Part shown: positions 1-64,000 of the stretch, in pieces | Layout of the letters: each line of letters starts with the position of its first letter | How positions within the stretch are numbered: position 1 is the first letter of the stretch | Source of the DNA: Bacilli bacterium | Lineage (GTDB): Bacteria; Bacillota_I; Bacilli_A; RFN20; CAG-826 | Direction: 5' to 3' | NCBI GenBank assembly: GCA_045222195.1 | Contig: JBGUXN010000029.1 | Span: 742 to 64,741, forward strand | DNA length: 64,000 nucleotides | Made by a program: the position numbers and the translations under genes | The notes under the pieces: generated by a model | Database searches by the model: none | What the model was told of the DNA's origin: nothing | The model's input: the letters and a program-made list of their open reading frames with translations, nothing else

Positions 1-1809
1 TTTATCGGTCCAAGGTTTATTTGGTTCGCAATCAGTTAAAAGTTCTGGGAAATTGTCACGATGGACAAATTCGATGTTTTGATCAACAGAAGAACCATCA
101 ATTGGCATACCTTCATAAGCGGTTTCGCCAGTGAAGCGGTTTTCCACTTTTTCACCAGTGATTTCATCATAGTCAATCATGACATCGTCATAGACTTTAT
201 AAACTAATTTATTCATGCCGTCTTTAACGTTATGAGCATCTGTCATAAAGTAGAGTTCATAATCACCAGCTTCTAATTCATAACCGGTATGTCCGTTTTC
301 ATTGGCATCATAATCATCATATGATTTGAAATCTTTGGTATCGACTTCGATATCGATAGTACAGACATCACCAGGTTGAAGTAATGGAGTCTTTTCATAG
401 CCCACTAATTTACGGGCTGATTTTTCAATACCACCTGGTGTATATGGAGCAGTAAGGTAAATTTGGACAACATCTTTACCTTTGTATTCACCAGCATTGG
501 TGACTTCCACGGATAAGACGAGTTTTTCATCAGCTTCAATTCTGGCACCATTAGGTTTATTGGCTTCGACGAATCTCCAACTGAAGTCAGTGTAGGACAT
601 GCCATATCCAAATGGATATTGGACAACGTTTTCATAACCGTTGTATGGATCTCTATCCCAGAAGCCTTCTTCATCAGCGGTTTCGAACCATCTATAGCCC
701 ATGTAAATACCTTCTGTATATTCAGAATAACAGGCATATTGATAGAAGGCAGAACCACCAGAACCTCTACCAGCTTTGCTGAAGAAATCACTGGATTTGC
801 CACCTTCATAGTGTCTGGTGTGCTTAGCACAAGAACGGTAATATGTAATGTTATATTCTGGGCGATATGGAGTGGTATCTGTCATATGGCCAGAAGGTGT
901 GACATCGCCAAAGACGACATCAGGAATAGCAAGGGCGCCTTGACCACCGGTAACACCAACGTTGAGGACAGCGTCAATACCATCAGGAATTTCTTCATTG
1001 ATTTTCTTGACGAAATCAAGAGTCATGTTATTGGTGCTATTTTCAATAACAATGACGTTTTCAAAGTCAGCGGCAATCTTACGAAGCGCGTATTCTTCTT
1101 CTTCTGAAATTTCAAGATAGTCACGATTCATATCTTGAACTGTGCTACCACTCTTATGAGTGGAAGTATTTGTTGATAATTTGTTTTGATAGTGAGGGCA
1201 GTCACTGTTCTCGCCAGCGTGGCGAGAGATGACAAAGAAGGCTGTATCACTATAAGACTTAGCCGCATCATAGAGTTCTTGATATTTACTATCGTCTTTT
1301 AAAGATGGCTCACGAATGACAAAGTAAGTATCAAGAGCAGTGAAGATGGTATTAGCATCGCCTTCTGCTTTATGCCAGTCTAAATAATAGGCTGGAAGGT
1401 CTTCATTAACCTTGATGCCTCTTTTCTTAAGAGCGCTGTTAAGGTCGTAAGACTTATGGCCTTTTGTGCCGACCATTTCAGAGCCTGATGACATAATGTA
1501 CCAGTCAACAGAACCGTGTCCGAAAACATTGACTTGTTCGACATTGTCTTTGCTGAGTGGAAGAGTGCCATTATTCTCAAGCATGACAAGACCTTCGCCT
1601 TCGACTTCGACGGCGAGCTCGTCACCCATACCAGGGGCTGAACGAGTCATCGCGCTTTTATCTTGTGGGACTGGAGTTGTGAGATAGGTGGTCATTGTAC
1701 TAGAACCATCACCAAACGCCCAAGCATTACCGATGCCAAGGGCCACACCAGCCGCCACAATCGCGACAAGTCCAGCAATAGAAAAAGTAATTTTAACTAT
1801 TTTGTTCAT
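1..1809 (-). CDS. GH3 family beta-glycosidase, partial (N-terminal 603 aa; C-terminus lies left of the window)
   Basis: Absent from the ORF track because it has no in-window stop. The minus frame from ATG 1809-1807 to codon 3-1 stays consistent at every point I checked: start MNKIVKITFSIAGLVAIVAAGVA, RDYLEIS at about 1110-1140, VQYPFGYGMSY at 592-624, and DCEPNKPWTDK at 1-33. RBS AAAGGAGAA is upstream. The N-terminal TM anchor is followed by GH3 sandwich-domain signatures (LENNGTLPL, VNVFG, YPFGYGMSYT). Confidence 0.85.
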   Translation of the reverse strand, partial: MNKIVKITFSIAGLVAIVAAGVALGIGNAWAFGDGSSTMTTYLTTPVPQDKSAMTRSAPGMGDELAVEVEGEGLVMLENNGTLPLSKDNVEQVNVFGHGSVDWYIMSSGSEMVGTKGHKSYDLNSALKKRGIKVNEDLPAYYLDWHKAEGDANTIFTALDTYFVIREPSLKDDSKYQELYDAAKSYSDTAFFVISRHAGENSDCPHYQNKLSTNTSTHKSGSTVQDMNRDYLEISEEEEYALRKIAADFENVIVIENSTNNMTLDFVKKINEEIPDGIDAVLNVGVTGGQGALAIPDVVFGDVTPSGHMTDTTPYRPEYNITYYRSCAKHTRHYEGGKSSDFFSKAGRGSGGSAFYQYACYSEYTEGIYMGYRWFETADEEGFWDRDPYNGYENVVQYPFGYGMSYTDFSWRFVEANKPNGARIEADEKLVLSVEVTNAGEYKGKDVVQIYLTAPYTPGGIEKSARKLVGYEKTPLLQPGDVCTIDIEVDTKDFKSYDDYDANENGHTGYELEAGDYELYFMTDAHNVKDGMNKLVYKVYDDVMIDYDEITGEKVENRFTGETAYEGMPIDGSSVDQNIEFVHRDNFPELLTDCEPNKPWTDK

Positions 1810-1894
1810 TATCGTATGTTTCTCCTTTCTAAATGTATAGGCACATTTATTGTAGTATTTATTTTCAATAAATTCTATTAAAAACGCGTAGGTA

Positions 1895-1926
1895 AGAAAA
1901 AACCCCACATACTGTGAGGTTTTTTT
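1895..1926 (-). terminator. Rho-independent terminator (bidirectional hairpin)
   Basis: Minus-strand hairpin AACCTCACA-gta-TGTGGGGTT followed by TTTTTC, just after the stop of 1943..4909. The plus strand also has a T-run. Confidence 0.6.
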
Positions 1927-1942
1927 ATATTAATTTGTTAAG

Positions 1943-4909
1943 CTATTCTGCTTTTTCTTCCTTATTAGGTTCACTGATAGCTGGTTCATTAGCAGGAACT
2001 TCTTCTTTCTTCTTGAGAGTTTTCAAGATGACGATGAATCCCCAAGCGATTAAGCCCGCACCAAGGACGCCTTCACCGATGAATAATAATTCTTGCCAGA
2101 CTGGAAGTTTGTAGCCAAGAATCTTTTGGTTCATGGCGTTAGAATTGGCTAAAGCATAGAGAATGTTATGGGATGCACGTCTAAGCATGACGACATCTTC
2201 GATTTCGCTAGATTTAGCGGTCTTCCAATAAGCAGTACCGGTGAGGTTTAAGTCACCACCAGCGTAAGCCATTTGTTTGCTATCCATATATGCGTCAGTG
2301 TGGAAGTCACAAATGACGAGACCCTTGAAGCCCCATTCTTCACGGAGAACAGTTGTAAGAAGTGGATAGGAACCACCACACCAACGTTGACCGATACGAG
2401 TGAAGGAACTCATCAAACCTAAGCTCTTGCCTTCTTTAATAGCAATTTCAAATGGTTTGAGGTAGAGTTCACGGACGGCTTGTTCTTTGACCCAGTAAGA
2501 TTGACCGTTATTAGAACGGTGTGTTTCTTGTTCATTAAGGGCAAAGTGTTTAATGGTTGTATAAACGCCTTTAGCTTGTGCTTCTTTAATGACGACAGCG
2601 GCTAATTTACCAGAAATGAATGGGTCTTCTGAATAGTATTCAGTGTTACGACCAGAGAATGGAGAACGGTGTAAGTTGACACCAGGAGAATACCAACCAG
2701 TATATGGTAAGGAGCTACCATTAGCACGTTGATCGCCGAAGACGGCTTCATTACCAATAGCGTTACCTTCTTTACCAGCGAGCTCAACATTGAATGTTTG
2801 AGCCACTAAAGCTTCGGAACAGTAATAGCATGTGCCATACACTTCTGGGGTACCCATGAAGGCGACTAAACCAGTAGGACCATCACATGATAATGTTTTT
2901 GGCACACCTAAACGGCTGAGTTTGGTGGTTGCGTACATACCTTTATTGAAGAGGCTGAGCATTTCATCAAACTTCATTTGATTAAGGAATTCGTCCCATT
3001 TTTCATCATCGTATTCTAAACCGGTCATTTCATCTAAGTGGATGGTCACTCTTTGACCCATCTTTGGTTTGACGGTATATTCATTTGGATTATCAGATGT
3101 TGTCTTAGATAATCTATTGATGAATTTAGAGTTGACGGTGAGGTCTTCTTCGGTTGGCATTTGTGGGAATGTCGCTTCAAAGCCTTGACGAGAGAGATTT
3201 TGATTCAAGAATTGATTCAAGAAACTCATTTCGTCTTTATTGTTTTGATAGAAGACTGGTTCAACTTTAGTGCCGGTCACTGGGTCATTTTCAAATCTAA
3301 CATCAGCGGCGAGATTCTTAGTGAATGAATCGGCATCTGTATGAGCATCTGTACCGAGATAGAAGGAGTAATTACCCGCTTCTAATTCATAACCTTTGAA
3401 TTCGTTTTCGTTAGCGTCTTCAGAGTCGAAACTAGCGAAATCATATGGAGTAACTTTGATATGAAGTGGTTCGGCTGTTGTTTCACCAGCATCTAACATT
3501 GGGGTTTTAGCAAAACCGACAAGCACTTTATAAGCTTTTTCGATTTCACCGGATTCATATGGCGCGGAAGCGTAAACTTGAACGACTTGTTTACCGGCTT
3601 TGCTACCAGTGTTTTTGACTTTCACATCAATGGTGAAATCTTCATCAGCTTTAAGAGCGGCCGCTAAAGCGGACTTATTGACGATTTCTTGTTCGAAGGT
3701 GGTATAGCTTAAGCCATAACCGAATGGATATAAGACATGTTCGTTATACCATGCATCACCACTACCAGTGGAAACTTTTTCCATTTCCGCCCAGCGGGTT
3801 TCATAATAACGATAACCTAAGTAGATACCTTCTTCGTAAGCGACGGAGAAATATGGTTGTAATTCACCATCCACTAAATAGGCATCGCCCATTGTGGAAT
3901 CACTTTCGTTAACGGCATTATCACCAAAGTTTTGCCATGTTGGGTCTTGGTCATAATGGGTATAGACGGTATCGGTTAAGTGACCACTTGGGTTAACAGA
4001 GCCATTAAGGATTCTACCTAAGGCCATGATACCTGTGGCACCTGGGCTACCGATTAAGATAGCAGCGTCAATCTTTGAGTTGTATGCTGGATCGCTAGCA
4101 ATCTTAAGGAAAGCCATATCGATGTTATTAGAACCGTTGAATAAAACGATGACGTGAGCAAAGTCTTGCGCACAGATGTGTTCTAATAACGCTCTTTCGT
4201 TGGTATCTAATTCTAAATAGTGACGTCCGGCGACACCATCAGCGGAAACACGTGGTAAGTCCCAGTTTTCACCAGCGATACGAGAGAAGACCACTAAAGC
4301 GGCATCTTTGTAATCAGCATAGGTGCTAGTAATATCAGTAGTATACTTTTCAACTTCTGTTTCACCAGTTTTTAAAAGTGGAATACCATCACCGTGTTCC
4401 ATTTTTGGGTTGGCGCTGCGGCCACTACCGGAACGGGCATTATCTTCATAGAAGCTCTTAAGAGCTGGGTTACATTGAAAACCAGCTTCATTAAGAGAAT
4501 CATAAATGGTCTTAAGTGGGACGGTTTGTGTTGGAGCAGCAGAACCAGAACCACCATAGACTAAATTGACAGAGTTTTTACCAAAGATAGAAACTTTGGC
4601 GCCGTTAGCTAATGGGAGGGCATTATTTTCGTTCTTTAAAAGAACCATGCCTTCTTCACAAATTTCTTGTGTGACTTTGTTACCATTTTCTAAGGCTTGT
4701 TCTTTGTTTTCAAAGTCAGGGGTAAAATATCTAAACTTAACGTTTGGATCGATAACCGCTCTTTCACCACCGAGAACACCATTAATTAAATCTGGTAAGA
4801 CGGCAGTCGCGACCACGTTAACGGCCACGATAATGAGAACAAGAGCGAGAGTTGTAATACCCCAAGCGAGTACTTTTTTACTTTTTATGAGCTTTTTGAA
4901 CACGTTCAT
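1943..4909 (-). CDS. GH3 beta-glycosidase (beta-glucosidase/xylosidase type), circularly permuted domain order, N- and C-terminal TM anchors
   Basis: 988-aa ORF with RBS GAGGA. Signal-anchor WGITTLALVLIIVAVNVVATAVL. Sandwich-domain motifs come first (MVLLKNENNALPL, VSIFG, YPFGYGLSYTTF at aa 394-405). An Fn3-like module follows (VKVKNTGSKAGKQVVQVY). Barrel motifs come last (NLHRSPFSGRNTEYYSEDP, KHFALNEQE aa 787-795, nucleophile motif WGFKGLVICD868). C-terminal TM GVLGAGLIAWGFIVIL plus a charged tail. Confidence 0.9.
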   Translation of the reverse strand: MNVFKKLIKSKKVLAWGITTLALVLIIVAVNVVATAVLPDLINGVLGGERAVIDPNVKFRYFTPDFENKEQALENGNKVTQEICEEGMVLLKNENNALPLANGAKVSIFGKNSVNLVYGGSGSAAPTQTVPLKTIYDSLNEAGFQCNPALKSFYEDNARSGSGRSANPKMEHGDGIPLLKTGETEVEKYTTDITSTYADYKDAALVVFSRIAGENWDLPRVSADGVAGRHYLELDTNERALLEHICAQDFAHVIVLFNGSNNIDMAFLKIASDPAYNSKIDAAILIGSPGATGIMALGRILNGSVNPSGHLTDTVYTHYDQDPTWQNFGDNAVNESDSTMGDAYLVDGELQPYFSVAYEEGIYLGYRYYETRWAEMEKVSTGSGDAWYNEHVLYPFGYGLSYTTFEQEIVNKSALAAALKADEDFTIDVKVKNTGSKAGKQVVQVYASAPYESGEIEKAYKVLVGFAKTPMLDAGETTAEPLHIKVTPYDFASFDSEDANENEFKGYELEAGNYSFYLGTDAHTDADSFTKNLAADVRFENDPVTGTKVEPVFYQNNKDEMSFLNQFLNQNLSRQGFEATFPQMPTEEDLTVNSKFINRLSKTTSDNPNEYTVKPKMGQRVTIHLDEMTGLEYDDEKWDEFLNQMKFDEMLSLFNKGMYATTKLSRLGVPKTLSCDGPTGLVAFMGTPEVYGTCYYCSEALVAQTFNVELAGKEGNAIGNEAVFGDQRANGSSLPYTGWYSPGVNLHRSPFSGRNTEYYSEDPFISGKLAAVVIKEAQAKGVYTTIKHFALNEQETHRSNNGQSYWVKEQAVRELYLKPFEIAIKEGKSLGLMSSFTRIGQRWCGGSYPLLTTVLREEWGFKGLVICDFHTDAYMDSKQMAYAGGDLNLTGTAYWKTAKSSEIEDVVMLRRASHNILYALANSNAMNQKILGYKLPVWQELLFIGEGVLGAGLIAWGFIVILKTLKKKEEVPANEPAISEPNKEEKAE

Positions 4910-4923
4910 AAGCGATTCCTCAC

Positions 4924-6054
4924 TTATTCGAGTTGAGAAGCTTTGGCGTTAAGCCAAGAAAGTGTTTGTTGTGTTTCAATTGTAATGCAGTCAATCATTG
5001 GCGCTGTAGCAGCGGCTGTACCATATAATAAATCTTCATTGTCTGTGATCATTTCAATGGTATTTTTGCCGGCCACTAATGGGATATTGACGCCTAATTG
5101 ATAATCAGCGAATTCTTTCCAACCTTCACCTTGAAGTGGGACGTTTGTGAAATCGATTTGACCGTAGTCAATATCGTTGCCATTCACTTTGATTGGATAT
5201 TTGGAAACGTTTGTACCACCAGCACAGCTGATAGAGAACGCTTCTTTATATTCAGCGGATAAACGCATATCAATTTTGGCTGTACCAGCAGCATCAGAAT
5301 TGATTTCGAATTTTAAGTTGTTGCCTTTGACATAGAGGAAGTGGACAAAGTAACCATTGGATGCTTTAGCAGCACTATTTTCATCTTCTTGGATTAAGCC
5401 TTTGCCAGCTTGACCACCAGAATATGTCGCACCTTGCATACCGATTGTGCCTTTTGTGATAACATCACAATATTCGGCTTCGAAACGATAAGCTTTTGGA
5501 GAACCAACAGCACCCCATTTAGCATAGAGTGTGGTATCAGCGGTGAAATGACGTGTGAAGTCATAATATTCTTGTTGGGTGTCTTTATCGACAGTCCAAC
5601 CGATGAAAGCATAACCGTCACGCACTGGATCGGCTGGTCTTTCAACCGCTTGTTTTTGAATGACTTTGACCACTGTTGGGGCTGGAGCGCCACTATAGTT
5701 TAAGTCAAATGTGCATTTGAGTTCGGCTAACCAGTGAGCGAAAACCTTTGTGTTCTTTTTGATTGGTTCTTCAAAGTCGAATTCAGAGTCTTTGTCTTGG
5801 TCATCGTGCCAACGGTCGAAGATGTAACCTTCTCTTTCTGGTACTTCTTCTGGTTCATCAACACATTCGCCTTTTTTGACTTTCACTTCTTTGAAGACGT
5901 CTTCCGCACTATTCTTTTTGTAGTTAAGACGGAATGTAACTGTGAGGCCATCGCCACCATTACCACCTTCTTCACCGTTACTGCCACAAGAAGCAAGAGC
6001 GGTTGAGAACATGAAAACGGTTGCGAGAATCAAAGTTTTTGCAATTTTTTTCAT
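4924..6054 (-). CDS. Lipoprotein with two Listeria-Bacteroides (Flg_new) repeats and a C-terminal CBM6/35-like module
   Basis: 376 aa with RBS GAGGT. Lipobox FSTALAS-C. Repeats EREGYIFDRW...KVFAHW and VRDGYAFIGW...TLYAKW. The C-terminal beta-sandwich starts YRFEAEY and ends MIDCITIE. It lies 14 nt upstream of the next GH3, so it is in the same operon. Confidence 0.75.
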   Translation of the reverse strand: MKKIAKTLILATVFMFSTALASCGSNGEEGGNGGDGLTVTFRLNYKKNSAEDVFKEVKVKKGECVDEPEEVPEREGYIFDRWHDDQDKDSEFDFEEPIKKNTKVFAHWLAELKCTFDLNYSGAPAPTVVKVIQKQAVERPADPVRDGYAFIGWTVDKDTQQEYYDFTRHFTADTTLYAKWGAVGSPKAYRFEAEYCDVITKGTIGMQGATYSGGQAGKGLIQEDENSAAKASNGYFVHFLYVKGNNLKFEINSDAAGTAKIDMRLSAEYKEAFSISCAGGTNVSKYPIKVNGNDIDYGQIDFTNVPLQGEGWKEFADYQLGVNIPLVAGKNTIEMITDNEDLLYGTAAATAPMIDCITIETQQTLSWLNAKASQLE

Positions 6055-6175
6055 AATTAATACCTCATTTCTAAAATTACAATGTTGTTTTTAATTTATG
6101 GATAAGGCTCCCACAAGAATAAACCTGTAGGAGCCAAATTCATTTTTTTAGATGGATTTGTTAGTAGTTATCTGA

Positions 6176-9100
6176 CTATTCTTCTTTTTTACGAAGAGCT
6201 TTGACACAAAGCAAGCCAGCAAGAGCAAGACCGACCACTGATGTCATGAGGACAACAGCACCGACTTCGCCGAAGCAGCCTTTCTTCTTGTTTGGTTCAA
6301 CTGGGCTTAAATCGCCAGCTTCGCCATTTTGTGGAAGAATGACTAAGCGAATTGTCTTACCTTTAACGGTACTACCATTTGTGCTTAAGACGTGAATCTT
6401 GATATCGCAATCTTTGGTTGGAACACCACTAATTGTGCTGCCATCAAAGACTAAGCCTTCTGGTAATGGAGTGGCTTCGTCGATTGATAATTCACCGCTA
6501 CCAGCGTAGCTGATTTCGATATTGGCTTCTTCACCAACTCTTAAATCGTATCTTTCATCGGCTTCGATTTCAGCATCAACACCGATTCTAGAATCCATAA
6601 CGCTACTATTAGCGATCATCCACATTTGTTCTCTGACGCTCTTTCTAACAGCGTACCACCAAGAATAGGATGGATATGTATCACCATCATACTTGAAGGT
6701 TGGGCAACCCATTTCTGCATCCCAGGAAGCTTCGATATAGCTACCGAAACCTCTTTGGTCTAAGTTAACGTTCATACCAGAGAGGACTCTGTTATTGACA
6801 TTTTCGTAGCACTTGAAGTTAACGCTACTATTGCCAGAGTGAGTCATATCGGAAAGGACAGTGCCTTGGAAGCCCCATTCTTCACGAGTGACTTCTGTTA
6901 ATAATGGATAGGAAGCAGCTGTTTCCATTAAACCTAAACGGTTGTAGGAAGACATAACACCAACTGAATGACCTTCTTGGAAGACCATTTGGAAGGATTT
7001 TAAGTAAATTTCACGTAAAGCTTGTTCACTAACGAATGTTGAGACACCTTCACGGCCTTTTTCTTGGTCGTTAACGGCGTAGTGTTTGAAGTAGCAGTAG
7101 ACACCTTGTTCAGTGGCTGGGCCAACTGTGCAAGCAGCCATCTTACCCATTAAGAATGGATCAGCGGCGAAGTATTCGAAGTTACGGCCACCGAATGGGG
7201 AACGGTGTGTGTTACAACCACAACCTAACCAACCACCAGTGCCTTCCATACCGATCATATTGCCACGTTCAGTGACTAATTCGAGGTTCCATGTCGCGGC
7301 GACAATTGGTTCACCAGCCCAGAGGATGCCATTCCATTTGTTTGGACCATCAGAGTCTCTGGAACTTGGTTTACCGATGGAGTTCATCGCACCATTAGAG
7401 AAGTTACCATTGGCAACGTACGTTTGCATTTCGGACCATGTGAATTCATTTAAGAATTCAACCCATTTTGGATCATCTTGTGGGATGTTCTTCATTTCGG
7501 AGAGTTGGATACGATTAGCTTGAGATAAGGATGTAGCTTGTTGTGACCAACCTAATTCTTCAATGTCTTCTTTTGATCTATAAGCCGCTTGTGGGACGTA
7601 TTCATATTCGTTATCAACATAATCGCCATCAGCGTTCTTGATTTGTGGGAGATCGAGATCGGCGAGTGTGAATTCGTGTGTTAAGAATTCTTCAACACGG
7701 CTATCGCTTGAAACCATACGATCTTCGATTGTTGGATGTGTTGGGAATGTGCCTTCGAAGTCAGCACGGGACATATGTGTGAATTCGATATCTTCTTCAC
7801 TTGGTAAGGAGTTATAGAAACCTCTATCTGTGAAGCGGTTTTCGACTTTGTGACCTGTGTAACGGTCTGTTTCGTATTGGATACCAGCTTTTTGGACTTC
7901 GAATTTCTTTGTTTCATAGAATTCGTGAGCGTCTTTAGCGAGGATCACTTCATATTCACCACCATCGAGTTCATAACCAGCAAAACCGTTGTTGTTAGCA
8001 TCGGTGTAGTCGTAGTTAGCAACATCTTGGAGGTAGAAACTTAAATTGAGTTCTTGGGATTCACCTGGATCAAGGATGTTTGTCTTGTCAAATGCGCATA
8101 AGACGTGATCAGCTTTTTCAATGCCACCCTTGAAGTATGGGGCTTTCCAATAAATTTGAACGACATCTTTACCAGCTCTATTACCAGTGTTTGTGACTTT
8201 GACTTTCATTTCGATTGTCTTGACTCCTGGGTTAAGGATTGAACCTTCATCATAGTTCATGGAGACGATTTCTTGTTCAAATGTTGTGTAGCTTAAGCCA
8301 TAGCCGAATGGATAGATGACACCAGTGCCATCGTTATTTGTGCCGTTATACCAAGCTTCAGCAGCGGCTTCGTCTTTAAGCTTCATATCTTGATAGACTG
8401 TTTCGTAGTATCTATAGTCGACATAAATGCCTTCTTCATAAGAGACGTAGGAAGCTGGTTTAACACCATTTAAGCCACCTTTAACAATCTTGTATTCTTC
8501 ACCAGTGGCTGTTCCACCTGGGAATTTTGTAATACCGAAGACAGAGCCATCACCTTCCCAACGTGGGGATTGTTTATTGCTATAGTTCTTATCGGTACCA
8601 TAACTTAAGATTGGGACACCATCAGAGTCGAGCATTGTATCGTTTGGTAAATAGACTTTTTCACCATTGATTTCTTGAAGGTTTGTTTGAGCGTTATCCG
8701 CGAAGTTTTGATATGTTGGGTCTAATGTGAAGTCACGGCCCCATGTATCAACTGTTCTACCGGATGGGTTAACTTCACCTTTTAAAATTTCAGGAATAGC
8801 TTTACAGCCATCTTGACCTGGTGTACCGATCCATAAAACGCCTTGGATAGCATCATCTTTTTCGAACTTGTCGCATTGGAAGACGTTACCGGAGTTGACG
8901 ATAACGATGATTTTGTTGAAGCCCGCATCCTTAACCATCTTGAACATATCTTCTTCGTTTTTGGATAATTCGAGATAGTGTCTTGTGGAGAAGCCATCAG
9001 CATCGAAGTCTCTTGCGTCACAAGTCTTTTCGTCAGCACCTTCTGTACCCCAACGAGCGATAACGATAATCGCGGCATCGTGATATTGAGCGAAGGAATC

Positions 9101-9583
9101 TTTGACAGCTTGAGTGTAACTAGATTGTGGAGTTTCACCAACGCAGTTATAACCAGTACTGGAATAGTTACCGGTACTAACTTTTGGACCACTGCCGGAT
9201 TGGCTGCTGCTAGCATAGAAACTTTGAAGTGTGGAGTTGATTTCAAAGCCAGCACTTGTTAAAGCGGATTGCATTGTGGTACCAATGCTACCACCACCAC
9301 CAGAACCACCACCATTTGCGGCCATATCATTACTTGCTTTACCGAAAATGGAGATTTTCTTCACATTCGAATCAAATGGAAGGACGTTGTCTTTATTCTT
9401 TAAAAGAACGAAACCTTCTTCGGCGATTTTGACGTTTAATTCCTTTTCTCTAGTGGAGAGATTGGAAGAATCACCAACGAATTTGTTGAATGGAATAGCC
9501 TGTTTAGCAGTCACGCCACCAGCTTGGCAAGCGGTAAGCATTAAACTACCTAATACGACAGGCCAAATAATTCTTTTTTTCAT
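6176..9583 (-). CDS. GH3 beta-glycosidase lipoprotein, permuted domain order, C-terminal GC-motif/TM/basic tail
   Basis: The track ORF is 6176..9613. I prefer ATG 9583 (MKKRIIWPVVLGSLMLTA-C lipobox, RBS AAAGGAAAA). Motifs: FVLLKNKDNVLPF, ISIFG, YPFGYGLSYTTF, VKVTNTGNRAGKDVVQIY, NTHRSPFGGRNFEYFAADP, KHYAVNDQE, WGFQGTVLSD. An Ig-like module PLPEGLVFDGSTISGVP is present. The protein ends KKKGCFGE-TM-RKKEE. Confidence 0.9.
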   Translation of the reverse strand: MKKRIIWPVVLGSLMLTACQAGGVTAKQAIPFNKFVGDSSNLSTREKELNVKIAEEGFVLLKNKDNVLPFDSNVKKISIFGKASNDMAANGGGSGGGGSIGTTMQSALTSAGFEINSTLQSFYASSSQSGSGPKVSTGNYSSTGYNCVGETPQSSYTQAVKDSFAQYHDAAIIVIARWGTEGADEKTCDARDFDADGFSTRHYLELSKNEEDMFKMVKDAGFNKIIVIVNSGNVFQCDKFEKDDAIQGVLWIGTPGQDGCKAIPEILKGEVNPSGRTVDTWGRDFTLDPTYQNFADNAQTNLQEINGEKVYLPNDTMLDSDGVPILSYGTDKNYSNKQSPRWEGDGSVFGITKFPGGTATGEEYKIVKGGLNGVKPASYVSYEEGIYVDYRYYETVYQDMKLKDEAAAEAWYNGTNNDGTGVIYPFGYGLSYTTFEQEIVSMNYDEGSILNPGVKTIEMKVKVTNTGNRAGKDVVQIYWKAPYFKGGIEKADHVLCAFDKTNILDPGESQELNLSFYLQDVANYDYTDANNNGFAGYELDGGEYEVILAKDAHEFYETKKFEVQKAGIQYETDRYTGHKVENRFTDRGFYNSLPSEEDIEFTHMSRADFEGTFPTHPTIEDRMVSSDSRVEEFLTHEFTLADLDLPQIKNADGDYVDNEYEYVPQAAYRSKEDIEELGWSQQATSLSQANRIQLSEMKNIPQDDPKWVEFLNEFTWSEMQTYVANGNFSNGAMNSIGKPSSRDSDGPNKWNGILWAGEPIVAATWNLELVTERGNMIGMEGTGGWLGCGCNTHRSPFGGRNFEYFAADPFLMGKMAACTVGPATEQGVYCYFKHYAVNDQEKGREGVSTFVSEQALREIYLKSFQMVFQEGHSVGVMSSYNRLGLMETAASYPLLTEVTREEWGFQGTVLSDMTHSGNSSVNFKCYENVNNRVLSGMNVNLDQRGFGSYIEASWDAEMGCPTFKYDGDTYPSYSWWYAVRKSVREQMWMIANSSVMDSRIGVDAEIEADERYDLRVGEEANIEISYAGSGELSIDEATPLPEGLVFDGSTISGVPTKDCDIKIHVLSTNGSTVKGKTIRLVILPQNGEAGDLSPVEPNKKKGCFGEVGAVVLMTSVVGLALAGLLCVKALRKKEE
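6179..6289 (-). other. C-terminal tripartite sorting-signal-like segment (KKKGCFGE / hydrophobic helix / RKKEE)
   Basis: The last 37 aa of the 6176..9583 product are KKKGCFGEVGAVVLMTSVVGLALAGLLCVKALRKKEE. Confidence 0.5.
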
Positions 9584-9791
9584 ACGTATTTTCCTTTCTA
9601 AGTTATCTTGCATAAAGGCTTCGAAACGAACGCCGTAACATAATATAGTAGAAAAATAGAAAGACTATTTGTTCCACAGTAAATGGGAATATGCAAAGTA
9701 TCTTATACATATATTGAAAATTATTTAAATTATAAATAATATGACAATCTTGTGATTTAACATATTTTTTTAAAATATAGATGGAGCGTAA

Positions 9792-9828
9792 AAAAAGGGG
9801 AGGTGCATGAACACAACCCCTAATTTTT
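9792..9828 (-). terminator. Probable terminator after GH3 9849..13241
   Basis: Minus strand AGGGGTTGTG-ttcatg-CACCTCCCCT followed by TTTTTTT. Confidence 0.5.
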
Positions 9829-9848
9829 ATGATTTTAGTTTTACAAAA

Positions 9849-12800
9849 CTAATCTTCTTTTCTCTTGGCTAAGATCACACCAAGTCCCATAACGGCAACA
9901 AGTGCCATTAAGGAAGAAGCAGCAACGATACTACCACCACAACCTTTTTTCTTTGGTTTTTCTGGTTCGATGAGCTCAACTTCTGGTGAGTTAGCAAGAA
10001 CGATGAGTTCAAAGCTTCTACCCACTGTTGCAGTGCTATTATCATCAAACTTCAATTCCACTAAGACGTGGATGAACTTATTGAATGTCGCATCTAAAGA
10101 ACCAGTGATGTGGTTGTTAGCAAAGCTGACACCTTCTGGTAATGGAGTGAATGGGTCAATCTTGACGTTGACTTCTTGGATGTTCTTACCATTATAAGAC
10201 CCACCGACTTTGATTTCGCTTGGTAAGGTGACTTCGACATCGATATCTTCACCCGCTCTCACAGCGTATTGTCCCATTTCATTGACACCAGAGAATTCCA
10301 TACCTTCAAGTGGAGTAATGAAGCTGCTGAGATATTTGCTAGAACGGATGTTCATCCAGATGCATTGTTGTGCCATTTTTCTCACTGCGTACCACCATGA
10401 ATATGATTCATATGTATCGCCTTCGTATTTGAAGGTTGGGCAACCGAGTTCAGCATCCCAAGTAGCATTCATATCACCAGTATAACTAGAACCATCTAAT
10501 TGTTGGTTACAGCCAGCGAGGATACGGTTATTGATGTTTTCATAGCAGTTTCTATTATGCGCACCATTGCTATGGTGAGTCATATCGGAAATGATACTAC
10601 CTTTGAAGCCCCATTCTTCTCTTAAAACTTCAGTTAAGAGTGGGTAGCTAGCAGCGGTTTCCATTAAACCTAAACGGTTATAGGAAGACATGATACCTAA
10701 GGATTTACCTTCTTGAATTGGGAGTTGGAAAGCCTTTAAGTAGATTTCACGTAAAGCTTGTTCACTGAGGTAGGCAGAAACGCCTTCTCTTTCTTTTTCT
10801 TGATCGTTAACAGCGAAGTGTTTGAAGTAACTATAAACACCTCTATCAGAAACACCAGCGACCACTCTACCTGCCATACGGCCAGTTAAGAATGGATCAG
10901 CGGAATAGTATTCGAAGTTACGGCCACCGAATGGAGAACGGTGAATGTTGACGCCTGGGCCAGCCCAGCCTTGTGTGCCTTCGATTTTACCTTCCATACC
11001 AACGCAATCGCCTTGTTGTCTAGCTAATTCAACATTGTATGTTGCGGCAACGATTGGGCCAGAGACCCACCAAATGATTTTGAATCTTTGTGGACCATCG
11101 CTATCGCCAGTTGCTTGTTTACCAAAACGAGAAATTGCTGGGTTATGGTTGCTACCACCGGAGACGAATTGAAGCATTTCGCTATATGTCATTTGATCCA
11201 TGAATTCATCCCATCTTGGATCATCCATGTCTGTATTCATGAGGTCAGTGACTTTGATGTTAACTGTACCATTTGTATTTTCCGCTTGTGTCCAACCTAA
11301 TTCTTCGATATCTTCTTTGGTCTTATGAGCGGCTTCAGGAACGTATTCGAATTCAGAATCTTCACCATCTAAATCGTATAAGGTGAATTCGTGAGTTAAG
11401 AATTCTTCCGCACGGCTATCAGCACCCAAGGTTCTATCTTCAATTGTTGGATGGGTTGGGAAGGTTTCTTCGAAATCTTCACGGCTCATTTGTGTGAATT
11501 CAAAGTCATCATCACTTGGTAAAGAGCTATAGAAACCTCTATCAGTGAAACGGTTTTTAACTTCACCACCAGTGAATCTATCAACAGCGTATTGGAGACC
11601 TTTTTCTTGCACTTTGAAATCGACTGTTTCAATTTCTTCGTGAGCGTTTTTACCTAAAACGAGTTGATAATCACCACCATCGAGTTCATAACCGGCAAAG
11701 CCGTTATTATTGGAATCCATAAAGTCGTAGTTAGCGACATCTTGTAAATAGAATTCTAAAGTGACTTCTTGTTCGTCTTGTGGGTCTAAAATATCAGTTT
11801 TAGCAAAAGCACAGAGAACTTTACTAGCTTTTTCAATGCCACCTTTGATATAAGGAGCGCGGAAATATAATTGGACGACTTCTTTACCGGCGACATTACC
11901 AGTATTTTTAACTTTGACTTTAACTTCAACCTTAGTGTCTGGATTAGAAACAGCTTCTTCTGGAAGATTATTGGAAACGATTTCTTGTTCAAATGTTGTG
12001 TAGCTTAAACCATAACCAAATGGATAAACAACACCGCTTTCGCCTTCGTACCATGCATCAGCGGCATTTTCATCTTCCGCTTTCATGTCGTCGTATTTTG
12101 TTTCGTAATAACGATAATCGTAATAAATACCTTCTTCGTAGCTGACATAGGAGCCTGGTTTAACACCGTTTAAGCCACCTTTAACAACAAAGTTCTTTTC
12201 ATCCGCCCAGTTTGGTTTTTCGTGGTCGGTATAGCTCTTATCAGAACCATAGGACATGACTGGATAACCATCAGCGGTAATCATGGTATTTTGCGCAGCA
12301 AAAACTGGTTTGCCATTAGCATCTTCAGTTAAGTTTGTTTGCGCGTTATCAGCGAAGTTTTGCCATGTTGGATCAAGGGTAAAATCTCTCGCCCATGTAT
12401 CAACTGTATGACCTGATGGGTTGACTTGACCAGAGACAATTCTACCTAAAGCACCTGGACCAACGTCACCTGGGTTACCAATCCAAATAACCGCAGAAAC
12501 TTTTGGATCGTCTTCAAAGACACCACATTCAAAAACGTTACTGGAGTTAATGAGCATAATGATGTGGTCGGTGTGTTTATGTAATTCATCAAATAAAGCT
12601 TGTTCGTTATCGGATAGCTCTAAAGCGTGCTTTTCTGTAAAAGCGGCATTATTGTTATCGCGGCAATCGCATGTCTTAAGGTCGCAACCTTCACTACCTT
12701 CACGAGTGATGAGTTGGAAGATGGCGTCACCATAAGTGGACATGGATTCAAGTTCACTTGAGGAATAAGAACTTAATGGAGTTTCACCAATTGTGACTTG

Positions 12801-13241
12801 GGAAACACCTGTCCAACCAGTGTTGCCATTGGTACGGCCATTCCCTGATCGAGAAGAACTATAGAAGCTCTTAAGTGTCGGGTTAACAGTACAACCAACT
12901 TCTGTTAAAGAGGATTCAAGATCGTAAGCGTATGATCTGACGTTTTGGTGAATACCACCCGCACCAGAACCAGAACCACCTCTTAAAAGATCGTTTGTCG
13001 CTTTGCCTGCGAGGGACACTTTTGCGCCTTCGGTTTTCATTGGAAGGAAGCCGTCATTCTTTAAAAGAACGAAACCTTCATCCGCTAACTGGGCGTTAAC
13101 TTTAACAGCGTGCTTGATGTAGTCAGATTGATTATTGGCTTCGCCAAACATTTCGGCGTTAACAGCGTGCGGGCTTTTAGCAAAGCCTAATGGTAGAGCC
13201 ATCGCGGCAAGAAAAATAGGAATAAGAATTCTTTTCTTCAT
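9849..13241 (-). CDS. GH3 beta-glycosidase, secreted, permuted domain order, C-terminal GC-motif/TM/basic tail (tandem paralogue of 6176..9583)
   Basis: 1130 aa. Signal peptide MKKRILIPIFLAAMALPLGFAKSPHAVNA. Motifs: FVLLKNDGFLPM, YPFGYGLSYTTF, VKVKNTGNVAGKEVVQLY, NIHRSPFGGRNFEYYSADP, KHFAVNDQE, WGFKGSIISD. Ends KKKGCGGS-TM-KRKED. Confidence 0.9.
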   Translation of the reverse strand: MKKRILIPIFLAAMALPLGFAKSPHAVNAEMFGEANNQSDYIKHAVKVNAQLADEGFVLLKNDGFLPMKTEGAKVSLAGKATNDLLRGGSGSGAGGIHQNVRSYAYDLESSLTEVGCTVNPTLKSFYSSSRSGNGRTNGNTGWTGVSQVTIGETPLSSYSSSELESMSTYGDAIFQLITREGSEGCDLKTCDCRDNNNAAFTEKHALELSDNEQALFDELHKHTDHIIMLINSSNVFECGVFEDDPKVSAVIWIGNPGDVGPGALGRIVSGQVNPSGHTVDTWARDFTLDPTWQNFADNAQTNLTEDANGKPVFAAQNTMITADGYPVMSYGSDKSYTDHEKPNWADEKNFVVKGGLNGVKPGSYVSYEEGIYYDYRYYETKYDDMKAEDENAADAWYEGESGVVYPFGYGLSYTTFEQEIVSNNLPEEAVSNPDTKVEVKVKVKNTGNVAGKEVVQLYFRAPYIKGGIEKASKVLCAFAKTDILDPQDEQEVTLEFYLQDVANYDFMDSNNNGFAGYELDGGDYQLVLGKNAHEEIETVDFKVQEKGLQYAVDRFTGGEVKNRFTDRGFYSSLPSDDDFEFTQMSREDFEETFPTHPTIEDRTLGADSRAEEFLTHEFTLYDLDGEDSEFEYVPEAAHKTKEDIEELGWTQAENTNGTVNIKVTDLMNTDMDDPRWDEFMDQMTYSEMLQFVSGGSNHNPAISRFGKQATGDSDGPQRFKIIWWVSGPIVAATYNVELARQQGDCVGMEGKIEGTQGWAGPGVNIHRSPFGGRNFEYYSADPFLTGRMAGRVVAGVSDRGVYSYFKHFAVNDQEKEREGVSAYLSEQALREIYLKAFQLPIQEGKSLGIMSSYNRLGLMETAASYPLLTEVLREEWGFKGSIISDMTHHSNGAHNRNCYENINNRILAGCNQQLDGSSYTGDMNATWDAELGCPTFKYEGDTYESYSWWYAVRKMAQQCIWMNIRSSKYLSSFITPLEGMEFSGVNEMGQYAVRAGEDIDVEVTLPSEIKVGGSYNGKNIQEVNVKIDPFTPLPEGVSFANNHITGSLDATFNKFIHVLVELKFDDNSTATVGRSFELIVLANSPEVELIEPEKPKKKGCGGSIVAASSLMALVAVMGLGVILAKRKED
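9852..9953 (-). other. C-terminal tripartite sorting-signal-like segment (KKKGCGGS / hydrophobic helix / KRKED)
   Basis: The last 34 aa are KKKGCGGSIVAASSLMALVAVMGLGVILAKRKED. Confidence 0.5.
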
Positions 13242-13413
13242 ATGTTTTTCCTTTCTAAGAAAAACGCCTAATTTGTCTCGTACGAGTACGCATTCAAAAA
13301 AGATAATTGAATTAATTATGTGCGTTTCCTTATATTTACATTATACATTTTAAATAAATTTAATCTTTATTTTATATGATAAATATGCGTTTTCTGTAAC
13401 ATTATGTATCTAG

Positions 13414-13441
13414 TTGCATATATGAATTTTTCTTATATAAT
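13414..13441 (+). promoter_or_regulatory. Sigma-70-type promoter for ssrA
   Basis: TTGCAT (13414-13419), a 16-nt spacer, then TATAAT (13436-13441), about 20 nt before the mature 5' GGGG. Confidence 0.5.
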
Positions 13442-13462
13442 AGATATGCTTTTAAGCAGCAT

Positions 13463-13853
13463 GGGGTTGAATAGTTTCGACAGCGATGTGCTTAGCTTTA
13501 GCTGCAGCGGCCGGTAACCTTAAACCAAAACTAAAAATAACTGCCAACAGTTATATGAGAGCTCCTAGAGCTCAATCTCTCTGCTTAGCATAGTTCTACC
13601 CGACATAGGGACCGACCAATAGGGCCGGACAGAGCATCCTCCAAGGTTTTCTCCTTTCACGCTTGGTCAGGGTGTCATACCAAAAGGATAGGGAAAGAGA
13701 GTGGACTTGTTACTCTTACCGAAACTTAGTAAGTCTCGCGTAAACTAGTGAGTCAATATACGACCTTACGTTAAAATCTAAAATATTGTCTAAGCTGTAG
13801 ACGCTTCTGCGGGTAATCGTTGGACGCCGGTGCGATACCGACCAGCTCCACCA
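13463..13853 (+). ncRNA. ssrA: tmRNA (transfer-messenger RNA)
   Basis: The 5' end GGGGTTGAATAGTTTCGAC pairs with the 3' end CAGCTCCACCA, forming the acceptor stem with the G3:U wobble. The tRNA-like 3' end is GGACGCCGGTGCGATACCGACCAGCTCCACCA. The resume context AAAAATAACT-GCC matches the E. coli-type AAAAAUAGUC-GCA context. Length is 391 nt. Confidence 0.92.
13543..13593 (+). other. tmRNA tag reading frame: (A)ANSYMRAPRAQSLCLA-stop
   Basis: GCC AAC AGT TAT ATG AGA GCT CCT AGA GCT CAA TCT CTC TGC TTA GCA TAG, starting 81 nt from the 5' end. Confidence 0.65.
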
Positions 13854-13864
13854 CTCGATAACTA

Positions 13865-13890
13865 CTCTGGGAAACCGGAGTTTTTATTTT
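13865..13890 (+). terminator. ssrA terminator
   Basis: CTCTGG-gaaa-CCGGAG followed by TTTTTATTTT, immediately after the CCA end. Confidence 0.6.
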
Positions 13891-13900
13891 ATAAACAAAA

Positions 13901-13928
13901 AACTTCCGCCCAACTTACGGAAGTTTTA
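13901..13928. terminator. Second, bidirectional hairpin terminator
   Basis: AACTTCCG-cccaactta-CGGAAGTT flanked by an A-run and a T-run. Confidence 0.5.
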
Positions 13929-14093
13929 GTTTAATCGCTTTTAAAAGGAGATTATAGCGATTTGATCCAAGATTTAACTTGGAGGTGAGAAGGAAATTTG
14001 TAAATCAATCAAGATTTACGCCCTCTATTATGCCGAAATAAATTGATACAATCATTTATTTTCGTGCTTTTTTTGTATAGACAAGTTTGCGTA

Positions 14094-14124
14094 GAAAAAA
14101 GGCCAACCCATTATGAGTTGACCT
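14094..14124 (-). terminator. Terminator of the GH3/membrane-protein operon
   Basis: Minus strand AGGTCAAC-tcataatgg-GTTGGCCT followed by TTTTTTC, after the stop at 14152. Confidence 0.6.
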
Positions 14125-14151
14125 AATTTATAAGTTTTAGTCTAAGACTAA

Positions 14152-15558
14152 CTATTCAGTGACTGTGACGGTAATCTTAGCTTCGAAGCCATTCCATTTT
14201 GCGGTGACTTCATATTCACCAGCTTCAGTAAAGGCTTGTCCATCTTTGATACCTGTACCATCAGTCCAACTGACTTCACTAGCTTTAAAGACAGCGGAGT
14301 AATTCAAGTTCTTTAAGATACGGTCAGCAACCCAACCAGATCTATCGAACACTTCACCGACTTTGAATTCAGTACCTGTGCTAGATGGGTCAATCGCTAA
14401 AGCGACTTCTGGATAGTACATATAACCGGCGATTTCCATGGAACGTGTGCCCCAAGAGAAGCCGAGGTAGATGTGAGCACGCCAATCATAGAAGCCACTT
14501 GCAGGTTCGAAGTTAATGAATTCGTATTTAGAGACGTTACCAACTAAGTTGAGGCAGTCTTTAGATTCATCAACATCTTCTGTGGCTGGATCATCAGCAG
14601 GAGCGTCTTTAGAAGAGTTATACCAGAAACCTCTAATGTCTGTACCACCGATTCTACCACCATAGATACCATCTTCCCAAAGGTAGATGCTACCATATGT
14701 TTCACTATAGTCACCTTGATAGCCTTCAGCGTATGCGCCTTCAAAGACGTAGACGAGATTATGACCAGCACGAGTACCGCTTTGTGTTGGAACACCACTC
14801 ACCGCGGAGAAATCAGTATATTCATCTTGTTCTTCGATGAAAACTGCTGTTGGATCAAAGTCATATTCGTAAGCATCAGCGACTGATTTAATATCGTCGG
14901 TGATTGGATCAAATTGTGGTTCATCTGGGATTGGCTCTTCGCTACTAGAAGGAGCGACACTTTTACCAGAAGCATTTTTCTTCACTAAGTCAGCAGAGAC
15001 TAAGGAAGAAACCAAGATAGCGGCTAAGACAAGAGCGCCAGCGCCACCAATTTTAGCTAAGTTAACAACACCTTCAACTTTCTTCATGTCAGCTTTTGCT
15101 TCGTCTTCTTTTTTGTAGAAGCCTAAGAAAGCGACAACGACAGAAACGATAAAGATGATGAAAATCATGATGAAATAGAAGAAGTTGAGACCAACGTGAC
15201 CACCATTATACATAACCTTATTAGCAATACCGGCAAAGAAGTCAGCAATGACAACAACATCTTTCATAAATGCTAAGCCAATCATGACGACAGCGGCAAT
15301 TTGAAGGAATCTATATTGAGGAACGATTAGAACGGCGATTTCCACTGCGGCACCCGCTAAGAGGAAAATACCGATTGTTTCAACGACTAAGCCTTCGGCT
15401 TTATTACCCATTGTTGGAGTATCTTCAACGCCTGGGAAGGCTGGGCTCTTATATGTTAAGAAGAAGAAGATGCCCATGAATAAAGATAGAAGTGCAACAC
15501 CGGCGGCAATATAGTAACCGACAGATTTGTTTTTAAAGAAATTTAAAATCTTTTCCAT
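14152..15558 (-). CDS. Polytopic membrane protein (about 5 TM) with a large extracytoplasmic C-terminal domain; function unknown
   Basis: 468 aa with a strong RBS AAGGAGGT. It starts 18 nt after the GH3 stop. The N-terminal half is hydrophobic. A Ser/Pro/Glu linker follows. The acidic, aromatic-rich C-terminal domain ends in an Ig-like strand pattern (EYEVTAKWNGFEAKITVTV). Confidence 0.7.
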   Translation of the reverse strand: MEKILNFFKNKSVGYYIAAGVALLSLFMGIFFFLTYKSPAFPGVEDTPTMGNKAEGLVVETIGIFLLAGAAVEIAVLIVPQYRFLQIAAVVMIGLAFMKDVVVIADFFAGIANKVMYNGGHVGLNFFYFIMIFIIFIVSVVVAFLGFYKKEDEAKADMKKVEGVVNLAKIGGAGALVLAAILVSSLVSADLVKKNASGKSVAPSSSEEPIPDEPQFDPITDDIKSVADAYEYDFDPTAVFIEEQDEYTDFSAVSGVPTQSGTRAGHNLVYVFEGAYAEGYQGDYSETYGSIYLWEDGIYGGRIGGTDIRGFWYNSSKDAPADDPATEDVDESKDCLNLVGNVSKYEFINFEPASGFYDWRAHIYLGFSWGTRSMEIAGYMYYPEVALAIDPSSTGTEFKVGEVFDRSGWVADRILKNLNYSAVFKASEVSWTDGTGIKDGQAFTEAGEYEVTAKWNGFEAKITVTVTE

Positions 15559-15575
15559 ACTATGTTACCTCCTTT

Positions 15576-18500
15576 CTATTCAGCACTCACAGGTTCGGAG
15601 TTATCATTTTCTCCACCTGCTTTAGCGCCTTTTAATGACATGATTTCGAAGAAGGCATAGACACCGACTAAGATAGCGGCGATACCAGCACTACCGATGA
15701 CAATACCAGTCACGGCTTTCTTCCACCATGGATTTAATTGTTCAGCGATTTCTTCTTCGCTGACTGGGGCGACACCACCCATCCAAGATCTGCTCATCGC
15801 ATACATGATGTATTTGTTGGCTCTTTGTAAATCTTGTAAGAGGGCACCATCGTGTTTACTTGTAATCCAGTCTCTTAATTGGCCACCACGGTTACCGTCT
15901 AAGCAGAATAAGTCGGTACCACTATGGAGCATGGCTGGACCATTGGAGTAGTTAGATGTATTACTACCTGTTAAAGCATCGTCAATAATTTGACCTCTAT
16001 ATTTCCATTCACCTCTCATGACGTTCATCATTAATGGTTCATGACATGCGGCGTATCTAACACCGATTCTGTTATAAGAAGTCATAATACCTAAGCCGTG
16101 GCCTTTAGTTAAAGCGCCTTCGAATGGCTTTAAGTAGATTTCTCTAAGAGCTTGTTCATTACAGAATGTAGCAACACCTTGTCTACCACTTTCTTGGTTA
16201 TTTAAGAAGCAGTGTTTAATATTCATGATTAAACCTTTTCTTCTTGCTTCACCAACAATGTTAGCGGCGACATTGTAATTTAAAATAGCGTCTTCAGACA
16301 TATATTCGGAAGCACGGCTACCATATGGGGTTCTATTAATATTGGCACCTGGAGCGTTAACACAAGCCACACCACAGAATAAAGCGTCTTCACCATAGAA
16401 ACCACCAAATTTCTTTTGCATTTCGTGATCCCATGTACCTGTATATGTTGGGCCAGTTGGGAAACCAGTAGCCCATCTCTTATCACCGTATTGGTATTTG
16501 CTTAATAAGCCTTCTGGACCTTCGGCAACGGAGTTACCTGGTTTCATAACTTTCTTAACAGCTAAGATACCACGGTTATCACTGACGGAGATGACTAAGT
16601 CATTTAAGTTCATTTGAGAAATGAATCTATCCCAAACATCCGCACCATTTTCACCAAAGAATCTGCTATCGGCGTCTTCAACTTTACCATCTAATGGAAC
16701 ATTAGCCATTTCGTTGAAGGTAATCTTGTCATCGCCTAAATCGACGTTATAGACATCACCATCGCCATCTTCATATCTTGGAGCATCGGCAGGAACGTCT
16801 TTATAGTAGTTAGACATATCTCTTTCCGCACTTGGTGCTGGGTTACTTGTTGTAGCGGTTGGCCATGTGGTATCCCAGTGTTGTCTATCTAAGTAAGTGA
16901 TGCCACCGGATTTACCATCATCGTGATTCTTTTCACCGACGAACCAGTTATAATCAGCGTCATCAAATTGGTTGACAACATCAACGCTTGGATCGTAGTG
17001 AGATTTTCTATAGGTAATTGGATCATCGTCAAATTCTAAGGTCTTGACGCAAGCGTCATTACCGATATAGGTTTCACCATTGTGGTCATATAATTGAGCA
17101 CTTGGTTCTTTAACGGAAATGATGTTATTTAAAGCTTCGTGAGCACCATTACCGACAGCAAAATAATATTCGCCACCTTCTAAGATATAGGTTTTATTAA
17201 TCTTGTAGTCGTATGTGGTTAAGAAATATTTATCGAAGGAGAGTTTAACTTTTTCAGTCTTGCCCGCTGCGACATCTTTCTTTTCATATGCCATTAAAGC
17301 AATTGCGGATTTACCTAAACCGTTTTCTTTATCGAAATCAGTATATGGAGCTTGGACATATAATTGTACAGAGGCTTTGCCATCCATCTCACCAACGTTT
17401 TTGACTTCGACTTCCGCTTCGATTGTATCGTTTTCTTTATTTTCCTTTAAGGAAACGATTCTTTGTTCAAAATTGGTATAGCTTAAACCAAAGCCGAATG
17501 GATAACCCATTTCTTCAGCGTAGTTCCAAGAACCACCTGTGGATTTATAAATACCTTTATTGCTATCAGCATTGCCTTGATTGAGGACTAAGTCTTCATA
17601 TCTAGTTTCATAGTATTTATAACCAACATAGACGCCTTCTTTATAGACGACGACTTGGCTGTTACCAAAGTTTTGATAAGCGGCACTGCTGGAAGCAGAA
17701 GCAGCGAATGTATCTGGAGCGTGACCAGAAGCATTGACAACTTTACCTTCGGCATCTTTGCCCATTAAAACGTGAACGATACCACCGGCACCATAATAGC
17801 CAGGAACACCCATATAAACACAGGCGTCAATGCCATATTGTTCATCGTTAACCCAGTCAGTAGACATCGCTAATGGGGAGTTGATTAAGACGATAACCTT
17901 TTTGAATGTACCGTTATCTTTGTACTGTTTAACTAATTTTAAAAGATTAGCTTCGTCATTCTTAAGATCGAGTTGACCGGCACCTGGGTCGGTATTTTCT
18001 GTACCGATACGGACAAATGTAATAATAGCAGCGTCACCATATTCAGCTTTAATTGCGCTTTCTTTGGTTTCACTGTACCTTTCAACATTTGTTCCAGGAG
18101 AAGTCATGCTGCCTTCGTTAGAATAACCATTGAAGAGTTCTCTGTTGATCTCGAAACCATTTGCTTCAAAAGCGGCATCGAGCTTCACAACTAAGTTGTT
18201 GTTTGGCGCAGCACCACCGGCACCAGAACGCATGAATAAGTTCTTGCTACCACGACCTAAGAGGGTGACTTTTCTTTCATTTTCTTTTAATGGAAGGGCG
18301 TCGTTATCGTTTTTAAATAAAACAGAACCTTGTTCGACAGCTTCTTCACAGAATTTGTAAGAATCTTTGATCATCTTTTTCCAACCAGAGTTGGATAAAG
18401 AACCATCTTCTGCTGCGTAGGCTGAACCTTCGACTTCATCGGAATCGATTTTGTCGATTTTTTGTGTGGATAGACCTAAAGCGTCATTGATAAGACCTTC

Positions 18501-18593
18501 ATTAGCGTTGGCGAGTTGTTGGGCTGCTAACACCAATGTCAAAAGGGCCACACCACTAACTGCTAGACCTAACCATAGTTTTGGCTTTGCCAT
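15576..18593 (-). CDS. GH3 beta-glycosidase, permuted domain order, N-terminal signal and C-terminal TM anchor
   Basis: 1005 aa with RBS GAAAGGAA. Motifs: VLFKNDNDALPL, VTLLG, YPFGFGLSYTNF, VEVKNVGEMDGKASVQLY, NINRTPYGSRASEYMSEDA, KHCFLNNQE, WKYRGQIIDD. C-terminal TM VTGIVIGSAGIAAILVGVYAFF. Confidence 0.9.
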   Translation of the reverse strand: MAKPKLWLGLAVSGVALLTLVLAAQQLANANEGLINDALGLSTQKIDKIDSDEVEGSAYAAEDGSLSNSGWKKMIKDSYKFCEEAVEQGSVLFKNDNDALPLKENERKVTLLGRGSKNLFMRSGAGGAAPNNNLVVKLDAAFEANGFEINRELFNGYSNEGSMTSPGTNVERYSETKESAIKAEYGDAAIITFVRIGTENTDPGAGQLDLKNDEANLLKLVKQYKDNGTFKKVIVLINSPLAMSTDWVNDEQYGIDACVYMGVPGYYGAGGIVHVLMGKDAEGKVVNASGHAPDTFAASASSSAAYQNFGNSQVVVYKEGVYVGYKYYETRYEDLVLNQGNADSNKGIYKSTGGSWNYAEEMGYPFGFGLSYTNFEQRIVSLKENKENDTIEAEVEVKNVGEMDGKASVQLYVQAPYTDFDKENGLGKSAIALMAYEKKDVAAGKTEKVKLSFDKYFLTTYDYKINKTYILEGGEYYFAVGNGAHEALNNIISVKEPSAQLYDHNGETYIGNDACVKTLEFDDDPITYRKSHYDPSVDVVNQFDDADYNWFVGEKNHDDGKSGGITYLDRQHWDTTWPTATTSNPAPSAERDMSNYYKDVPADAPRYEDGDGDVYNVDLGDDKITFNEMANVPLDGKVEDADSRFFGENGADVWDRFISQMNLNDLVISVSDNRGILAVKKVMKPGNSVAEGPEGLLSKYQYGDKRWATGFPTGPTYTGTWDHEMQKKFGGFYGEDALFCGVACVNAPGANINRTPYGSRASEYMSEDAILNYNVAANIVGEARRKGLIMNIKHCFLNNQESGRQGVATFCNEQALREIYLKPFEGALTKGHGLGIMTSYNRIGVRYAACHEPLMMNVMRGEWKYRGQIIDDALTGSNTSNYSNGPAMLHSGTDLFCLDGNRGGQLRDWITSKHDGALLQDLQRANKYIMYAMSRSWMGGVAPVSEEEIAEQLNPWWKKAVTGIVIGSAGIAAILVGVYAFFEIMSLKGAKAGGENDNSEPVSAE

Positions 18594-18774
18594 ATAAAAT
18601 TCCTTTCCCGCATTTATGCATGCGAATAAAAAACATTAAAAACATTCGACATGAATTATTTTTTGTTCTTCACCTATTATTTTACCCACACTTGCGTGTA
18701 TAACACGTAGGATTAACTTGCGATAAAGGCGTGTATGAATATGTGTGTGACAAAAGTAAGAAATATAAATTATA

Positions 18775-18800
18775 AGAAAAAAGCATCTTTTAAGATGCTT
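18775..18800 (-). terminator. Terminator after the AraC-family gene
   Basis: Minus strand AAGCATCTT-aa-AAGATGCTT followed by TTTTC. Confidence 0.6.
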
Positions 18801-18817
18801 ATATATTTTTATTCAAT

Positions 18818-19789
18818 TTATTGCTCAGTCTTCTTGAAATCATTTAAGGCCTTGATGGAATCAGAGACACTATAGATGGTTTCAGTTTCATGAATGACTT
18901 GTTTGACTTCCACTTGTTCCGCGCCGATTCTACGACGATATTCTTTAGGAGTATAGCCATAATGTTTTATAAACATTCTATTCATGTATTTTGGATCAGA
19001 GAAGCCAGACTCATAAGAGATTTCTAATAAGGTTTTTTCCTTATTTGGCATTAATCTAATGCATTGTTCCATTCTCTTGATGTTGACGTAGTCTTGGAAT
19101 GTCACACCAAAGAGTGATGTAAACAAATGAGAGAAGTGAGTTGGAGAAAGATTTTCTTGCTCCGCTAAATCTTGTAATCTAATTTGCGTTTCAAAATTAG
19201 CGTCGATATAAGAAATGATTCTTTCAATTCTTAAGTTCTTTTGTTTTAAATTATTCTTTTGTGCTTCAGAAATGATTTCATATGGCACATTTTCATAGCA
19301 GCGTGTTAAAACACGAGCAATGTTGCCTAAGATCTTTAATTGGTAAAGATTATCTTCTAAGAAATAAAGCTTAGCGGAATCAACGAGTAGACCAACGACT
19401 TCTTTTACTTGTTCTTCGCTTAAATAATCTCTTAAATTACAAGAGTTGAAGACGGTTGTTCTAATTTGTGGGAAATATTCTCGTAAGCAGTGATTAGAGA
19501 TTTGGACAAATAAGAATAATGGAGCGGAATCTTTATATATATCTAAAACAATATTAGAAACAGGATTACGAGCGTAGGCGTGCACCTCGCCTGAATTAAT
19601 CAGATAGACATCACCTTCTTTAATTGTGAAAGTGTGGTTTTTAATTTTAGCGACGCCTTCACCTCTTAAAACGACAAAAATTTCAAATTCATTATGGATG
19701 TGTTCGTTACGATGTTGGATGCGGTTAACTAAAAATTTGACGTGTTTAAGCTTTTCATAACGAATAAGCTCAATATCTAATTGCTTCAT
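18818..19789 (-). CDS. AraC-family transcriptional regulator (cupin sensor plus HTH_AraC)
   Basis: 323 aa with RBS AGGGAG. N-terminal cupin (HRNEHIHNEFEIFVVLRGEG...GDVYLINSGEVHA). C-terminal double HTH (LQDLAEQENLSPTHFSHLFTSLFGVTFQDYVNIKRMEQ...ISYESGFSDPKYMNRMFIKHYGYTPKEYRR). Confidence 0.9.
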   Translation of the reverse strand: MKQLDIELIRYEKLKHVKFLVNRIQHRNEHIHNEFEIFVVLRGEGVAKIKNHTFTIKEGDVYLINSGEVHAYARNPVSNIVLDIYKDSAPLFLFVQISNHCLREYFPQIRTTVFNSCNLRDYLSEEQVKEVVGLLVDSAKLYFLEDNLYQLKILGNIARVLTRCYENVPYEIISEAQKNNLKQKNLRIERIISYIDANFETQIRLQDLAEQENLSPTHFSHLFTSLFGVTFQDYVNIKRMEQCIRLMPNKEKTLLEISYESGFSDPKYMNRMFIKHYGYTPKEYRRRIGAEQVEVKQVIHETETIYSVSDSIKALNDFKKTEQ

Positions 19790-19997
19790 ATATTGACTCC
19801 CTTATTTGTAAAATCAATATAACATAAACAAATAAGAACGCAACATAATCTTAATGACTATTATGCGTTTTATGCGCCATTAAAAACGATGTTTAGACAT
19901 TTACACTACGTGTACTTCATCGATTTATTTATGACTATTTTTTTATTACTTTATAGAACAATTTTCTTAATTGTGATGGAAAACGCACTATTGACAT

Positions 19998-20028
19998 AAA
20001 AAAGAAAAGAGTCGGAAACCCGACTCTT
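19998..20028 (-). terminator. Terminator after the 707-aa lipoprotein gene
   Basis: Minus strand GAGTCGG-gttt-CCGACTC followed by TTTTCTTTTTT. Confidence 0.7.
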
Positions 20029-20052
20029 CTCATTTATTTAGAATAGTTACTA

Positions 20053-22176
20053 TTAAGCAACTTTAACTAAACGGACAGCAGCGATGAAGGCGGAGTAGCC
20101 TTGACCACCGTAGTGAATTGTGAAGGAAGCAACACCTTCAGCAGCGGTAAGTTCGCAAAGAGGTTTTGTCCAAGCGACATTACCAATCTTTTCACCAGTA
20201 CCTAAACCGTAGGAAGCATAAGTACCAGAAGCTGGGGAGACGTAATCGCCTTCGCTACCAAATCTGAATTGATAACGGCCAGAACCACCAGAAACGATAT
20301 CTTGAGTTAATGTTGTTGCGGCAGCACAAGCGGATAAGCGGACTTCGTATTTACCAGCTGGTAAACCTGTGACATTCCATGTTAAATCGGATTTAAGTTT
20401 AGCTGGAGAAGCAACGGCTAATTCATAGCACATAGCGTGGCAAGCGGAGCATTCATGTGGAACGGCATCACCTAACGCGGTTTGACCTTCGCCCCAAGAG
20501 TGTTCGCCTAATGGGAGTTCTTGAGCTTCTTTAGCACCACAGACAGAGCATTTGACGTGAGCAACGCCGTGTGTTGTACATGTGGATGGAACGTCAGTAG
20601 CGGCTAATTCTTCATCAGAAACCCATGTATGGGCTTTGAGTTCTAATTCTTCAGTAAATTTCTTACCGCAGACTTCACACTTATAGTGTTTGACACCTTT
20701 AACTGTACATGTGGATTCTGTATCGGTTTCATCTGTATCAGCGACTAAACGGTGTTCGCCTCTATTGAATTTGAAGGCATCGCCTTCAGCAACTTGCCAG
20801 TGGGAATCATCATCTTGGCCAGCGAAAGCGGCATCAGCGGCTGGGTTGACATGAGCCTTTTCAACTGGTTTACCAATGAAGACGAAGTGGCTGATTGCTA
20901 AGTTGTAGCTATCGACTCTTTCGAAGGAAGCAGTATTTGCACCATTCTTTAAGAATGCTTCACCGATTAAGCAATCTTTGACTTCGGAATAACCACTACC
21001 GATGGAGGCATCGCCTTCAGCGGAAGCGTAACCTAACATATCGCCATATTTAACGTCTCTCTTATCGCCATAGTAGACAACGGATTCGTTAACTTTCATT
21101 TCAAAGTTACCATATTTAGCACCTTTGGTTTGGCTGAAGTATGTGCAGGAAGAGTTGCCTGGGTAACCATCCATTGCACCACGTTGATAGATTTGACCAT
21201 CAAGATTGGCATCGAAATTGAATGCATAGGAGATCTTGTTGGTATTGGTGTTGAGTTTTAAGTAACCATCTGGTGTACCAGATTTGTTGGAGGAGCCTTC
21301 GGCCATTGTACCATCTAAGGCTTTCCATTCAACTTTAACTTCACCTGTGACATTGTTAACTGTCTTGGTGTAAGCGATACTACCATCAGCAGCTGGAACT
21401 TGTTGTGGTTCGGCCCATTCGGTATCAATTTCTTCACCAACGAAGACGACATCTTTAACTAAGGTGTTCATGGATTCGAGTCTTGTATAAACAAATTCGT
21501 TGACACCCTTATTTAAGACGACATCACCGAGACAGCCATAGCCATCATCGGAATAATCGGAAGCAGAACCGCTTAAGAAGTCTGTATAGACAACATTTGC
21601 TAAAGCAGCGATGTCGAGATCTTCACCGTTGATTGTGACTTTGATGTTTGGTTTGCCGTTGTAATCAAAGGCTTTTTTGCTAGAGTTGCTGCTCCAACCA
21701 TCCATACAACCAAAGAGGTAAACTTTACCTTTGAGGTATTTGTCAGTTTTGATCTTGAAGGACCAAGATTGATTCTTGCCACTTAATTTGGTGTAGCCTT
21801 CTGGAGTACCATCTTTTCTTGTTGAACCAGAAGCATAAGTGACCACTGATTGATTGACTGTGTACTTGACAGCCTTGTCTTCTTCTGTACAAACAGCTCT
21901 CTTGTAAGCGACTGTTCCGGCTTCGGCGTCTGCAGCAACGTCAGCATCGGCACCCCAGATGTGACCTGTTTGGTCTTTTTGTGGAGCTGGAGCTTCGGAA
22001 GAGGTTGGTTGTTGAGAAGAGGATTTGTCTTGTTCGGATGAAGATGGATTTTCAGATTGGGAGACTGGATTTTCAGAAGATTTTGGAGCATCTTCGGAAG
22101 ATTTGGCACCACCACAAGCTGTGAGACCCATTGCTAAACATACGCCCAAGATTGTTAAGATTTTTGTTTTGTTCAT
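20053..22176 (-). CDS. Large surface lipoprotein: S/P/Q/E linker, two about 170-aa CBM-like repeats, tandem Cys3-His knuckles, C-terminal beta-sandwich
   Basis: 707 aa. Lipobox LAMGLTA-C. The internal duplication spans aa 88-246 versus aa 266-435 (shared GTP(E/D)GY(T/L)KL, (C/A)MDG(W/Y), VVFVG/FVFIG). The motif C-x9-C-x2-C-x12-H-x-W occurs twice (aa 490-518 and 533-561). Confidence 0.8.
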   Translation of the reverse strand: MNKTKILTILGVCLAMGLTACGGAKSSEDAPKSSENPVSQSENPSSSEQDKSSSQQPTSSEAPAPQKDQTGHIWGADADVAADAEAGTVAYKRAVCTEEDKAVKYTVNQSVVTYASGSTRKDGTPEGYTKLSGKNQSWSFKIKTDKYLKGKVYLFGCMDGWSSNSSKKAFDYNGKPNIKVTINGEDLDIAALANVVYTDFLSGSASDYSDDGYGCLGDVVLNKGVNEFVYTRLESMNTLVKDVVFVGEEIDTEWAEPQQVPAADGSIAYTKTVNNVTGEVKVEWKALDGTMAEGSSNKSGTPDGYLKLNTNTNKISYAFNFDANLDGQIYQRGAMDGYPGNSSCTYFSQTKGAKYGNFEMKVNESVVYYGDKRDVKYGDMLGYASAEGDASIGSGYSEVKDCLIGEAFLKNGANTASFERVDSYNLAISHFVFIGKPVEKAHVNPAADAAFAGQDDDSHWQVAEGDAFKFNRGEHRLVADTDETDTESTCTVKGVKHYKCEVCGKKFTEELELKAHTWVSDEELAATDVPSTCTTHGVAHVKCSVCGAKEAQELPLGEHSWGEGQTALGDAVPHECSACHAMCYELAVASPAKLKSDLTWNVTGLPAGKYEVRLSACAAATTLTQDIVSGGSGRYQFRFGSEGDYVSPASGTYASYGLGTGEKIGNVAWTKPLCELTAAEGVASFTIHYGGQGYSAFIAAVRLVKVA

Positions 22177-22477
22177 AAATCTTTAAACTTTTTTGCAACG
22201 TTTGTATAACTGTTGCGAAATTCCTTTCTTTAGAGGTTTTGCATTATTTGAATCACTAGAACCTCTAAGAAACTAGCAACTCAAAAGAAATGAAACAAAT
22301 TTTTGCGCAAAAATGTTTTTTCTTTCACCTTTTATCGTATGTGTTATGCGTATTAGCATGTATGACATTTATGCGAATTAACAAAGACTTTTTTTAATCT
22401 ATCTTTTATATGAATATAAAATAACTTTAGCCCACTAAAGTCGTAAAAATGCCTTTTTATAACTCATGCTTAAACAA

Positions 22478-22505
22478 CAAAAAAGGGACTTAATTGAAAG
22501 TCCCT
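22478..22505 (-). terminator. xylA terminator
   Basis: Minus strand AGGGACTT-tcaatt-AAGTCCCT followed by TTTTTTG. Confidence 0.7.
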
Positions 22506-22527
22506 AATTGATTGTTAATAGATGTAA

Positions 22528-23850
22528 TTATTTACCAAAGAGGATGTCGTTGACAATGGATTCGAGCATTTCTTGACGACCACTGCCTGGAAGTTCTGGT
22601 GCGCCTAATTTATCAGCGTATGCGGCTAAACCTTGGAGATCGATATCATCGTTAAGAATCTTCTTACCAATTTCTGTATTGTGGAAGGAAGAGTATTTGT
22701 TTTCGATGAATTTATCGATACGACCATCTTCGATGATTTCCGCGGCTTTGATTAAACCAAGAGCGAATGTATCCATACCTAAGATGTAAGCATAGAACAT
22801 ATCTTCCATGGTGTAGCTTGGACGTCTATTCTTAGAGTCGAAGTTGAAGCCACCGGTGAGACCACCATTCTTTAAGACTTCATACATACATTGTGTGGCA
22901 CTGTAGACATCGAATGGGAATTCGTCTGTATCCCAACCTAAGAGCATGTCGCCTTGGTTAGCATCGATAGAACCTAACATACCGTTGATGGCGGAGATTC
23001 TTAAATCGTGTTGGAATGTATGACCCGCTAAGGTAGCGTGGTTAGCTTCGATGTTCAACTTGAAATCTTTATCTAAACCATATTGTCTTAAGAAGCCAAT
23101 CGCTGTGGCAGCGTCGAAATCATATTGATGCTTCATTGGTTCTTTTGGTTTTGGTTCGATATAGAAGTCACCTTTGAAGCCGATTGAACGACCATATTTA
23201 ACGGCCATCTTCATTAAGCGAGCAATATTCTTTTGTTCGAATAAGACATCGGTATTTAAGAGTGTTTCGTAACCTTCTCTACCACCCCAGAAGACATAAC
23301 CTCTACCACCTAATTTAACAGTGATATCTAAGGCTTTTTTAACTTGGGCAGCGGCGAAAGCGTAGACGTCCGCACTATTGGTGGAACCAGCGCCGTTCAT
23401 AAAGCGTGGGTTACCAAACATATTGGCGGTGCCCCATAAACACTTAATATCTGTACCTTTCATCTTTTCTAAGATGTAGTCAGAAATTTCATCTAATTCT
23501 TTGTTTGTTTCTTTGATGTCTTTGCATTCTGGAACTAAGTCAACATCGTGGAAGCAGAAATATCTGATGCCGACTTTCTTCATGAATTCAAAACCAGCAT
23601 CAACTTTGGCTTTGGCGTGTTCCATGGTGCCTGGTTTTGCACCAAAGGATTTATCGGCGGTGCCTTGACCGAACATATCAACACCAGTTGCGCCTAAGTT
23701 ATGCCACCAGGCCATCGCAAATGGTAAGTGTTCTTTCATTGGTTTGCCGAGAATGATTTGATCCGGATTATAGTAATGGAAAGCTAAAGGATTTTTGCTA
23801 TCCTTACCTTCGAATTTAATTTCCGGAATATTTGGAAAAAATTCTTTCAT
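22528..23850 (-). CDS. xylA: Xylose isomerase (class II)
   Basis: The track ORF starts at 23883. I prefer ATG 23850 ([26 protein letters not shown]), giving 440 aa. Hallmarks: [44 protein letters not shown]. Confidence 0.95.
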
Positions 23851-24014
23851 ATATATGTACCTCTTCGATTTGTATATTGACATAAAAGGTTTATATATAA
23901 ATTGATTATCTTGCTATTTGAATACACTTTTTATTAGAACGAAAAAAGATAAAATAAATAAAAAAGACAAAGTCTTTTGCCTTCAAATCGTTAAAAGATT
24001 ATTTAAAGGCGATT

Positions 24015-24359
24015 TTATAGATATAGCAAAATGATGAGACCCATTAATTCTTCGTGAGTGACAAAGCCAACGACTTCATATTCCCAGGCACCACCATACT
24101 TCTTAAAGTAGCGGCCATCGAACTGGGCAAATGGAGCGCCACCCCATCTTTTAATATAACCGTTTTCGTAAACGAGTTCCCATGGGCCACCCCATCTTTT
24201 AATCGTTCTTCCATCACGAAAATCCCATTCCCAGGCACCGCCCCACTTTTTCATCATGCCACGTTCAATGACATAAAGCCATGGGCCACCATATTCTCTG
24301 ATTTTGCCACCGGAAATCTCTAAAAGATAAGGACCACCATATCTACGCAAGTACGCCAT
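24015..24359 (-). CDS. Small repeat protein: six about 16-aa [KR]-x-[WY]-G-G-[AP]-[WYF] repeats; function unknown
   Basis: 114 aa. Repeats: RRYGGPY, REYGGPW, KKWGGAW, KRWGGPW, KRWGGAP, KKYGGAW. No signal peptide. No obvious SD. A TATAAA sits about 10 nt upstream of the ATG, so the mRNA may be leaderless or have a very short leader. Confidence 0.5.
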   Translation of the reverse strand: MAYLRRYGGPYLLEISGGKIREYGGPWLYVIERGMMKKWGGAWEWDFRDGRTIKRWGGPWELVYENGYIKRWGGAPFAQFDGRYFKKYGGAWEYEVVGFVTHEELMGLIILLYL

Positions 24360-24416
24360 ACACTATTATTTTATAATGAATTTAATGAATATTGTTCTAA
24401 AGAAAAACGATATTTG

Positions 24417-24445
24417 TTTACACTTTTAAATATTATTTGTAAAAT
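24417..24445 (+). promoter_or_regulatory. Promoter of 24469..25521
   Basis: TTTACA, a 17-nt spacer, then TAAAAT. RBS GAGGT precedes the ATG. Confidence 0.5.
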
Positions 24446-24468
24446 AATTTGGCACTGAGGTAAGTAAG

Positions 24469-25521
24469 ATGAAAGCAAGAACAAAAGAAATATTAAAAGA
24501 TGGCTTTGGATCATTAGTCAATAATGCATCAGCAATTAGAGGGGCAAAGAATGGACCATTATGGCTCACCATTTTGTTCTTCATTTTTTCACTTATTCTT
24601 CCAATCATTCCTCTTTTTGTGCAACAAGCCACCACTAAAGGTTCTTCTTTCTTAAATAACTACTCCTATGGTTTAGAAAGATACGTCACAAGTATCGCCA
24701 TGGATTTAGAAAGTCAAAACGTTGAATTTGGTATCGATGAAGAACACATGTTAAGTGTTTCTGAAAATGGTACCGCGGTTGATTTTGCTAGCTATGGCAG
24801 TGCTAATCCATATGCTGTTTATAAGAATGATGTGACAAAACAATATGAATTTGTTGTCTATTTAAGCGACGCCACAACCAACAAAGAAAAGACTGCTCTT
24901 AATACTTTAATCACCACTACTTATTATGGTTTAGGTGGAACAGAAAAAGTCACATCTGCTGATAACGCTTATATTCCAAGCTATATGATTCTTTTCAAAA
25001 ATGGTGTCTATGTCGCTATCTATGGTGTCGATTCCACTAAGGTTGCAGCCTATTCTTATAATGGTGATTTCAAAACCATCGCTGCTAACGATAAATGTTT
25101 AGCCACTTTATTAACTGTTAAAGATAAAGAAGGTAACGATGTTGCTCCAAGCATCATCAGCAAAGCCTACACCGAAGGTGTTTATAAAAACTTCAAGACA
25201 TTCTTAAATAAATCTTATGATACTTTGAAGATTAAAAATACTTGGGTTACATCTGCGATTTACCTAGGTATCTTCTTCGGTCTTAACGTTATTATGGGCT
25301 TCTTAATGTGGCTATTAACCCGTGGTAAAAACAATCCAAACAATTACTATTCACCATGGCTCACAGAAAAGATTCAAGCTCGTATGGCTTTAGCGCCAGC
25401 GCTTATTACTCTCGTGGTTGGCTTCTTCTTAACAAGTCAAACTATGTTGATCTACATCATCACCATCGGCATGAGAGTGATGTGGGTCTCAATGAAAGAA
25501 TTAAGACCAATTCAACAATAG
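24469..25521 (+). CDS. Membrane protein, function unknown (N-terminal TM, about 200-aa external domain, 3 C-terminal TMs)
   Basis: 350 aa with RBS GAGGT. Hydrophobic segments: LWLTILFFIFSLILPIIPLFV, SAIYLGIFFGLNVIMGFLMWLL, ALAPALITLVVGFFL, MLIYIITIGMRVMWV. Confidence 0.7.
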   Translation: MKARTKEILKDGFGSLVNNASAIRGAKNGPLWLTILFFIFSLILPIIPLFVQQATTKGSSFLNNYSYGLERYVTSIAMDLESQNVEFGIDEEHMLSVSENGTAVDFASYGSANPYAVYKNDVTKQYEFVVYLSDATTNKEKTALNTLITTTYYGLGGTEKVTSADNAYIPSYMILFKNGVYVAIYGVDSTKVAAYSYNGDFKTIAANDKCLATLLTVKDKEGNDVAPSIISKAYTEGVYKNFKTFLNKSYDTLKIKNTWVTSAIYLGIFFGLNVIMGFLMWLLTRGKNNPNNYYSPWLTEKIQARMALAPALITLVVGFFLTSQTMLIYIITIGMRVMWVSMKELRPIQQ

Positions 25522-25863
25522 TTAATCACCATAATCACTACCACGTGACTTATCTTCCGCGAAGATTTGTAATGGATCAGTGACATCAGTAATTTCTAAA
25601 AATATAAAATTGTCGATCTCGGTTAATGGATGTTCAAAGTTACCCGTGAAGACAATTTTTTTATTCTTCTTCACTAGTTCTTCCATTTTATTGATAATCA
25701 AATGATATTTTTCTGGATAATGGTCTTTAAATCCCATTAATTGGGTATAAAAGACTGGTTCTAAATAAAAGCATTCACCACTTGGATAATGAAATAGAGC
25801 ACAGAAAGGATTTTTGGTATCTATTTCTCTTTTTAACTCTTTCCATTCTTCATATTCTCTCAT
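25522..25863 (-). CDS. Hypothetical cytoplasmic protein (113 aa), last gene of the dnaB-rlmH operon
   Basis: ATGA start/stop overlap with rlmH (25860-25863). I recognised no motif. Confidence 0.55.
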   Translation of the reverse strand: MREYEEWKELKREIDTKNPFCALFHYPSGECFYLEPVFYTQLMGFKDHYPEKYHLIINKMEELVKKNKKIVFTGNFEHPLTEIDNFIFLEITDVTDPLQIFAEDKSRGSDYGD

Positions 25864-26339
25864 TTGTGGTAAACCTCGTTTCTATTAATCTTAAAAGCGC
25901 GATAGATTTGCTCTAATAGTATTAGTCTAGTCATTTGGTGAAGGAATGTCATGTTAGATAAACCAATTCTATCGTTACATCTATTCTTAAGTTCGTCACT
26001 TAAGCCATAAGAACCACCGATGACAAAAGAAATAATCGCTCCCCCTAAAACAAACTTATCTTCGATATAATTAGCGAATTCTTCACTACTTGGTTGTTTC
26101 TTTACTAAATCTAAACCAATCAGGTATTCATTATCTTTTAATAATTTAAGGATTCTTTGACCTTCTTTGTTTTTCGCGGTAATAATGTCACCACTACTAG
26201 GATTATTTGGAATAGGTTCATCGTTTACTTCAATGATTTCCACTTGGGTATATGGTTTTAATCTTTGAACGTATTCATTAATGCCTTGTTTTAGATAATC
26301 TTCTTTGAGATGACCAATAGCGTAGATTTTAATTTTCAT
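25860..26339 (-). CDS. rlmH: 23S rRNA (pseudouridine1915-N3)-methyltransferase RlmH (SPOUT)
   Basis: ATG 26339 is preceded by GGAGGTG. The track uses an upstream GTG. The 159-aa product reads MKIKIYAIGHLKEDYL...GGSYGLSDEL...LSNMTFLHQMTRLILLEQIYRAFKI..YHK. It ends in TGA. Confidence 0.9.
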   Translation of the reverse strand: MKIKIYAIGHLKEDYLKQGINEYVQRLKPYTQVEIIEVNDEPIPNNPSSGDIITAKNKEGQRILKLLKDNEYLIGLDLVKKQPSSEEFANYIEDKFVLGGAIISFVIGGSYGLSDELKNRCNDRIGLSNMTFLHQMTRLILLEQIYRAFKINRNEVYHK

Positions 26340-27084
26340 GATAGTCACCTCCGGTTAAAGATTCTCTTTGTTTCGCGCATCTAATCAAATATTTATCAAA
26401 AGAGACACCAAAATGTTTGAAGATCTTTTGATAGGCTTCAAGAGCGACTTCTGGAGTATTTGCTTCTTCAGAAAGATGGGCTAAAACAATTTCTTTAGTG
26501 TGTTCTCCCGCGATAGCAATAGCGGCGATCGCACTATCTTCATTGCATAAGTGTCCCTGGTCAGACATAATCCTATTTTTAAGTTCAAATGGACGGTTTG
26601 TGTGAAGTAACATTTTGATATCGTGATTAGATTCAATAATTAAATAAGTTGGATCTTTAATTAAGGGTAAATTTTCTTCTAAAAAAGTACCGGTATCTGT
26701 CATATAGAATAAAGATGAATCTTTATCTTTAATTAAAAATCCACATGGATTAGTAGCGTCATGACTAGTCTCAATAGGGGTTATTTCAAAATCATCTATT
26801 TTAAAGGGCGTATTAAGCATCACTACATGACTTAAAGAAGATGGTAAAGTACCTTCTAAAGCGTACATGATTTTAGGGGAAATAAACTTAATACCAGAGA
26901 TGTGATCAGCGTGGTCATGAGTAAAAAGAGCCCCTGTGATATCGCTTTTCTTTAAATTGATCTCCGCGAGGCCTTCTTCTAAACGCATTAAAGTAATACC
27001 CATATCAATGAGCAAAACTGTTTTATTACTCACTACAACAGTAGCGTTGCCTTTAGAACCTGACGCAATGATGTGGAAATACAT
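26329..27084 (-). CDS. MBL-fold metallo-hydrolase, YycJ/WalJ-like
   Basis: 251 aa. Motifs: ASGSKGNA, LIDMG, and the HxHxDH motif THDHADH. The TAATG overlap with the dnaB stop suggests translational coupling. Confidence 0.85.
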   Translation of the reverse strand: MYFHIIASGSKGNATVVVSNKTVLLIDMGITLMRLEEGLAEINLKKSDITGALFTHDHADHISGIKFISPKIMYALEGTLPSSLSHVVMLNTPFKIDDFEITPIETSHDATNPCGFLIKDKDSSLFYMTDTGTFLEENLPLIKDPTYLIIESNHDIKMLLHTNRPFELKNRIMSDQGHLCNEDSAIAAIAIAGEHTKEIVLAHLSEEANTPEVALEAYQKIFKHFGVSFDKYLIRCAKQRESLTGGDYHEN

Positions 27085-28583
27085 TAGTCTGCACTATCTT
27101 GATTGATTTCACGCATTTGTTTGAGCCATTCTTCACTTGGTTCATCAAATCTACCGAATGACTTATAGAAGAATAAATATGATTTACCGGTTTGGCCATT
27201 TCTATTTTTAGCGATGTTAACTTCAACGAAAGAGACATCACCCACCATGGATTCACCAGTAATCTTTTCTTTTTGTTCTTTGACCATTTCGAAACGTTCA
27301 CTACCAGAGAGATTTTTCATCTTCTTATCGCCAGCGCTATTATTTGGATTCTTAGAATCCTTATAATAGTCTTCACGGTAAAGTAACATGACGACGTCAG
27401 CGTCTTGTTCAATGGAACCAGAGTCTCTTAAGTCAGAGAGGATTGGGCGTTTATTTTCACCACGTTGTTCAACAGAACGAGATAATTGTGAAACAACGAT
27501 AACAGGAACTTTTAATTCACGGGCTAAAGCCTTTAAGGCTAAGGAAGCTTTACGAACTTCTTCTTGACGGGAATCACTACTCTTAGTGTTACCAGAAGAA
27601 ACTAAGCCTAAATAGTCGATAATGATTAAGCCAAGATCTGGGTGATTGGCTTGAAGTTTTCTACTTTTAGCGATGATATCCATGAGTTTTCCGTTAGGAG
27701 AATCATCGATATAAAGTGGAAGGCTACCAATTCTAGAAATAGCGGTACTAACTTTCGCTCTATCAACACCCACAAGGTTACCAGTGGTAATTTTGCTTAA
27801 GGAAACGGAAGATTCAGTACCGATTAAACGGGTAACGAGTTGTTCCGCAGGCATTTCTAATGAGAAGATAGCAACAGGCTTATTGGTACGGTTAGCCGCT
27901 CTATAGGCAAAGTTAAGCGCTAAAGCGGTTTTACCAACAGATGGTCTAGCGGCAACAATAATCATGTCACCAGCGTGGAAACCTTGGGTAATCTTATTGA
28001 TGGAATCAAAACCAGTTGTTAAACCATTAACACCGTCGGTTTTAACTTCTTTTGGTGTTTCAATGGACATCTTAACTTTTTCGGCAACTGTGCCAATGTT
28101 ATGGAAATCGGAAATCCTTCTTCTTTCACAAGCATCTTTAAGAAGAGCTTCACTATCTAAAATGAAGTCATTAACATTATTAATTTCATCGGTTAAGAAA
28201 CGATGATCAATATCTCTACATGATTGAATTAATCTTCTTAAAACAGCTTGGTCATTAACAATGTTAATGTAAAAATCAACCGCAGATAGGGCCACCATCG
28301 CATCTGAACATTCTTGTAAGTACTCAACACCACCAATGGATTCGAGTTCTTTCATGTTCATTAATTCTTCAGTGACAGTTAATACGTCAACCGCAAAGTC
28401 TTTATCAAATAAGTTCTTAATGGCACGATAGATTAATTGATGTTTACCTAAAAAGAAATCATCTTCCTCTAAAGTGGAAAGAACGTTAAACATGCATTCT
28501 CTAGATTGCAGAGCGGAGCCTAAAACAGCTTGTTCAGCTTGCTCGTTATATGGTAATTCACGATTAGCTTTTCTAGTAGCCAT
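27084..28583 (-). CDS. dnaB: Replicative DNA helicase DnaB
   Basis: 499 aa. Motifs: PYNEQAEQAVLGS, Walker A ARPSVGKT, IIIDYLGL, SQLSR, IEQDADVV, IAKNRNGQTG. An extra segment of about 35 aa lies between YREDYY and VEVNIAKNRNG. Confidence 0.95.
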   Translation of the reverse strand: MATRKANRELPYNEQAEQAVLGSALQSRECMFNVLSTLEEDDFFLGKHQLIYRAIKNLFDKDFAVDVLTVTEELMNMKELESIGGVEYLQECSDAMVALSAVDFYINIVNDQAVLRRLIQSCRDIDHRFLTDEINNVNDFILDSEALLKDACERRRISDFHNIGTVAEKVKMSIETPKEVKTDGVNGLTTGFDSINKITQGFHAGDMIIVAARPSVGKTALALNFAYRAANRTNKPVAIFSLEMPAEQLVTRLIGTESSVSLSKITTGNLVGVDRAKVSTAISRIGSLPLYIDDSPNGKLMDIIAKSRKLQANHPDLGLIIIDYLGLVSSGNTKSSDSRQEEVRKASLALKALARELKVPVIVVSQLSRSVEQRGENKRPILSDLRDSGSIEQDADVVMLLYREDYYKDSKNPNNSAGDKKMKNLSGSERFEMVKEQKEKITGESMVGDVSFVEVNIAKNRNGQTGKSYLFFYKSFGRFDEPSEEWLKQMREINQDSAD

Positions 28584-28584
28584 A

Positions 28585-29034
28585 TTACTTCTCCTCTCCT
28601 TTTATTTCGACATGGACCTTACCGATGACACCTTTATATAGTTCGACACCAATGTGATGATAACCAAGTTCATCTAATGGTCCTTTATCCACGAATTTTC
28701 TTTTATCAATTTCGATACCAAGCTTCGCTAATTCTTCGGCGACTTGTTTTAAAGAGACAGCACCGAAGAGTTTGCCTTCTCTACCGGTTTTGACTTTAAA
28801 AACGAGAGTAATACCTTCGAGTCTTTTAGCGAGAGTTTCAGCATCCGCTTTCATTTTGGCGGCTTGTTCTTTTCTTTCTTCTTGTTGAGTTTCCAAGACT
28901 TCCGCGCTCTTTTTAGAGAGTGGTACTGCTAAATGGCGTGGGAAGAGAAAGTTATTGGCGTAACCATCGCTGACTTCGATAGTTTGGTCTTTCTTGCCGA
29001 CTTTTTTAACGTCGGCTAATAAAATTACTTTCAT
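28585..29034 (-). CDS. rplI: 50S ribosomal protein L9
   Basis: 149 aa: MKVILLADVKKVGKKDQTIEVSDGYANNFLFPRHLAV. RBS GAGGAGGAAG. Confidence 0.95.
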   Translation of the reverse strand: MKVILLADVKKVGKKDQTIEVSDGYANNFLFPRHLAVPLSKKSAEVLETQQEERKEQAAKMKADAETLAKRLEGITLVFKVKTGREGKLFGAVSLKQVAEELAKLGIEIDKRKFVDKGPLDELGYHHIGVELYKGVIGKVHVEIKGEEK

Positions 29035-29035
29035 A

Positions 29036-31078
29036 CTATTCTTCCTCCTCGCTAGTAGCTTTTGGTAAAGCGGAGTTAGTAGCTTCAGCTAAGGAAGTTT
29101 CTAAGACGACAAGAATCTTTTCTTTAACAGCTTTTAAATCAGAGCCGTTGAACATAGCGGCAGCAGAGGTGAAATGACCACCACCACCGAGTTTTTCGCT
29201 TAATAATGAAACGTTAACTGTACCATCACTACGAGCGGACACTCTGATTTCTTTATTAGAGACTTTTCCAATAACGAAAGCAGCATGGACACCTTTATAG
29301 GTGAGACATGTATTAGCCGCTTTAGCGATTGTGGCATAGTCATATAATCTATCTTGTCTAGCTGTGGCGATAACCACACCATAGAATGGGGTTTCTAAGT
29401 TAGTTGTGATTTCAGTCACTTCTTTATGTTCTTCATAATCGTCTTTTAAGAAGTCATCTGCTAAGGAGTTATCAGCGCCGTATTCTTTTAGAATAGTAGC
29501 GGCTTCAAATGTTCTAATACCGGTACTTCTACTTCTAAAGAAGCCAGAATCTAAGAAGATACCAGATAACATAATTGTGGCGTAGGTACTTGGTAATTCA
29601 ATCTTAGGATTGATAGAGGAGAATCTAATGAATTCAGAGATTAATTCACAAGTACTGGACGCTGCTGGGTCGATATGGTTAAAGACTGGAGATTCAATAT
29701 ATTCTTCCGCTCTTCTATGGTGGTCGATAACGACAATCTTAGAAGCCTTATCCACTAGTTTTGGTGCCATGACCATGCCTGGAGTATGGACGTCCACGAC
29801 TACTAATAAGGTGTTACCATCGATGATCATTTCAGCGTCTTTTGAGTTAACGATTAATTTATCTAATTCATCTTTACCAAATGTCGATGTTAAAGCGGTT
29901 CTTGTCTTCACTTCGGTATTTTTTAAGTCAACAACGATACGAGAGTGTTTGTTCAAACGATTACAAATGGCTTTCATACCTAAACAGGCCCCTAAAGCAT
30001 CCATATCCATATTAGCGTGACCCATGATTAAGACTTTTTGTGAAGCGTTAATTAAGGAGATAAGGGAGTCAGCTAAAACACGAGTCTTAACTCTGTTACG
30101 TTTTTCTTGGGCTTCAGATTTACCACCATAGAACTTCATTTCTTGACCATAAGCAGAGACGACAACTTGGTCACCACCACGAGACATAGCGATATCTAAA
30201 GCATCGTTAGCGAGGTCATTTAATTTGTTCACATCTGGGAAGTCATGAGCAATACCCATGGATAAGGTTAATGGGATTTCTCCACGAGAGGATTCACCAC
30301 GTACTTTATCGATGATAGAGAACTTATCATTGAGCATTCTTTCAAAGGAGGCATAGTTACATAACATGGAATAACTATCATCTTTAATTCTTCTAAGAAG
30401 AATGCCATATTCTTTAGCGTAGTTAAAGATGTCGTTTTTAACTTTAGTGACAACGTCATTGAAGTCGTCATCACCACGGACAACATCATCATAGTTATCA
30501 ATGGCTAAAATACCGATGACTGGCGCTTGTTGAGTGGAATAGTTAAAGGCATCTTCATAATCATCGATATCTTTAAAAATCCATAAACCCGCTTCTGGGA
30601 TTAATTTAACGGAATAGAAACGATCACCGAAATAGACTTTACATGTACTTTCAGTACTAGTGGTATCTCTTAAGACAGCGAGTTCTGGTTTCCATTCAAT
30701 GATGTTCTTATCCATGATTTCGATATGTCTTTCTTTGAATAGGTCGTTAGTCCATAAAACAACGTTTTCATCATTGGTGATTGCTAAACCAATCATCGCA
30801 AAGTTATAAGCTTCTTGAATATCACTACCGATAACTTCCGCGGCTCTTAAGTCAGTCTTTTGTCTTAAAGATGTTAATCGACGGATGATAATCCAAATGA
30901 ATAAGCTATCAAGAAGAATAACACCGATGACAATACCCACTAAAGCGTATCTATTTAAGACATTTTGGAAGTTAAAAAGATTAAAGAAGAATAGGACCGA
31001 TAAAACGATACCAAAGACTACTTCAAGAAAGATGATAGTTAAAGCAAATATTTTAATAATTTTAATAGTTTTTCCCAT
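29036..31078 (-). CDS. gdpP: GdpP-type cyclic-di-AMP phosphodiesterase (2 TM, PAS-like, degenerate GGDEF, DHH/DHHA1)
   Basis: 680 aa. DHH motifs: GHANMDMDALG, VVDVH, IDHHRR. DHHA1 motif GGGGH. The gdpP-rplI-dnaB order is conserved, as in Bacillus. Confidence 0.9.
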   Translation of the reverse strand: MGKTIKIIKIFALTIIFLEVVFGIVLSVLFFFNLFNFQNVLNRYALVGIVIGVILLDSLFIWIIIRRLTSLRQKTDLRAAEVIGSDIQEAYNFAMIGLAITNDENVVLWTNDLFKERHIEIMDKNIIEWKPELAVLRDTTSTESTCKVYFGDRFYSVKLIPEAGLWIFKDIDDYEDAFNYSTQQAPVIGILAIDNYDDVVRGDDDFNDVVTKVKNDIFNYAKEYGILLRRIKDDSYSMLCNYASFERMLNDKFSIIDKVRGESSRGEIPLTLSMGIAHDFPDVNKLNDLANDALDIAMSRGGDQVVVSAYGQEMKFYGGKSEAQEKRNRVKTRVLADSLISLINASQKVLIMGHANMDMDALGACLGMKAICNRLNKHSRIVVDLKNTEVKTRTALTSTFGKDELDKLIVNSKDAEMIIDGNTLLVVVDVHTPGMVMAPKLVDKASKIVVIDHHRRAEEYIESPVFNHIDPAASSTCELISEFIRFSSINPKIELPSTYATIMLSGIFLDSGFFRSRSTGIRTFEAATILKEYGADNSLADDFLKDDYEEHKEVTEITTNLETPFYGVVIATARQDRLYDYATIAKAANTCLTYKGVHAAFVIGKVSNKEIRVSARSDGTVNVSLLSEKLGGGGHFTSAAAMFNGSDLKAVKEKILVVLETSLAEATNSALPKATSEEEE

Positions 31079-31146
31079 GGTGCTTATATTATATATACTG
31101 TTTGAAAAATAATAAATACAAAACGTAAAAACGTGTGTATTTATTA

Positions 31147-31175
31147 AATTAAAAACTAGCCCAGTGGACTAGTTG
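31147..31175 (-). terminator. Terminator after the mutarotase/SGNH operon
   Basis: Minus strand AACTAGTCC-act-GGGCTAGTT followed by TTTTAATTT. Confidence 0.55.
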
Positions 31176-31239
31176 ATGTTTTAATTGGGGTTTGTGCTAG
31201 TATTATAGACTAGTTGTTTTATTAATGTCTAATAAAATA

Positions 31240-32154
31240 TTAGAAAGTTAAATCTTTAGCGATGTCCCACACTCTAGAAGCAACGTATTGAGCACCTTCT
31301 TTTGTGAAGTGGACGTTATCGTTATTTGGTCTTAGATATTTAGAGGCAAAATCCTCTGTGGCTTCGAATTCTTCACGAAGATCTAAGACTTCAAAACCAT
31401 ATTCGTCCGCTAAATCGCGTTGGATTGGATTAACATAATCTCTAATCTCATCATTAGGAATACCAAATTGGTTTGGTGTCACTACTGGTGGAGAGACCAT
31501 CATAATGAATCTAGCATTTGGGAATTGTTCAACATAGGAATCAAGAAGAATACGATATTCATCTTCAAATTGATCTTTGGCTTTTTCCCAACCAGTGGCA
31601 TCGTTTGTGCCTAACATAATAGCGAAGATATCTGGGGCAAGTTTAACTGATTTTTGATACACGTCCTGCTTAATATATCGCATTTCAGGATCATCCCAAG
31701 AACCACCATAACCGGTAACAGAGATGCCATTAACACCACAATTTTCAACCGCGTATTTATCGCTAACGTATTGGCTTAAATATGTTGGATAAGATTCATT
31801 AGCCCAGTAATGACCAGCGGTTAAAGAGTCACCACAACAGGCGATATGATACTTTTCTTTAACGAAAAATTCATACTCTAAAGTAACGCCTTCACAAGTG
31901 ATTGTGGCTTTTTTATCATCTAACCCTAAAGTATGACTAACTTCGAGTTGAAATTCGACCTTTTGTGTGTGGCCACATTTAGAACATTTCTTGCTCACTT
32001 CTAAACCAGTGGGATCAAAGCTATCACCGACGATATAAGTTCTTTTGTCTGAATTTCTGCTGATAAAATAAGAATATTCGTGGTCACATTTAGAACCACA
32101 ACCCGCTAATGCGGACATTAAGATAGGTAAAAGTAAGAGGAATCTAGTTTTCAT
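31240..32154 (-). CDS. SGNH/GDSL-family esterase lipoprotein with an N-terminal Cys-rich module
   Basis: ATG 32154 lies in TAATATG, one nt after the upstream stop. Lipobox MSALAG-C. The GDS block is IACCGDSLTAG. Other motifs: MLGTNDA and a C-terminal DNVHFT (DxxH). The N-terminal module has CDHEY...CSKCGH. Confidence 0.8.
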   Translation of the reverse strand: MKTRFLLLLPILMSALAGCGSKCDHEYSYFISRNSDKRTYIVGDSFDPTGLEVSKKCSKCGHTQKVEFQLEVSHTLGLDDKKATITCEGVTLEYEFFVKEKYHIACCGDSLTAGHYWANESYPTYLSQYVSDKYAVENCGVNGISVTGYGGSWDDPEMRYIKQDVYQKSVKLAPDIFAIMLGTNDATGWEKAKDQFEDEYRILLDSYVEQFPNARFIMMVSPPVVTPNQFGIPNDEIRDYVNPIQRDLADEYGFEVLDLREEFEATEDFASKYLRPNNDNVHFTKEGAQYVASRVWDIAKDLTF

Positions 32155-32155
32155 A

Positions 32156-33238
32156 TTAATCAATTGCTAAGAATGTATAGCTGGTCTTGCTATAGAATTC
32201 TTCTCCTGGTCTAAGAATTGGATTTTCGAAATTATCATGGTTAATCGCATCAGGCATCATCTGACTTTCTAAACAAATGTTGCCGCTACCATCTTTATAA
32301 AGTTGTAATCCTGGTCTATCTGTATGGACCAAAACGGCTAACTTAGATGTGTTACCAGTTAATGTGGCGACATGACGGAATCCTTCGCCGTTTAAGACAT
32401 AGTTATCATCATAACTCTTCGATTTATCGAAGGCTTTCTTTTCTCGATAATCAAATTGTGTGCCTGCGACAGGCGAAATATCACCTGTTGGGATTTGATT
32501 GCTCAACGGGGTGTAATTATCTGCGTTAATCATTAAATCAACGTTATCATAAGATCTATTTCCATTGATATCGATGAATAGGTGATTAGTAGGATTACAT
32601 AAAGTTGCTTTATCTGTAATAGCGCTATATTCAATCTTTAATTCACCTTCGCTAGATAAAGTATATTTAACTGTCATATCCATGTTACCTGGATAGCCGT
32701 TTTCTCCATCATTAGAATGGATTGAGTAAGTAATTGTATCAGCGGTTTGACTAACTTTAGTCCAATCTTTGGTGGCGAAAGGACCACGCCAAGAGTTCAT
32801 GCCGCTACCGCTTCCACCATGTAATGAGTTCTGACCATCGTTTTTACTGACGCTGTATGTTGTACCATCAATTTTAAATGTGCCGCCCGCAATACGATTA
32901 GCGCATCTACCGACAACAAAGCCGTCTTTAGCGACTTGCTTTCCGTTCCAAGTAATTCTATCAATGCTCGCACCTGTTGCTTTAAATTTCACGGATAAAC
33001 CACTATCAGTGTAAAGCTCATTCTCTTTCATTGGATGAGCTGGATCACTTGATGGTTCTGGTTCGCTTGATTCTTCTTTTGAGGATGAGACGATATCGTC
33101 AGAGGATACTTCTACTTGAGAAGTAGCACTTGGCTCTTCGCTGCTTTTTTCACTAATTGGTTGACTGCTTGAGGAACCACAAGAGGATAAAGCAGTTATC
33201 AAAGATAATAAAATAAGTGTACTAAAGATCTTTTTCAT
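32156..33238 (-). CDS. galM: Aldose 1-epimerase (galactose mutarotase family) exported as a lipoprotein
   Basis: ATG 33238 (RBS AGGTGA). Lipobox ITALSS-C plus a Ser/Glu-rich linker. Mutarotase motifs: GRCANRIAGGTFKIDGTTY, NSLHGG, PTNHLFIDI, DDNYVL, CLESQMMPDA. Confidence 0.85.
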   Translation of the reverse strand: MKKIFSTLILLSLITALSSCGSSSSQPISEKSSEEPSATSQVEVSSDDIVSSSKEESSEPEPSSDPAHPMKENELYTDSGLSVKFKATGASIDRITWNGKQVAKDGFVVGRCANRIAGGTFKIDGTTYSVSKNDGQNSLHGGSGSGMNSWRGPFATKDWTKVSQTADTITYSIHSNDGENGYPGNMDMTVKYTLSSEGELKIEYSAITDKATLCNPTNHLFIDINGNRSYDNVDLMINADNYTPLSNQIPTGDISPVAGTQFDYREKKAFDKSKSYDDNYVLNGEGFRHVATLTGNTSKLAVLVHTDRPGLQLYKDGSGNICLESQMMPDAINHDNFENPILRPGEEFYSKTSYTFLAID

Positions 33239-33321
33239 ATGTTTCACCTGCTCTTATAGTGTGGCACGTTCACGCTTTTTTGTATATGTCTTTTGTGTGA
33301 AAAACAAAAGATAATTGTTTT

Positions 33322-33348
33322 AGAGAAGAAAAAACCACTTACTTAGTG
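33322..33348 (-). terminator. Short hairpin terminator overlapping the stop of 33339..34154
   Basis: Minus strand GCCACT-aagta-AGTGGT followed by TTTTTC. Confidence 0.4.
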
Positions 33349-34154
33349 GCTTCTTCTTTTTTATTTTTATGTGTTAAGAATAAGACTAATTCAAATGCGC
33401 CATAATATATCGCAATAAATGCGGTCATCGATAATAAGACAAATAAGTCATATAAGAACATACTGCCATGAGCCCAACCTTCAAATAAGGAGAATGGAGT
33501 GCCCGAAGAGCTCTTAAAGAACATGTAGTTATAATCGAAACTATAATCTACGATTAACGCTAAAGCGGCAAAGACATATAAAACTAAGATAGTAATCCAA
33601 ATATCTTTGATTCTCATGCTATATAAACCAACAAAGATTAAATACAAAGAAACAAAGCCTGGAATACAGTGATTAACATAGTTATGGATGGAGAAGAAAC
33701 ACCAGATTTGGTTATTGCCAAATGTGCCTGCGTTGAACCACGCCCCCATAAATGCAGTTAAAATACCTAAGATGACGCATAAGTCAAAAGCAATCTTTTG
33801 GACTTTCCCTTTGCCCCACGCCGCAAACGGAATAGCGAATAATTGGATATCGCACATGAATAAAGGCAAGATGTCTCTAAAGATATCGTGGAAATAGCTA
33901 TCGCCTTTTCGCGTTCTAATAAAAGTAATAATGATGTATAAGACTTGGAAAGATAGATGGATGATTGCAGATATCTTAATTGGCTTTAATTGCTTTTCTA
34001 AATCTTTTCCTTTAAGTTTTAAGCCAAAATAGATGGCTAAACCAATAAATAAAAGAGTAATTATTGTTGAAACAATAATATGTTCTGGTTTGAAGTAGCA
34101 GTCGACAGAATCTGCGCCTTCTAATCTAAAGAAGTTTTTAATAAACCAATCCAT
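33339..34154 (-). CDS. Integral membrane protein (about 7 TM), possibly YwaF/TIGR02206-like
   Basis: 271 aa, hydrophobic throughout. The family guess is from overall topology only and is weak. Confidence 0.65.
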   Translation of the reverse strand: MDWFIKNFFRLEGADSVDCYFKPEHIIVSTIITLLFIGLAIYFGLKLKGKDLEKQLKPIKISAIIHLSFQVLYIIITFIRTRKGDSYFHDIFRDILPLFMCDIQLFAIPFAAWGKGKVQKIAFDLCVILGILTAFMGAWFNAGTFGNNQIWCFFSIHNYVNHCIPGFVSLYLIFVGLYSMRIKDIWITILVLYVFAALALIVDYSFDYNYMFFKSSSGTPFSLFEGWAHGSMFLYDLFVLLSMTAFIAIYYGAFELVLFLTHKNKKEEATK

Positions 34155-34192
34155 GCCTCACTATTATGTGAAAGATAGATATTCTTGTCAAA

Positions 34193-34222
34193 TAAAAAAG
34201 CCCCTCGTTTAACGAAGGGCTC
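34193..34222 (-). terminator. Terminator ending the sipW/amylase operon
   Basis: Minus strand GAGCCCTTCG-ttaaa-CGAGGGGCT followed by TTTTTT. Confidence 0.7.
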
Positions 34223-34236
34223 AAACTTGTTATTTA

Positions 34237-35178
34237 TTAGGCAAGTTGGAAATAGATTTGGTCTTCACCGTATTTAAGCTTGATGTAGATGGATTCAACA
34301 TTGAAGTCTTGTAAGACGGTGTATGTATGAGTGGAATAGTTATGAGAAATATAAGCTTTCCAGTTCGTGGATTCAGAATTACCACCGAATGACCATGGAT
34401 CGATATCAACTGTCCAACCAGCATTATTTTCAAAGTCATAGAGTTGGAAGACTTGGTCTTTGGCAAAACTTCTATGATTGATCAAGTGTTGTTGGAAACC
34501 GTTATCATCATTTGTTCTAACCGCGGCCATATAAGATTCATCAGAGAACTTAAAGCCAAAACCTGATGTTGGTAAAGCACCAGTACTTGATGGGGTGTAT
34601 TCGCCTGGAGTTGGAGGGACAACTTCACCGCCACCGCCATGGTTACCACCGCCTTGGCCACCACCTTTACCGCCAGTAAATGAGGCATAAAGGATTTTAT
34701 TTTGATAGCCAGGAGCTTTTAAGTATTCAGTGAGCTTGCCATCATTGTTATAAGCAACCCAACACACAAAGTGTGAACCTTCAACAGAGGAAGTGACTTC
34801 GTCATTTGGTAATAAGTCACCGACTTTTGCACTGAATTCCACAGTGTGTTCTAAGAACATTGATTCAATCTTAGTGTTAACTGGATTACCTTTATATAAG
34901 CCATATTCACCAAAGACTAAATAGACTTTGACTTCTGTGCCCGCTGGTAATTCATCGCTTGGAATGACAGGATCACTGCTTGGTTGAGGAGCGACACTAG
35001 AACTTGGCTCAACATTGCTACTTGGAGTGACTTCACCACTACTTGGTGTCACTTCTGAACTTTGCTCAGCATCAGAAGAAGATTTCTTACCTGGTTTACC
35101 TTGACCGTTATATTTCACACAGCCACTAATTGAAGTAAGGATGAGAGGGATTAAAACGAGTAAAACTTTCTTTTTCAT
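34237..35178 (-). CDS. Lipoprotein with an S/P linker, Flg_new-like domain, poly-Gly tract and an unknown C-terminal beta domain
   Basis: ATG 35178 (RBS AGGAGG 8 nt upstream). Lipobox LTSISG-C. Gly-rich tract GGKGGGQGGGNHGGGGE. The last about 110 aa are aromatic-rich. Confidence 0.7.
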   Translation of the reverse strand: MKKKVLLVLIPLILTSISGCVKYNGQGKPGKKSSSDAEQSSEVTPSSGEVTPSSNVEPSSSVAPQPSSDPVIPSDELPAGTEVKVYLVFGEYGLYKGNPVNTKIESMFLEHTVEFSAKVGDLLPNDEVTSSVEGSHFVCWVAYNNDGKLTEYLKAPGYQNKILYASFTGGKGGGQGGGNHGGGGEVVPPTPGEYTPSSTGALPTSGFGFKFSDESYMAAVRTNDDNGFQQHLINHRSFAKDQVFQLYDFENNAGWTVDIDPWSFGGNSESTNWKAYISHNYSTHTYTVLQDFNVESIYIKLKYGEDQIYFQLA

Positions 35179-35190
35179 ATTCACGCCCTC

Positions 35191-37767
35191 CTATTTCTTG
35201 AATACCGATACGGACCATTTTACCGCACCGATATCGCCGCCAGCATTACTTGGCGCACCACCCATGGTTTTGACATTAGAGTAGCCAGAACCTGGATTCA
35301 TTAAATAACTACCAGTACCAATACCAACGTTAATGTAAATCTTAAGCGATTCATTGTTACTGCCGTAGACATCTAAGACTAAGACTGTGCCACCACTGGA
35401 ATTATCAAAGTTGAGCTTAGCGCCCTTTGGATAAAGTTTCTTAATTGCGATTAAGTCTTTATACCAGTTATACATGGAGTTAGGGTCAGCTTTTTGAGTT
35501 TCAGCGTCTGCTAAGGTCTTATTGTAGCTATCTAATTCAAATTTATAAGCACCAGACTTATAGTCTGCTCTAATTGATGTATCTTTCCATAAGAATGGTT
35601 GACGATACCAGATATCTTCGCAGTTTTCTGAGCCATACATACTAACGTGTTGATCAGTATTAGAGGACATACCGAGTTCATCACCATAATAGATCCAAGA
35701 GACACCTGGATTTAATAAAGTGACAGCAGCATGAATCTTGGCTTTATTCACTTGATCACCTTGGCCAGTGACTTTGTTTAAAGCGGTTGTGCCCGCTAAG
35801 GTACCACTACCATTGACTTGGTTAATAGCACGCATAACGTCATGGTTGGAAGTGAAGGCACCATCGATGAAGTCTGGTCTAGAACCACCCATAATGCTAT
35901 ATGGATTCTTACCATCATCGACCAAGACGTTATTGCTTGTGGAGAATGTATCAAATGTTTCTGCTGCTTGCTTTGTAGCGAAGTGAGCAGGTGTACCGCC
36001 ATCTGTATATAAGAAGGCAGGAATATGATAGTAAGTTGAGAAACTGAACTGTGAATCAAGAGCTTGATAGTAAGAAGCAGTACGTGTGCCCCAACCATCG
36101 AAGTTTTCACCCACTAAGAAGCAATTTGGATAATCGGCTTTGACACCATGAGCGAATTCTTTCCACCACATGATGTTCTTTGTTAAGTTAGAGGAATAGT
36201 CAAAGCCTTTAGTAACATAGATACCCTTTTCATCATCGTAGGACTCTTTACTACCAACGTCTTGAACGATAATATCGCCGTTTTGATAGCATTCATCTCT
36301 CATGAAGATGTGCTTGACTGCGTCAAGACGGAAGCCATCTAAACCAAAGCTCATCCAGTATTTAGCCATATCGATGACTAATTTTCTTGTTGAAGCGTTG
36401 AGATAATTAATTTCAGGCATACCACTACCGAATTTACCGTAGTAATAGTAATGAGATTCACCATCTCTATACCATGATGGGTTAGAGCTTTCAGCATCTT
36501 CTTTAACGGTGATCTTTTTATAACTGTTTGTGGATGGATCATATTTTTCAATGATGTCACTTTCAAACTTCCAGTTATAAATATCTCTCCAGTTAATGTC
36601 TGTATCTTGTTTAGCCCATTGAGAATTGGAGAACCAAACATTACCTTTGGATGTATGGTTAAGGACTAAGTCCATGAGGACTTTCATGCCACTTTCGTGG
36701 GCTTTGTATAATAATTCACGATAATCATCGACAGTACCAAATCTCTTATCTACTGCGTAGTAATCGGAAATATCATAACCGTGATAAGAATCGGATTTTT
36801 GGATTGGTGTTAACCATAAGACTTGGACACCTAAATCCGCTAAATATGGTAAAGCATCAATGATACCTCTAATATCACCAATACCATCGCCGTTACTATC
36901 TCTAAAGGAAGCGACAAAGATTTGATAGCCAGCACCTAATGATTTAAATGAATCAGAAGTAGAACTAACGCCTAAGGCATTGGAATATTGCGCATCGACA
37001 TCACTTCTATAATTACCAGTGGTATCTTCATCAATTGGATTGGTTTTGGCTTGTGGGACACCACTACCAGCGTAATAGGCATAGTCATATAAAGCACCAG
37101 TAGAAACGAAGACGTGGATGGCTTTACCACCGGTCACATCTCTCCAGTTCTTGGCTTCACTAATATCATCTAAGTATGTTTCTCTACCACCATCGGAAAC
37201 CCAGTTAGTAGCACCGCTCATTGAGCTTTGTTGTGGAAGTAAGAAACCGATTTCTTCCATACCTTCAAATGTGGTTGGAGTACCGGTTTTACCACCCTTT
37301 AAATTAGCAGCATATAAGTCAACATCAGCGATTGCGCCATAATCATCAACATACGTTGAGGTGCCTTCTTTACCAACTTCCGCAGCGGTCATCCAGTGAT
37401 TGCTCATTGGAGAAAGAGTTAATTTATCGCTAACTTTTGGATTAGCAGAGAATGCCCATAGGGAACCTTCTAAATCTTGTGGGGAATGTTGCCATAACCA
37501 AAGGCAGTAGTTTTCATAACCGCCTTTATCACCTCTATTGTAATGGAAATATAAGTGATTTGGTTGGCTCCAGGAATTTAACCAGGCATCATATTCATCA
37601 ACATCATCAACTGGTGTAATGCTTGATTCACCTTGACCCTGAGAATCACTAGTTTGGCTTGTATCACCACTTGGGGCACCGCTTTTTTCACTAGTGCTAC
37701 CATTGTGCATAACACAGCCCGTCACTAAGAGGGGCAACAAAAGGAAAATGACTGTTCTTTTTTTCAT
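35191..37767 (-). CDS. GH13 alpha-amylase-family enzyme, lipoprotein, with an N-terminal CBM41/PUD-like module
   Basis: ATG 37767 (MKKRTVIFLLLPLLVTG-C). N-terminal HLYFHYNRGDKGGYENYCLWLWQ. GH13 regions: GDGIGDIRG, I VLMDLVLNHTS, II GLDGFRLDAVKHI, III FLVGENFD, IV FTSNHDV. Confidence 0.9.
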   Translation of the reverse strand: MKKRTVIFLLLPLLVTGCVMHNGSTSEKSGAPSGDTSQTSDSQGQGESSITPVDDVDEYDAWLNSWSQPNHLYFHYNRGDKGGYENYCLWLWQHSPQDLEGSLWAFSANPKVSDKLTLSPMSNHWMTAAEVGKEGTSTYVDDYGAIADVDLYAANLKGGKTGTPTTFEGMEEIGFLLPQQSSMSGATNWVSDGGRETYLDDISEAKNWRDVTGGKAIHVFVSTGALYDYAYYAGSGVPQAKTNPIDEDTTGNYRSDVDAQYSNALGVSSTSDSFKSLGAGYQIFVASFRDSNGDGIGDIRGIIDALPYLADLGVQVLWLTPIQKSDSYHGYDISDYYAVDKRFGTVDDYRELLYKAHESGMKVLMDLVLNHTSKGNVWFSNSQWAKQDTDINWRDIYNWKFESDIIEKYDPSTNSYKKITVKEDAESSNPSWYRDGESHYYYYGKFGSGMPEINYLNASTRKLVIDMAKYWMSFGLDGFRLDAVKHIFMRDECYQNGDIIVQDVGSKESYDDEKGIYVTKGFDYSSNLTKNIMWWKEFAHGVKADYPNCFLVGENFDGWGTRTASYYQALDSQFSFSTYYHIPAFLYTDGGTPAHFATKQAAETFDTFSTSNNVLVDDGKNPYSIMGGSRPDFIDGAFTSNHDVMRAINQVNGSGTLAGTTALNKVTGQGDQVNKAKIHAAVTLLNPGVSWIYYGDELGMSSNTDQHVSMYGSENCEDIWYRQPFLWKDTSIRADYKSGAYKFELDSYNKTLADAETQKADPNSMYNWYKDLIAIKKLYPKGAKLNFDNSSGGTVLVLDVYGSNNESLKIYINVGIGTGSYLMNPGSGYSNVKTMGGAPSNAGGDIGAVKWSVSVFKK

Positions 37768-37872
37768 ATCAAAAACTTCCTTTATCTGTATAGATTCATT
37801 ATACAACCAAATAGAAAAGATTTAATAATAATCTTAATTATTACTAAAAACTAACGATTTATTTAATTATGA

Positions 37873-39900
37873 CTACGCTTGTGCAACGTATCCGTCAATA
37901 AAGATTTCTCTAATGTGTTCTAATGTATGTTCTGAGATGCCAAAAGACATCAAATGATTCTTCATCTTATCAGCGAAATTATCACCGCTTAAAGCTTCTG
38001 TTTTAGAGATCCACTGTGGAAATTCAGCATCGTTTTCAGTCAGTTTAACAGTTCTACCTTGTGTGAACTGTGTCCAGACATAGTCTCTAGTCATATCTTG
38101 AATGCTAACACCCAATAAGGATTCTAAGAAGAATGAAGCAATGCCAGTACGGTCCGCACCATAGGTACAGTGTAATAAGGCTGGGTTAATATCACAGTTT
38201 GCGATTGTATTAAAAATAGTCACATATTGATTAGCAATATTTGTGCCACTATAAGTGCCACCTTCCCAGCGTACTGGTTCTGAGCCAGAAGGAATTGAGG
38301 CTTTAACTAAAGTTACTGGCCATGCAGCAGTATTAGCAGGAGATTGACTTGGCACATTAGCGCTATCTCTTAAATCGATATCAACTTTAATACCTAATTC
38401 TTTAATCGCGGCTAAACCTTTGCCCTCGTTATCAAGTTCGCTTCTTGTAGAAGAATAACCGGATTGATTTAATTGAGCGCATCTAAAGTAGAGGCCTTGT
38501 TTAATCTTTTGACCAGGCACTAAATATGTATTCCAACCACCGATATCACGGAAGTTTAAAACGTTAGGAACTTTAACAACACGTGGCGCTAAAGAAGTAG
38601 ATGTAGATGTTCTAATTTCAGCGGAAGCTAAACCATCTTCACTAGTTGCGGCACGATAGTAATATGTAGTGTTTAATTTAGCGTTCCATAATTCGTAGTA
38701 TGTGACGGTGGCTGTATTAATTGGAGCACTATTAAGAGCGCTTTCACTTTCTGCTACTTGAACGTAATATGTACCTCTACCAGCAAGGTCATCAAATCTC
38801 AATTTCATGGCTGAAGGAGCGGATAAATCGCTACCATCTGCATATGTTTTATAGTTTTCAATGTGATTATCATGGAGGAATTGATATTGATTTAAGTTAT
38901 GGAAATCATTATCAGGTACTTCATTCACACTTAATGGATCAACTGGATTCCATGTGGCTAAGTTACTTGACCAATTATCTTGCCAGGAACTCCAAGAGTT
39001 CATGCATAAAAGTGTGGAATCTTTAGAATAGTTTGTGCCATCTGCCCAAGAAGAACCTGAGAATGAGAAATCAGCGGATTGATTGCCCCACGTAAATGCA
39101 GATGCAGTAGATGAATATCTAGAGAATTTGAAATTGTTATAGTCCGCTGGGATATAGGTATATAAGGCATCGCTAGAAGAAACACCCATATGAATGGAGG
39201 TATTGTTATCTCCTTGCCAAGCATAAATACCAAAACTACTACCAGTACCATCCCAGTCAGCAGCCCAATAGCTATTTGGTTTGAAACCAATCTTTCTTTG
39301 AACAATAGCAGCGCCTTCATTTTCAATGAATTTATAAATACCCGAAGCGGTATGAAGGCTTCTAGAATCATTCCAAGAAGCACTGACATCTAAGACACCA
39401 TCAAGGCCTAAATAACGATAACCAATCAAAGTTTGTCCGATAGTATTTGTTTCTAAAACAACATCAGTATTTACTTCGTAATAGTTGGAATTAACATAGA
39501 CTTTTTTAGATGATGATTTAAAGATTGGATAGTATGTGGCGTCACTAGAAATGGTTAATTCCGCTAACTGCTCGTTTGTATAGTCAATCGCATAGCTTTC
39601 TGATGTCGGAGCGGAAGTTTTCCAACCTTGGAAATCATAGCCCTCCAAACTTAATGCAGGAATATCACCCGAATCAATAGACTCACCATTATCTACTTGA
39701 ACCACAACAGGTGTTTGCCAGCCACTATCGTATTCGGTATAGAATGTGACATTATTTCTTAATGGACTGACACGAATTTGAACGCCAAAAGAATTAGCGT
39801 TATCAGTAACACCGTACGCAGCAAATACACTACCTGCTGATAAACCAGCGGCTAGTAAAGCAACAAGGCTGAAAATAACGACTTTGCTACGCTTGCTCAT
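37873..39900 (-). CDS. Exported multidomain protein: SipW-cognate-type signal peptide, Flg_new repeat, CBM25/26-like module, Fn3-like module, C-terminal CX5R phosphatase (Y_phosphatase3 type)
   Basis: The track ORF starts at 39975. I prefer ATG 39900 (RBS AGAGGAGA, 14-nt overlap with the sipW-like gene). N-terminus MSKRSKVVIFSLVALLAAGLSAGSVFAAYGVTDNANSF. Other motifs: GYDFQGW...YYPIF and FGIYAWQGDNN...YNNFKFSR. Phosphatase motifs: NFRDIGGW, GLYFRC, IDLRD, and the P-loop LLHCTYGADRTG (38149-38172). Confidence 0.8.
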   Translation of the reverse strand: MSKRSKVVIFSLVALLAAGLSAGSVFAAYGVTDNANSFGVQIRVSPLRNNVTFYTEYDSGWQTPVVVQVDNGESIDSGDIPALSLEGYDFQGWKTSAPTSESYAIDYTNEQLAELTISSDATYYPIFKSSSKKVYVNSNYYEVNTDVVLETNTIGQTLIGYRYLGLDGVLDVSASWNDSRSLHTASGIYKFIENEGAAIVQRKIGFKPNSYWAADWDGTGSSFGIYAWQGDNNTSIHMGVSSSDALYTYIPADYNNFKFSRYSSTASAFTWGNQSADFSFSGSSWADGTNYSKDSTLLCMNSWSSWQDNWSSNLATWNPVDPLSVNEVPDNDFHNLNQYQFLHDNHIENYKTYADGSDLSAPSAMKLRFDDLAGRGTYYVQVAESESALNSAPINTATVTYYELWNAKLNTTYYYRAATSEDGLASAEIRTSTSTSLAPRVVKVPNVLNFRDIGGWNTYLVPGQKIKQGLYFRCAQLNQSGYSSTRSELDNEGKGLAAIKELGIKVDIDLRDSANVPSQSPANTAAWPVTLVKASIPSGSEPVRWEGGTYSGTNIANQYVTIFNTIANCDINPALLHCTYGADRTGIASFFLESLLGVSIQDMTRDYVWTQFTQGRTVKLTENDAEFPQWISKTEALSGDNFADKMKNHLMSFGISEHTLEHIREIFIDGYVAQA
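39787..39900 (-). other. SipW-cognate (TasA/camelysin-type) signal peptide
   Basis: MSKRSKVVIFSLVALLAAGLSAGSVFAAYGVTDNANSF. The G-x-x-F-A-A-Y-x-V-T-D core resembles the GGT(F/W)A-x-F-x-D core of Bacillus TasA/TapA/CalY signals. Confidence 0.6.
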
Positions 39901-40933
39901 TATTCGTTGTCTCCTCTTGCTTTGGTTCTTCTGGCTTTTCTTCTGGTTGTTCTGGGTCTTTTTTCTTTTTATCAAATAAGAGCCAATAAGCTACTGGAAT
40001 TAGGCATAAGCCTAAAATCATAATTGTACCCCATGGTGAAGATAAGAAACGGATTGGATAACCAAGTTTAGGAACTACATTTACAACTTTGGCTTTTAAG
40101 TCTTTTCTTTGATACCAACCATCGTCGGTATTAGCTTTATCACCACGAATCAAATATCTTTCATCGATATTGAACATGTATTTGTTATCTTCGTCAGCTT
40201 GTTTAACAATATCGTTATTAACTAAGATCTCGTTTTTACCACCACTGAGTTTGACATATTCAAAATAGGTGTTGTATTCGTAATTCTTTTTAGTAATGGA
40301 GAACTTGGCGGGGCTCATTGATTCCCTATGATATGTAATAACGTTTTTATAGTACCCGTTAGCTTCTTTTGAACTAGAAATAGTTGGTTCAATAGATGCA
40401 CTAGCGACGTTGAAGTAATATTCATCCACATCAAATTCATTTTGGGTATAGGCAACGATTTCTACATCGGTGAAAATGTAAGAATTTTCTAAATAGACTT
40501 GAGAAGATGGAGAAACAAACTTAAATGTTGTAACATCACCAATCTTTTCTTCTTGTAAATCAGTTAAATCAAATGTATCGCCACGACGATCAATGTCGAC
40601 GATACGGTGCATATCGGTGCCGATACTTGGATTATCAAAGATAACAACGTCTAAAACATTCAATTTTGTTTTATCAGTGATTCTTTTTGATACCACAAAA
40701 TCAAATGCTTGTATTTGCTTAGTGTCTTTTAAGAATTCTTCGTACTTTTCATTCTTCTTTGACATCGAATCAGTCAAAACGACATCATAACGAGTGTTGA
40801 AGACATAGAAAGGTGTTTTAGTAAACTTATAAATAAGTTCAACGGCAACGAAAACAAATAATCCGCCGACTAAAACATAACCAATAATTCTACCGACCTT
40901 TTTAGCGCGTTTACCGGCTTTTTCTTTTTTCAT
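39887..40933 (-). CDS. sipW: Signal peptidase I, ER/archaeal (SipW) type, with a large insertion between the His box and the GD box
   Basis: 348 aa. N-terminal TM IIGYVLVGGLFVFVAVELI. Boxes in order: VVLTDS56MSK, LDVVIFDN, DMH109RIVDI, RGD265KANTDDGW, VVPKLGYPIRFLSSPWG. A C-terminal TM TIMILGLCLIPVAYWLLF is followed by a K/E/P-rich tail. Confidence 0.8.
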   Translation of the reverse strand: MKKEKAGKRAKKVGRIIGYVLVGGLFVFVAVELIYKFTKTPFYVFNTRYDVVLTDSMSKKNEKYEEFLKDTKQIQAFDFVVSKRITDKTKLNVLDVVIFDNPSIGTDMHRIVDIDRRGDTFDLTDLQEEKIGDVTTFKFVSPSSQVYLENSYIFTDVEIVAYTQNEFDVDEYYFNVASASIEPTISSSKEANGYYKNVITYHRESMSPAKFSITKKNYEYNTYFEYVKLSGGKNEILVNNDIVKQADEDNKYMFNIDERYLIRGDKANTDDGWYQRKDLKAKVVNVVPKLGYPIRFLSSPWGTIMILGLCLIPVAYWLLFDKKKKDPEQPEEKPEEPKQEETTNNEQA

Positions 40934-40945
40934 AACTAAGGGAAA

Positions 40946-40969
40946 GAGGGGCAGGAGACCCTACCCCTC
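40946..40969 (-). promoter_or_regulatory. GC-rich 10-bp hairpin between the 386-aa gene and the sipW-like gene (possible attenuator or mRNA-stability element)
   Basis: Minus strand GAGGGGTAGG-gtct-CCTGCCCCTC followed by TTTCCCTT. It sits 17 nt after the upstream stop and 12 nt before the sipW ATG, which has no SD. Confidence 0.5.
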
Positions 40970-40986
40970 ATATTTAAATAAACTAA

Positions 40987-42147
40987 TTAAGCGTGGGCTT
41001 TGCAGAAAATATGGATGCCGTTATTGAGTGTTGGGTTGAAGAAGAAATCGTAGTGATTTGCTTCACCGATAACAATGTTCGCGCAACCATTTTCGTGACT
41101 GCTTTCACCATACCAAACGTTGTCTGTGCTAACGACTTTAAGTTCTGTGCCAGCAGCAATTTCAACGTTTTCAATCTTGAATGTGTAATCGAAATCGTTT
41201 TCTTCGTCACCATTTCTATCGAGACTACCTTCGGAGGCAACGAGTTTATTGGCTTCGACCATCATCCATTCGTTGAATGTACCAACGAGATAGAAGTCAA
41301 CTTCTGCATCGAGATCTGGAGCAGCCACCCATGCATCATGGTAGTATGGGTTGCTTGGATCAATTGTTAAGTCTGTTGTTTGAGAACCATTGTTGTTGGA
41401 GAAAATGATCATATCGAAGTTAACGTCTAAAGCGATGGAATAGATGTCATCTTTGACTTGTGTCATTTCAGCACCTGGGAATTCGGCGTTGCTAGCCATT
41501 GTGGAAGAATTCCAAGCATAGGCATAAACGTGAGACCAGCTCATTTTGTTCCAGAAATAATAAGTTCTTGAAGTAACTTCTTCAATACCTGAACCCTTAT
41601 TCCAGTCAACTGTTAATGTAACAACGTCGTTCTTAATCTGGTTATAGACTGCTGGATTTAAAGTGCCGTCTAACGCGACATAGAAATAAACCATTTTTTC
41701 TACACCACTGTTAACAACGATGTCTTTTGCCACTGTGTAATTAGCAGAACCATCTGGGACTGTTAATAATGGATCACCTGTTTTTGTGTTGTTGTCATAA
41801 ACATTAACAGATAAGTAGTTGATAAGTTTTTCTTCACCTGTGGCAGTTGTTTCAAGCTTAACAAGTAAGCTACCTGTGAAAGCAGAAGCATCAGATGTTG
41901 TGGCTCTTAAACCAAGGGCATATGGGCCTTTTTCTTCACCAACTGATAAGCTTTCAATGTTGATTAAGCCTTTTGTACCCCAATCGAGAGTAACGGACTT
42001 ATCATCGCCAATTTCAACTGCTTCTGGAGTAATTGTCACGGAGAATGGATCAGCATTATCTGTGACAGCCCAAGCTGCGAATGTTCCACCGACGAGTAAA
42101 GCGGCTGCGACGACGGAACCTAAGAAAAATAGAGATTTTCCTTTCAT
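40987..42147 (-). CDS. Exported protein: SipW-cognate-type signal peptide, about 160-aa possible TasA/camelysin-like domain, CBM25/26-like starch-binding module, second CBM20/48-like module
   Basis: 386 aa with RBS AGGAAGGT. N-terminus MKGKSLFFLGSVVAAALLVGGTFAAWAVTDNADPF. aa 193-275: YYFWNKMSWSHVYAYAWNS...EFPGAEMT...DMIIFSNNNGSQTTDL. aa 283-386: FYLVGTFNEW...AGTELKVVSTDNVWYG. Confidence 0.75.
   Translation of the reverse strand: MKGKSLFFLGSVVAAALLVGGTFAAWAVTDNADPFSVTITPEAVEIGDDKSVTLDWGTKGLINIESLSVGEEKGPYALGLRATTSDASAFTGSLLVKLETTATGEEKLINYLSVNVYDNNTKTGDPLLTVPDGSANYTVAKDIVVNSGVEKMVYFYVALDGTLNPAVYNQIKNDVVTLTVDWNKGSGIEEVTSRTYYFWNKMSWSHVYAYAWNSSTMASNAEFPGAEMTQVKDDIYSIALDVNFDMIIFSNNNGSQTTDLTIDPSNPYYHDAWVAAPDLDAEVDFYLVGTFNEWMMVEANKLVASEGSLDRNGDEENDFDYTFKIENVEIAAGTELKVVSTDNVWYGESSHENGCANIVIGEANHYDFFFNPTLNNGIHIFCKAHA
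42043..42147 (-). other. SipW-cognate (TasA/camelysin-type) signal peptide
   Basis: MKGKSLFFLGSVVAAALLVGGTFAAWAVTDNADPF. Confidence 0.6.
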
Positions 42148-42296
42148 AGTTTTACCTTCCTTTTTAAAGAAAATTACCTAGTACACAAAAGAATGTAGTT
42201 ATTACTAAACTTCAGTGTATCTAGAGGATATTTAGCAATATCCATTTGCAATATAATTATATATTGTTTTATAAAACGTTAATAAATATTTTAGTA

Positions 42297-42326
42297 AATT
42301 TAAAAAGACTGCCATTTGACAGTCTT
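42297..42326 (-). terminator. Terminator ending the pullulanase/ABC operon
   Basis: Minus strand AAGACTG-tcaaatgg-CAGTCTT followed by TTTAAATTT. Confidence 0.55.
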
Positions 42327-42347
42327 TATAAGTGATGAATGTCAGGA

Positions 42348-42752
42348 TTAGCCTTTCACTACTTCTTCGTCTTCTTTTTCTTTAGCTTTCTCGGCGTGTT
42401 TTAAGATTAAACCAAACGCGACGAGAGTGGCCATACTTAAGACGTAAGCCGGAATAGCTGTCCCCTTGTATTTAGCGGAGTTCGCATCTGTTTCGTTAAT
42501 GAAATAGGTGAGAACTTCATCCCAATACACCGCTGCGTCATGATATTTGCTTGATTCATCAGTTAAAGCGTTCTCATCGGCTTTAATGAGTTCGGTGTAT
42601 TTGTTATCCGCCATTAGTTGGTTAGAGATGGAGGCTTGGTATTTAGCTTTTTCAAATTGAGAAATAGTAAATAGACCCAAAGCTAAAACAGCACAGCCAC
42701 CTAATATGGCGGTATAAGCCATTAATCTTTTAGTCTTTTTCTGTAATGCCAT
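42348..42752 (-). CDS. Small 2-TM membrane protein, function unknown, last gene of the ABC operon
   Basis: 134 aa with RBS AAGGAGGT. TM helices are at aa 12-32 and 103-123, with a helical external loop between them. Confidence 0.6.
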   Translation of the reverse strand: MALQKKTKRLMAYTAILGGCAVLALGLFTISQFEKAKYQASISNQLMADNKYTELIKADENALTDESSKYHDAAVYWDEVLTYFINETDANSAKYKGTAIPAYVLSMATLVAFGLILKHAEKAKEKEDEEVVKG

Positions 42753-42761
42753 GTTACCTCC

Positions 42762-43967
42762 TTATTGTTTATCTGCCTTTGGCAGTTCTTCTTGTTGTTC
42801 TTGATGGATGATATCAGCGTCTAATTCATAAGCATCGGCGTTTGTGATATCAACAAGCAAGTTCTTTTCGCTTTCAGGATCAAAGAAGTGCATTGCTTTT
42901 GGTGAGAATGCAATATTGATTTTTTGACCAGCGACCATGTTTTCTCTTTCTTCGTCAGAGAGAGATAAGGTTGGAATACGAACGATTAATCGATCCCCTT
43001 GATCTGTGGTGACGTGAAGGTGATATTCACTACCCATCATTTCGTTAACTTGAATGGTCACTGGGATAGAGGCGTCGCCTTTAGCTAATTGAATGTGTTC
43101 TGGTCTAATACCTAAGATAATTGGTCTAGATTCGACATTGCGTTCCGCTAAAGCTTTGGCTTTTGGACCATCCACTGGTAATTTGAATCCATAAGGATTA
43201 ACGAAATATTTGTCGCCTTCTTTGATTAATTCACAGTTGACGGTGTTCATCATTGGGGCACCGACGAATTGGGCGACGAATAAGTTCGCTGGCATATCGA
43301 ATAATTCAGTTGGTGTACCAACTTGCATGATGAAGCCATCTTTCATACAGACGATTCTATCACCTAAGGTCATCGCTTCTGTTTGGTCGTGGGTAACGTA
43401 AATGAAGGTCGTATTAATTCTCTTTCTAAGGAGAATGATTTCCGCTCTCATTTGGTTACGGAGTTTCGCGTCTAAGTTAGATAATGGTTCGTCCATTAAG
43501 AAGACTTTGCAGTCTTTAACCATCGCTCTACCGATAGCGACACGTTGTCTTTGACCACCAGACATGGCTTTTGGTTTTCTGGTGAGGAATTGGGTAATAC
43601 CCAAAACTTTCGCGGCATCTGTGACTCTACGATAGATTTCATCGTTGTCCATCTTTTGTAGTCTAAGTGGGAAAGCCATATTTTCATAGACAGTTAAATG
43701 TGGATAAAGAGCGTAGTTTTGGAAGACCATGGAGATGTGACGATCTTTTGGTTGTAAATCGTTAACGATTTCTCCATCAATAGATACCGTACCTTCGGAA
43801 ATATCTTCTAAGCCAGCGACCATTCTTAAGGTTGTAGATTTACCACATCCAGAAGGACCGACGAAGACGATAAATTCTTTGTCTTTAATGTGAAGATTGA
43901 AGTCATGGACCGCAGTCACATTACCGGAATAAATTTTCTTAACGTTTTTAATAATTACTTCTGCCAT
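42762..43967 (-). CDS. Sugar ABC transporter ATP-binding protein (MalK/MsmX type)
   Basis: 401 aa. Walker A GPSGCGKST, signature MSGGQRQRVAIGRA, Walker B FLMDEPLSNLD, and a C-terminal TOBE-like regulatory domain. Confidence 0.9.
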   Translation of the reverse strand: MAEVIIKNVKKIYSGNVTAVHDFNLHIKDKEFIVFVGPSGCGKSTTLRMVAGLEDISEGTVSIDGEIVNDLQPKDRHISMVFQNYALYPHLTVYENMAFPLRLQKMDNDEIYRRVTDAAKVLGITQFLTRKPKAMSGGQRQRVAIGRAMVKDCKVFLMDEPLSNLDAKLRNQMRAEIILLRKRINTTFIYVTHDQTEAMTLGDRIVCMKDGFIMQVGTPTELFDMPANLFVAQFVGAPMMNTVNCELIKEGDKYFVNPYGFKLPVDGPKAKALAERNVESRPIILGIRPEHIQLAKGDASIPVTIQVNEMMGSEYHLHVTTDQGDRLIVRIPTLSLSDEERENMVAGQKINIAFSPKAMHFFDPESEKNLLVDITNADAYELDADIIHQEQQEELPKADKQ

Positions 43968-43978
43968 AATAGATTCTC

Positions 43979-44836
43979 CTATCCTTTAACTGCACCACCA
44001 GTAACGCCCTCAACATAGTATTTTTGTAAGAAGAGGAATAAGACCATTACTGGAATCGCGACGATGACACCACCCGCACAGAAGTGAGCGAAGTGTTGGC
44101 CGATATTAGCGGCGCTCAACCAGGAATTAAGACCAGCGGCCACGTTCATACCTGATTGGCTACCTAACGAGACCGTATAGGCAAACACGAAGTCGCCCCA
44201 TGGTCCCATAAATGATGTTAAGACTGTGTAAATAAGAATTGGTTTACAAAGTGGAATGATGACCTTGAAGAAGATCTGCGCTCTAGTAGCGCCATCCACT
44301 AACGCTGCTTCATCAAGTGATTTAGGCATCGTATCAAGGAAGCCCTTAATAACGTAGTAGCCCATACCACTACTAGCGACATAAACAAGGATTAAACCTG
44401 GAACAGCGTTATCGCCAGTTAATCCGATGCCCTTTAAGATTTGATAAAGAACAATCATTGTTAGGAAGCCAGGGAACATGCCTAGAACAAGCATGAAGTT
44501 CATCAATGGCTTTCTAAGTTTGAATCTAAATCTAGAAAGGACGAATGACATGGCAAACTGCATAGCGGTTTGGACCACGCAGACGATTAAAGCAATGATG
44601 AAGGTATTGAAATACCATTGTAAGAAGTTGCATTCACTCGAGAAGAGGTATGCGTAATTAGCGAAACCGAACTCCTTTGGAATGATGTTAGAAGTAACAC
44701 CAGGGTTTTCCACGTCAAATGACTTCAAGAGTAAGAAGACAAATGGCGCGATCCAAATGATGGAGATAATCGCTAATGTGATATAGGAGACGATGTTTCC
44801 AATGCGTCTCTTAGTGGACATTTTCATACTAGCCAT
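43979..44836 (-). CDS. Sugar ABC transporter permease (MalG-like)
   Basis: ATG 44836 lies in TAATATG after the MalF-like stop (RBS GAGGAGGG). EAA loop LDEAALVDGATRAQIFFKVIIP. Confidence 0.85.
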   Translation of the reverse strand: MASMKMSTKRRIGNIVSYITLAIISIIWIAPFVFLLLKSFDVENPGVTSNIIPKEFGFANYAYLFSSECNFLQWYFNTFIIALIVCVVQTAMQFAMSFVLSRFRFKLRKPLMNFMLVLGMFPGFLTMIVLYQILKGIGLTGDNAVPGLILVYVASSGMGYYVIKGFLDTMPKSLDEAALVDGATRAQIFFKVIIPLCKPILIYTVLTSFMGPWGDFVFAYTVSLGSQSGMNVAAGLNSWLSAANIGQHFAHFCAGGVIVAIPVMVLFLFLQKYYVEGVTGGAVKG

Positions 44837-44837
44837 A

Positions 44838-46322
44838 TTATTGGAAACCCTCCTCATTCTTTGTACTTGGAATTAAGTTATAAACGATTAAGCTTAAGCC
44901 CGCGACAACGATGAACACCATGATACCGACAACCGCGGCGAACTTATAGTTACTATCATCGACCGCTAAGCGGAATAACCAGGTGATCAATAAGTCTGTT
45001 TTACCAGCGTTACCATAGTATTCTTGAACGTTTGGTCCACCACCAGTTAAGAGGTAAATAACATTGAAGTTATTCATGTTACCAGTGAAACTGGTTAATA
45101 AGTATGGACCGGTAATAAAGAGCATATATGGTAAGGTGATCTTTGTGTATTGTTGGAAGGCATTAGCACCGTCAATATTCGCGGATTCATAGAGGTCCGC
45201 TGGAATATTCATCAAGATACCAGTGACGACCAACATTAAGTAAGGAACACCAATCCAAATGTTAACGATAATAACGGTAATTCTGGCTAACCACTCATTA
45301 CCCCAGAAGTCAATGTGCGTACCAAATAAGCCGTTGATGATACCATCAGTAGCGAACATATTCGAAACGAACAAGATAGAGATAAACTGTGGAATAGCAA
45401 TGGAGAAGACGAGAATTGTTCTCCAAAGTTTCTTTAATTTAATGCCTTTCTTATTAATGAGCATCGCCACACCCATACCCAAGAAGTAGTTAGTGAAGGT
45501 AGCGAAGAACGCCCAAATCAATGTCCATAACAAGATTTGACCAAATGTCATGGAGAAAGAGGCGCCACCACTATTAGTCCAAGTGAATAACTGCGCGAAG
45601 TTATCCATACCAACCCAACCGAATAAGTTAAGTGGAGGATTATGGTTAGCATCGTAGTTAGTAAAGGCGACGAGAATCATGAAGAAGATCGGTAAGACCG
45701 TAAAGATTAAGATACCTAATACTGGAAGGGCTAATAATGTCTTGTGGAAGTTTTCATCCACTAAAGCACGTAAGTCATCTTTCGCAGTAGCGAGTTTCTT
45801 TTTATCTTTAATGATTTGTTCATTAATTCTGTTTTGTTTAATATTGAGGTTCCACGTATATATAAACGCAGCAATGAAGAATAAGGTAAGAACGCCGTAT
45901 AATAAGATGTTAAAGGAGTTTTCGCCATATTGGACAGTACCATCATCAAATGTTTGTGAACCTACAGTACCTAAGATATATAGTCTAGATAGATAGTGAC
46001 CACCAAAATAGACCATATAAAGTATGAAAATGACTTCGAAGAAGAGGAATAAGAGACCTCTCAATATTTGCTTTCTAGAGATGTTACCAAAGCCCATGAT
46101 GAAGTAGGAAACTTTTGTTTTCCAATCACCATGCACGAATGTTAATCCTAGATCTCTGAACCAGTGAACAATACCTAAAGCAAGGTTCTTGAAGAAACGG
46201 CCGATTTTAATGAATAAGTTTTTGAATTTGCCAGGAATGGAGGCAAAGAACAACTTAAACTTATAGCCAGCGCGTTTAGACTTGCTTAGTTTCAATAGTT
46301 CTAAATCAGTATATTGCTTCAT
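44838..46322 (-). CDS. Sugar ABC transporter permease (MalF-like, long N-terminal extension)
   Basis: 494 aa with RBS AGGAGGTG. EAA loop LYESANIDGANAFQQYTKITLP. Confidence 0.85.
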   Translation of the reverse strand: MKQYTDLELLKLSKSKRAGYKFKLFFASIPGKFKNLFIKIGRFFKNLALGIVHWFRDLGLTFVHGDWKTKVSYFIMGFGNISRKQILRGLLFLFFEVIFILYMVYFGGHYLSRLYILGTVGSQTFDDGTVQYGENSFNILLYGVLTLFFIAAFIYTWNLNIKQNRINEQIIKDKKKLATAKDDLRALVDENFHKTLLALPVLGILIFTVLPIFFMILVAFTNYDANHNPPLNLFGWVGMDNFAQLFTWTNSGGASFSMTFGQILLWTLIWAFFATFTNYFLGMGVAMLINKKGIKLKKLWRTILVFSIAIPQFISILFVSNMFATDGIINGLFGTHIDFWGNEWLARITVIIVNIWIGVPYLMLVVTGILMNIPADLYESANIDGANAFQQYTKITLPYMLFITGPYLLTSFTGNMNNFNVIYLLTGGGPNVQEYYGNAGKTDLLITWLFRLAVDDSNYKFAAVVGIMVFIVVAGLSLIVYNLIPSTKNEEGFQ

Positions 46323-46333
46323 CTTCTCACCTC

Positions 46334-47647
46334 CTAATCTTCACTTAATAAATCAGGTAACCCATTCTTATAGTTAAGAAGGATTTGTCTGATTTGTTCA
46401 TCGGTTGAGTCTTTAGTAACCGCTTTAGCGGTTGTGCTTAACGCGACGAACCAAGCACCTGGGCATTGGCCTTGTTGAGTAGCGTAAACGTGTTGTTTTG
46501 CTAAGGCCGCTAAACCTGGATGCGCTAAAACTTCTTCTTTTTGGGAAGATTTTTTATTTGTTGGGCCCCAAGAGACTTCTTTAAATCTCTCGGATTGGCA
46601 CTTTTCACCAGTTAAATATCTGGCTAATTTACGACACACGGATGCCTTCTTTGCGTCCACTTGCGGTTTGACACCGATGAGTTTATAACCATCGTATGAA
46701 CCTAAGTGATAGGACTTGCCGTCTACTGAGAATGATGGAAGTTCAGCACAACCTAAGTTACTACCTAAACGCTTAAGAGCGACATCGTATTCCCAAATAC
46801 CAGAGATGACCGCAATCGCAGAATCACCTAACTTAGAGGCTAATGAGTTAGTGGCGACGATTGAAGTATCCGCTAATTCTTTTAAGCCTTTCGCAGCGAT
46901 GACGCCATTATCGCCAGAGAATGTATCATCGTATTTGGTGAACTTACCAGTGATTTCATCAAGTGTCCATTCGGATTTACAGAGCGTTTCATCTTTTCCA
47001 CTTTCAGTGGCTAAGAAGTAGCTCGCGGTATAGAAGCCATTACTTCTACCTTCAAAGTTGAGTTTCTTACCAGCGGATTTACATTTCGCTAAGATCTTAG
47101 ACATATCTTTAGCGTCTTCATCAGAGATAACACTCTTATCGTAATATAAGAAGTAACCGTTATCGCTAGTGATTGGGAAAGCGTAAACGTTTTCGCCTAA
47201 TGAAGCGGCTTTGACGGAATCTTCACTATTGTTTTCTTTGATAAATGAAGCATACGTGCCTGTTAATTTACCAACCGCACCAGCGACTTTTAATCTCGCT
47301 AATTGGTCTTGGGCGAAGCAGAAGATATCCGCACCGCTTTGGACGTCTTGGAGCATGGAAGAGGCCGCTGTGCCTTCTGATTGTGGTTCAACAGTCGCGT
47401 TAATTGTGTACTTACCCATGCTTTCAGACACAAAGGATTGAATTTGTGTTCTGGTTAAGTCGACGATTTTATCGTCAACCCAAACTTTGATGTTATATGT
47501 ACCAGCATCATCAACGCCATCGGATTCACCACTATCATCGGTGTCTCCACCTAAATCTAATCCTTCAATAATATATGTGTATTTGAAGTTACAGCTCGCT
47601 AATAGAAGAACTGGGAGAATTAAAGCTAATTTCTTAAAACTTTTCAT
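46334..47647 (-). CDS. Sugar (maltodextrin-type) ABC substrate-binding lipoprotein
   Basis: 437 aa with RBS AGGAGGT. Lipobox LLLAS-C. It sits first in the permease/ATPase set. The substrate call rests on context only. Confidence 0.75.
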   Translation of the reverse strand: MKSFKKLALILPVLLLASCNFKYTYIIEGLDLGGDTDDSGESDGVDDAGTYNIKVWVDDKIVDLTRTQIQSFVSESMGKYTINATVEPQSEGTAASSMLQDVQSGADIFCFAQDQLARLKVAGAVGKLTGTYASFIKENNSEDSVKAASLGENVYAFPITSDNGYFLYYDKSVISDEDAKDMSKILAKCKSAGKKLNFEGRSNGFYTASYFLATESGKDETLCKSEWTLDEITGKFTKYDDTFSGDNGVIAAKGLKELADTSIVATNSLASKLGDSAIAVISGIWEYDVALKRLGSNLGCAELPSFSVDGKSYHLGSYDGYKLIGVKPQVDAKKASVCRKLARYLTGEKCQSERFKEVSWGPTNKKSSQKEEVLAHPGLAALAKQHVYATQQGQCPGAWFVALSTTAKAVTKDSTDEQIRQILLNYKNGLPDLLSED

Positions 47648-47657
47648 ATCTTACCTC

Positions 47658-48086
47658 CTATTTGCTCACCCAAATGCCATATAAGTTGAGGACATTTGAT
47701 TGTTTATAATCTGTTTCAAAATTCCATAATTTAGATTCATCAATCGAGGATGAATATTCGGAATAACCTAAGAAGTGTCCATATAGTGGATCAGATGCTT
47801 TAGCGTCGGTTAAAACCGCTTGTTCTGGGCAACTTCCTAAAGGTTTAAGCATAAACCATCTCATGGAATAGATTGGTTCATCACTGTGTGAATAATCTAA
47901 ATAGAAATTAACAGTCATGTTTTCTTCTTGATCGATGTCACCTTGACCTTCGCCACCACCTTCACTGGTTTCTTCGTTGAATGGATCACCAGGATAGGAA
48001 TGGACTGGTTTAAAGACACTGCTTGAAGAACAGGCCACTAGAAGTGGTAACGCTAATAAGCTAACTAAGAATAATTTCTTTTTCAT
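47658..48086 (-). CDS. Small lipoprotein with one Flg_new-like repeat
   Basis: 142 aa. Lipobox LLVA-C, an acidic G/E linker, and the repeat VNFYLD...GHFLGY...LNLYGIW. Confidence 0.6.
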   Translation of the reverse strand: MKKKLFLVSLLALPLLVACSSSSVFKPVHSYPGDPFNEETSEGGGEGQGDIDQEENMTVNFYLDYSHSDEPIYSMRWFMLKPLGSCPEQAVLTDAKASDPLYGHFLGYSEYSSSIDESKLWNFETDYKQSNVLNLYGIWVSK

Positions 48087-48100
48087 AACTTTACCCCCTT

Positions 48101-51100
48101 CTATCTACCATGACGGTCATAGAATAAGACCGTGTTTCTATCGTTGAAGTAAACTTTGTTATCGCTAATGGAAGAGCTTCCGTATTCAAATACTTTATTC
48201 CATATGGCCATCGCGGCTTCATCGCATTGGATGTAATCACCCGCTCCGATGCCACCAGCACATGTGTAGATGAAAGCTTCGTTAGCTTGGAAAGCGACAC
48301 AGTTAGAGAAGTTTCCTTCTTGTGACCAATAACGATTCATGACACCACTACCAGAACTTGTGGTACCGACAAATGCTTCATAACCATTATTTTCACCGCG
48401 TTTCTTTAATAAATCTTTATGAGATTTAATTAATGTTTTGAAACAGTTGTTGTATTGATAGACCGCATCAGTGATGACGTCATCATCACATGTGATCTTC
48501 ACTTTGTTACCCCATTTGAATGAGTTAACACTTAATGGAGCGTTATATGAGTTATGGGAAATCTTATGACCCCACATATCAGTCCAGCTATCAGCGGTGA
48601 CACCCGCGACAGTCGCTGGATTAACTGTATATTCTTTTGTTCTAAGTAATTCTTCACCACCTAAGAAGAAGGCTGCGGAGTTGCCCGCCATCACAAGAGC
48701 GTGGGCTTGTAATGATGCTCTAAGAATAGATTCTAAGGAAGCACCGTGTTCCGCATCTCTATTTGGTAAGGTGTTGAATAATTGATCTCTCACTGTCCAG
48801 TTATCGTGACAGGACACGTAGTTAACTGTTTGTTCTGGATAATAGCCAGATTTATGACCATCAGTATTGATGTTCTTATTAACACCCCACATACCATCGC
48901 TGATAGCGTCTAAAGTGTTATAGTCAACATACCAAGGATCGCCTTCTCTCCAGTTACCTAATTGGACAAAGCCACTGCCTGGATAAGTTTTGCCGTTATA
49001 AGAAGGACCATTTTCCCCTCTGACAGCGTTTCTAAAGCAATCGTTGAAACCACCGAGATAAACGGATTGTTCACCGACTTTGAACTTATTGCATTCGTTA
49101 TAAACTTGCCATGTTTCAGTGCCGTAGTTATCGCCGCTTGGACCATTATAGCCAAGAGACCAACCTTCACCATAGATATAAATATCTGGATCGATTTTAT
49201 ATAACTCTTTTTGTACTTCATTCATGGTCTTGAAATCAATAAGACCCATTAAGTCAAATCTGAAGCCTTTAACTTTGTATTCTTTGGCCCACATGCATAA
49301 AGAATCAACAATGAATTTTCTCATCATTGGTCTTTCAGAGGCCACTTCGTTATGGCAACCAGAACCATCATATAATTCACCCTCAGGAGTATATCTGAAG
49401 TAGTAACGAGGCATTAATTTGTGGAAGTTACTACCAGTCGCACTACTGACGTGGTTATAAACAACGTCCATAATGACTCTTGTATGGGCTTCAGTCTTAG
49501 ACATTTGTAAGACTAAATTCTTGAATTCTTTGACTCTTGCCAAACCATCGTGTGGATTAGAGGAATATCCACCTTCGACGATATTGTAATTAAGAGGGTT
49601 ATAGCCCCAGTTGTATTTAAGTTCTTCTGCGGATTCATCGTTATCGTGGTCGAAACATGGCACGAGTTGTACCGCACCAACACCTAATTCATTTAAGTGA
49701 TCATAACCAGTGGAAACAGTGACGCCGTCCACGGTTAATTCAGTACCACTCTCAACGAAAGCATTATATGTACCGCGTTTATTGTTTTTCTTAGACACCC
49801 AAGATTCATCACCGGTGAAGTCTTGCATATGAACTTCGTAAATGGTTAAGTCTTGAGGTGTTACTAAATCTAAAGTGGAATCCCCGTCCCATTTAAGTGG
49901 TAAAGCACTCCAACCTTCAGGATTAGAATCTTCTTTATCGTAGATATAACCACGAATGCCACAGCAACCAGCACTTGTCGCATATGGATCCATGACCACA
50001 TTAGTGCCTAAAGTATTGTCTACTTGATAGTTGTAATAGACATCTTTTAAGTCACCATCAATGGTTAATTCCCAAATACCACCACTGGTGTAATGCATAT
50101 GGTAACCTGTGTATTTATTATCCCCACCATATTCAACGGATGTATCTCTACCTTCACTTCTTTCAGGAAGGATATTGCCGTCCGCATCAAACTTAAGACC
50201 ATAGAGAAGAACAGTCATATTCGCACTGACTGGTGACCAAACTTTAAATGTGGTCTTAGTTGGGGTATATGTCACACCTAAATCCACATCTTGTTTTTCA
50301 TAATATTGATGGAATTTAGCGGATTCATATAAGTTTTCAAAACCAACAGTGACGGTCTTATCTAATTCTTTCATGTCTGGATCAACATCACTATTTGGAT
50401 CATGGGACACTAAAGAATAGACGAGATTGATATGTGCTTCATATGGTAATTCGATATTGAAGTTACCACTATTGGTGCCTTCTTTAACTAGATACCATCT
50501 TTGCGCATCCGCTCTTTTCTTTGGTTTGATTTTGTAATATGTTTCATCGAAAGCATAAAGCTTCCAATTGACAGTTGATGTATTCTCGGTCAAATCACAC
50601 TTGATTGTTTTCCAATCGGTGAATTTGGCGAGTTTTACACCATGAACTTTTGTTTTTGCTTCACTATCTAGAATAGCAATGCCTCCACCTGCTGCAGGCA
50701 TTGTCCAAACTTCGCACACCTTTTCTTTTGGTGGGAAGTCAGCATAACGTAATTGGACGTCATCTGATTGTCCACCCCAGTTGAGATTAGTATCACTAAT
50801 CATCTTGAACTTGATAATGAAGTAGAGACTACTCTTGCCGTTGAACGCGGCAAATCTCGCATCATTAAGGAAGTCAATTTGGATGGTCATCATCGTTTCA
50901 TCGTCGCTCACAGTGATGATATCAGAGGCGTTATCTAAGTTATATTCAACGCCATCTTCACCTGTGACCCACAAATAAAAGGCACGCCCTCTACATCCAC
51001 CTGCCTCATTGTAGTAATGGAGGACAACTTTGTCGACTTCGACTACCTCGTCTTCTTCGTCATCATCGTCTCCTGGAGCATATTTAATGTCAGGACGATT

Positions 51101-51250
51101 GAGTTGTGCATGTTCTAAGCTATCATCATAAATAGCGGTATCTAAACCAGGATCTTCTTTAGGAGCATCCTTTAGTAAGGCTGGTAAGCACATGCCCATA
51201 ACGAAAAAAGAAGGTAACAAAGTCATCAAAATCTTTTTGACCTTTTTCAT
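48101..51250 (-). CDS. Type I pullulanase (GH13 with CBM41/CBM48-like N-terminal modules), membrane-anchored
   Basis: 1049 aa with RBS AGAGGA. N-terminal hydrophobic anchor. VVLHYYNEAGG..FYLWV (PUD-like). GH13 regions: VIMDVVYNHV, GFRFDLMGLI, YIYGEGWS, NYVSCHDNWT. Confidence 0.9.
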   Translation of the reverse strand: MKKVKKILMTLLPSFFVMGMCLPALLKDAPKEDPGLDTAIYDDSLEHAQLNRPDIKYAPGDDDDEEDEVVEVDKVVLHYYNEAGGCRGRAFYLWVTGEDGVEYNLDNASDIITVSDDETMMTIQIDFLNDARFAAFNGKSSLYFIIKFKMISDTNLNWGGQSDDVQLRYADFPPKEKVCEVWTMPAAGGGIAILDSEAKTKVHGVKLAKFTDWKTIKCDLTENTSTVNWKLYAFDETYYKIKPKKRADAQRWYLVKEGTNSGNFNIELPYEAHINLVYSLVSHDPNSDVDPDMKELDKTVTVGFENLYESAKFHQYYEKQDVDLGVTYTPTKTTFKVWSPVSANMTVLLYGLKFDADGNILPERSEGRDTSVEYGGDNKYTGYHMHYTSGGIWELTIDGDLKDVYYNYQVDNTLGTNVVMDPYATSAGCCGIRGYIYDKEDSNPEGWSALPLKWDGDSTLDLVTPQDLTIYEVHMQDFTGDESWVSKKNNKRGTYNAFVESGTELTVDGVTVSTGYDHLNELGVGAVQLVPCFDHDNDESAEELKYNWGYNPLNYNIVEGGYSSNPHDGLARVKEFKNLVLQMSKTEAHTRVIMDVVYNHVSSATGSNFHKLMPRYYFRYTPEGELYDGSGCHNEVASERPMMRKFIVDSLCMWAKEYKVKGFRFDLMGLIDFKTMNEVQKELYKIDPDIYIYGEGWSLGYNGPSGDNYGTETWQVYNECNKFKVGEQSVYLGGFNDCFRNAVRGENGPSYNGKTYPGSGFVQLGNWREGDPWYVDYNTLDAISDGMWGVNKNINTDGHKSGYYPEQTVNYVSCHDNWTVRDQLFNTLPNRDAEHGASLESILRASLQAHALVMAGNSAAFFLGGEELLRTKEYTVNPATVAGVTADSWTDMWGHKISHNSYNAPLSVNSFKWGNKVKITCDDDVITDAVYQYNNCFKTLIKSHKDLLKKRGENNGYEAFVGTTSSGSGVMNRYWSQEGNFSNCVAFQANEAFIYTCAGGIGAGDYIQCDEAAMAIWNKVFEYGSSSISDNKVYFNDRNTVLFYDRHGR

Positions 51251-51279
51251 AGTTAATCCTCTTTTTAAATGATACTCAT

Positions 51280-51288
51280 ATTATAGCA
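51280..51288 (-). promoter_or_regulatory. Extended -10 element (TGCTATAAT) of the pullulanase operon promoter
   Basis: Minus strand TGcTATAAT, about 30 nt upstream of the ATG at 51250. Confidence 0.4.
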
Positions 51289-51336
51289 CTCGCACGCGAA
51301 AGTGATTATTTTTTTATAATCTTAGATTATTTTATT

Positions 51337-51368
51337 TTAAATAAAAAAGCCGTTCCTTGAAACGGCTT
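51337..51368 (-). terminator. pepO terminator
   Basis: Minus strand AAGCCGTT-tcaagg-AACGGCTT followed by TTTTATTT. Confidence 0.7.
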
Positions 51369-51386
51369 AATTGTTTCGATGTAGTC

Positions 51387-53285
51387 TTACCAAATGATGA
51401 GTCTCTTCTTTGGTTCAATATACATTTTATCAGTTTTCTTCACATCGAATGTTTCATACCATTCTTCGAAGTTACGTGGAGGCATATTGGTTCTTAAGAT
51501 GACTGGTCCATGGACGTCCACAGTGAGGAGGAGAGCTTGGTATTCTGGTTTAGCTTTTTGACACCAAATCTTGGCCCAGTTAAGGAAGTATTCTTCATAG
51601 TTAGCGTCTTTCATGTTCTTCATGATGTTAAGAGTGACCGCCATACCACCATTATCAGCGATGTTTTCACTGACAATAAGAGCGGAGTTAACTTTACCCC
51701 ATGGGAGTTCGATACCATCGAATTGTTCAATCATGAGTTTGGTTTTCTTTTCGAATTTCTTGAAGTCTTCTTTGGTCCACCAGTTATTGATGTTACCGTT
51801 TTCATCCATCTTGGCGCCATTATTATCGAAGGCGTGAGAGATTTCATGACCGATAACCGCACCAATACCACCTAGGTTTTGGCTTCTAGTTTGTTTGATG
51901 GAATAGAATGGGGCTTGTAAGATAGCGGCAGGGAAAGTGATATCGTTACTTGTTGGATCATAGCAGGCATTAACCATATGACCTGGCATTAACCATTTTG
52001 TCTTATCCACTGGTTGATTTAATTTGGCTAAGCTATCAAAGAATCTCACTTTGTAGATGTTAGAAATGTTCTTATATAAAGAATCCTTTTTATTAACGAC
52101 GAATTGGTCGTAAATTGGTTCGACTTTGTCGGTATAGCCCATCTTAATTTTCATGGTGCTAAGTTTTAAGATGGCTTTTTCTTTAGTGGCATCACATAAA
52201 ATATCAGAGTTTTTAACTCTTTGCTTATATGTTTCGATGATTTCTTTTACCATTTCAATGACGTCTTTTTTGGCTTCTTCACCGAAGTATTTAACGCCGT
52301 AATAGTAACCAACTGGTTGATCAAAACAGTTAGAGGCTAAACGATAGGCAAATTTAACTGGATCTGTTGGTTTTGCAATACCAGAAAGCGCTCTTCCAAA
52401 GGCACCAGAGATTTCTCTAAGTGGTTCGCTTAAGAATTGGCCTCTTTGTAATAAGAAGTTAACGTATGACCAGTGAATGAACTTATTGAAGTTTTCTTCA
52501 TTGAATAATGTTTTAAAACCATCTAAGAATCTTGGATCAGCGACGATCACCACTTCTGGGATATAACCGAATAATTGTTTAAAGACTCTTTTGATTTTAA
52601 CAGGAGCAAGCAATCTATTAACCTTATTAACTTTATAAGGATTATACATCTTTGTGTATTCGCTCCATTCTTGAGAGGACTTCACTAATGTCGCGATTAT
52701 GGCATCGAACGCTAAGGTGTCTTCTAAATATAAAGCTTGTTCTTCCTTAGATAATTCAGAGAAGGATAAGGCTTGCATCGCGAATGCTTTCCACATGTTT
52801 AAGAGCATATCCTTATTTGGATTAGCAGGATTATACATGGTGGTATCTGGAAGGATTGTGCTTGGACCAGATAAGAATAAAGCGTGCTTATTGGAATCTT
52901 TTAAATCTGTATCAACCCAGAAATTAAATGGTAATGGGTAACCATTAACGACAAAGTTTTTAAATTTTCTATTAAATAAGGCATAATCATTCGCACTTGC
53001 AATAAACTTTAAATCTTTAGCGATTGGTTTAATACCTTGTTTATTTCTCTTTTTAACGTTTTTAGCGACGCTATAAAGGTCAACAGCTTTTTGTAAGTTT
53101 GGGTCTTTGATATCATTAGCTTTTTCTAATGCTTTAAATTCATCCATCAATGTCTTTTCGACGTTATCACGTAATTCAGCGAAACCACCGGCGACAGGCA
53201 TATCATCTGGAATGACTAAAGAATCGATTTTTTCTTGATTAACGAATGTGAATAAATCATCTTGTATTCTGACTTTATTTTCCAT
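51387..53285 (-). CDS. pepO: M13 (neprilysin-family) zinc endopeptidase PepO
   Basis: 632 aa with RBS AGGAGG. No signal peptide. Motifs: NACYDP, VIGHEISHAFD (HExxH), ENIADNGG (ExxxD), and a C-terminal IW. Confidence 0.9.
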   Translation of the reverse strand: MENKVRIQDDLFTFVNQEKIDSLVIPDDMPVAGGFAELRDNVEKTLMDEFKALEKANDIKDPNLQKAVDLYSVAKNVKKRNKQGIKPIAKDLKFIASANDYALFNRKFKNFVVNGYPLPFNFWVDTDLKDSNKHALFLSGPSTILPDTTMYNPANPNKDMLLNMWKAFAMQALSFSELSKEEQALYLEDTLAFDAIIATLVKSSQEWSEYTKMYNPYKVNKVNRLLAPVKIKRVFKQLFGYIPEVVIVADPRFLDGFKTLFNEENFNKFIHWSYVNFLLQRGQFLSEPLREISGAFGRALSGIAKPTDPVKFAYRLASNCFDQPVGYYYGVKYFGEEAKKDVIEMVKEIIETYKQRVKNSDILCDATKEKAILKLSTMKIKMGYTDKVEPIYDQFVVNKKDSLYKNISNIYKVRFFDSLAKLNQPVDKTKWLMPGHMVNACYDPTSNDITFPAAILQAPFYSIKQTRSQNLGGIGAVIGHEISHAFDNNGAKMDENGNINNWWTKEDFKKFEKKTKLMIEQFDGIELPWGKVNSALIVSENIADNGGMAVTLNIMKNMKDANYEEYFLNWAKIWCQKAKPEYQALLLTVDVHGPVILRTNMPPRNFEEWYETFDVKKTDKMYIEPKKRLIIW

Positions 53286-53336
53286 AAGGGGCCTCCTATT
53301 TTGTAATATTATTACACAAATTAGGAAATTCGACCA

Positions 53337-54119
53337 CTAATTGCCACATTCAATAGATATTTCATTAAAGATTTTAAGAAGATCAGCGATTTCGGTTTTA
53401 TCTTTTTCCTCATTAGCGACATCGAGCACTATTTCACCTTGGTTAAACATTAATAAGCGGTTGCCGTATTCTTTAGCGAATCTCAAATTATGTGTCACCA
53501 TAATCGTGGTAATGTGCTTTTCTTTGACGATTTTATCAGTTAAATCCATGATGAGCTGACTTGTTTTTGGATCAAGTGCCGCGGTATGTTCGTCTAAAAG
53601 AAGTAAGTCAATTGGTTTTAAGGTGGCCATGATGAGGGCTAAAACTTGTCTTTGCCCACCAGAGAGGCTTTTTACTTTGACATTCATCTTTTCTTCTAAA
53701 CCGAGATTTAATGGTTTTAAGATATCATAATATTCTTGCATTTTCTTTTTGCTAACAGCGAAAGATAAACCATATGATTTACCTTTATTTTCCGCAAGAG
53801 CGAGGTTTTCCGCGATTGTTAAATTAGGAGCGGTACCTAAAGATGGATCTTGATAGACACGTCCTATTTTTCTCGCTCTTAGATATTCTTTAACTTTGTT
53901 AATGTTTTCATCTTTAAGGATGATTTCTCCTGCGTCAACATTAAGAGAACCACTAATGATGTTTAAAAGAGTGGTCTTACCGGAACCATTACTACCAACG
54001 ATAGAAATGAATTGACCTTCTATAACATCTAAAGAGAAATTATCAAAGACTTTCACCTCATCGACAGTATTTCTATTAAAAGCCTTATAAACATTTTTTA
54101 GAGATAATAAGTTAGACAT
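53337..54119 (-). CDS. ABC transporter ATP-binding protein (trpXYZ-like system)
   Basis: 260 aa. Walker A GSNGSGKTT, signature LSGGQRQ, Walker B LLLDEHTAALD. Confidence 0.85.
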   Translation of the reverse strand: MSNLLSLKNVYKAFNRNTVDEVKVFDNFSLDVIEGQFISIVGSNGSGKTTLLNIISGSLNVDAGEIILKDENINKVKEYLRARKIGRVYQDPSLGTAPNLTIAENLALAENKGKSYGLSFAVSKKKMQEYYDILKPLNLGLEEKMNVKVKSLSGGQRQVLALIMATLKPIDLLLLDEHTAALDPKTSQLIMDLTDKIVKEKHITTIMVTHNLRFAKEYGNRLLMFNQGEIVLDVANEEKDKTEIADLLKIFNEISIECGN

Positions 54120-55044
54120 TACTCATACCTCCTTTTTTGATTTTCTTTTGTTTATTTAAAACAAAGTTATTGACGATGAGAATGATGGCAAACGCTATCG
54201 CCATCATCAGTCTTAAATAGGTTGTTGGGACACCTAAAGCGATGACAACATTTAAAGCGGCGGTATAAATAATCGCACCGATAATCGCCGCGGTTGTACC
54301 TTTGATGAATCTCGCTTTTCTAAATATCGCTGAACCGATAATAACGCTCGCTAGAGCGATAACAACCATACCGGTGCCAGAAGTATTATCAAAATAGTTC
54401 ATATATTGACTATATAGAGCACCCGCCATAGCAACTAATCCATTAGCGAGACATAATCCTAATATCTTATAAACACCAACGTTGGAGCCTAATGAGGTAG
54501 ACATTTGTTCATTATCGCCCACCGCTCTTAACATATAGCCACATTTAGTTTTAAAGAATAAATCTAAAACAATTTTAATAACTACTACCACTACAACAAG
54601 AATGATGATATTAGCCAAAGCTTGCATAGAAAGACTATCACCAAATAACGAAGTGAAAGCATTATTGAAGATAGTTTTCTTATCGCCATATGGGATGAGT
54701 GTTCTACCTTTAGCAATGGCTAAGTTAACCGATAAGAAGGCGGTCATTGTGATAATGCCAGAAAGTAAAGCGCTTATCTTGAACTTAACGTGTAAGAAAC
54801 CCGTAATAAAACCTGCAAGAGCACCACTTATAAAGGCGACAAGAATAGCGATTATATATGGACAACCGACTTGTATTAATACAAAGCATGTCACTGCGCC
54901 TAATGGGAAGGAACTATCAACAGTTAAATCTGGGAAATTTAAGATCTTATAACTGATGTAAACACCTAAAGCCACTAAAGCGTAGCAAAGACCTTGCTGG
55001 GCAATATTAAGAAAGACATTTAATACAATCATATGATTAATCAA
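54112..55044 (-). CDS. ABC transporter permease (BPD_transp_2-like; trpXYZ-like system)
   Basis: 310 aa, with 8-9 hydrophobic helices. The start is either TTG 55044 or ATG 55032. Confidence 0.8.
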   Translation of the reverse strand: MINHMIVLNVFLNIAQQGLCYALVALGVYISYKILNFPDLTVDSSFPLGAVTCFVLIQVGCPYIIAILVAFISGALAGFITGFLHVKFKISALLSGIITMTAFLSVNLAIAKGRTLIPYGDKKTIFNNAFTSLFGDSLSMQALANIIILVVVVVVIKIVLDLFFKTKCGYMLRAVGDNEQMSTSLGSNVGVYKILGLCLANGLVAMAGALYSQYMNYFDNTSGTGMVVIALASVIIGSAIFRKARFIKGTTAAIIGAIIYTAALNVVIALGVPTTYLRLMMAIAFAIILIVNNFVLNKQKKIKKGGMSNV

Positions 55045-55993
55045 CGTTTCTCATGCTAGAAACATCAGGTAATGCAATACCTAAAGCTTCTGCAACTTTC
55101 GCGGAGTAGCAGTTAAAACTACTATCGATTTGAATAGCGATATCATTACTAGCGATAGCTTCACCTTTTAAAACTTTGGCCATGATAGCGCCTGTTTGTT
55201 CGCCCAAAGAAACATAGTCTAAAGATGCACTTGCCAAACAACCACCTTTAACTTGGTCAATTTCGCTACCAAAGACTGGAATCTTTTTCGCGTTTGTCTT
55301 AGCTAAGATGATATCTAAAGCGCCCACGACTGTGTTATCGGTTAAGTTAGTTAAGCAATCAATATCTTTAGCGAGTAATGTATCTGTAGCTGTTGGAATT
55401 TCATTAGCGTTTGTAATGGCTTGTCTCACAATTTCAATACCTTTAGCCTGTGCTTTTACTGTTAATGATTCAATTTGACTGACAGAATTGGCTTCGTTTA
55501 GTGTATAAAGAACACCAATTTTACTAACTGCAGGAATGAAAGCTTTGATGAGATCTAACTGACCATCATAGTCAAGCAAATCACTGGACCCTGTGACGTT
55601 TTTCATTGTTGATAAACCAGCGGAAACTGGATCAGAAACCGCACAGTAGACAACTGGAATACTGCCTTTAGCGGCACTAGAGGCTGCCATAGCGCTAGGA
55701 GTGGCAATCGCACCGATAATACTAGCGTTTTTACTGACAAAAGTATTAGCTTGAGCGGCACTTGTGGAGGCATCAAAGTTAGAATTTTGTCTATCGATTG
55801 TGTAGTTATCAAATTCATCACCTAAACCATCTTGTAAGCCTTTGACCATGCCGTTATAGCAGTCATTTAATGATTCGTGGGTACCAAATTGGATGATACC
55901 GATTAATTTTTTGCCGTTATTACAACCTGTCATGAAGAATGAGCCTAATGTTAAGGCGCATGTAAGTGTTAATGTTTTAAATAAGTTTTTCAT
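55037..55993 (-). CDS. ABC substrate-binding lipoprotein of the ABC_sub_bind family (trpXYZ-like system)
   Basis: 318 aa with RBS AGAGGA. Lipobox FFMTG-C. LIGIIQFGTHESLND is typical of this family. Confidence 0.8.
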   Translation of the reverse strand: MKNLFKTLTLTCALTLGSFFMTGCNNGKKLIGIIQFGTHESLNDCYNGMVKGLQDGLGDEFDNYTIDRQNSNFDASTSAAQANTFVSKNASIIGAIATPSAMAASSAAKGSIPVVYCAVSDPVSAGLSTMKNVTGSSDLLDYDGQLDLIKAFIPAVSKIGVLYTLNEANSVSQIESLTVKAQAKGIEIVRQAITNANEIPTATDTLLAKDIDCLTNLTDNTVVGALDIILAKTNAKKIPVFGSEIDQVKGGCLASASLDYVSLGEQTGAIMAKVLKGEAIASNDIAIQIDSSFNCYSAKVAEALGIALPDVSSMRNVD

Positions 55994-56114
55994 TTTATAA
56001 ATCCTCTTTTCTTAAAAATTAGTAATGTTAAAAACTAGACTTATTGTCTCTAAGGCGTCGCCATCGGAATACTAATTTTAAGATTTTCTTCATGTTTTTT
56101 ACCTTCCTATTAAA

Positions 56115-56336
56115 CAAAAAAGCTTTTCCCCAAAAGGACAAAAGCTTAAAAATCTCTTGTTATGCCACCTAATGGTTCTTCGTGTACTAACATACACTAT
56201 CACATGGTCACGGAGTGATGCCGTCGGGTATTGGCCGCCCTCGATGGTCCATTCGCTTCTAGAAGAATATTCTGTTTCACCAACCCAGAACTCTCTACAA
56301 TTCCCCTATGAAGGTACTATTCCACTTCATCGGTTT
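56115..56336 (-). promoter_or_regulatory. T-box riboswitch leader, tryptophan-specific (UGG specifier)
   Basis: Read on the minus strand. Stem I is CGATGAAG...GGAATAGTA...AGAGAG...GGTGAAA. The specifier loop is GCGAA-UGG-A (UGG at 56249-56251). The F-box-like element is CCGTGA. The T-box is ATTAGGTGGCATAAC (56159-56173), whose UGGC bulge fits a G73 discriminator. The terminator is AAGCTTTTGTCC-tttt-GGGGAAAAGCTT plus TTTTTTG (56115-56148). Confidence 0.85.
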
Positions 56337-56351
56337 ATTTATGTATAACTG

Positions 56352-56381
56352 ATTATTGTCTTTATTGATGTGATTTGTCAA
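56352..56381 (-). promoter_or_regulatory. Promoter of the T-box/ABC operon
   Basis: Minus strand TTGACA (56376-56381), an 18-nt spacer, then AATAAT (56352-56357). Confidence 0.5.
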
Positions 56382-56416
56382 TAAAATATGAGAACAAATC
56401 TTACTTTTGTATCGGA

Positions 56417-57625
56417 TTACGCTCTTAAAGAACGTATGACACTTTCACAATCTTTAGCGTTCATGATTTTCGGTACTGGATAACCAGGATTACCTTCTTT
56501 TAAGGCTCTTTTTACCAAAGTAGGAATATCTTCTTCTTTAATAAAATCAAACTTTTCAGGAATGTTCATCGCTTTATTCATTCTTTTAATTTCAGCGATA
56601 TAGGCCTTAGCCTTTTCTTCCATAGACATACTTTCATTAGTGATACCGATTAAGTCCGCGAGTTTACTTAATGGTTTATAAACAGACTTGCCGTACCATT
56701 CTAGAACATAAGGAAGAATGACAGCGTTCGCTAAACCATGTGGAGTGTTATACATACCACCTAAGTTATGAGCGATAGCGTGCACATAACCAACAAAGGC
56801 TCTAGTGAAAGCGCTGCCAGCATAGAAAGAAGCTTTTAACATCTTCTCTCTGGCTTCGATATCTTTACCGTTGTGATAAGCTTTTTCGAGGTAGATGTGT
56901 ATTAATTTAACTGCATCTTCTGCATATTTAATCGTGGATTTCACATTACTTTTACCAATATATGATTCCACAGCGTGCGTTAAAGCATCCATACCAGTTG
57001 TGGAGGTGATATGTGGAGGAAGACCTGTTGTTAAGGCTGGATCAAGAACAGCGTACTTAGGTCTTAAGCATGGATCACAGATAGCGTTCTTTTCATGAGT
57101 GGTTGGATCAGTCACTACCGCCGCTAATGTGGTTTCACTACCCGTACCAGCAGTGGTTGGTACGGCAAAGAATGGAGGTAACTTTTTACCAACTTTTAAA
57201 TAGCCTCTCATCTTACGAACTGATTTCTTTGGTTTAACAACTCTAGCCGCTGCCGCTTTAGCGCAATCCATTGGTGAACCACCGCCAAAAGCGATGATAC
57301 CTTCGCATTTATTATCGATATAGATTTGTTTACATTCTTCAATGCTTGGAATTGTGGGGTTCGGTTGAACTCCATCATAAACGACGTATTCTAAACCTTC
57401 TTTTTTAAGTTCATTAAATAAAGGATCTAATAGATGGAGATTCATTAAACCTTTATCGGTAACGATTAAGATTTTATTAATGTTTTTATTTTTAATAAAA
57501 GAAGGCAACTTTAAAACCGCTCCTTCACCTTCTAATAGTTCTGGTTCTTTCCAGTTCATAAAGCGCATAAAAAACTTTAAGACTTTTTGATTGATGCGGT
57601 AATAGCAGTTTTTAAATAAGCCCAT
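56417..57625 (-). CDS. Iron-containing (group III) alcohol dehydrogenase
   Basis: 402 aa with RBS AGGAG. Motifs: IAFGGGSPMDCAKA, AVPTTAGTGSE, GMDALTHAVE, HAIAHNLGG. Confidence 0.85.
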   Translation of the reverse strand: MGLFKNCYYRINQKVLKFFMRFMNWKEPELLEGEGAVLKLPSFIKNKNINKILIVTDKGLMNLHLLDPLFNELKKEGLEYVVYDGVQPNPTIPSIEECKQIYIDNKCEGIIAFGGGSPMDCAKAAAARVVKPKKSVRKMRGYLKVGKKLPPFFAVPTTAGTGSETTLAAVVTDPTTHEKNAICDPCLRPKYAVLDPALTTGLPPHITSTTGMDALTHAVESYIGKSNVKSTIKYAEDAVKLIHIYLEKAYHNGKDIEAREKMLKASFYAGSAFTRAFVGYVHAIAHNLGGMYNTPHGLANAVILPYVLEWYGKSVYKPLSKLADLIGITNESMSMEEKAKAYIAEIKRMNKAMNIPEKFDFIKEEDIPTLVKRALKEGNPGYPVPKIMNAKDCESVIRSLRA

Positions 57626-57720
57626 AAAAATCTCCTATTTGATATTGTTTATAATCCAATTTCTAATGGATTCTTTTAATCATGCTTATATTCTATCACT
57701 TCCCCCTACTTCTTAAGAAA

Positions 57721-57750
57721 CAAAAAAGCCCCCACTTTTTAAGCGGAGGC
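57721..57750 (-). terminator. Terminator after 57772..60009
   Basis: Minus strand GCCTCCGCT-taaaa-AGTGGGGGC followed by TTTTTTG. Confidence 0.65.
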
Positions 57751-57771
57751 CGTATATCCTTAAATAAAATA

Positions 57772-60009
57772 TTAAGCAACTAGATTAAATAGATAGTAGT
57801 CAATACATGGACAACCAGCATTAGTATTAGCGTTTTGTGAATCTAAGCAACCAGCGATGGTATGTAAACCGGCTGTGACTGTGAATTCGAATTCAATTAA
57901 ACGCCATTCCCAGCTAGCCACTGAACTATCAGTATGATCAGCAGTAACGCAGGTGAATTTACCTGTTTCACCATCTAAACGATATTGATAGACATATGAA
58001 TAGTCGATAGTTGCGGTTTTGGAGTTTTTGCCACCACGACAGTACGCAACTTTCATATTAACTTTGCCATCTTTTGGTGCATAAATGACGATTTCAAATT
58101 TTCTATTAGCGTCATAGTTACCAGTACTTGGAGTGACGAATTTACCACCTGAAGCATTAGCATCAGCGTCATCAGCGACGAATGTGCTATTACTACCCCA
58201 ACCAGAGTTTTTCCACGCTGTTGGTGTGGCGTTTTCCGCTTCAAATTTCACTTCTTCACCAGCTTTTAAGGCAATACCATTACTTGGGATTTCTGGAGTT
58301 TCATCAGTTGGAATGTATGGATCTTGGTCTTTAACATAACCAGGAACGAATTTAACTCTAATAGTTTCTAATGTATCGCTAGATAAGCCTTTACTCATTA
58401 AGTGAGCTTTCATTTGTTCGGCAAATGTTGGTTTATCAGCGTAAGTTGATTTTGTTTTACTAACCCAGTTAACAAATTCACTGTTATAGTCTCTAAAGCC
58501 TTGAGTGGAGAAGTTGGTGTAGCAATAATCTCTACCAATATCTTCTTCAGAAACACCACATAAGGCTAATAAGAAGAATGTCGCAATACCAGTACGGTCC
58601 GCACCAGCGGTGCAATGTAACATAATTGGATTATTATCAGCATCAGCGATAGCTTCAAAGATTGGTTTATAAACTTCACCATAATCTTCCCAACGTCTAC
58701 TTTCAGTACCTGATGGAATAGAAGCTTTTAAAATAGCAACTGGCCAATCTGTAGTTGATGCTGCAGAAGTTGATGGGACTTGATAGCTATCTCTCATATC
58801 GATATCGAGTTTGATACCTAATTCTTTAATAGCGGCTTTACCTTCAGAAGTAATGTTATTTGGATTAGCGCAGCGATAATATAAACCTTGTTTAATAACA
58901 CCATTAGGAATTAAGGAAGATTTCCAACCACCGACATCACGGAAGTTAGAAATACCACCAACTTTTAAGTTTCTTGGTGCTTGAGTAGCTACTTTAAATT
59001 CTTTAGCGGTTGCACTTGCTAAACCTGCTTCACTTGTCGCGGCTTTATAGTAATATGTTTCACCTAATTCAGCATTCCAAAGTTCGTAATATTTAGCAGT
59101 TGTTTCATATGTAATAGCGCCACTAAAATTATTAACGCCTTTAGCGACTTGGACATAATATTTACTCGCATCAGCGACATCATCAAATTTTAGATTTAAG
59201 GCTCTTGGAAGAGATAATTCTTGTGTACCTTGAGCGTAATTTCTGATGTTATGCCAATCAGGGTCATTGTTATATTGATATTGGACTAAGGTATGGAAAT
59301 CATTATCTGGAACAGAATCCACTACTGGAGGTTCTGGATCAACATCACCACTTGGTTCTTCAATTAAGAAATCTAAATAGTCAGTACATGGGCAACCTGT
59401 GGAAGTATTGCTAATAACTGACATAGTAATTTTATGATCACCTTTTGGTAAGGTAATTGGACGATATGTCATTCTATACCAATCAAATTCTTCACTTCTC
59501 GCTCTTAAAATATGATCATCACCATATGGGATTTGTTGGGAAGTTGTTTCGATAACAAAGGCATATGTTAATGACATGTCTTCATCATTACTTAACCATT
59601 TACTACTTTGGCAATACGCCGCAGTCATCGTGATTTTACTTGGTTGATTGAGTTTTAAAACAAAGTCACATGTTCCAGAATTAGCGGTATCACCAGTGGA
59701 TGAGGCTAAATAATAACCACCAGAGGCTTTTTCAGACGCCATGACTGGAGTTGGGAAAATGCTGGATGTAACCCAGTTAGCGGTATTGATATTTTCCGCT
59801 TCAAATCTAATGGTGCCATAGTTATTAATATCAACATTTGGATCACCACTAAATGTGGAAGAAGAGGAACTACTTCTTCTCGATCTAGAATAGTCTTCTT
59901 CACTAGAACTTAGTTCTTCTGATGAATGAGAACCACCTTCGGGTTTCCCACCACAAGCGGCTAAACTTAAAGCGCAAAGCAAAGCCATTAAAAAGAGTTG
60001 TTTTTTCAT
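57772..60009 (-). CDS. Lipoprotein: CBM6/35-like module, Fn3-like module, CX5R phosphatase (Y_phosphatase3 type), second CBM6/35-like module
   Basis: 745 aa with RBS GAGGAG. Lipobox LSLAA-C plus a Ser-rich linker. First CBM-like module IRFEAENINTANW...CPCTDYLDF. Phosphatase motifs: NFRDVGGW, GLYYRC, IDMRD, and the P-loop MLHCTAGADRTG (58594-58617). Second CBM-like module VKFEAENATPTAW...CPCIDYYLF. Confidence 0.8.
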   Translation of the reverse strand: MKKQLFLMALLCALSLAACGGKPEGGSHSSEELSSSEEDYSRSRRSSSSSSTFSGDPNVDINNYGTIRFEAENINTANWVTSSIFPTPVMASEKASGGYYLASSTGDTANSGTCDFVLKLNQPSKITMTAAYCQSSKWLSNDEDMSLTYAFVIETTSQQIPYGDDHILRARSEEFDWYRMTYRPITLPKGDHKITMSVISNTSTGCPCTDYLDFLIEEPSGDVDPEPPVVDSVPDNDFHTLVQYQYNNDPDWHNIRNYAQGTQELSLPRALNLKFDDVADASKYYVQVAKGVNNFSGAITYETTAKYYELWNAELGETYYYKAATSEAGLASATAKEFKVATQAPRNLKVGGISNFRDVGGWKSSLIPNGVIKQGLYYRCANPNNITSEGKAAIKELGIKLDIDMRDSYQVPSTSAASTTDWPVAILKASIPSGTESRRWEDYGEVYKPIFEAIADADNNPIMLHCTAGADRTGIATFFLLALCGVSEEDIGRDYCYTNFSTQGFRDYNSEFVNWVSKTKSTYADKPTFAEQMKAHLMSKGLSSDTLETIRVKFVPGYVKDQDPYIPTDETPEIPSNGIALKAGEEVKFEAENATPTAWKNSGWGSNSTFVADDADANASGGKFVTPSTGNYDANRKFEIVIYAPKDGKVNMKVAYCRGGKNSKTATIDYSYVYQYRLDGETGKFTCVTADHTDSSVASWEWRLIEFEFTVTAGLHTIAGCLDSQNANTNAGCPCIDYYLFNLVA

Positions 60010-60070
60010 ATATAATCTCCTCGCTATTATTTTAGACTAGCTCTAACAAAAATAGTAGATATATTATTAA

Positions 60071-60097
60071 TAAAAAAGGACCAGAAATACTGGCCCT
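60071..60097 (-). terminator. Terminator after 60117..62234
   Basis: Minus strand AGGGCCAG-tattt-CTGGTCCT followed by TTTTTATT. Confidence 0.7.
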
Positions 60098-60116
60098 TTT
60101 AATGTTAAATTAATAA

Positions 60117-62234
60117 TTATGCAAGAGATGTGACTTTTAAACAACAAATTGTCCAAGTATCATTATTCTTTAAAATTTCATATTGATGACCATCGGCTTG
60201 GATGATGTTAGTTCCCGCAGTAACTTTGAGGTTATCAACTTCACCACCGTTTAAAACAGAGTGAACTAAGAAGATACCATCAACAGAAACTGGGAATAAA
60301 CTTGTATCCATTAAGAATTTAGCGGTGAATTCATGTGTTGATGTATCAAATGATGATAATGTCTTATCGAAATCAAATTTGTTTGTCTTATCGCCTAAAA
60401 CATATCCCCAATCAGACCAACCAAGGTTGCCATGGTGTTGTAAGTTGATACCATAAGCTTTGTGATATTGATCTAATGTAAAGTTACCAGTGAATGTACC
60501 ATTAACAACATAATATGGTTTGTTATTAATTAATTCGACATCAGCAGAAGTTGGAGTAACTGTGGCATCAATTGCGCCTTCTTTTTGGGCAATTAAAGAG
60601 ACACAGTTCCATGTATCAGCATTAGCGTATAACTTATATTCATAACCACCAGCGGAAACAACTGTTTCTTCAAAGGAAATATTGAGACCATCCCATGTTG
60701 GAGCAGGAATCGCGGCTTTGAATTCGTCACTTAAATCTTCATAACCATCAATACCATCCCAGTTATCTGGTAATGTATTGATTTCAATGACTTCACCATC
60801 TAATGTATGTCTATAACGTAAGGCATCATTTCTAATTAAAGCTTTTAAGTCTTCATCAGAAGTAGTACCCGCCACTCTGAATTTACCAATATATGGTGTA
60901 CCAGCGTTATTTTTAATGAATGAGTTTTCGCTATCTAATAAGTCGGCTCTTAAAACCCAAGAACCATCAGCTTTATAACTCATTGGTTCGATTAATTTAA
61001 GTGTTTCTGTAGACCAGCTACCACCTTTAATCATGTTTCTAAGTTCGAATTGAGTATTACCAACAGCAGTACCAACGACTTCGTACACTAATTTTTCACC
61101 TTCAAGTTGTAAAGAGACATCAGTGACGGTATATTGACGTTTTTGATAAACAGCAGTATAGGTAATTTCTTCTGTACTTGCGGCATAAGGAACGATTTCT
61201 TTATCGAAACCACGGAAGACGTAAACGCCTTCAGCGTCAGTCGCTTTTCTTGGCGCTTTAGCGGTGAAAGCAGGAACTTCACCAACGGTGATTTCATCGG
61301 CTTTATAACCTTGAATTAAAGTACCATCAGTATTTCTAAAGGCTACGGCAAATTTAATACTAGAATCGATAACTGTGACCACGAATGATTGAACAAATGG
61401 TTGACCATCTGTGCCTTTTGCATCGGTAGTAACGGTAATTGTGGCTTCGCCTTCGCTTAACGCTTTAACTAAACCACTTTCACTAACAGAGGCCACTGTT
61501 GGCGCACTAGAAGCAAATGTGACTTTCTTATTTGTGGCGTTAGATGGTAAAACGGTAACACCGATTTGTTTTTCTTCACCTTTAAGTAAGGTAATATCAT
61601 CAACGTCAATTTCTAAACCAGTTGTCGCTGTTTCTTTAACAGTAACGTTAACGGTTTTAGTAAGTGGATTGCCATCCGCTGCTGGAGCAACTGTGCTAAC
61701 GGTAATAACAGCACTACCAACACCTTTAGCGGTAATTAAACCAAGTTCATCAACAGTAGCAACATCTTCTTTATTTGAAGCGAAGGTACAGCCAGCTTCC
61801 GCTGCTTCATCTGGAGTAATAGTAGCCACGATTTGATGTCTACCATTAACTTCTAATTCAACACTACTGACATCAAGTTCTAAACCAGTAACTGCTGCGT
61901 AGCGCACTGTAATTTCCACTTCGATGGAAAGATCTTCATAATAAATAGTCACTATTTTATCATCGATCTTAAGGGCTTTGGATGGACTCACATAGTAGTC
62001 ATCGACTTCTTTTTCAGAGCCGTCACTCATGACGACATAAACTTTTAAGTTTGTTTTATCAAACTTTTCGCCCACTAAGTATTCGGTTTTAGCACCTTCA
62101 ACTCTAAGGCTCACAGCGGTGACGGCTTTTTGTGATTGTTGGGAACCACCACAGCTAGGAAGTGTGAGGAATGTTGTCGCGCCTAATAAAGCAAGACCGA
62201 TAACAAACGCACCTCTTGTTTTTCTTGTTTTCAT
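60117..62234 (-). CDS. Surface lipoprotein with bacterial Ig-like (Big_3/Big_2) domains and an unknown C-terminal domain
   Basis: 705 aa with RBS AAGGAG. Lipobox LTLPS-C. There are two Big_2-like repeats (VTGLELDVSSVELEVNGRHQI...ITAKGVGSAVITV and TTGLEIDVDDITLLKGEEKQI...VKALSEGEATITV). Confidence 0.75.
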   Translation of the reverse strand: MKTRKTRGAFVIGLALLGATTFLTLPSCGGSQQSQKAVTAVSLRVEGAKTEYLVGEKFDKTNLKVYVVMSDGSEKEVDDYYVSPSKALKIDDKIVTIYYEDLSIEVEITVRYAAVTGLELDVSSVELEVNGRHQIVATITPDEAAEAGCTFASNKEDVATVDELGLITAKGVGSAVITVSTVAPAADGNPLTKTVNVTVKETATTGLEIDVDDITLLKGEEKQIGVTVLPSNATNKKVTFASSAPTVASVSESGLVKALSEGEATITVTTDAKGTDGQPFVQSFVVTVIDSSIKFAVAFRNTDGTLIQGYKADEITVGEVPAFTAKAPRKATDAEGVYVFRGFDKEIVPYAASTEEITYTAVYQKRQYTVTDVSLQLEGEKLVYEVVGTAVGNTQFELRNMIKGGSWSTETLKLIEPMSYKADGSWVLRADLLDSENSFIKNNAGTPYIGKFRVAGTTSDEDLKALIRNDALRYRHTLDGEVIEINTLPDNWDGIDGYEDLSDEFKAAIPAPTWDGLNISFEETVVSAGGYEYKLYANADTWNCVSLIAQKEGAIDATVTPTSADVELINNKPYYVVNGTFTGNFTLDQYHKAYGINLQHHGNLGWSDWGYVLGDKTNKFDFDKTLSSFDTSTHEFTAKFLMDTSLFPVSVDGIFLVHSVLNGGEVDNLKVTAGTNIIQADGHQYEILKNNDTWTICCLKVTSLA

Positions 62235-62410
62235 ACAAAAACTCCTTCTCTAAATAGCACAATAACTTTTTTATGACAATTTTGTTATTTCATGCTCCTA
62301 TATTTTGCTACTTTTCTATAAACATTGCAAGGAAAGTGTGATAAAATCAAAACACGTGATATAAAATTTTTGCGGTTATATCGTAAAAAAATATAAGGAG
62401 ATACCAATAT

Positions 62411-64000
62411 ATGGCTTTAAAAATCGGCAAAGACTGGATTTTGCGTGGCGCATCGATTTTAACAGCGGGTGTTGTAGTCGCTGGTTTAATCATTGGTGAC
62501 ACCATCGTTAAAAATAACGAAAATAACTTAAATTCAATTCTTTGTCCTCCGATTGTCCATGAAGATTCTTTAGTCGTCTCTAGAGAAACTGGTCAAAAGA
62601 TGGCGGAACAAATTATTGAAGAAGGTGCCGTATTACTTAAAAATAATGGCACACTACCACTTAAAGGAAGTAACGATAAAGTTAATGTCTTTGGTTGGGC
62701 AAGTGTCGACTGGGCATATGGTGCGAATAGCGGCTCTTGTTCAGGTAGAGTCATGGCGGAAGATTCTAAACGTGAATCTTTAGTGGACATCTATGATGCC
62801 TTAAGCGCTTATCAAATTAATTATAATAATGAATTAAAAGACATGTATTTACGCTATGCAAGCCCATATGTATATGCCTTAAAAGATCCAGGTTCTGTTA
62901 ATAACGATAATGTTATTACATTACATGAACCAGAAATTAGTGACTCATCTTATTATTCTGAATCTTTATTAGAAAACGCTTTAGCGTATTCAAATACAGC
63001 GTTAGTTGTTATTACCAGAAACGCTGGTGAAGATATTCCCGCTGATCGAGCGATGAGAAAAGCTGGTAGAAACTATGTCACAGAATCAAATAAGATTTAT
63101 TTAGATTTATCAATTGAAGAAGAACATTTATTAACATATGTTGGTGAAAATTATAAAAACGTTGTCGTTTTAATTAATTCTCCAGCGGCGATGGATTTAT
63201 CTTTCTTAAATACCATTCCAGGCTTAGATGCCGCCCTTCAAGTTGGTTTTACTGGTACACATGGCGCCGCTTCTATTCCTTCTTTACTATATGGCGAAAA
63301 GACTCCATCTGGTCATTTAGTGGACACATATACTTATGATCGAACATTAAGTTTTGCTTATAGAGCGAAAAATGCCGCTTCCTTTAGTGGTTCGGTATTA
63401 AGTGGGAAGAAATTCTTTGAATATATTGAAAATATTTATGTTGGATATCGCTGGTATGAAACCGCTGACGCTACCCACTACTGGGCGGATTATGATCGCA
63501 TCTTATTAGATAGTAACGATAAAGAAGTCTTAGTGAAAGGTTATGATTCAGTGGTTCAATATCCGTTTGGATATGGCTTAAGTTACACAGACTTTGAATA
63601 TAAATTAGAGGATAGTTATTTCACTAAAAACGGAGAAAAGATTGATGATGTTGATGTCGAAGGTGAATATCACATCAAACTTAAAGTCACTAATATTGGT
63701 GAAAGAAAAGGCAAAGATGTTGCGCAAGTCTATTTAGAAGCGCCATATCATAGAGGTCAAATTGAAAAGAGCGCGAAAGCACTTGTGGCTTATGAAAAGA
63801 CGATTGAATTAGAACCAGGCAAGAGTGAAATCTTAGATATTGAAATCCAAATTTCTGATTGCTTATCTTATGACTGCTACGACTTAAATAATAACTCTCA
63901 TACTGGTTATGAATTAGATAAAGGTGAATACAAATTCCATTTAGGTAAAAACTCTCACGTTGATATCGAAATGACTAATTTAGAAAATGAAAAGGTGCCA
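62411..64000 (+). CDS. GH3 beta-glycosidase, partial (N-terminal 530 aa; continues right of the window)
   Basis: Absent from the ORF track because it has no in-window stop. ATG 62411 is preceded by AAGGAG (62395-62400). TM anchor ILTAGVVVAGLIIGDTI. Motifs: AVLLKNNGTLPL, VNVFG, VQYPFGYGLSYTDF (in frame at 63557), KVTNIGERKGKDVAQVY. It is most similar to the partial GH3 at 1..1809. Confidence 0.85.
   Translation, partial: MALKIGKDWILRGASILTAGVVVAGLIIGDTIVKNNENNLNSILCPPIVHEDSLVVSRETGQKMAEQIIEEGAVLLKNNGTLPLKGSNDKVNVFGWASVDWAYGANSGSCSGRVMAEDSKRESLVDIYDALSAYQINYNNELKDMYLRYASPYVYALKDPGSVNNDNVITLHEPEISDSSYYSESLLENALAYSNTALVVITRNAGEDIPADRAMRKAGRNYVTESNKIYLDLSIEEEHLLTYVGENYKNVVVLINSPAAMDLSFLNTIPGLDAALQVGFTGTHGAASIPSLLYGEKTPSGHLVDTYTYDRTLSFAYRAKNAASFSGSVLSGKKFFEYIENIYVGYRWYETADATHYWADYDRILLDSNDKEVLVKGYDSVVQYPFGYGLSYTDFEYKLEDSYFTKNGEKIDDVDVEGEYHIKLKVTNIGERKGKDVAQVYLEAPYHRGQIEKSAKALVAYEKTIELEPGKSEILDIEIQISDCLSYDCYDLNNNSHTGYELDKGEYKFHLGKNSHVDIEMTNLENEKVP

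Follow-up and report, generated by a model that had tools for sequence, protein, structure and literature searches.

Fibres of the TasA type are scaffolds of biofilm matrices. The operon of B. subtilis is arranged tapA-sipW-tasA, a donor-like N-terminus is common to TapA and TasA, and the strand that TasA donates, residues 28-38, begins where SipW cuts, residue 28 being the mature N-terminus (PMC9674648). The BsaA/BsaB/BsaC/SipW family of Clostridium perfringens is reported to be widespread; for its SipW-linked TasA-like subunits, polymerisation was modelled by a disordered N-terminal loop that enters the next subunit, and an isopeptide bond between N35 and K74, with E56 as the catalyst, locks the BsaA polymer (PMC11580942). 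Donor-strand complementation is also found in archaeal bundling pili (AbpA, 7ueg), cannulae (9h8b) and threads (7pnb). Starch is bound in the gut Firmicute R. bromii by Sas6 and Amy16 (7uwu, 9qf9), non-catalytic or accessory adherence proteins that are cohesin-dockerin scaffolded and wall-anchored, and in Bacteroides thetaiotaomicron by SusE/SusF (4fe9; PF16411, PF26120), non-catalytic surface starch binders of a starch-utilisation locus. A full-text literature search for a connection of TasA or SipW with carbohydrate-binding modules (CBMs) or starch binding in the sense considered here gave no paper; the original prediction, too, named no described TasA-family subunit with CBMs.

The window (the whole analysed stretch of 64,000 nucleotides) contains an open reading frame of 386 aa plus stop codon, and we consider it probable, with moderate confidence, that its product serves as major subunit in a starch-binding fibre which assembles by donor-strand exchange and follows the TasA/TapA/SipW principle. 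As in that system (TasA fibre 8aur; PF12389), a major subunit is accompanied by a dedicated SipW-type peptidase and by a second substrate that shares the N-terminal segment, and the operon mirrors tapA-sipW-tasA. Unlike in that system, the peptidase contains an insert of 146 aa, membrane anchors of the acceptor-only kind occur in relatives, the host is wall-less and the context is starch catabolism and not a biofilm matrix; TasA is devoid of starch modules, whereas the present subunit has two at its C-terminus. CBMs are likewise lacking in BsaA, and the archaeal filaments differ in their domain of life, in having no CBM payload and in using other processing enzymes. The R. bromii proteins are the closest sequence relatives of one starch module of the subunit, and its C-terminal domain is probably of the SusE/SusF type, but the scaffolding part here would be the TasA-like domain, and SusE/SusF are outer-membrane lipoproteins of the Gram-negative Sus system that are not predicted to polymerise.

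Operon and starch-utilisation locus

The subunit gene and the genes that follow it are listed below in the order of the operon.

40987..42147, minus strand: candidate for the major subunit of a TasA-like, starch-binding fibre (whole ORF, 386 aa; homologues and model)
39887..40933, minus strand: SipW-type (S26B) signal peptidase, 348 aa (motif conservation; weak SipW match; insert-less orthologues)
37873..39900, minus strand: donor-only partner and TapA analogue, 675 aa (profile match limited to the first ~25 positions)
35191..37767, minus strand: GH13 alpha-amylase lipoprotein in the transcription unit of the subunit (ORF and domain match)
34237..35178, minus strand: Gly-rich lipoprotein, final gene ahead of the terminator at 34198-34222 (position)

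The 386-aa reading frame represents more than a chance ORF, as a database search returned 108 homologues (approximately 100 of them full-length, from metagenomes) and the family comprises at least 150 clusters at 50% identity with strong conservation, at an overall identity among its proteins of only ~30%. The architecture of the protein studied here recurs in 89 of 146 family representatives, and in other members the same N-terminal module is joined to a GH13 catalytic domain (amylase). When 60 relatives were searched with a profile of the mature N-domain, matches came from only 2 of 61 genomes; the cassette cannot be called rare on this count, because in one genome of the same genus (G004) a different SipW/TasA-like/CBM cassette occupies the same slot and shows that the profile overlooks diverged cassettes.

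The signal peptidase gene lies directly downstream of the subunit gene. Its product has transmembrane segments at the N- and C-terminus and an extracellular insert of 146 aa, and residues S56, H109, D265 and D271 are invariant. Insert-less orthologues matched the NCBIfam SipW model (1.3e-10, positions 4-180 of 189) and TIGR02228 archaeal SPase I (1e-9), both below the trusted cut-offs, and comparison of the peptidase profile with PDB sequences gave no meaningful match. The insert was also considered as a hidden acceptor domain; this was rejected at the sequence level (hhalign probability 0.95% against the TasA-like domain). The 675-aa protein carries the same signal and N-terminal segment (AAYGVTDNANSFGVQIRV) without a TasA-like domain, and bears a Flg_new-like repeat and a Y_phosphatase3 domain. 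A lipoprotein amylase, a pullulanase and a maltodextrin ABC importer are encoded near the subunit gene and form a starch-utilisation locus. The host genus has no cell wall, and neither a sortase nor a PBP transpeptidase was found in 23 genomes of the genus.

Domain composition of the subunit

The protein was divided into the following parts, given from the N-terminus to the C-terminus.

42076..42147, minus strand: signal peptide, aa 1 to ~24-27, MKGKSLFFLGSVVAAALLVGGTFA/AWA/V (near-invariant VGGTFAAWA; hhalign to the TasA family)
42019..42075, minus strand: putative N-terminal donor strand, aa 25-43, AWAVTDNADPFSVTITPEA (conservation; disordered in models; separable in other proteins)
41578..42018, minus strand: predicted TasA-fold beta-sandwich (jelly-roll), aa 44-190 (model pLDDT 84; Foldseek 8aur_A)
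41323..41571, minus strand: CBM26 starch-binding module, aa 193-275 (Pfam, family profile, Foldseek, conserved aromatics)
40990..41301, minus strand: probable SusE/SusF-type starch-binding domain, aa 283-386 (SusF 4fe9; PF16411 in 4/52)

Conservation within the family is highest at the end of the signal peptide and in the mature N-terminus (VGGTFAAWAVTDNADPF-x-V-x-I). The motif VGGTFAAWA is near-invariant across the family, its FAAWA portion conforms to the -3/-1 rule, and the signal end VGGTFAAW corresponds to GGGTWAAF in TasA; by this likeness (GGGTWA/AFND), the cleavage site of the subunit can be placed provisionally, with the N-terminal segment following immediately past the cut as it does in TasA. 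Alignment of the subunit family to the TasA family with hhalign (probability 83%, E=8.7e-6) covered only the signal and the first strands. The prediction of a SipW-type signal was supported by this alignment and by the adjoining SipW-type peptidase, but not by the NCBIfam SipW-cognate signal-peptide model (which we take to be TIGR04088), which matched neither the full protein nor its 57-aa N-terminus at E<=10. Whichever plausible cleavage site is assumed, conservation continues for ~15 residues beyond it in an alternating F-x-V-x-I pattern, and V28, D30 and A32 are invariant in the family alignment. The same segment, corresponding to the first ~15 mature residues, is disordered (pLDDT <50) in the models of both the whole protein and the N-domain.

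Searches with the whole model gave Foldseek TM values below 0.25, diluted by the three-domain architecture, and the N-domain was therefore refolded alone (AF2, pLDDT 84). As had been proposed as a check, this model was compared with known structures, and the TasA fibre 8aur_A was the top PDB match (E=7.3e-4, probability 1.00, TMq 0.52), although a TM-score of just 0.52 has to be read with the caution that many folds match beta-sandwiches. The next ranks were taken by the Pyrobaculum bundling pilus 7ueg, the cannulae 9h8b, FimG and the Sulfolobus thread 7pnb, all of which are donor-strand filaments; the three archaeal structures fall within the second- to fifth-ranked kinds of match. At the level of sequence, PF12389 (TasA/camelysin, Peptidase_M73), which is carried by all true TasA homologues, did not match the subunit (hmmscan, E<=1), and comparison of TasA with the mature N-domain after removal of the signal peptide reached a profile-profile probability of 1.8%. 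A search of PDB sequences did not identify the domain either, its sole match being Cag10 at chance level (E=0.029). The subunit is therefore TasA-like in its predicted fold and in its genomic context and not a demonstrated member of the TasA sequence family, as profile-profile comparison links it to TasA through the signal-peptide region only.

The CBM26 model PF16738 matched aa 197-261 (E=6.6e-13; 49.1 bits against a gathering cut-off of 28.1), which narrows the earlier CBM25/CBM26 call for aa 193-275 to CBM26, and matched 50 of 52 family members. Among CBM26 structures, the family profile found R. bromii Amy16 (2e-23) and Sas6 (7.8e-10), the closest sequence relatives of the module, and Foldseek matched it to 2c3h with probability 1.0. 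Its conserved aromatics are Y210, W212 and F223, position 223 being W in most homologues. For aa 283-386 a CBM20/48-like module had been predicted; CBM20 and CBM48 remained unmatched in the protein itself at E<=1 and in 52 relatives at E<=0.05, and from its sequence the domain is more plausibly of the SusE/SusF type. The family profile matched SusF 4fe9 (E=8.5e-4), PF16411 was found in 4 of 52 family members (best 1.9e-6) and in 2 further relatives, with the window protein alone below threshold, and precomputed annotation assigns PF26120 (CBM_1st_SusF) to some homologues. W294 and K337 are invariant in this domain. All sequence motifs on which the original prediction was based were recovered (MSWSHVYAYAW, FPGAEM, IIFSN, QTTDL, FYLVGTFNEW, AGTELKVV and WYG), and the protein, which ends in ...IHIFCKAHA, has no hydrophobic anchor at its C-terminus, as predicted. 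The core of that prediction, a TasA-like N-domain behind a SipW-type signal followed by two starch-binding modules in a structural subunit, was supported.

Donor and acceptor proteins and the proposed fibre

In 9 distinct loci, the subunit gene always adjoins genes for a SipW-type peptidase and a protein bearing only the donor segment. A complementary set of at least 13 representatives contains the fold without the segment; here the fold is placed behind a lipobox or a transmembrane segment and a linker, begins past the donor segment and reaches the C-terminus. Such an acceptor-only gene is the fourth operon gene in three loci (L001, L005 and L014); the acceptor-only protein of L005 is a lipoprotein, encoded at 12089-13096. 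The N-terminal segment is thus kept alone in donor-only proteins and missing from acceptor-only proteins, a distribution that is not easily understood unless the two interact. In the 77%-complete genome studied here, a genome search and a filter-free hmmsearch of all six-frame ORFs matched only the subunit gene and detected no acceptor-only anchor gene. L012 and L013, relatives with a syntenic locus, likewise gave none. Among products encoded in the window, the lipoproteins of 142 aa and 315 aa and the amylase were considered as anchors and are not TasA-like.

In the proposed mechanism, the subunit precursor would be exported by Sec and cleaved by the adjoining SipW-type peptidase near A24-V28. 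The freed segment AWAVTDNADPFSVTITP would then act as a donor beta-strand that completes the TasA-fold sandwich (aa 44-190) of a neighbour and yields a linear polymer. One CBM26 and one SusE/F-type module would project from each subunit, so that the polymer could grip starch at many points. Like TapA, the 675-aa donor-only protein may nucleate or cap one fibre end, which would place its phosphatase at the tip. Where relatives possess a lipoprotein or transmembrane protein of the acceptor-only kind, it would accept the final unpaired donor strand and thereby fix the fibre to the membrane. As the genus is without cell wall and sortase, the fibre could serve to keep starch granules on the cell surface beside the amylase, the pullulanase and the importer.

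The most serious alternative, which we regard as unlikely but of real weight, is a monomeric secreted or surface starch binder in the manner of Sas6 or SusE/F, with the N-domain as a spacer or third binding domain and the N-terminus serving in recognition by the peptidase or in sorting. The conserved N-terminal segment could perhaps be merely a recognition determinant of the dedicated peptidase, the family matches obtained at the sequence level in the subunit are limited to CBM26 and the SusE/F-like domain, and the lack of similarity between the mature N-domain and TasA, the modest TM-score and the missing anchor gene in the incomplete genome would all suit a monomer. It fits poorly with conservation that extends well past the cleavage site in an alternating pattern, with top structural matches that are all strand-exchange filaments, and with the existence of tethered acceptor-only and separate donor-only proteins, which are difficult to reconcile with a segment that never contacts the fold.

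The donor-strand fibre also has to be weighed against two less probable readings. An uncleaved N-terminal hydrophobic segment could tether a single starch binder to the wall-less cell as a type-II membrane anchor; further enzymes encoded in the locus are lipoproteins tethered to the membrane, and the BsaA model includes a transient tether through the uncleaved signal peptide (PMC11580942). This is improbable given that every locus examined has, beside the subunit gene, a gene for a peptidase whose Ser/His/Asp set is intact, that FAAWA suits processing by the -3/-1 rule and that the signal region aligns with the cleaved signal of TasA. The least probable reading, to which we assign hardly any weight, is a BsaA-type covalent polymer, in which donor-strand exchange would be followed by an intermolecular Asn-Lys isopeptide bond. 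D30 and N31 of the donor segment are invariant or nearly so, and N35 of the BsaA donor strand is the residue used there (PMC11580942), but the N-domain possesses no conserved Lys or Glu: conservation of charged or amide residues is limited to D30, N31, D33 and D181. The N-E-K triad (N35-K74/E56 in BsaA) is therefore absent and was rejected for this family.

If the fibre reading holds, the TasA assembly principle has apparently been reused as a display scaffold for CBMs and, in relatives, for amylases. This would constitute a third mode of surface polysaccharide capture in gut Firmicutes-type bacteria, beside the cohesin-dockerin cellulosome or amylosome and sortase-anchored enzymes, and would concern lineages that are uncultured, wall-less and of small genome size. 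A wider and more tentative proposal, which we hold to have somewhat less than an even chance, is a filamentous "amylosome" of wall-less gut Bacilli: a heteropolymer formed by donor-strand exchange from interchangeable CBM and GH13 subunits, with an enzyme-bearing donor-only starter or cap (in this locus a cysteine phosphatase, which might remove phosphate from starch) and an acceptor-only lipoprotein as terminator or tether, replacing cohesin-dockerin and sortase for polysaccharide capture. The sets of donor-only, donor-plus-acceptor and acceptor-only proteins predict the polarity, nucleation and anchoring of the fibre, and the modular design could become a self-assembling protein scaffold.

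Expression signals

Three signals flank the subunit gene.

42304..42327, minus strand: terminator-like hairpin closing the upstream transporter operon (hairpin search)
42154..42163, minus strand: Shine-Dalgarno sequence AAAGGAAGGT, 6 nt 5' of the ATG (-9.7 kcal/mol)
40946..40969, minus strand: 10-bp GC-rich hairpin in the gap between subunit gene and peptidase gene (weak T tail)

As the first of these hairpins ends the transporter operon, the subunit gene begins its own transcription unit. The Shine-Dalgarno sequence had been described as the strongest ribosome-binding site; it ranks 15th among the 37 genes of the window and is surpassed within its own operon too, so that the site is average and the argument for high abundance drawn from it fails. 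The GC-rich hairpin predicted to follow the gene is present 17 nt past the stop codon, where it might act as a partial terminator or as an attenuator.

Starch utilisation locus and expression signals

The gene for the candidate TasA-like starch-binding subunit lies in a starch or maltodextrin utilisation locus. All genes of this locus are on the minus strand and are given here with their hairpins in transcription order.

Minus, pullulanase-like protein, 1049 aa, with CBM48
Minus, lipoprotein, 142 aa
Minus, solute-binding protein, two permeases and MalK-type ATPase
42348-42752, minus, 134-aa protein with two TM segments, followed by a terminator
42327-42304, terminator-like hairpin closing the upstream transporter operon
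40987-42147, minus, subunit gene, 386 aa, followed by a hairpin
40969-40946, 10-bp GC-rich hairpin with a poor T tail, 3' of the subunit gene
Minus, SipW-type peptidase, 348 aa
40154-40597, minus, 146-aa beta-rich insert between the His box and GD box of the peptidase
37873-39900, minus, 675-aa protein with a Y_phosphatase3 domain
Minus, GH13 lipoprotein amylase
Minus, 315-aa lipoprotein, followed by a terminator
34222-34198, clean terminator at the end of the subunit's transcription unit

Every motif quoted for the subunit in the original prediction was found in the ORF, and the GC-rich hairpin described after the gene is present. The SD sequence of the gene (AAAGGAAGGT, minus strand, with the ATG 6 nt further on) has a predicted pairing energy of -9.7 kcal/mol, which ranks 15th among the 37 genes of the window, and the 315-aa lipoprotein gene of the same operon has a stronger one (-12.1); the claim that the subunit has the strongest RBS is therefore unconfirmed. 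The peptidase gene has no SD sequence (+1.0 kcal/mol), which would fit attenuated read-through out of an abundant subunit gene. The gene for the 134-aa two-TM protein is conserved as the last one of the maltodextrin transporter operon and also occurs in the compared locus L012 and in G004, another genome of the genus.

The peptidase residues S56, H109, D265 and D271 are invariant in 10 orthologues. Most orthologues keep its insert, the exceptions being L003, a single L004 copy and G004; the insert does not resemble the TasA-like domain in sequence. Orthologues lacking it match the NCBIfam SipW model over the full length (1.3e-10) and the archaeal-type signal peptidase I model (1e-9), in both cases below the trusted cut-off. 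One metagenomic contig, L011 (ena:ERZ28653738 scaffold_458, 3809-15901), carries a multi-cassette array of four SipW-type peptidase genes, all with inserts and each having its own, different subunit or donor-only gene as partner.

Predicted starch-binding modules and the N-terminal fold

The full-length AF2 model of the subunit (pLDDT 84.9) consists of three beta-rich domains, with residues 1-41 disordered. The proposed CBM25/CBM26 module was recovered as CBM26 by the Pfam model at aa 197-261 (E=6.6e-13, 49.1 bits against a cut-off of 28.1), which also matches 50 of 52 aligned homologues, and the family profile matches the R. bromii CBM26 modules of Amy16 (2e-23) and Sas6 (7.8e-10). Candidate binding-site residues are conserved at Y210, W212, Q256, D259 and an aromatic position 223 (W in 38, F in 8 and Y in 6 of the 52 homologues). 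The C-terminal module had been described as CBM20/48-like, and neither the CBM20 nor the CBM48 model matches it. The same family profile matches B. thetaiotaomicron SusF over aa 287-343 (8.5e-4), PF16411 (SusF_SusE) matches 4 of the 52 members (best 1.9e-6) and further relatives too, and PF26120 (CBM_1st_SusF) is a precomputed annotation on some homologues; the module is therefore probably of SusE/F type. Its candidate binding-site residues are W294 and K337 (each in 52/52), W345, Y346, N357 and Y366. Three other ORFs of the same genome, on contigs C11 (19532-22021), C6 (15094-16125) and C2 (28409-29638), carry SusF-like domains related to this module.

No match to the N-terminal domain was found among Pfam, NCBIfam and PDB sequence models. 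Residues 27-192 were folded alone with 29 homologues as input, yielding a model with pLDDT 84.2 and pTM 0.76 in which the first ~20 residues are disordered. The top PDB match in Foldseek was the TasA fibre 8aur_A (E=7.3e-4, prob 1.00, TMq 0.52), followed by the Pyrobaculum bundling pilus 7ueg (prob 0.99); further best matches were the Pyrodictium cannulae 9h8b, FimG and the Sulfolobus thread 7pnb, with generic jelly-rolls (viral capsid proteins, integrin domains) mixed among them. The leading matches are donor-strand-complemented filament subunits, the likeness being moderate and at fold level only. Against 30 true TasA/CalY proteins, the family profile scored a probability of 83% (E=8.7e-6), with the alignment limited to the signal peptide and first strands (LVGGTFAAWAVTDNADPF vs LVGGGTWAAFND); once the signal peptide was removed, the similarity was gone (prob 1.8%). 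The predicted TasA-like domain thus holds for the fold and not for profile similarity of the mature domain.

Putative donor-only and acceptor-only partners

In B. subtilis the operon order is tapA-sipW-tasA, and SipW cuts off the signal peptide. Residues 28-38, at the extreme N-terminus of mature TasA, form its donor strand, and the similar N-terminus of TapA is the proposed source of the first such strand (PMC9674648). Homologues of the subunit are ~30% identical overall, yet they hardly vary in the segment VGGTFAAWAVTDNADPF-x-[VI]-x-[VI]-[ST]-P, and the VTDNA[DN]xF motif occurs in only two genes of the genome, one on each side of the peptidase gene.

Searching the N-domain profile against 1.84 billion representatives returned at least 150 proteins. 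The exact architecture of the subunit (TasA-like domain, CBM26, SusF-like domain) is found in 89 of 146 representatives, and some others carry a repeated C-domain. In P0232, P0196, P0225 and L011:6473-8752 the N-terminal module (donor segment and TasA-like domain) and CBM26 are fused to a GH13 alpha-amylase catalytic domain, which would make them enzyme-bearing subunits.

At all loci examined, genes for a SipW-type peptidase and a donor-only protein lie beside the subunit gene; the donor-only protein has the signal and N-terminal segment of the subunit without the TasA-like fold. In the window it is the 675-aa protein (AAYGVTDNANSFGVQIRV), and others are found in L001, L002, L003, L005, L009, L011, L012 and L014. 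With its Flg_new-like repeat and intact Y_phosphatase3 domain, the 675-aa protein is a TapA-like candidate partner that could position a phosphatase at one end of a fibre, where phosphorylated starch may be the substrate. In at least 13 representatives, classed as acceptor-only, a lipobox or TM segment is followed by a linker of Big_2 repeats or Ser-rich low complexity and then by a TasA-like fold, which begins at profile position ~10-23, past the donor segment, and stops at the final residue. These candidate membrane anchors or fibre terminators include L005:12089-13096, L014:8001-8540, L001:8678-9511, P0181, P0191, P0193, P0204, P0210, P0218, P0222, P0231 and P0235, and are encoded by the fourth operon gene in L001, L005 and L014. 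No acceptor-only gene was found in the present assembly (1.45 Mb, 77% complete), and the syntenic relatives L012 and L013 likewise had none.

A strand-exchange polymer that is polar, capped and anchored in the membrane would require this set of donor-plus-acceptor, donor-only and acceptor-only proteins. This comparative genomics is the strongest argument that the protein is, as we consider somewhat probable, a subunit of a donor-strand-assembled fibre making multiple contacts with starch. The leading alternative is a starch binder that stays monomeric and has its N-terminus conserved purely as a peptidase recognition signal. It would account for the absent sequence homology, but leaves unexplained both the acceptor-only and donor-only partners and the conservation 15 residues past the cut, and we regard it as a distinctly weaker candidate. 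A BsaA-like isopeptide lock (PMC11580942) is unlikely, since the N-domain has no conserved Lys or Glu. More speculatively, the conserved D30, N31, D33 and D181 might coordinate a cation, as archaeal relatives do. Full-text literature searches brought up no relevant paper connecting TasA or SipW to CBMs or starch; fibres of the TasA/TapA/SipW type are known, and the novelty would lie in the dedicated membrane anchors and in a payload of carbohydrate-binding modules and enzymes.

Genus background and probable cassette turnover

The named relatives are MAGs of uncultured Erysipelotrichaceae, Bacilli and Coprobacillus. Sortase (PF04203) and PBP transpeptidase (PF00905) both went undetected throughout the genus (23 genomes, G000-G022), while control genomes were positive; the genus is thus evidently wall-less. 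This explains why the enzymes are lipoproteins and makes a membrane-based fibre plausible as a surface scaffold.

In G004, the same slot between the two-TM gene and the amylase gene is occupied by another, diverged SipW/TasA-like/CBM cassette (L016, G004:C5:82000-96500, at 8113-11348). Its gene order is unlike that of the window and its peptidase is a canonical 274-aa SipW without the insert. It encodes a 194-aa protein with the TasA-like domain alone, a ~304-aa protein, unscored by profile, whose N-terminal part is assumed to be TasA-like and whose C-terminus resembles a SusF-type CBM by eye, and a 277-aa protein in which a donor-like N-terminal motif particular to this cassette precedes modules that look CBM-type by eye. 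The arrangement points to replacement at a fixed locus, with rapid turnover at a constant functional position. The window also contains a tmRNA gene (13463-13853, plus strand) with the tag peptide ANSYMRAPRAQSLCLA.

What the first reader, a model, noticed from the sequence alone, without database searches (positions are those of the whole stretch)
57772..60009. Second exported CX5R phosphatase, a lipoprotein sandwiched between two CBM6/35-like modules
This protein is a paralogue of the C-terminal half of 37873..39900. The shared module is Fn3-like plus phosphatase, from DNDFH(T/N)L through HCT(A/Y)GADRTG to FVPGYV/FIDGYV. The P-loop DNA GGTGCGGACCGTACTGG is identical in both genes.

Here export is by a lipobox. 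The phosphatase is flanked by two beta-sandwich modules that start (I/V)(R/K)FEAEN and end CPC(T/I)DY. Two independently anchored copies of an extracytoplasmic Cys-phosphatase, each fused to carbohydrate-binding-type modules, argue that the substrate is a phosphorylated glycan rather than a protein.
Basis: partly seen in the sequence, partly recalled or inferred. Interest (0 to 1): 0.6.

Follow-up and report, generated by a model that had tools for sequence, protein, structure and literature searches.

The report
Surface cysteine phosphatase flanked by CBM35-like modules
An uncultured, apparently wall-less herbivore-gut bacterium carries a membrane-tethered cysteine phosphatase held between two sugar-binding-type modules, one of eleven exported phosphatases of this family in a 1.4 Mb genome; the architecture has not been described and resembles plant and animal starch/glycogen phosphatases, but its substrate is untested.

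Summary
ORF 57772..60009 (-) encodes a 745-aa lipoprotein with lipobox LAAC and Cys19. Its order is a Ser-rich linker, beta-sandwich 1, an Fn3-like domain, a Y_phosphatase3 domain (HCTAGADRTG; Cys466, Arg472) and beta-sandwich 2.

- **Paralogy.** It is 51% identical (E 1e-107) to the C-terminal half of 37873..39975. The identical P-loop DNA is just the longest of several short exact runs at 60% overall DNA identity.
- **Flanking modules.** They are homologous to each other (E 1e-13). They adopt a CBM35/CBM6 fold (Foldseek TM 0.65-0.78 to many CBM35 structures). Intermediate sequences link them to Pfam CBM_6 and CBM_35.
- **Catalytic residues.** Cys, Arg and the P-loop Asp are invariant in 80 aligned homologues. 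The Lys that defines MptpB-type lipid phosphatases is replaced by Ala throughout the clade.

New findings:
- The genome holds 11 exported paralogues, not two. This expansion marks the genus (0-12 matches per 0.8-1.8 Mb genome, usually 5-12), which also lacks penicillin-binding proteins.
- The C-terminal module is shuffled onto non-catalytic surface proteins.
- Close orthologues often lie next to GH3 or GH10 genes.

The phospho-glycan substrate idea is plausible and parallels SEX4/laforin, but it is unproven. The modules may only target the enzyme to plant particles. I class it as a new variant of a known kind, of moderate interest.

The parts
57772..60009 (-). Whole gene: 745-aa lipoprotein. 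Order: CBM35-like module, Fn3-like domain, Y_phosphatase3 domain, CBM35-like module.
   Evidence: ORF; Pfam PF13350 at 109.6 bits against a cut-off of 22.2; AlphaFold2 model with mean pLDDT 87.
60017..60022 (-). Shine-Dalgarno-like GAGGAG, 7 nt before the ATG.
   Evidence: Sequence read.
59953..60009 (-). Lipoprotein signal peptide, residues 1-19 (MKKQLFLMALLCALSLAAC), with lipobox L-A-A-C.
   Evidence: Lgt and LspA are encoded in the genome. 10 of 11 paralogues have a lipobox.
59842..59952 (-). Ser-rich disordered tether, residues 20-56 (15 Ser in the 38 residues 20-57).
   Evidence: pLDDT below 50 for residues 1-51; composition.
59350..59841 (-). N-terminal CBM35/6-like beta-sandwich, residues 57-220 (IRFEAEN ... 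ASGG ... CPCTDY).
   Evidence: Module profile match, i-Evalue 1.5e-63; beta-sandwich with pLDDT mostly around 90; CBM35 and CBM6 hits in Foldseek.
58975..59328 (-). Fn3-like domain, residues 228-345: two short helices, then about 6 strands. It is always found directly before the phosphatase domain.
   Evidence: pLDDT 94-98; present with the phosphatase domain in nearly all of the 120 listed homologues. Only sub-threshold Fn3 hits: titin Fn3, 3mpc and Pur_ac_phosph_N.
58333..58974 (-). Y_phosphatase3 catalytic domain, residues 346-559.
   Evidence: Pfam; PDB sequence hits 8dhi (1.5e-17) and 1ywf MptpB (1.9e-5); Foldseek 8dhj at E 1e-11.
58588..58617 (-). P-loop HCTAGADRTG, residues 465-474: nucleophile Cys466, phosphate-binding Arg472, putative general acid Asp471.
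   Evidence: H465-G474 are invariant in 80 sequences except position 468. Residue roles are taken from MptpB mutagenesis in PMC3091653.
58282..58332 (-). Pro/Asp/Glu-rich linker, residues 560-576.
57775..58281 (-). C-terminal CBM35/6-like beta-sandwich, residues 577-745 (VKFEAEN ... ASGG ... CPCIDY).
   Evidence: Stand-alone AlphaFold2 model, pLDDT 86.7 and pTM 0.86. The Foldseek top 50 are nearly all CBM35, CBM6 or CBM36, with TMq 0.47-0.62. The same module sits on non-phosphatase proteins.
57727..57751 (-). Terminator-like hairpin directly after the stop codon.
60074..60100 (-). Terminator-like hairpin between the upstream Big_2 lipoprotein gene and this gene, which suggests the gene is monocistronic.
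37873..39975 (-). Paralogue (Fn3-like plus Y_phosphatase3 C-terminal half) inside a starch-utilisation cluster. It is not part of this gene but is part of the finding.
60117..62234 (-). Upstream Big_2/Big_3 lipoprotein. Its position relative to the phosphatase gene is conserved in the P0007 orthologue locus.
62411..64000 (+). Divergent, domain-permuted GH3 with hydrophobic stretches at both ends. It runs on to 65437 in window numbering, 1008 aa. A GH3 also lies beside the P0007 and P0009 orthologues.

Best explanation
The gene encodes an active, surface-displayed cysteine phosphomonoesterase that is targeted to polysaccharide.

Export and display (inferred from sequence). Lgt and LspA process the lipobox. 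The protein then hangs from diacylglyceryl-Cys19 on the outside of the membrane by a roughly 35-residue Ser-rich tether. The bacterium appears to have no peptidoglycan wall, so the protein would be exposed directly.

Targeting (fold shown, binding inferred). Two CBM35/6-fold modules flank the enzyme. They hold the enzyme, and with it the cell, on a glycan, most likely a plant cell-wall polymer. Xylan or glucuronoxylan is a lead only.

Catalysis (inferred from the family). The Fn3-like plus Y_phosphatase3 core hydrolyses phosphate monoesters. Cys466 attacks the phosphorus, Arg472 holds the phosphate and Asp471 in the P-loop acts as general acid, giving a phospho-cysteine intermediate.

Substrate and role (inferred). 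The P-loop has only one basic residue because Ala replaces the Lys of lipid phosphatases. I therefore expect singly phosphorylated, glycan-borne or glycan-associated esters: sugar phosphates or phospho-oligosaccharides and polysaccharides. I do not expect polyphosphoinositides. The physiological role would be to release phosphate and/or unblock sugars for a small-genome scavenger. The enzyme is one of a genus-wide set of usually 5-12 such lipoprotein phosphatases, each with different appended modules.
For: - Family: PF13350 at 109.6 bits. Nearest solved relatives are the C. difficile PTP 8dhi/8dhj and MptpB.
- Active site: Cys466, Asp471, Arg472 and the NFRDxGG motif are invariant in 80 homologues.
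- Export: lipobox plus Lgt and LspA genes. No PBP transpeptidase in 13 of 13 genomes of the genus.
- Module fold: CBM35/6 with probability 1.0, TMt 0.65-0.78.
- Module sequence link: 18 of 45 related module segments hit Pfam CBM_6, CBM_35_2 or CBM_35; hhalign probability 99.9.
- Module motif: E..E...D and ASGG are invariant.
- P-loop: HCT[AYHF]GADRTG in 118 of 120 homologues, against the lipid-phosphatase signature HCXXGKDR, where the Lys binds phosphoinositide (PMC3091653).
- Neighbours: GH3 beside the window gene and the P0007 and P0009 orthologues, GH10 directly upstream of P0011.
- Related contexts: rumen MAG block of xylose isomerase, multi-CBM lipoprotein, 2 phosphatases, AraC and GH3; paralogue inside a starch locus.
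- Expansion: 11 copies here, and matches in 17 of 18 other genomes of the genus.
Against: - There are no biochemical data of any kind.
- The window's own two modules do not reach any Pfam CBM threshold, and no ligand-binding residues were mapped.
- The gene is monocistronic.
- More distant homologues with the same CBM-Fn3-phosphatase architecture sit in unrelated housekeeping neighbourhoods, so the link to glycoside hydrolases is partial.
- The C-terminal module is shared with non-catalytic surface proteins. It may be a generic adhesion cassette unrelated to the phosphatase substrate.
- The one characterised environmental family member, Pho16B, is promiscuous (PMC6409689).
- No monoester-phosphorylated xylan is known (my own knowledge).
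Confidence: 0.55

Rival explanations
1. It is a dedicated phospho-glycan phosphatase. The enzyme removes covalently bound phosphate from a polysaccharide, for example C3/C6-phosphate of starch or a phosphorylated wall or capsular glycan. This would let neighbouring glycoside hydrolases proceed, making it a bacterial extracellular counterpart of SEX4, LSF2 and laforin.
For: - It combines a CX5R phosphatase with CBM-fold modules, as in SEX4 and laforin.
- The paralogue lies inside a starch-utilisation cluster.
- GH3 or GH10 genes lie next to several orthologues.
- The P-loop has a single basic residue.
Against: - The phosphatase belongs to a different family: Y_phosphatase3, not the SEX4/laforin DSP type.
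- The CBM is of the 35/6 type, not the starch-binding 20/48 type.
- This gene is not in the starch locus and is monocistronic.
- Only 2 of 11 paralogues carry the module.
- No phosphorylated ligand is known for the likely CBM35 targets.
- Literature searches found no bacterial precedent.
Confidence: 0.25
2. It is a broad-specificity phosphate-scavenging ecto-phosphatase or phytase. The enzyme hydrolyses soluble organophosphates from feed (phytate and lower inositol phosphates, nucleotides, sugar phosphates). The beta-sandwich modules merely hold the cell or enzyme on plant particles where such compounds are released, or act as spacers.
For: - Pho16B, a secreted Y_phosphatase3 enzyme, is promiscuous and has phytase activity (PMC6409689).
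- The genome is small and lipoprotein-rich, and also encodes a purple-acid-phosphatase-like lipoprotein.
- The 11 paralogues carry diverse appendages.
- An ENPP-type phosphodiesterase lies near the P0004 orthologue.
- There is no consistent operon partner.
- Many invariant Arg residues lie in the catalytic domain.
Against: - The P-loop lacks extra basic residues, which in this family correlate with activity on polyphosphorylated inositol head groups (PMC3091653).
- There is no match to the PTP-like phytase family in Pfam.
- Keeping two CBM modules on one enzyme is costly for a purely soluble-substrate enzyme.
Confidence: 0.3
3. It is a protein-tyrosine or phosphoinositide phosphatase acting on host or neighbouring cells, or on the bacterium's own surface proteins, as for MptpB and LipA. 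The modules would serve as adhesins.
For: - Family membership and the nearest structures, MptpB and the C. difficile PTP.
- NCBI names relatives 'tyrosine-protein phosphatase'.
Against: - The signature Lys of the lipid-phosphatase class is Ala in 118 of 120 relatives.
- The protein is lipid-anchored, not released.
- The organism is a gut or rumen commensal MAG with usually 5-12 copies per genome, which is atypical for an effector.
- The WPD, KNRY and Q-loop motifs of classical PTPs are absent in this family (PMC3091653).
Confidence: 0.08

Closest known systems
MptpB (M. tuberculosis), LipA/Lmo1800 (Listeria) and Pho16B: the 'atypical lipid phosphatase' branch of Pfam Y_phosphatase3; also the C. 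difficile PTP (PDB 8DHI/8DHJ)
   Same: Same Pfam family and fold. CX5R P-loop with the catalytic Asp at position 6 (..DRTG). No WPD loop. Several members are secreted.
   Different: - The P-loop Lys (HCXXGKDR) is Ala here and throughout the clade.
- It is lipoprotein-anchored rather than free.
- It has an obligatory Fn3-like N-terminal domain.
- It is flanked by CBM35/6-like modules.
- The family is expanded to about 11 copies per genome.
Glucan phosphatases SEX4 and LSF2 (plants) and laforin (animals)
   Same: The design principle is the same: a cysteine (CX5R) phosphatase fused to a carbohydrate-binding module, so that the enzyme acts at a polysaccharide surface.
   Different: - The phosphatase subfamily differs: DSP there, Y_phosphatase3 here.
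- The CBM families differ: CBM48/CBM20 there, CBM35/6-like here.
- Those enzymes are intracellular (plastid or cytosol); this one is an extracellular lipoprotein.
- No activity has been shown here.
- It is an analogue, not a homologue beyond the PTP superfamily.
CBM35 and CBM6 modules of xylan-, mannan-, uronic-acid- and alpha-1,6-glucan-active enzymes (e.g. PDB 2W46, 2VZP, 2W47, 2W1W, 4QB2, 3WNN)
   Same: Same beta-sandwich fold (TM 0.65-0.78). EAE ... ASGG ... (N/C)xDY sequence landmarks. Relatives of the module hit Pfam CBM_6, CBM_35_2 and CBM_35.
   Different: - Only 11-21% identity, and the window's modules are below Pfam thresholds.
- They are attached to a phosphatase or to Big_3 surface proteins rather than to glycoside hydrolases.
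- The ligand is unknown.
- A CPC motif sits before the terminal DY.
PTP-like cysteine phytases of rumen bacteria (e.g. Selenomonas ruminantium PhyA)
   Same: Exported CX5R phosphatases from the rumen habitat.
   Different: Different Pfam family, with no PTPlike_phytase hit here. Those enzymes have no CBM or Fn3 modules.

Membership tests
Pfam Y_phosphatase3 (PF13350) | Profile match above the gathering score | tested here: met
   109.6 bits against a cut-off of 22.2, residues 349-511.
Pfam Y_phosphatase3 (PF13350) | Intact CX5R P-loop with nucleophile Cys and Arg | tested here: met
   HCTAGADR at 465-472; invariant in 80 homologues.
Atypical lipid phosphatases (MptpB/LipA class) | P-loop signature HCXXGKDR[TA]G with strictly conserved Lys, which binds phosphoinositide | tested here: not met
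   HCTAGADRTG, with Ala at the Lys position. 118 of 120 relatives have HCT[AYHF]GADRTG. The signature is defined in PMC3091653.
Atypical lipid phosphatases (MptpB/LipA class) | Catalytic Asp at P-loop position 6 | tested here: met
   Asp471 is invariant.
CBM6/CBM35 superfamily | Beta-sandwich fold superimposable on solved CBM35 and CBM6 structures | tested here: met
   C-module model: 2w46 TMq 0.62/TMt 0.74 and 2vzp 0.60/0.78, with the top 50 nearly all CBM35, 6 or 36. The full-length model gives the same CBM hits.
CBM6/CBM35 superfamily | Sequence match to Pfam CBM_6 or CBM_35 above threshold | tested here: inconclusive
   The window's two modules have no hit. 5 of 31 close homologues hit CBM_6 weakly. 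Among more distant module segments found with the profile, 11 hit CBM_6, 6 hit CBM_35_2 and 1 hits CBM_35 at 2.9e-16. hhalign between the two sets gives probability 99.9.
CBM6/CBM35 superfamily | Carbohydrate binding | not testable with these tools
   Needs glycan arrays, affinity electrophoresis or ITC.
Bacterial lipoproteins | Lipobox [LVI][ASTVI][GAS]C after a basic n-region and a hydrophobic h-region, with Lgt and LspA present | tested here: met
   MKKQLFLMALLCALSLAAC; Lgt in two copies; LspA.
Glucan phosphatases (SEX4/LSF2/laforin) | DSP-type catalytic domain with a glucan-phosphatase P-loop (CzAGxGR, recalled from memory) and CBM20/CBM48 or surface glucan sites | tested here: not met
   The catalytic domain is Y_phosphatase3. 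The P-loop is CTAGADR, with Asp where Gly is expected. The CBMs are 35/6-like. The motif definition rests on my memory, not on a tool result.
Glucan phosphatases (SEX4/LSF2/laforin) | Release of phosphate from phosphorylated glucans | not testable with these tools
   Needs an enzyme assay.
PTP-like phytases (Pfam PTPlike_phytase) | Profile match | tested here: not met
   Not among the Pfam hits at E <= 0.1.
Fibronectin type III-like domains | Profile or structural match for residues 228-345 | tested here: inconclusive
   Only sub-threshold hits: titin Fn3 at 0.027, 3mpc 'Fn3-like protein' at 0.063, Pur_ac_phosph_N in 2 of 24 and fn3 in 1 of 24. The model shows a small beta-sandwich. No separate fold search was run.

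The most novel reading that the evidence does not exclude
These proteins found a bacterial, extracellular class of glycan-directed phosphatases. In this reading they are CBM35-like-targeted Y_phosphatase3 lipoproteins that strip phosphate esters from plant or microbial polysaccharides, or from oligosaccharides held at them. They would be a convergent counterpart of SEX4 and laforin, massively expanded in a wall-less herbivore-gut genus as a core part of its glycan and phosphate foraging.
Probability: 0.25. Interest if true: 0.8.

Novelty: new variant of a known kind. Interest (0 to 1): 0.52.

Why it matters
- **A new enzyme class, if confirmed.** Phosphate on dietary and microbial glycans, such as starch phosphate, is a known obstacle to glycoside hydrolases. 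The only enzymes known to remove it from polymers are eukaryotic intracellular glucan phosphatases. A surface phosphatase with its own CBMs in gut or rumen bacteria would be a new enzyme class for carbohydrate-active-enzyme catalogues. It would also be a candidate feed or starch-processing enzyme.
- **Biology of an uncultured lineage.** Whatever the substrate, a genus with 1-2 Mb genomes and no penicillin-binding proteins usually keeps 5-12 exported cysteine phosphatases. That points to an unrecognised and important trait of uncultured Mollicutes-like gut bacteria: phosphate or sugar scavenging at particle surfaces.
- **A new CBM subfamily.** The FEAEN module is a small, divergent CBM35/6 subfamily, with about 190 clusters among 1.84 billion representative proteins. 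It may merit description as a new CBM group once a ligand is found.

Tried and rejected
- **Pfam on the isolated modules and the Fn3-like piece:** no hits.
- **Module profile against PDB sequences:** nothing meaningful. The link to CBMs needed fold search and intermediate sequences.
- **P-loop DNA identity as a sign of gene conversion:** rejected. Overall DNA identity is 60%, and several comparable exact runs lie at conserved motifs.
- **Operon context:** the gene is bracketed by terminator-like hairpins, so co-transcription with the Big_2 or ADH genes was rejected.
- **Conserved neighbourhood across 64 genome loci:** only a rumen-MAG block for CBM-less relatives was found. Four long contigs of distant same-architecture homologues showed unrelated neighbours.
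- **First genome-contig scan with the single protein:** found nothing. The alignment-based scan worked.
- **Literature searches:** queries for PDB 8DHI, bacterial glucan phosphatases, CBM35-phosphatase fusions and cysteine phytases with CBMs found no precedent.
- **Earlier scan notes by sequence:** nothing.
- **Neighbours of the other nine paralogues:** mostly unannotated lipoproteins, with no Pho-regulon or consistent CAZyme link.
Full report
**1. What is at the coordinates**

The minus-strand frame 57772..60009 is open and encodes 745 residues. A GAGGAG ribosome-binding site lies 7 nt upstream of the ATG. Terminator-like hairpins on the same strand lie just upstream (60100-60074, after the preceding Big_2 lipoprotein gene) and just after the stop codon (57751-57727). 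The gene therefore looks monocistronic.

- lipobox LAAC with Cys19;
- IRFEAEN (67) and VKFEAEN (587);
- CPCTDY (206) and CPCIDY (733);
- DNDFH (235);
- HCTAGADR (465-472), i.e. Cys466 and Arg472;
- FVPGYV (554-559).

**2. Paralogy**

Residues 226-559 align with residues 346-697 of the protein from 37873..39975 at 51% identity, E 1e-107. The 17-nt P-loop string occurs exactly twice in the window. However, the shared region is only 60% identical in DNA. The P-loop run (18 nt) is simply the longest of several exact runs (18, 17, 16, 13 nt) over conserved peptide motifs. It is not evidence of recent exchange.

**3. Domain anatomy**

Pfam finds only Y_phosphatase3 (PF13350, 109.6 bits, residues 349-511). 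An AlphaFold2 model built on 80 homologues (mean pLDDT 87) resolves the following:

| Residues | Feature |
|---|---|
| 1-51 | disordered; signal peptide plus Ser-rich tether |
| 58-217 | beta-sandwich 1 |
| 221-227 | flexible hinge |
| 228-345 | small helix-plus-sandwich domain, pLDDT 94-98 |
| to ~556 | phosphatase domain, packed directly after the small domain |
| after ~556 | linker |
| 578-744 | beta-sandwich 2 |

The two sandwiches are homologous to each other: 28% identity, E 1e-13.

**4. Are the flanking modules CBMs?**

- Fold. The full-length model hits CBM35 and CBM6 structures. A separate model of the C-terminal module (pLDDT 86.7, pTM 0.86) gives a Foldseek list whose top 50 are almost all CBM35, CBM6 or CBM36. 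Examples are 2w46 (TMq 0.62/TMt 0.74), 2vzp (0.60/0.78), 2w47, 2w1w and 4qb2. The list also includes the CBM35s inside cycloisomaltooligosaccharide glucanotransferase, GH98, GH115 and Xyn30D. Probability is 1.0 and E runs from 2e-7 to 1e-4, at 10-21% identity.
- Sequence. The window's own modules match no Pfam model, and a profile of 31 modules finds nothing in PDB sequences. The same profile, run against 1.84 billion representative proteins, retrieves only 190 clusters. From their non-phosphatase members I cut out 45 module segments. Of these, 11 hit Pfam CBM_6, 6 hit CBM_35_2 and 1 hits CBM_35 at 2.9e-16. The two module sets align profile-to-profile with probability 99.9.
- Motifs. The invariant positions are E-A-E near the start, A-S(-G-G) in the middle and P-x-x-D(-Y) at the end. 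From my own knowledge these are the landmarks of CBM6/35, including their structural calcium site.

I conclude that the modules are a small, divergent subfamily of the CBM6/35 superfamily. Whether they bind sugar, and which sugar, is untested.

**5. The Fn3-like claim**

This claim is only weakly supported. Profile searches give consistent but sub-threshold Fn3-type hits: titin Fn3 at 0.027, 3mpc 'Fn3-like protein' at 0.063, Pur_ac_phosph_N in 2 of 24 members and fn3 in 1 of 24. The domain is present with the phosphatase domain in nearly all of the 120 listed homologues.

**6. The catalytic domain**

The nearest solved relatives are the C. difficile protein tyrosine phosphatase 8DHI/8DHJ (sequence E 1.5e-17; Foldseek 1e-11) and M. 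tuberculosis PtpB. In the 80-sequence alignment the following are invariant: H465, C466, T467, G469, A470, D471, R472, T473 and G474; the NFRDxGG motif; and several Arg residues. Nothing suggests a dead enzyme.

The family paper defines 'atypical lipid phosphatases' by HCXXGKDR[TA]G. In that work the Asp is essential for catalysis (proposed general acid), the Lys binds phosphoinositide, and the number of basic P-loop residues sets activity on polyphosphorylated head groups (PMC3091653). Here the Lys is Ala, and 118 of 120 homologues read HCT[AYHF]GADRTG. The protein is therefore a Y_phosphatase3 member but fails the defining signature of the lipid-phosphatase class. That argues, by inference, for less highly charged substrates.

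A secreted soil relative, Pho16B, is promiscuous, with naphthyl phosphate preferred over phytate (PMC6409689).

**7. Family size and organism**

- Copy number. The window lies in a 1.45 Mb, 77%-complete assembly. PF13350 matches fall in 11 genes. A motif scan gives the same 11 ORFs. Ten have lipoboxes, and the eleventh is the starch-locus paralogue. Three lie close together on contig C46.
- Module distribution. Only two of the eleven carry the FEAEN module: this gene (twice) and C23:9243-10937 (once).
- Lineage pattern. 17 of the 18 other genomes of the same genus have matches, usually 5-12 in 0.8-1.8 Mb. Other genera of the order have 0-3.
- Cell envelope. No genome of the genus (0 of 13 searched, including ones 92-95% complete) has a PBP transpeptidase domain. 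Six of eight genomes from other genera of the order do. Lgt and LspA are present, and a crude count finds about 100 lipobox ORFs.
- Habitat. Related loci come from rumen, omasum, horse, rabbit and human gut MAGs labelled Bacilli, Erysipelotrichaceae or Mollicutes.

The picture is of a wall-less, lipoprotein-rich gut lineage that displays enzymes directly on its membrane.

**8. Distribution of the architecture**

More than 400 metagenomic proteins match the query. The common form is lipobox, one FEAEN module, Fn3-like domain and phosphatase, about 570 aa. The form with a module on both sides of the phosphatase is restricted to close relatives (69% identity or more) plus a few others such as P0020 and P0029. 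Forms of about 420 aa lack the module.

The C-terminal module type also occurs at the C-terminus of proteins without a phosphatase, at 78-85% identity in five of them and 66% in a sixth. These are P0121-P0126, which are Big_3 or multi-EAE-module surface lipoproteins. Among 60 more distant module-bearing proteins, 42 carry Big_3 and hardly any carry a glycoside hydrolase catalytic domain. The module is thus a shuffled surface cassette, and most of its hosts are non-catalytic.

**9. Gene neighbourhood**

| Locus | Neighbours |
|---|---|
| Window | domain-permuted GH3 with hydrophobic ends (62411.., 1008 aa), divergent from the Big_2 lipoprotein gene, which precedes the phosphatase |
| P0007 (73% id) | the same three genes |
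| P0009 (73% id) | a conventional GH3 as the divergent immediate neighbour |
| P0011 (71% id) | a GH10 directly upstream |
| P0004, P0005 | no glycoside hydrolase; an ENPP-type phosphodiesterase and CotH near P0004 |
| Rumen MAG block | xylose isomerase, multi-CBM lipoprotein, two tandem Fn3+phosphatase genes, AraC, permuted GH3, membrane protein |
| Distant same-architecture homologues on long contigs | unrelated housekeeping neighbours |
| Window paralogue 37873 | GH13 amylase, CBM26 protein, MalK, permeases, solute-binding protein and CBM48 pullulanase |

Earlier notes of this scan (e1-3207552, e1-3207549, e1-3207555) had already proposed a starch-phosphatase role for the paralogue. I treat them as leads only. 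Overall there is a recurrent but not universal association with glycan-degrading genes. The xylan-type neighbours (GH10, GH3, xylose isomerase) fit the xylan-associated CBM35s among the best structural matches. That is a lead, not a result.

**10. Interpretation**

Shown:
- an intact, exported Y_phosphatase3 enzyme;
- the CBM35/6 fold of both flanking modules;
- the large lineage-specific expansion;
- module shuffling.

Inferred:
- surface display via the lipid anchor;
- targeting to a polysaccharide;
- Cys466, Asp471 and Arg472 chemistry;
- a preference for mono-phosphorylated, non-lipid substrates.

Open: the substrate. I rate 'glycan-targeted surface phosphomonoesterase' at about 0.55. Nested within it, or competing with it, are the strict phospho-glycan reading (about 0.25) and promiscuous phosphate scavenging including phytate (about 0.3). 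A MptpB-like effector role is unlikely (about 0.08).

**11. Comparison and novelty**

By family this is a Y_phosphatase3 protein, closest to the MptpB, LipA, Pho16B and C. difficile PTP group, but outside the lipid-phosphatase signature. By design it resembles SEX4, LSF2 and laforin, though with a different phosphatase subfamily, a different CBM family and an extracellular location. It is an analogue, not a member.

I found no description of CBM-flanked Y_phosphatase3 lipoproteins or of this expansion. Sources name relatives only 'tyrosine-protein phosphatase'. I class it as a new variant of a known kind and rate interest at about 0.5. The architecture and the expansion are real and undescribed, but the function remains conjecture.

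Noticed in passing
whole genome G000 and 12 further genomes of the same genus: No PBP transpeptidase domain (PF00905) in any of 13 genomes of the genus, including ones 92-95% complete. Six of eight genomes from other genera of the same order have 2-4. Lgt and LspA are present. The genus looks wall-less (Mollicutes-like), with roughly 100 lipobox ORFs in this assembly.
   Followed up: partly
G000 contigs C3, C23, C25, C36, C42, C46 (x3), C61; window 37873-39975 and 57772-60009: There are eleven Y_phosphatase3 paralogues in a 1.45 Mb assembly, ten of them with lipoboxes. Three lie close together on C46 (30417-38207) and have different C-terminal appendages. P-loops vary (HCxxG[ATK]DRTG). 17 of the 18 other genomes of the genus have matches, usually 5-12.
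   Followed up: partly
proteins P0121-P0126 (metagenomic); compare window 57775-58281: The C-terminal CBM35-like module of this gene recurs at the C-terminus of otherwise unrelated surface lipoproteins that have no phosphatase (Big_3 repeats, other EAE modules). Identity is 78-85% in five of them and 66% in P0126. This points to recent module shuffling.
   Followed up: partly
window 62411-64000, continuing to 65437 in window numbering (contig C29 63152-66178): A domain-permuted GH3 (GH3_C and Fn3-like first, catalytic N-domain last), 1008 aa, with hydrophobic stretches at both ends. Homologues at 24-36% identity lie beside Y_phosphatase3 genes in many rumen MAG loci.
   Followed up: partly
loci L026, L027, L029, L035, L039, L040, L042, L044-L047: A block conserved, wholly or in part, across rumen MAGs: xylose isomerase, multi-module lipoprotein, two tandem Fn3+Y_phosphatase3 lipoproteins without CBM, AraC regulator, permuted GH3, membrane protein.
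   Followed up: partly
relatives G006 C20:37009-37704, G009 C22:40555-41247, G010 C13:839-1522, G013 C6:4410-5084: Several long Y_phosphatase3 frames in genomes of the same genus are reported with two in-frame TAG codons (one further frame has a TAA and one a TGA). These could be pseudogenes, assembly errors or recoding. Not examined.
   Followed up: no
G000 C25:12754-14388: A purple-acid-phosphatase-like (Metallophos plus Pur_ac_phosph_N) lipoprotein lies a few genes from the paralogue C25:7175-8488. It is a further exported phosphatase in this small genome.
   Followed up: no
window 60117-62234: The Big_2/Big_3 lipoprotein has a C-terminal region of about 400 aa with no family match. Its position between the GH3 and the phosphatase gene is conserved in the P0007 locus (L081, L082).
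   Followed up: no
loci L078 and L079 (P0004 orthologue): An ENPP-type phosphodiesterase (PF01663) lies three genes upstream of the orthologous phosphatase and a CotH-family gene lies downstream.
   Followed up: no
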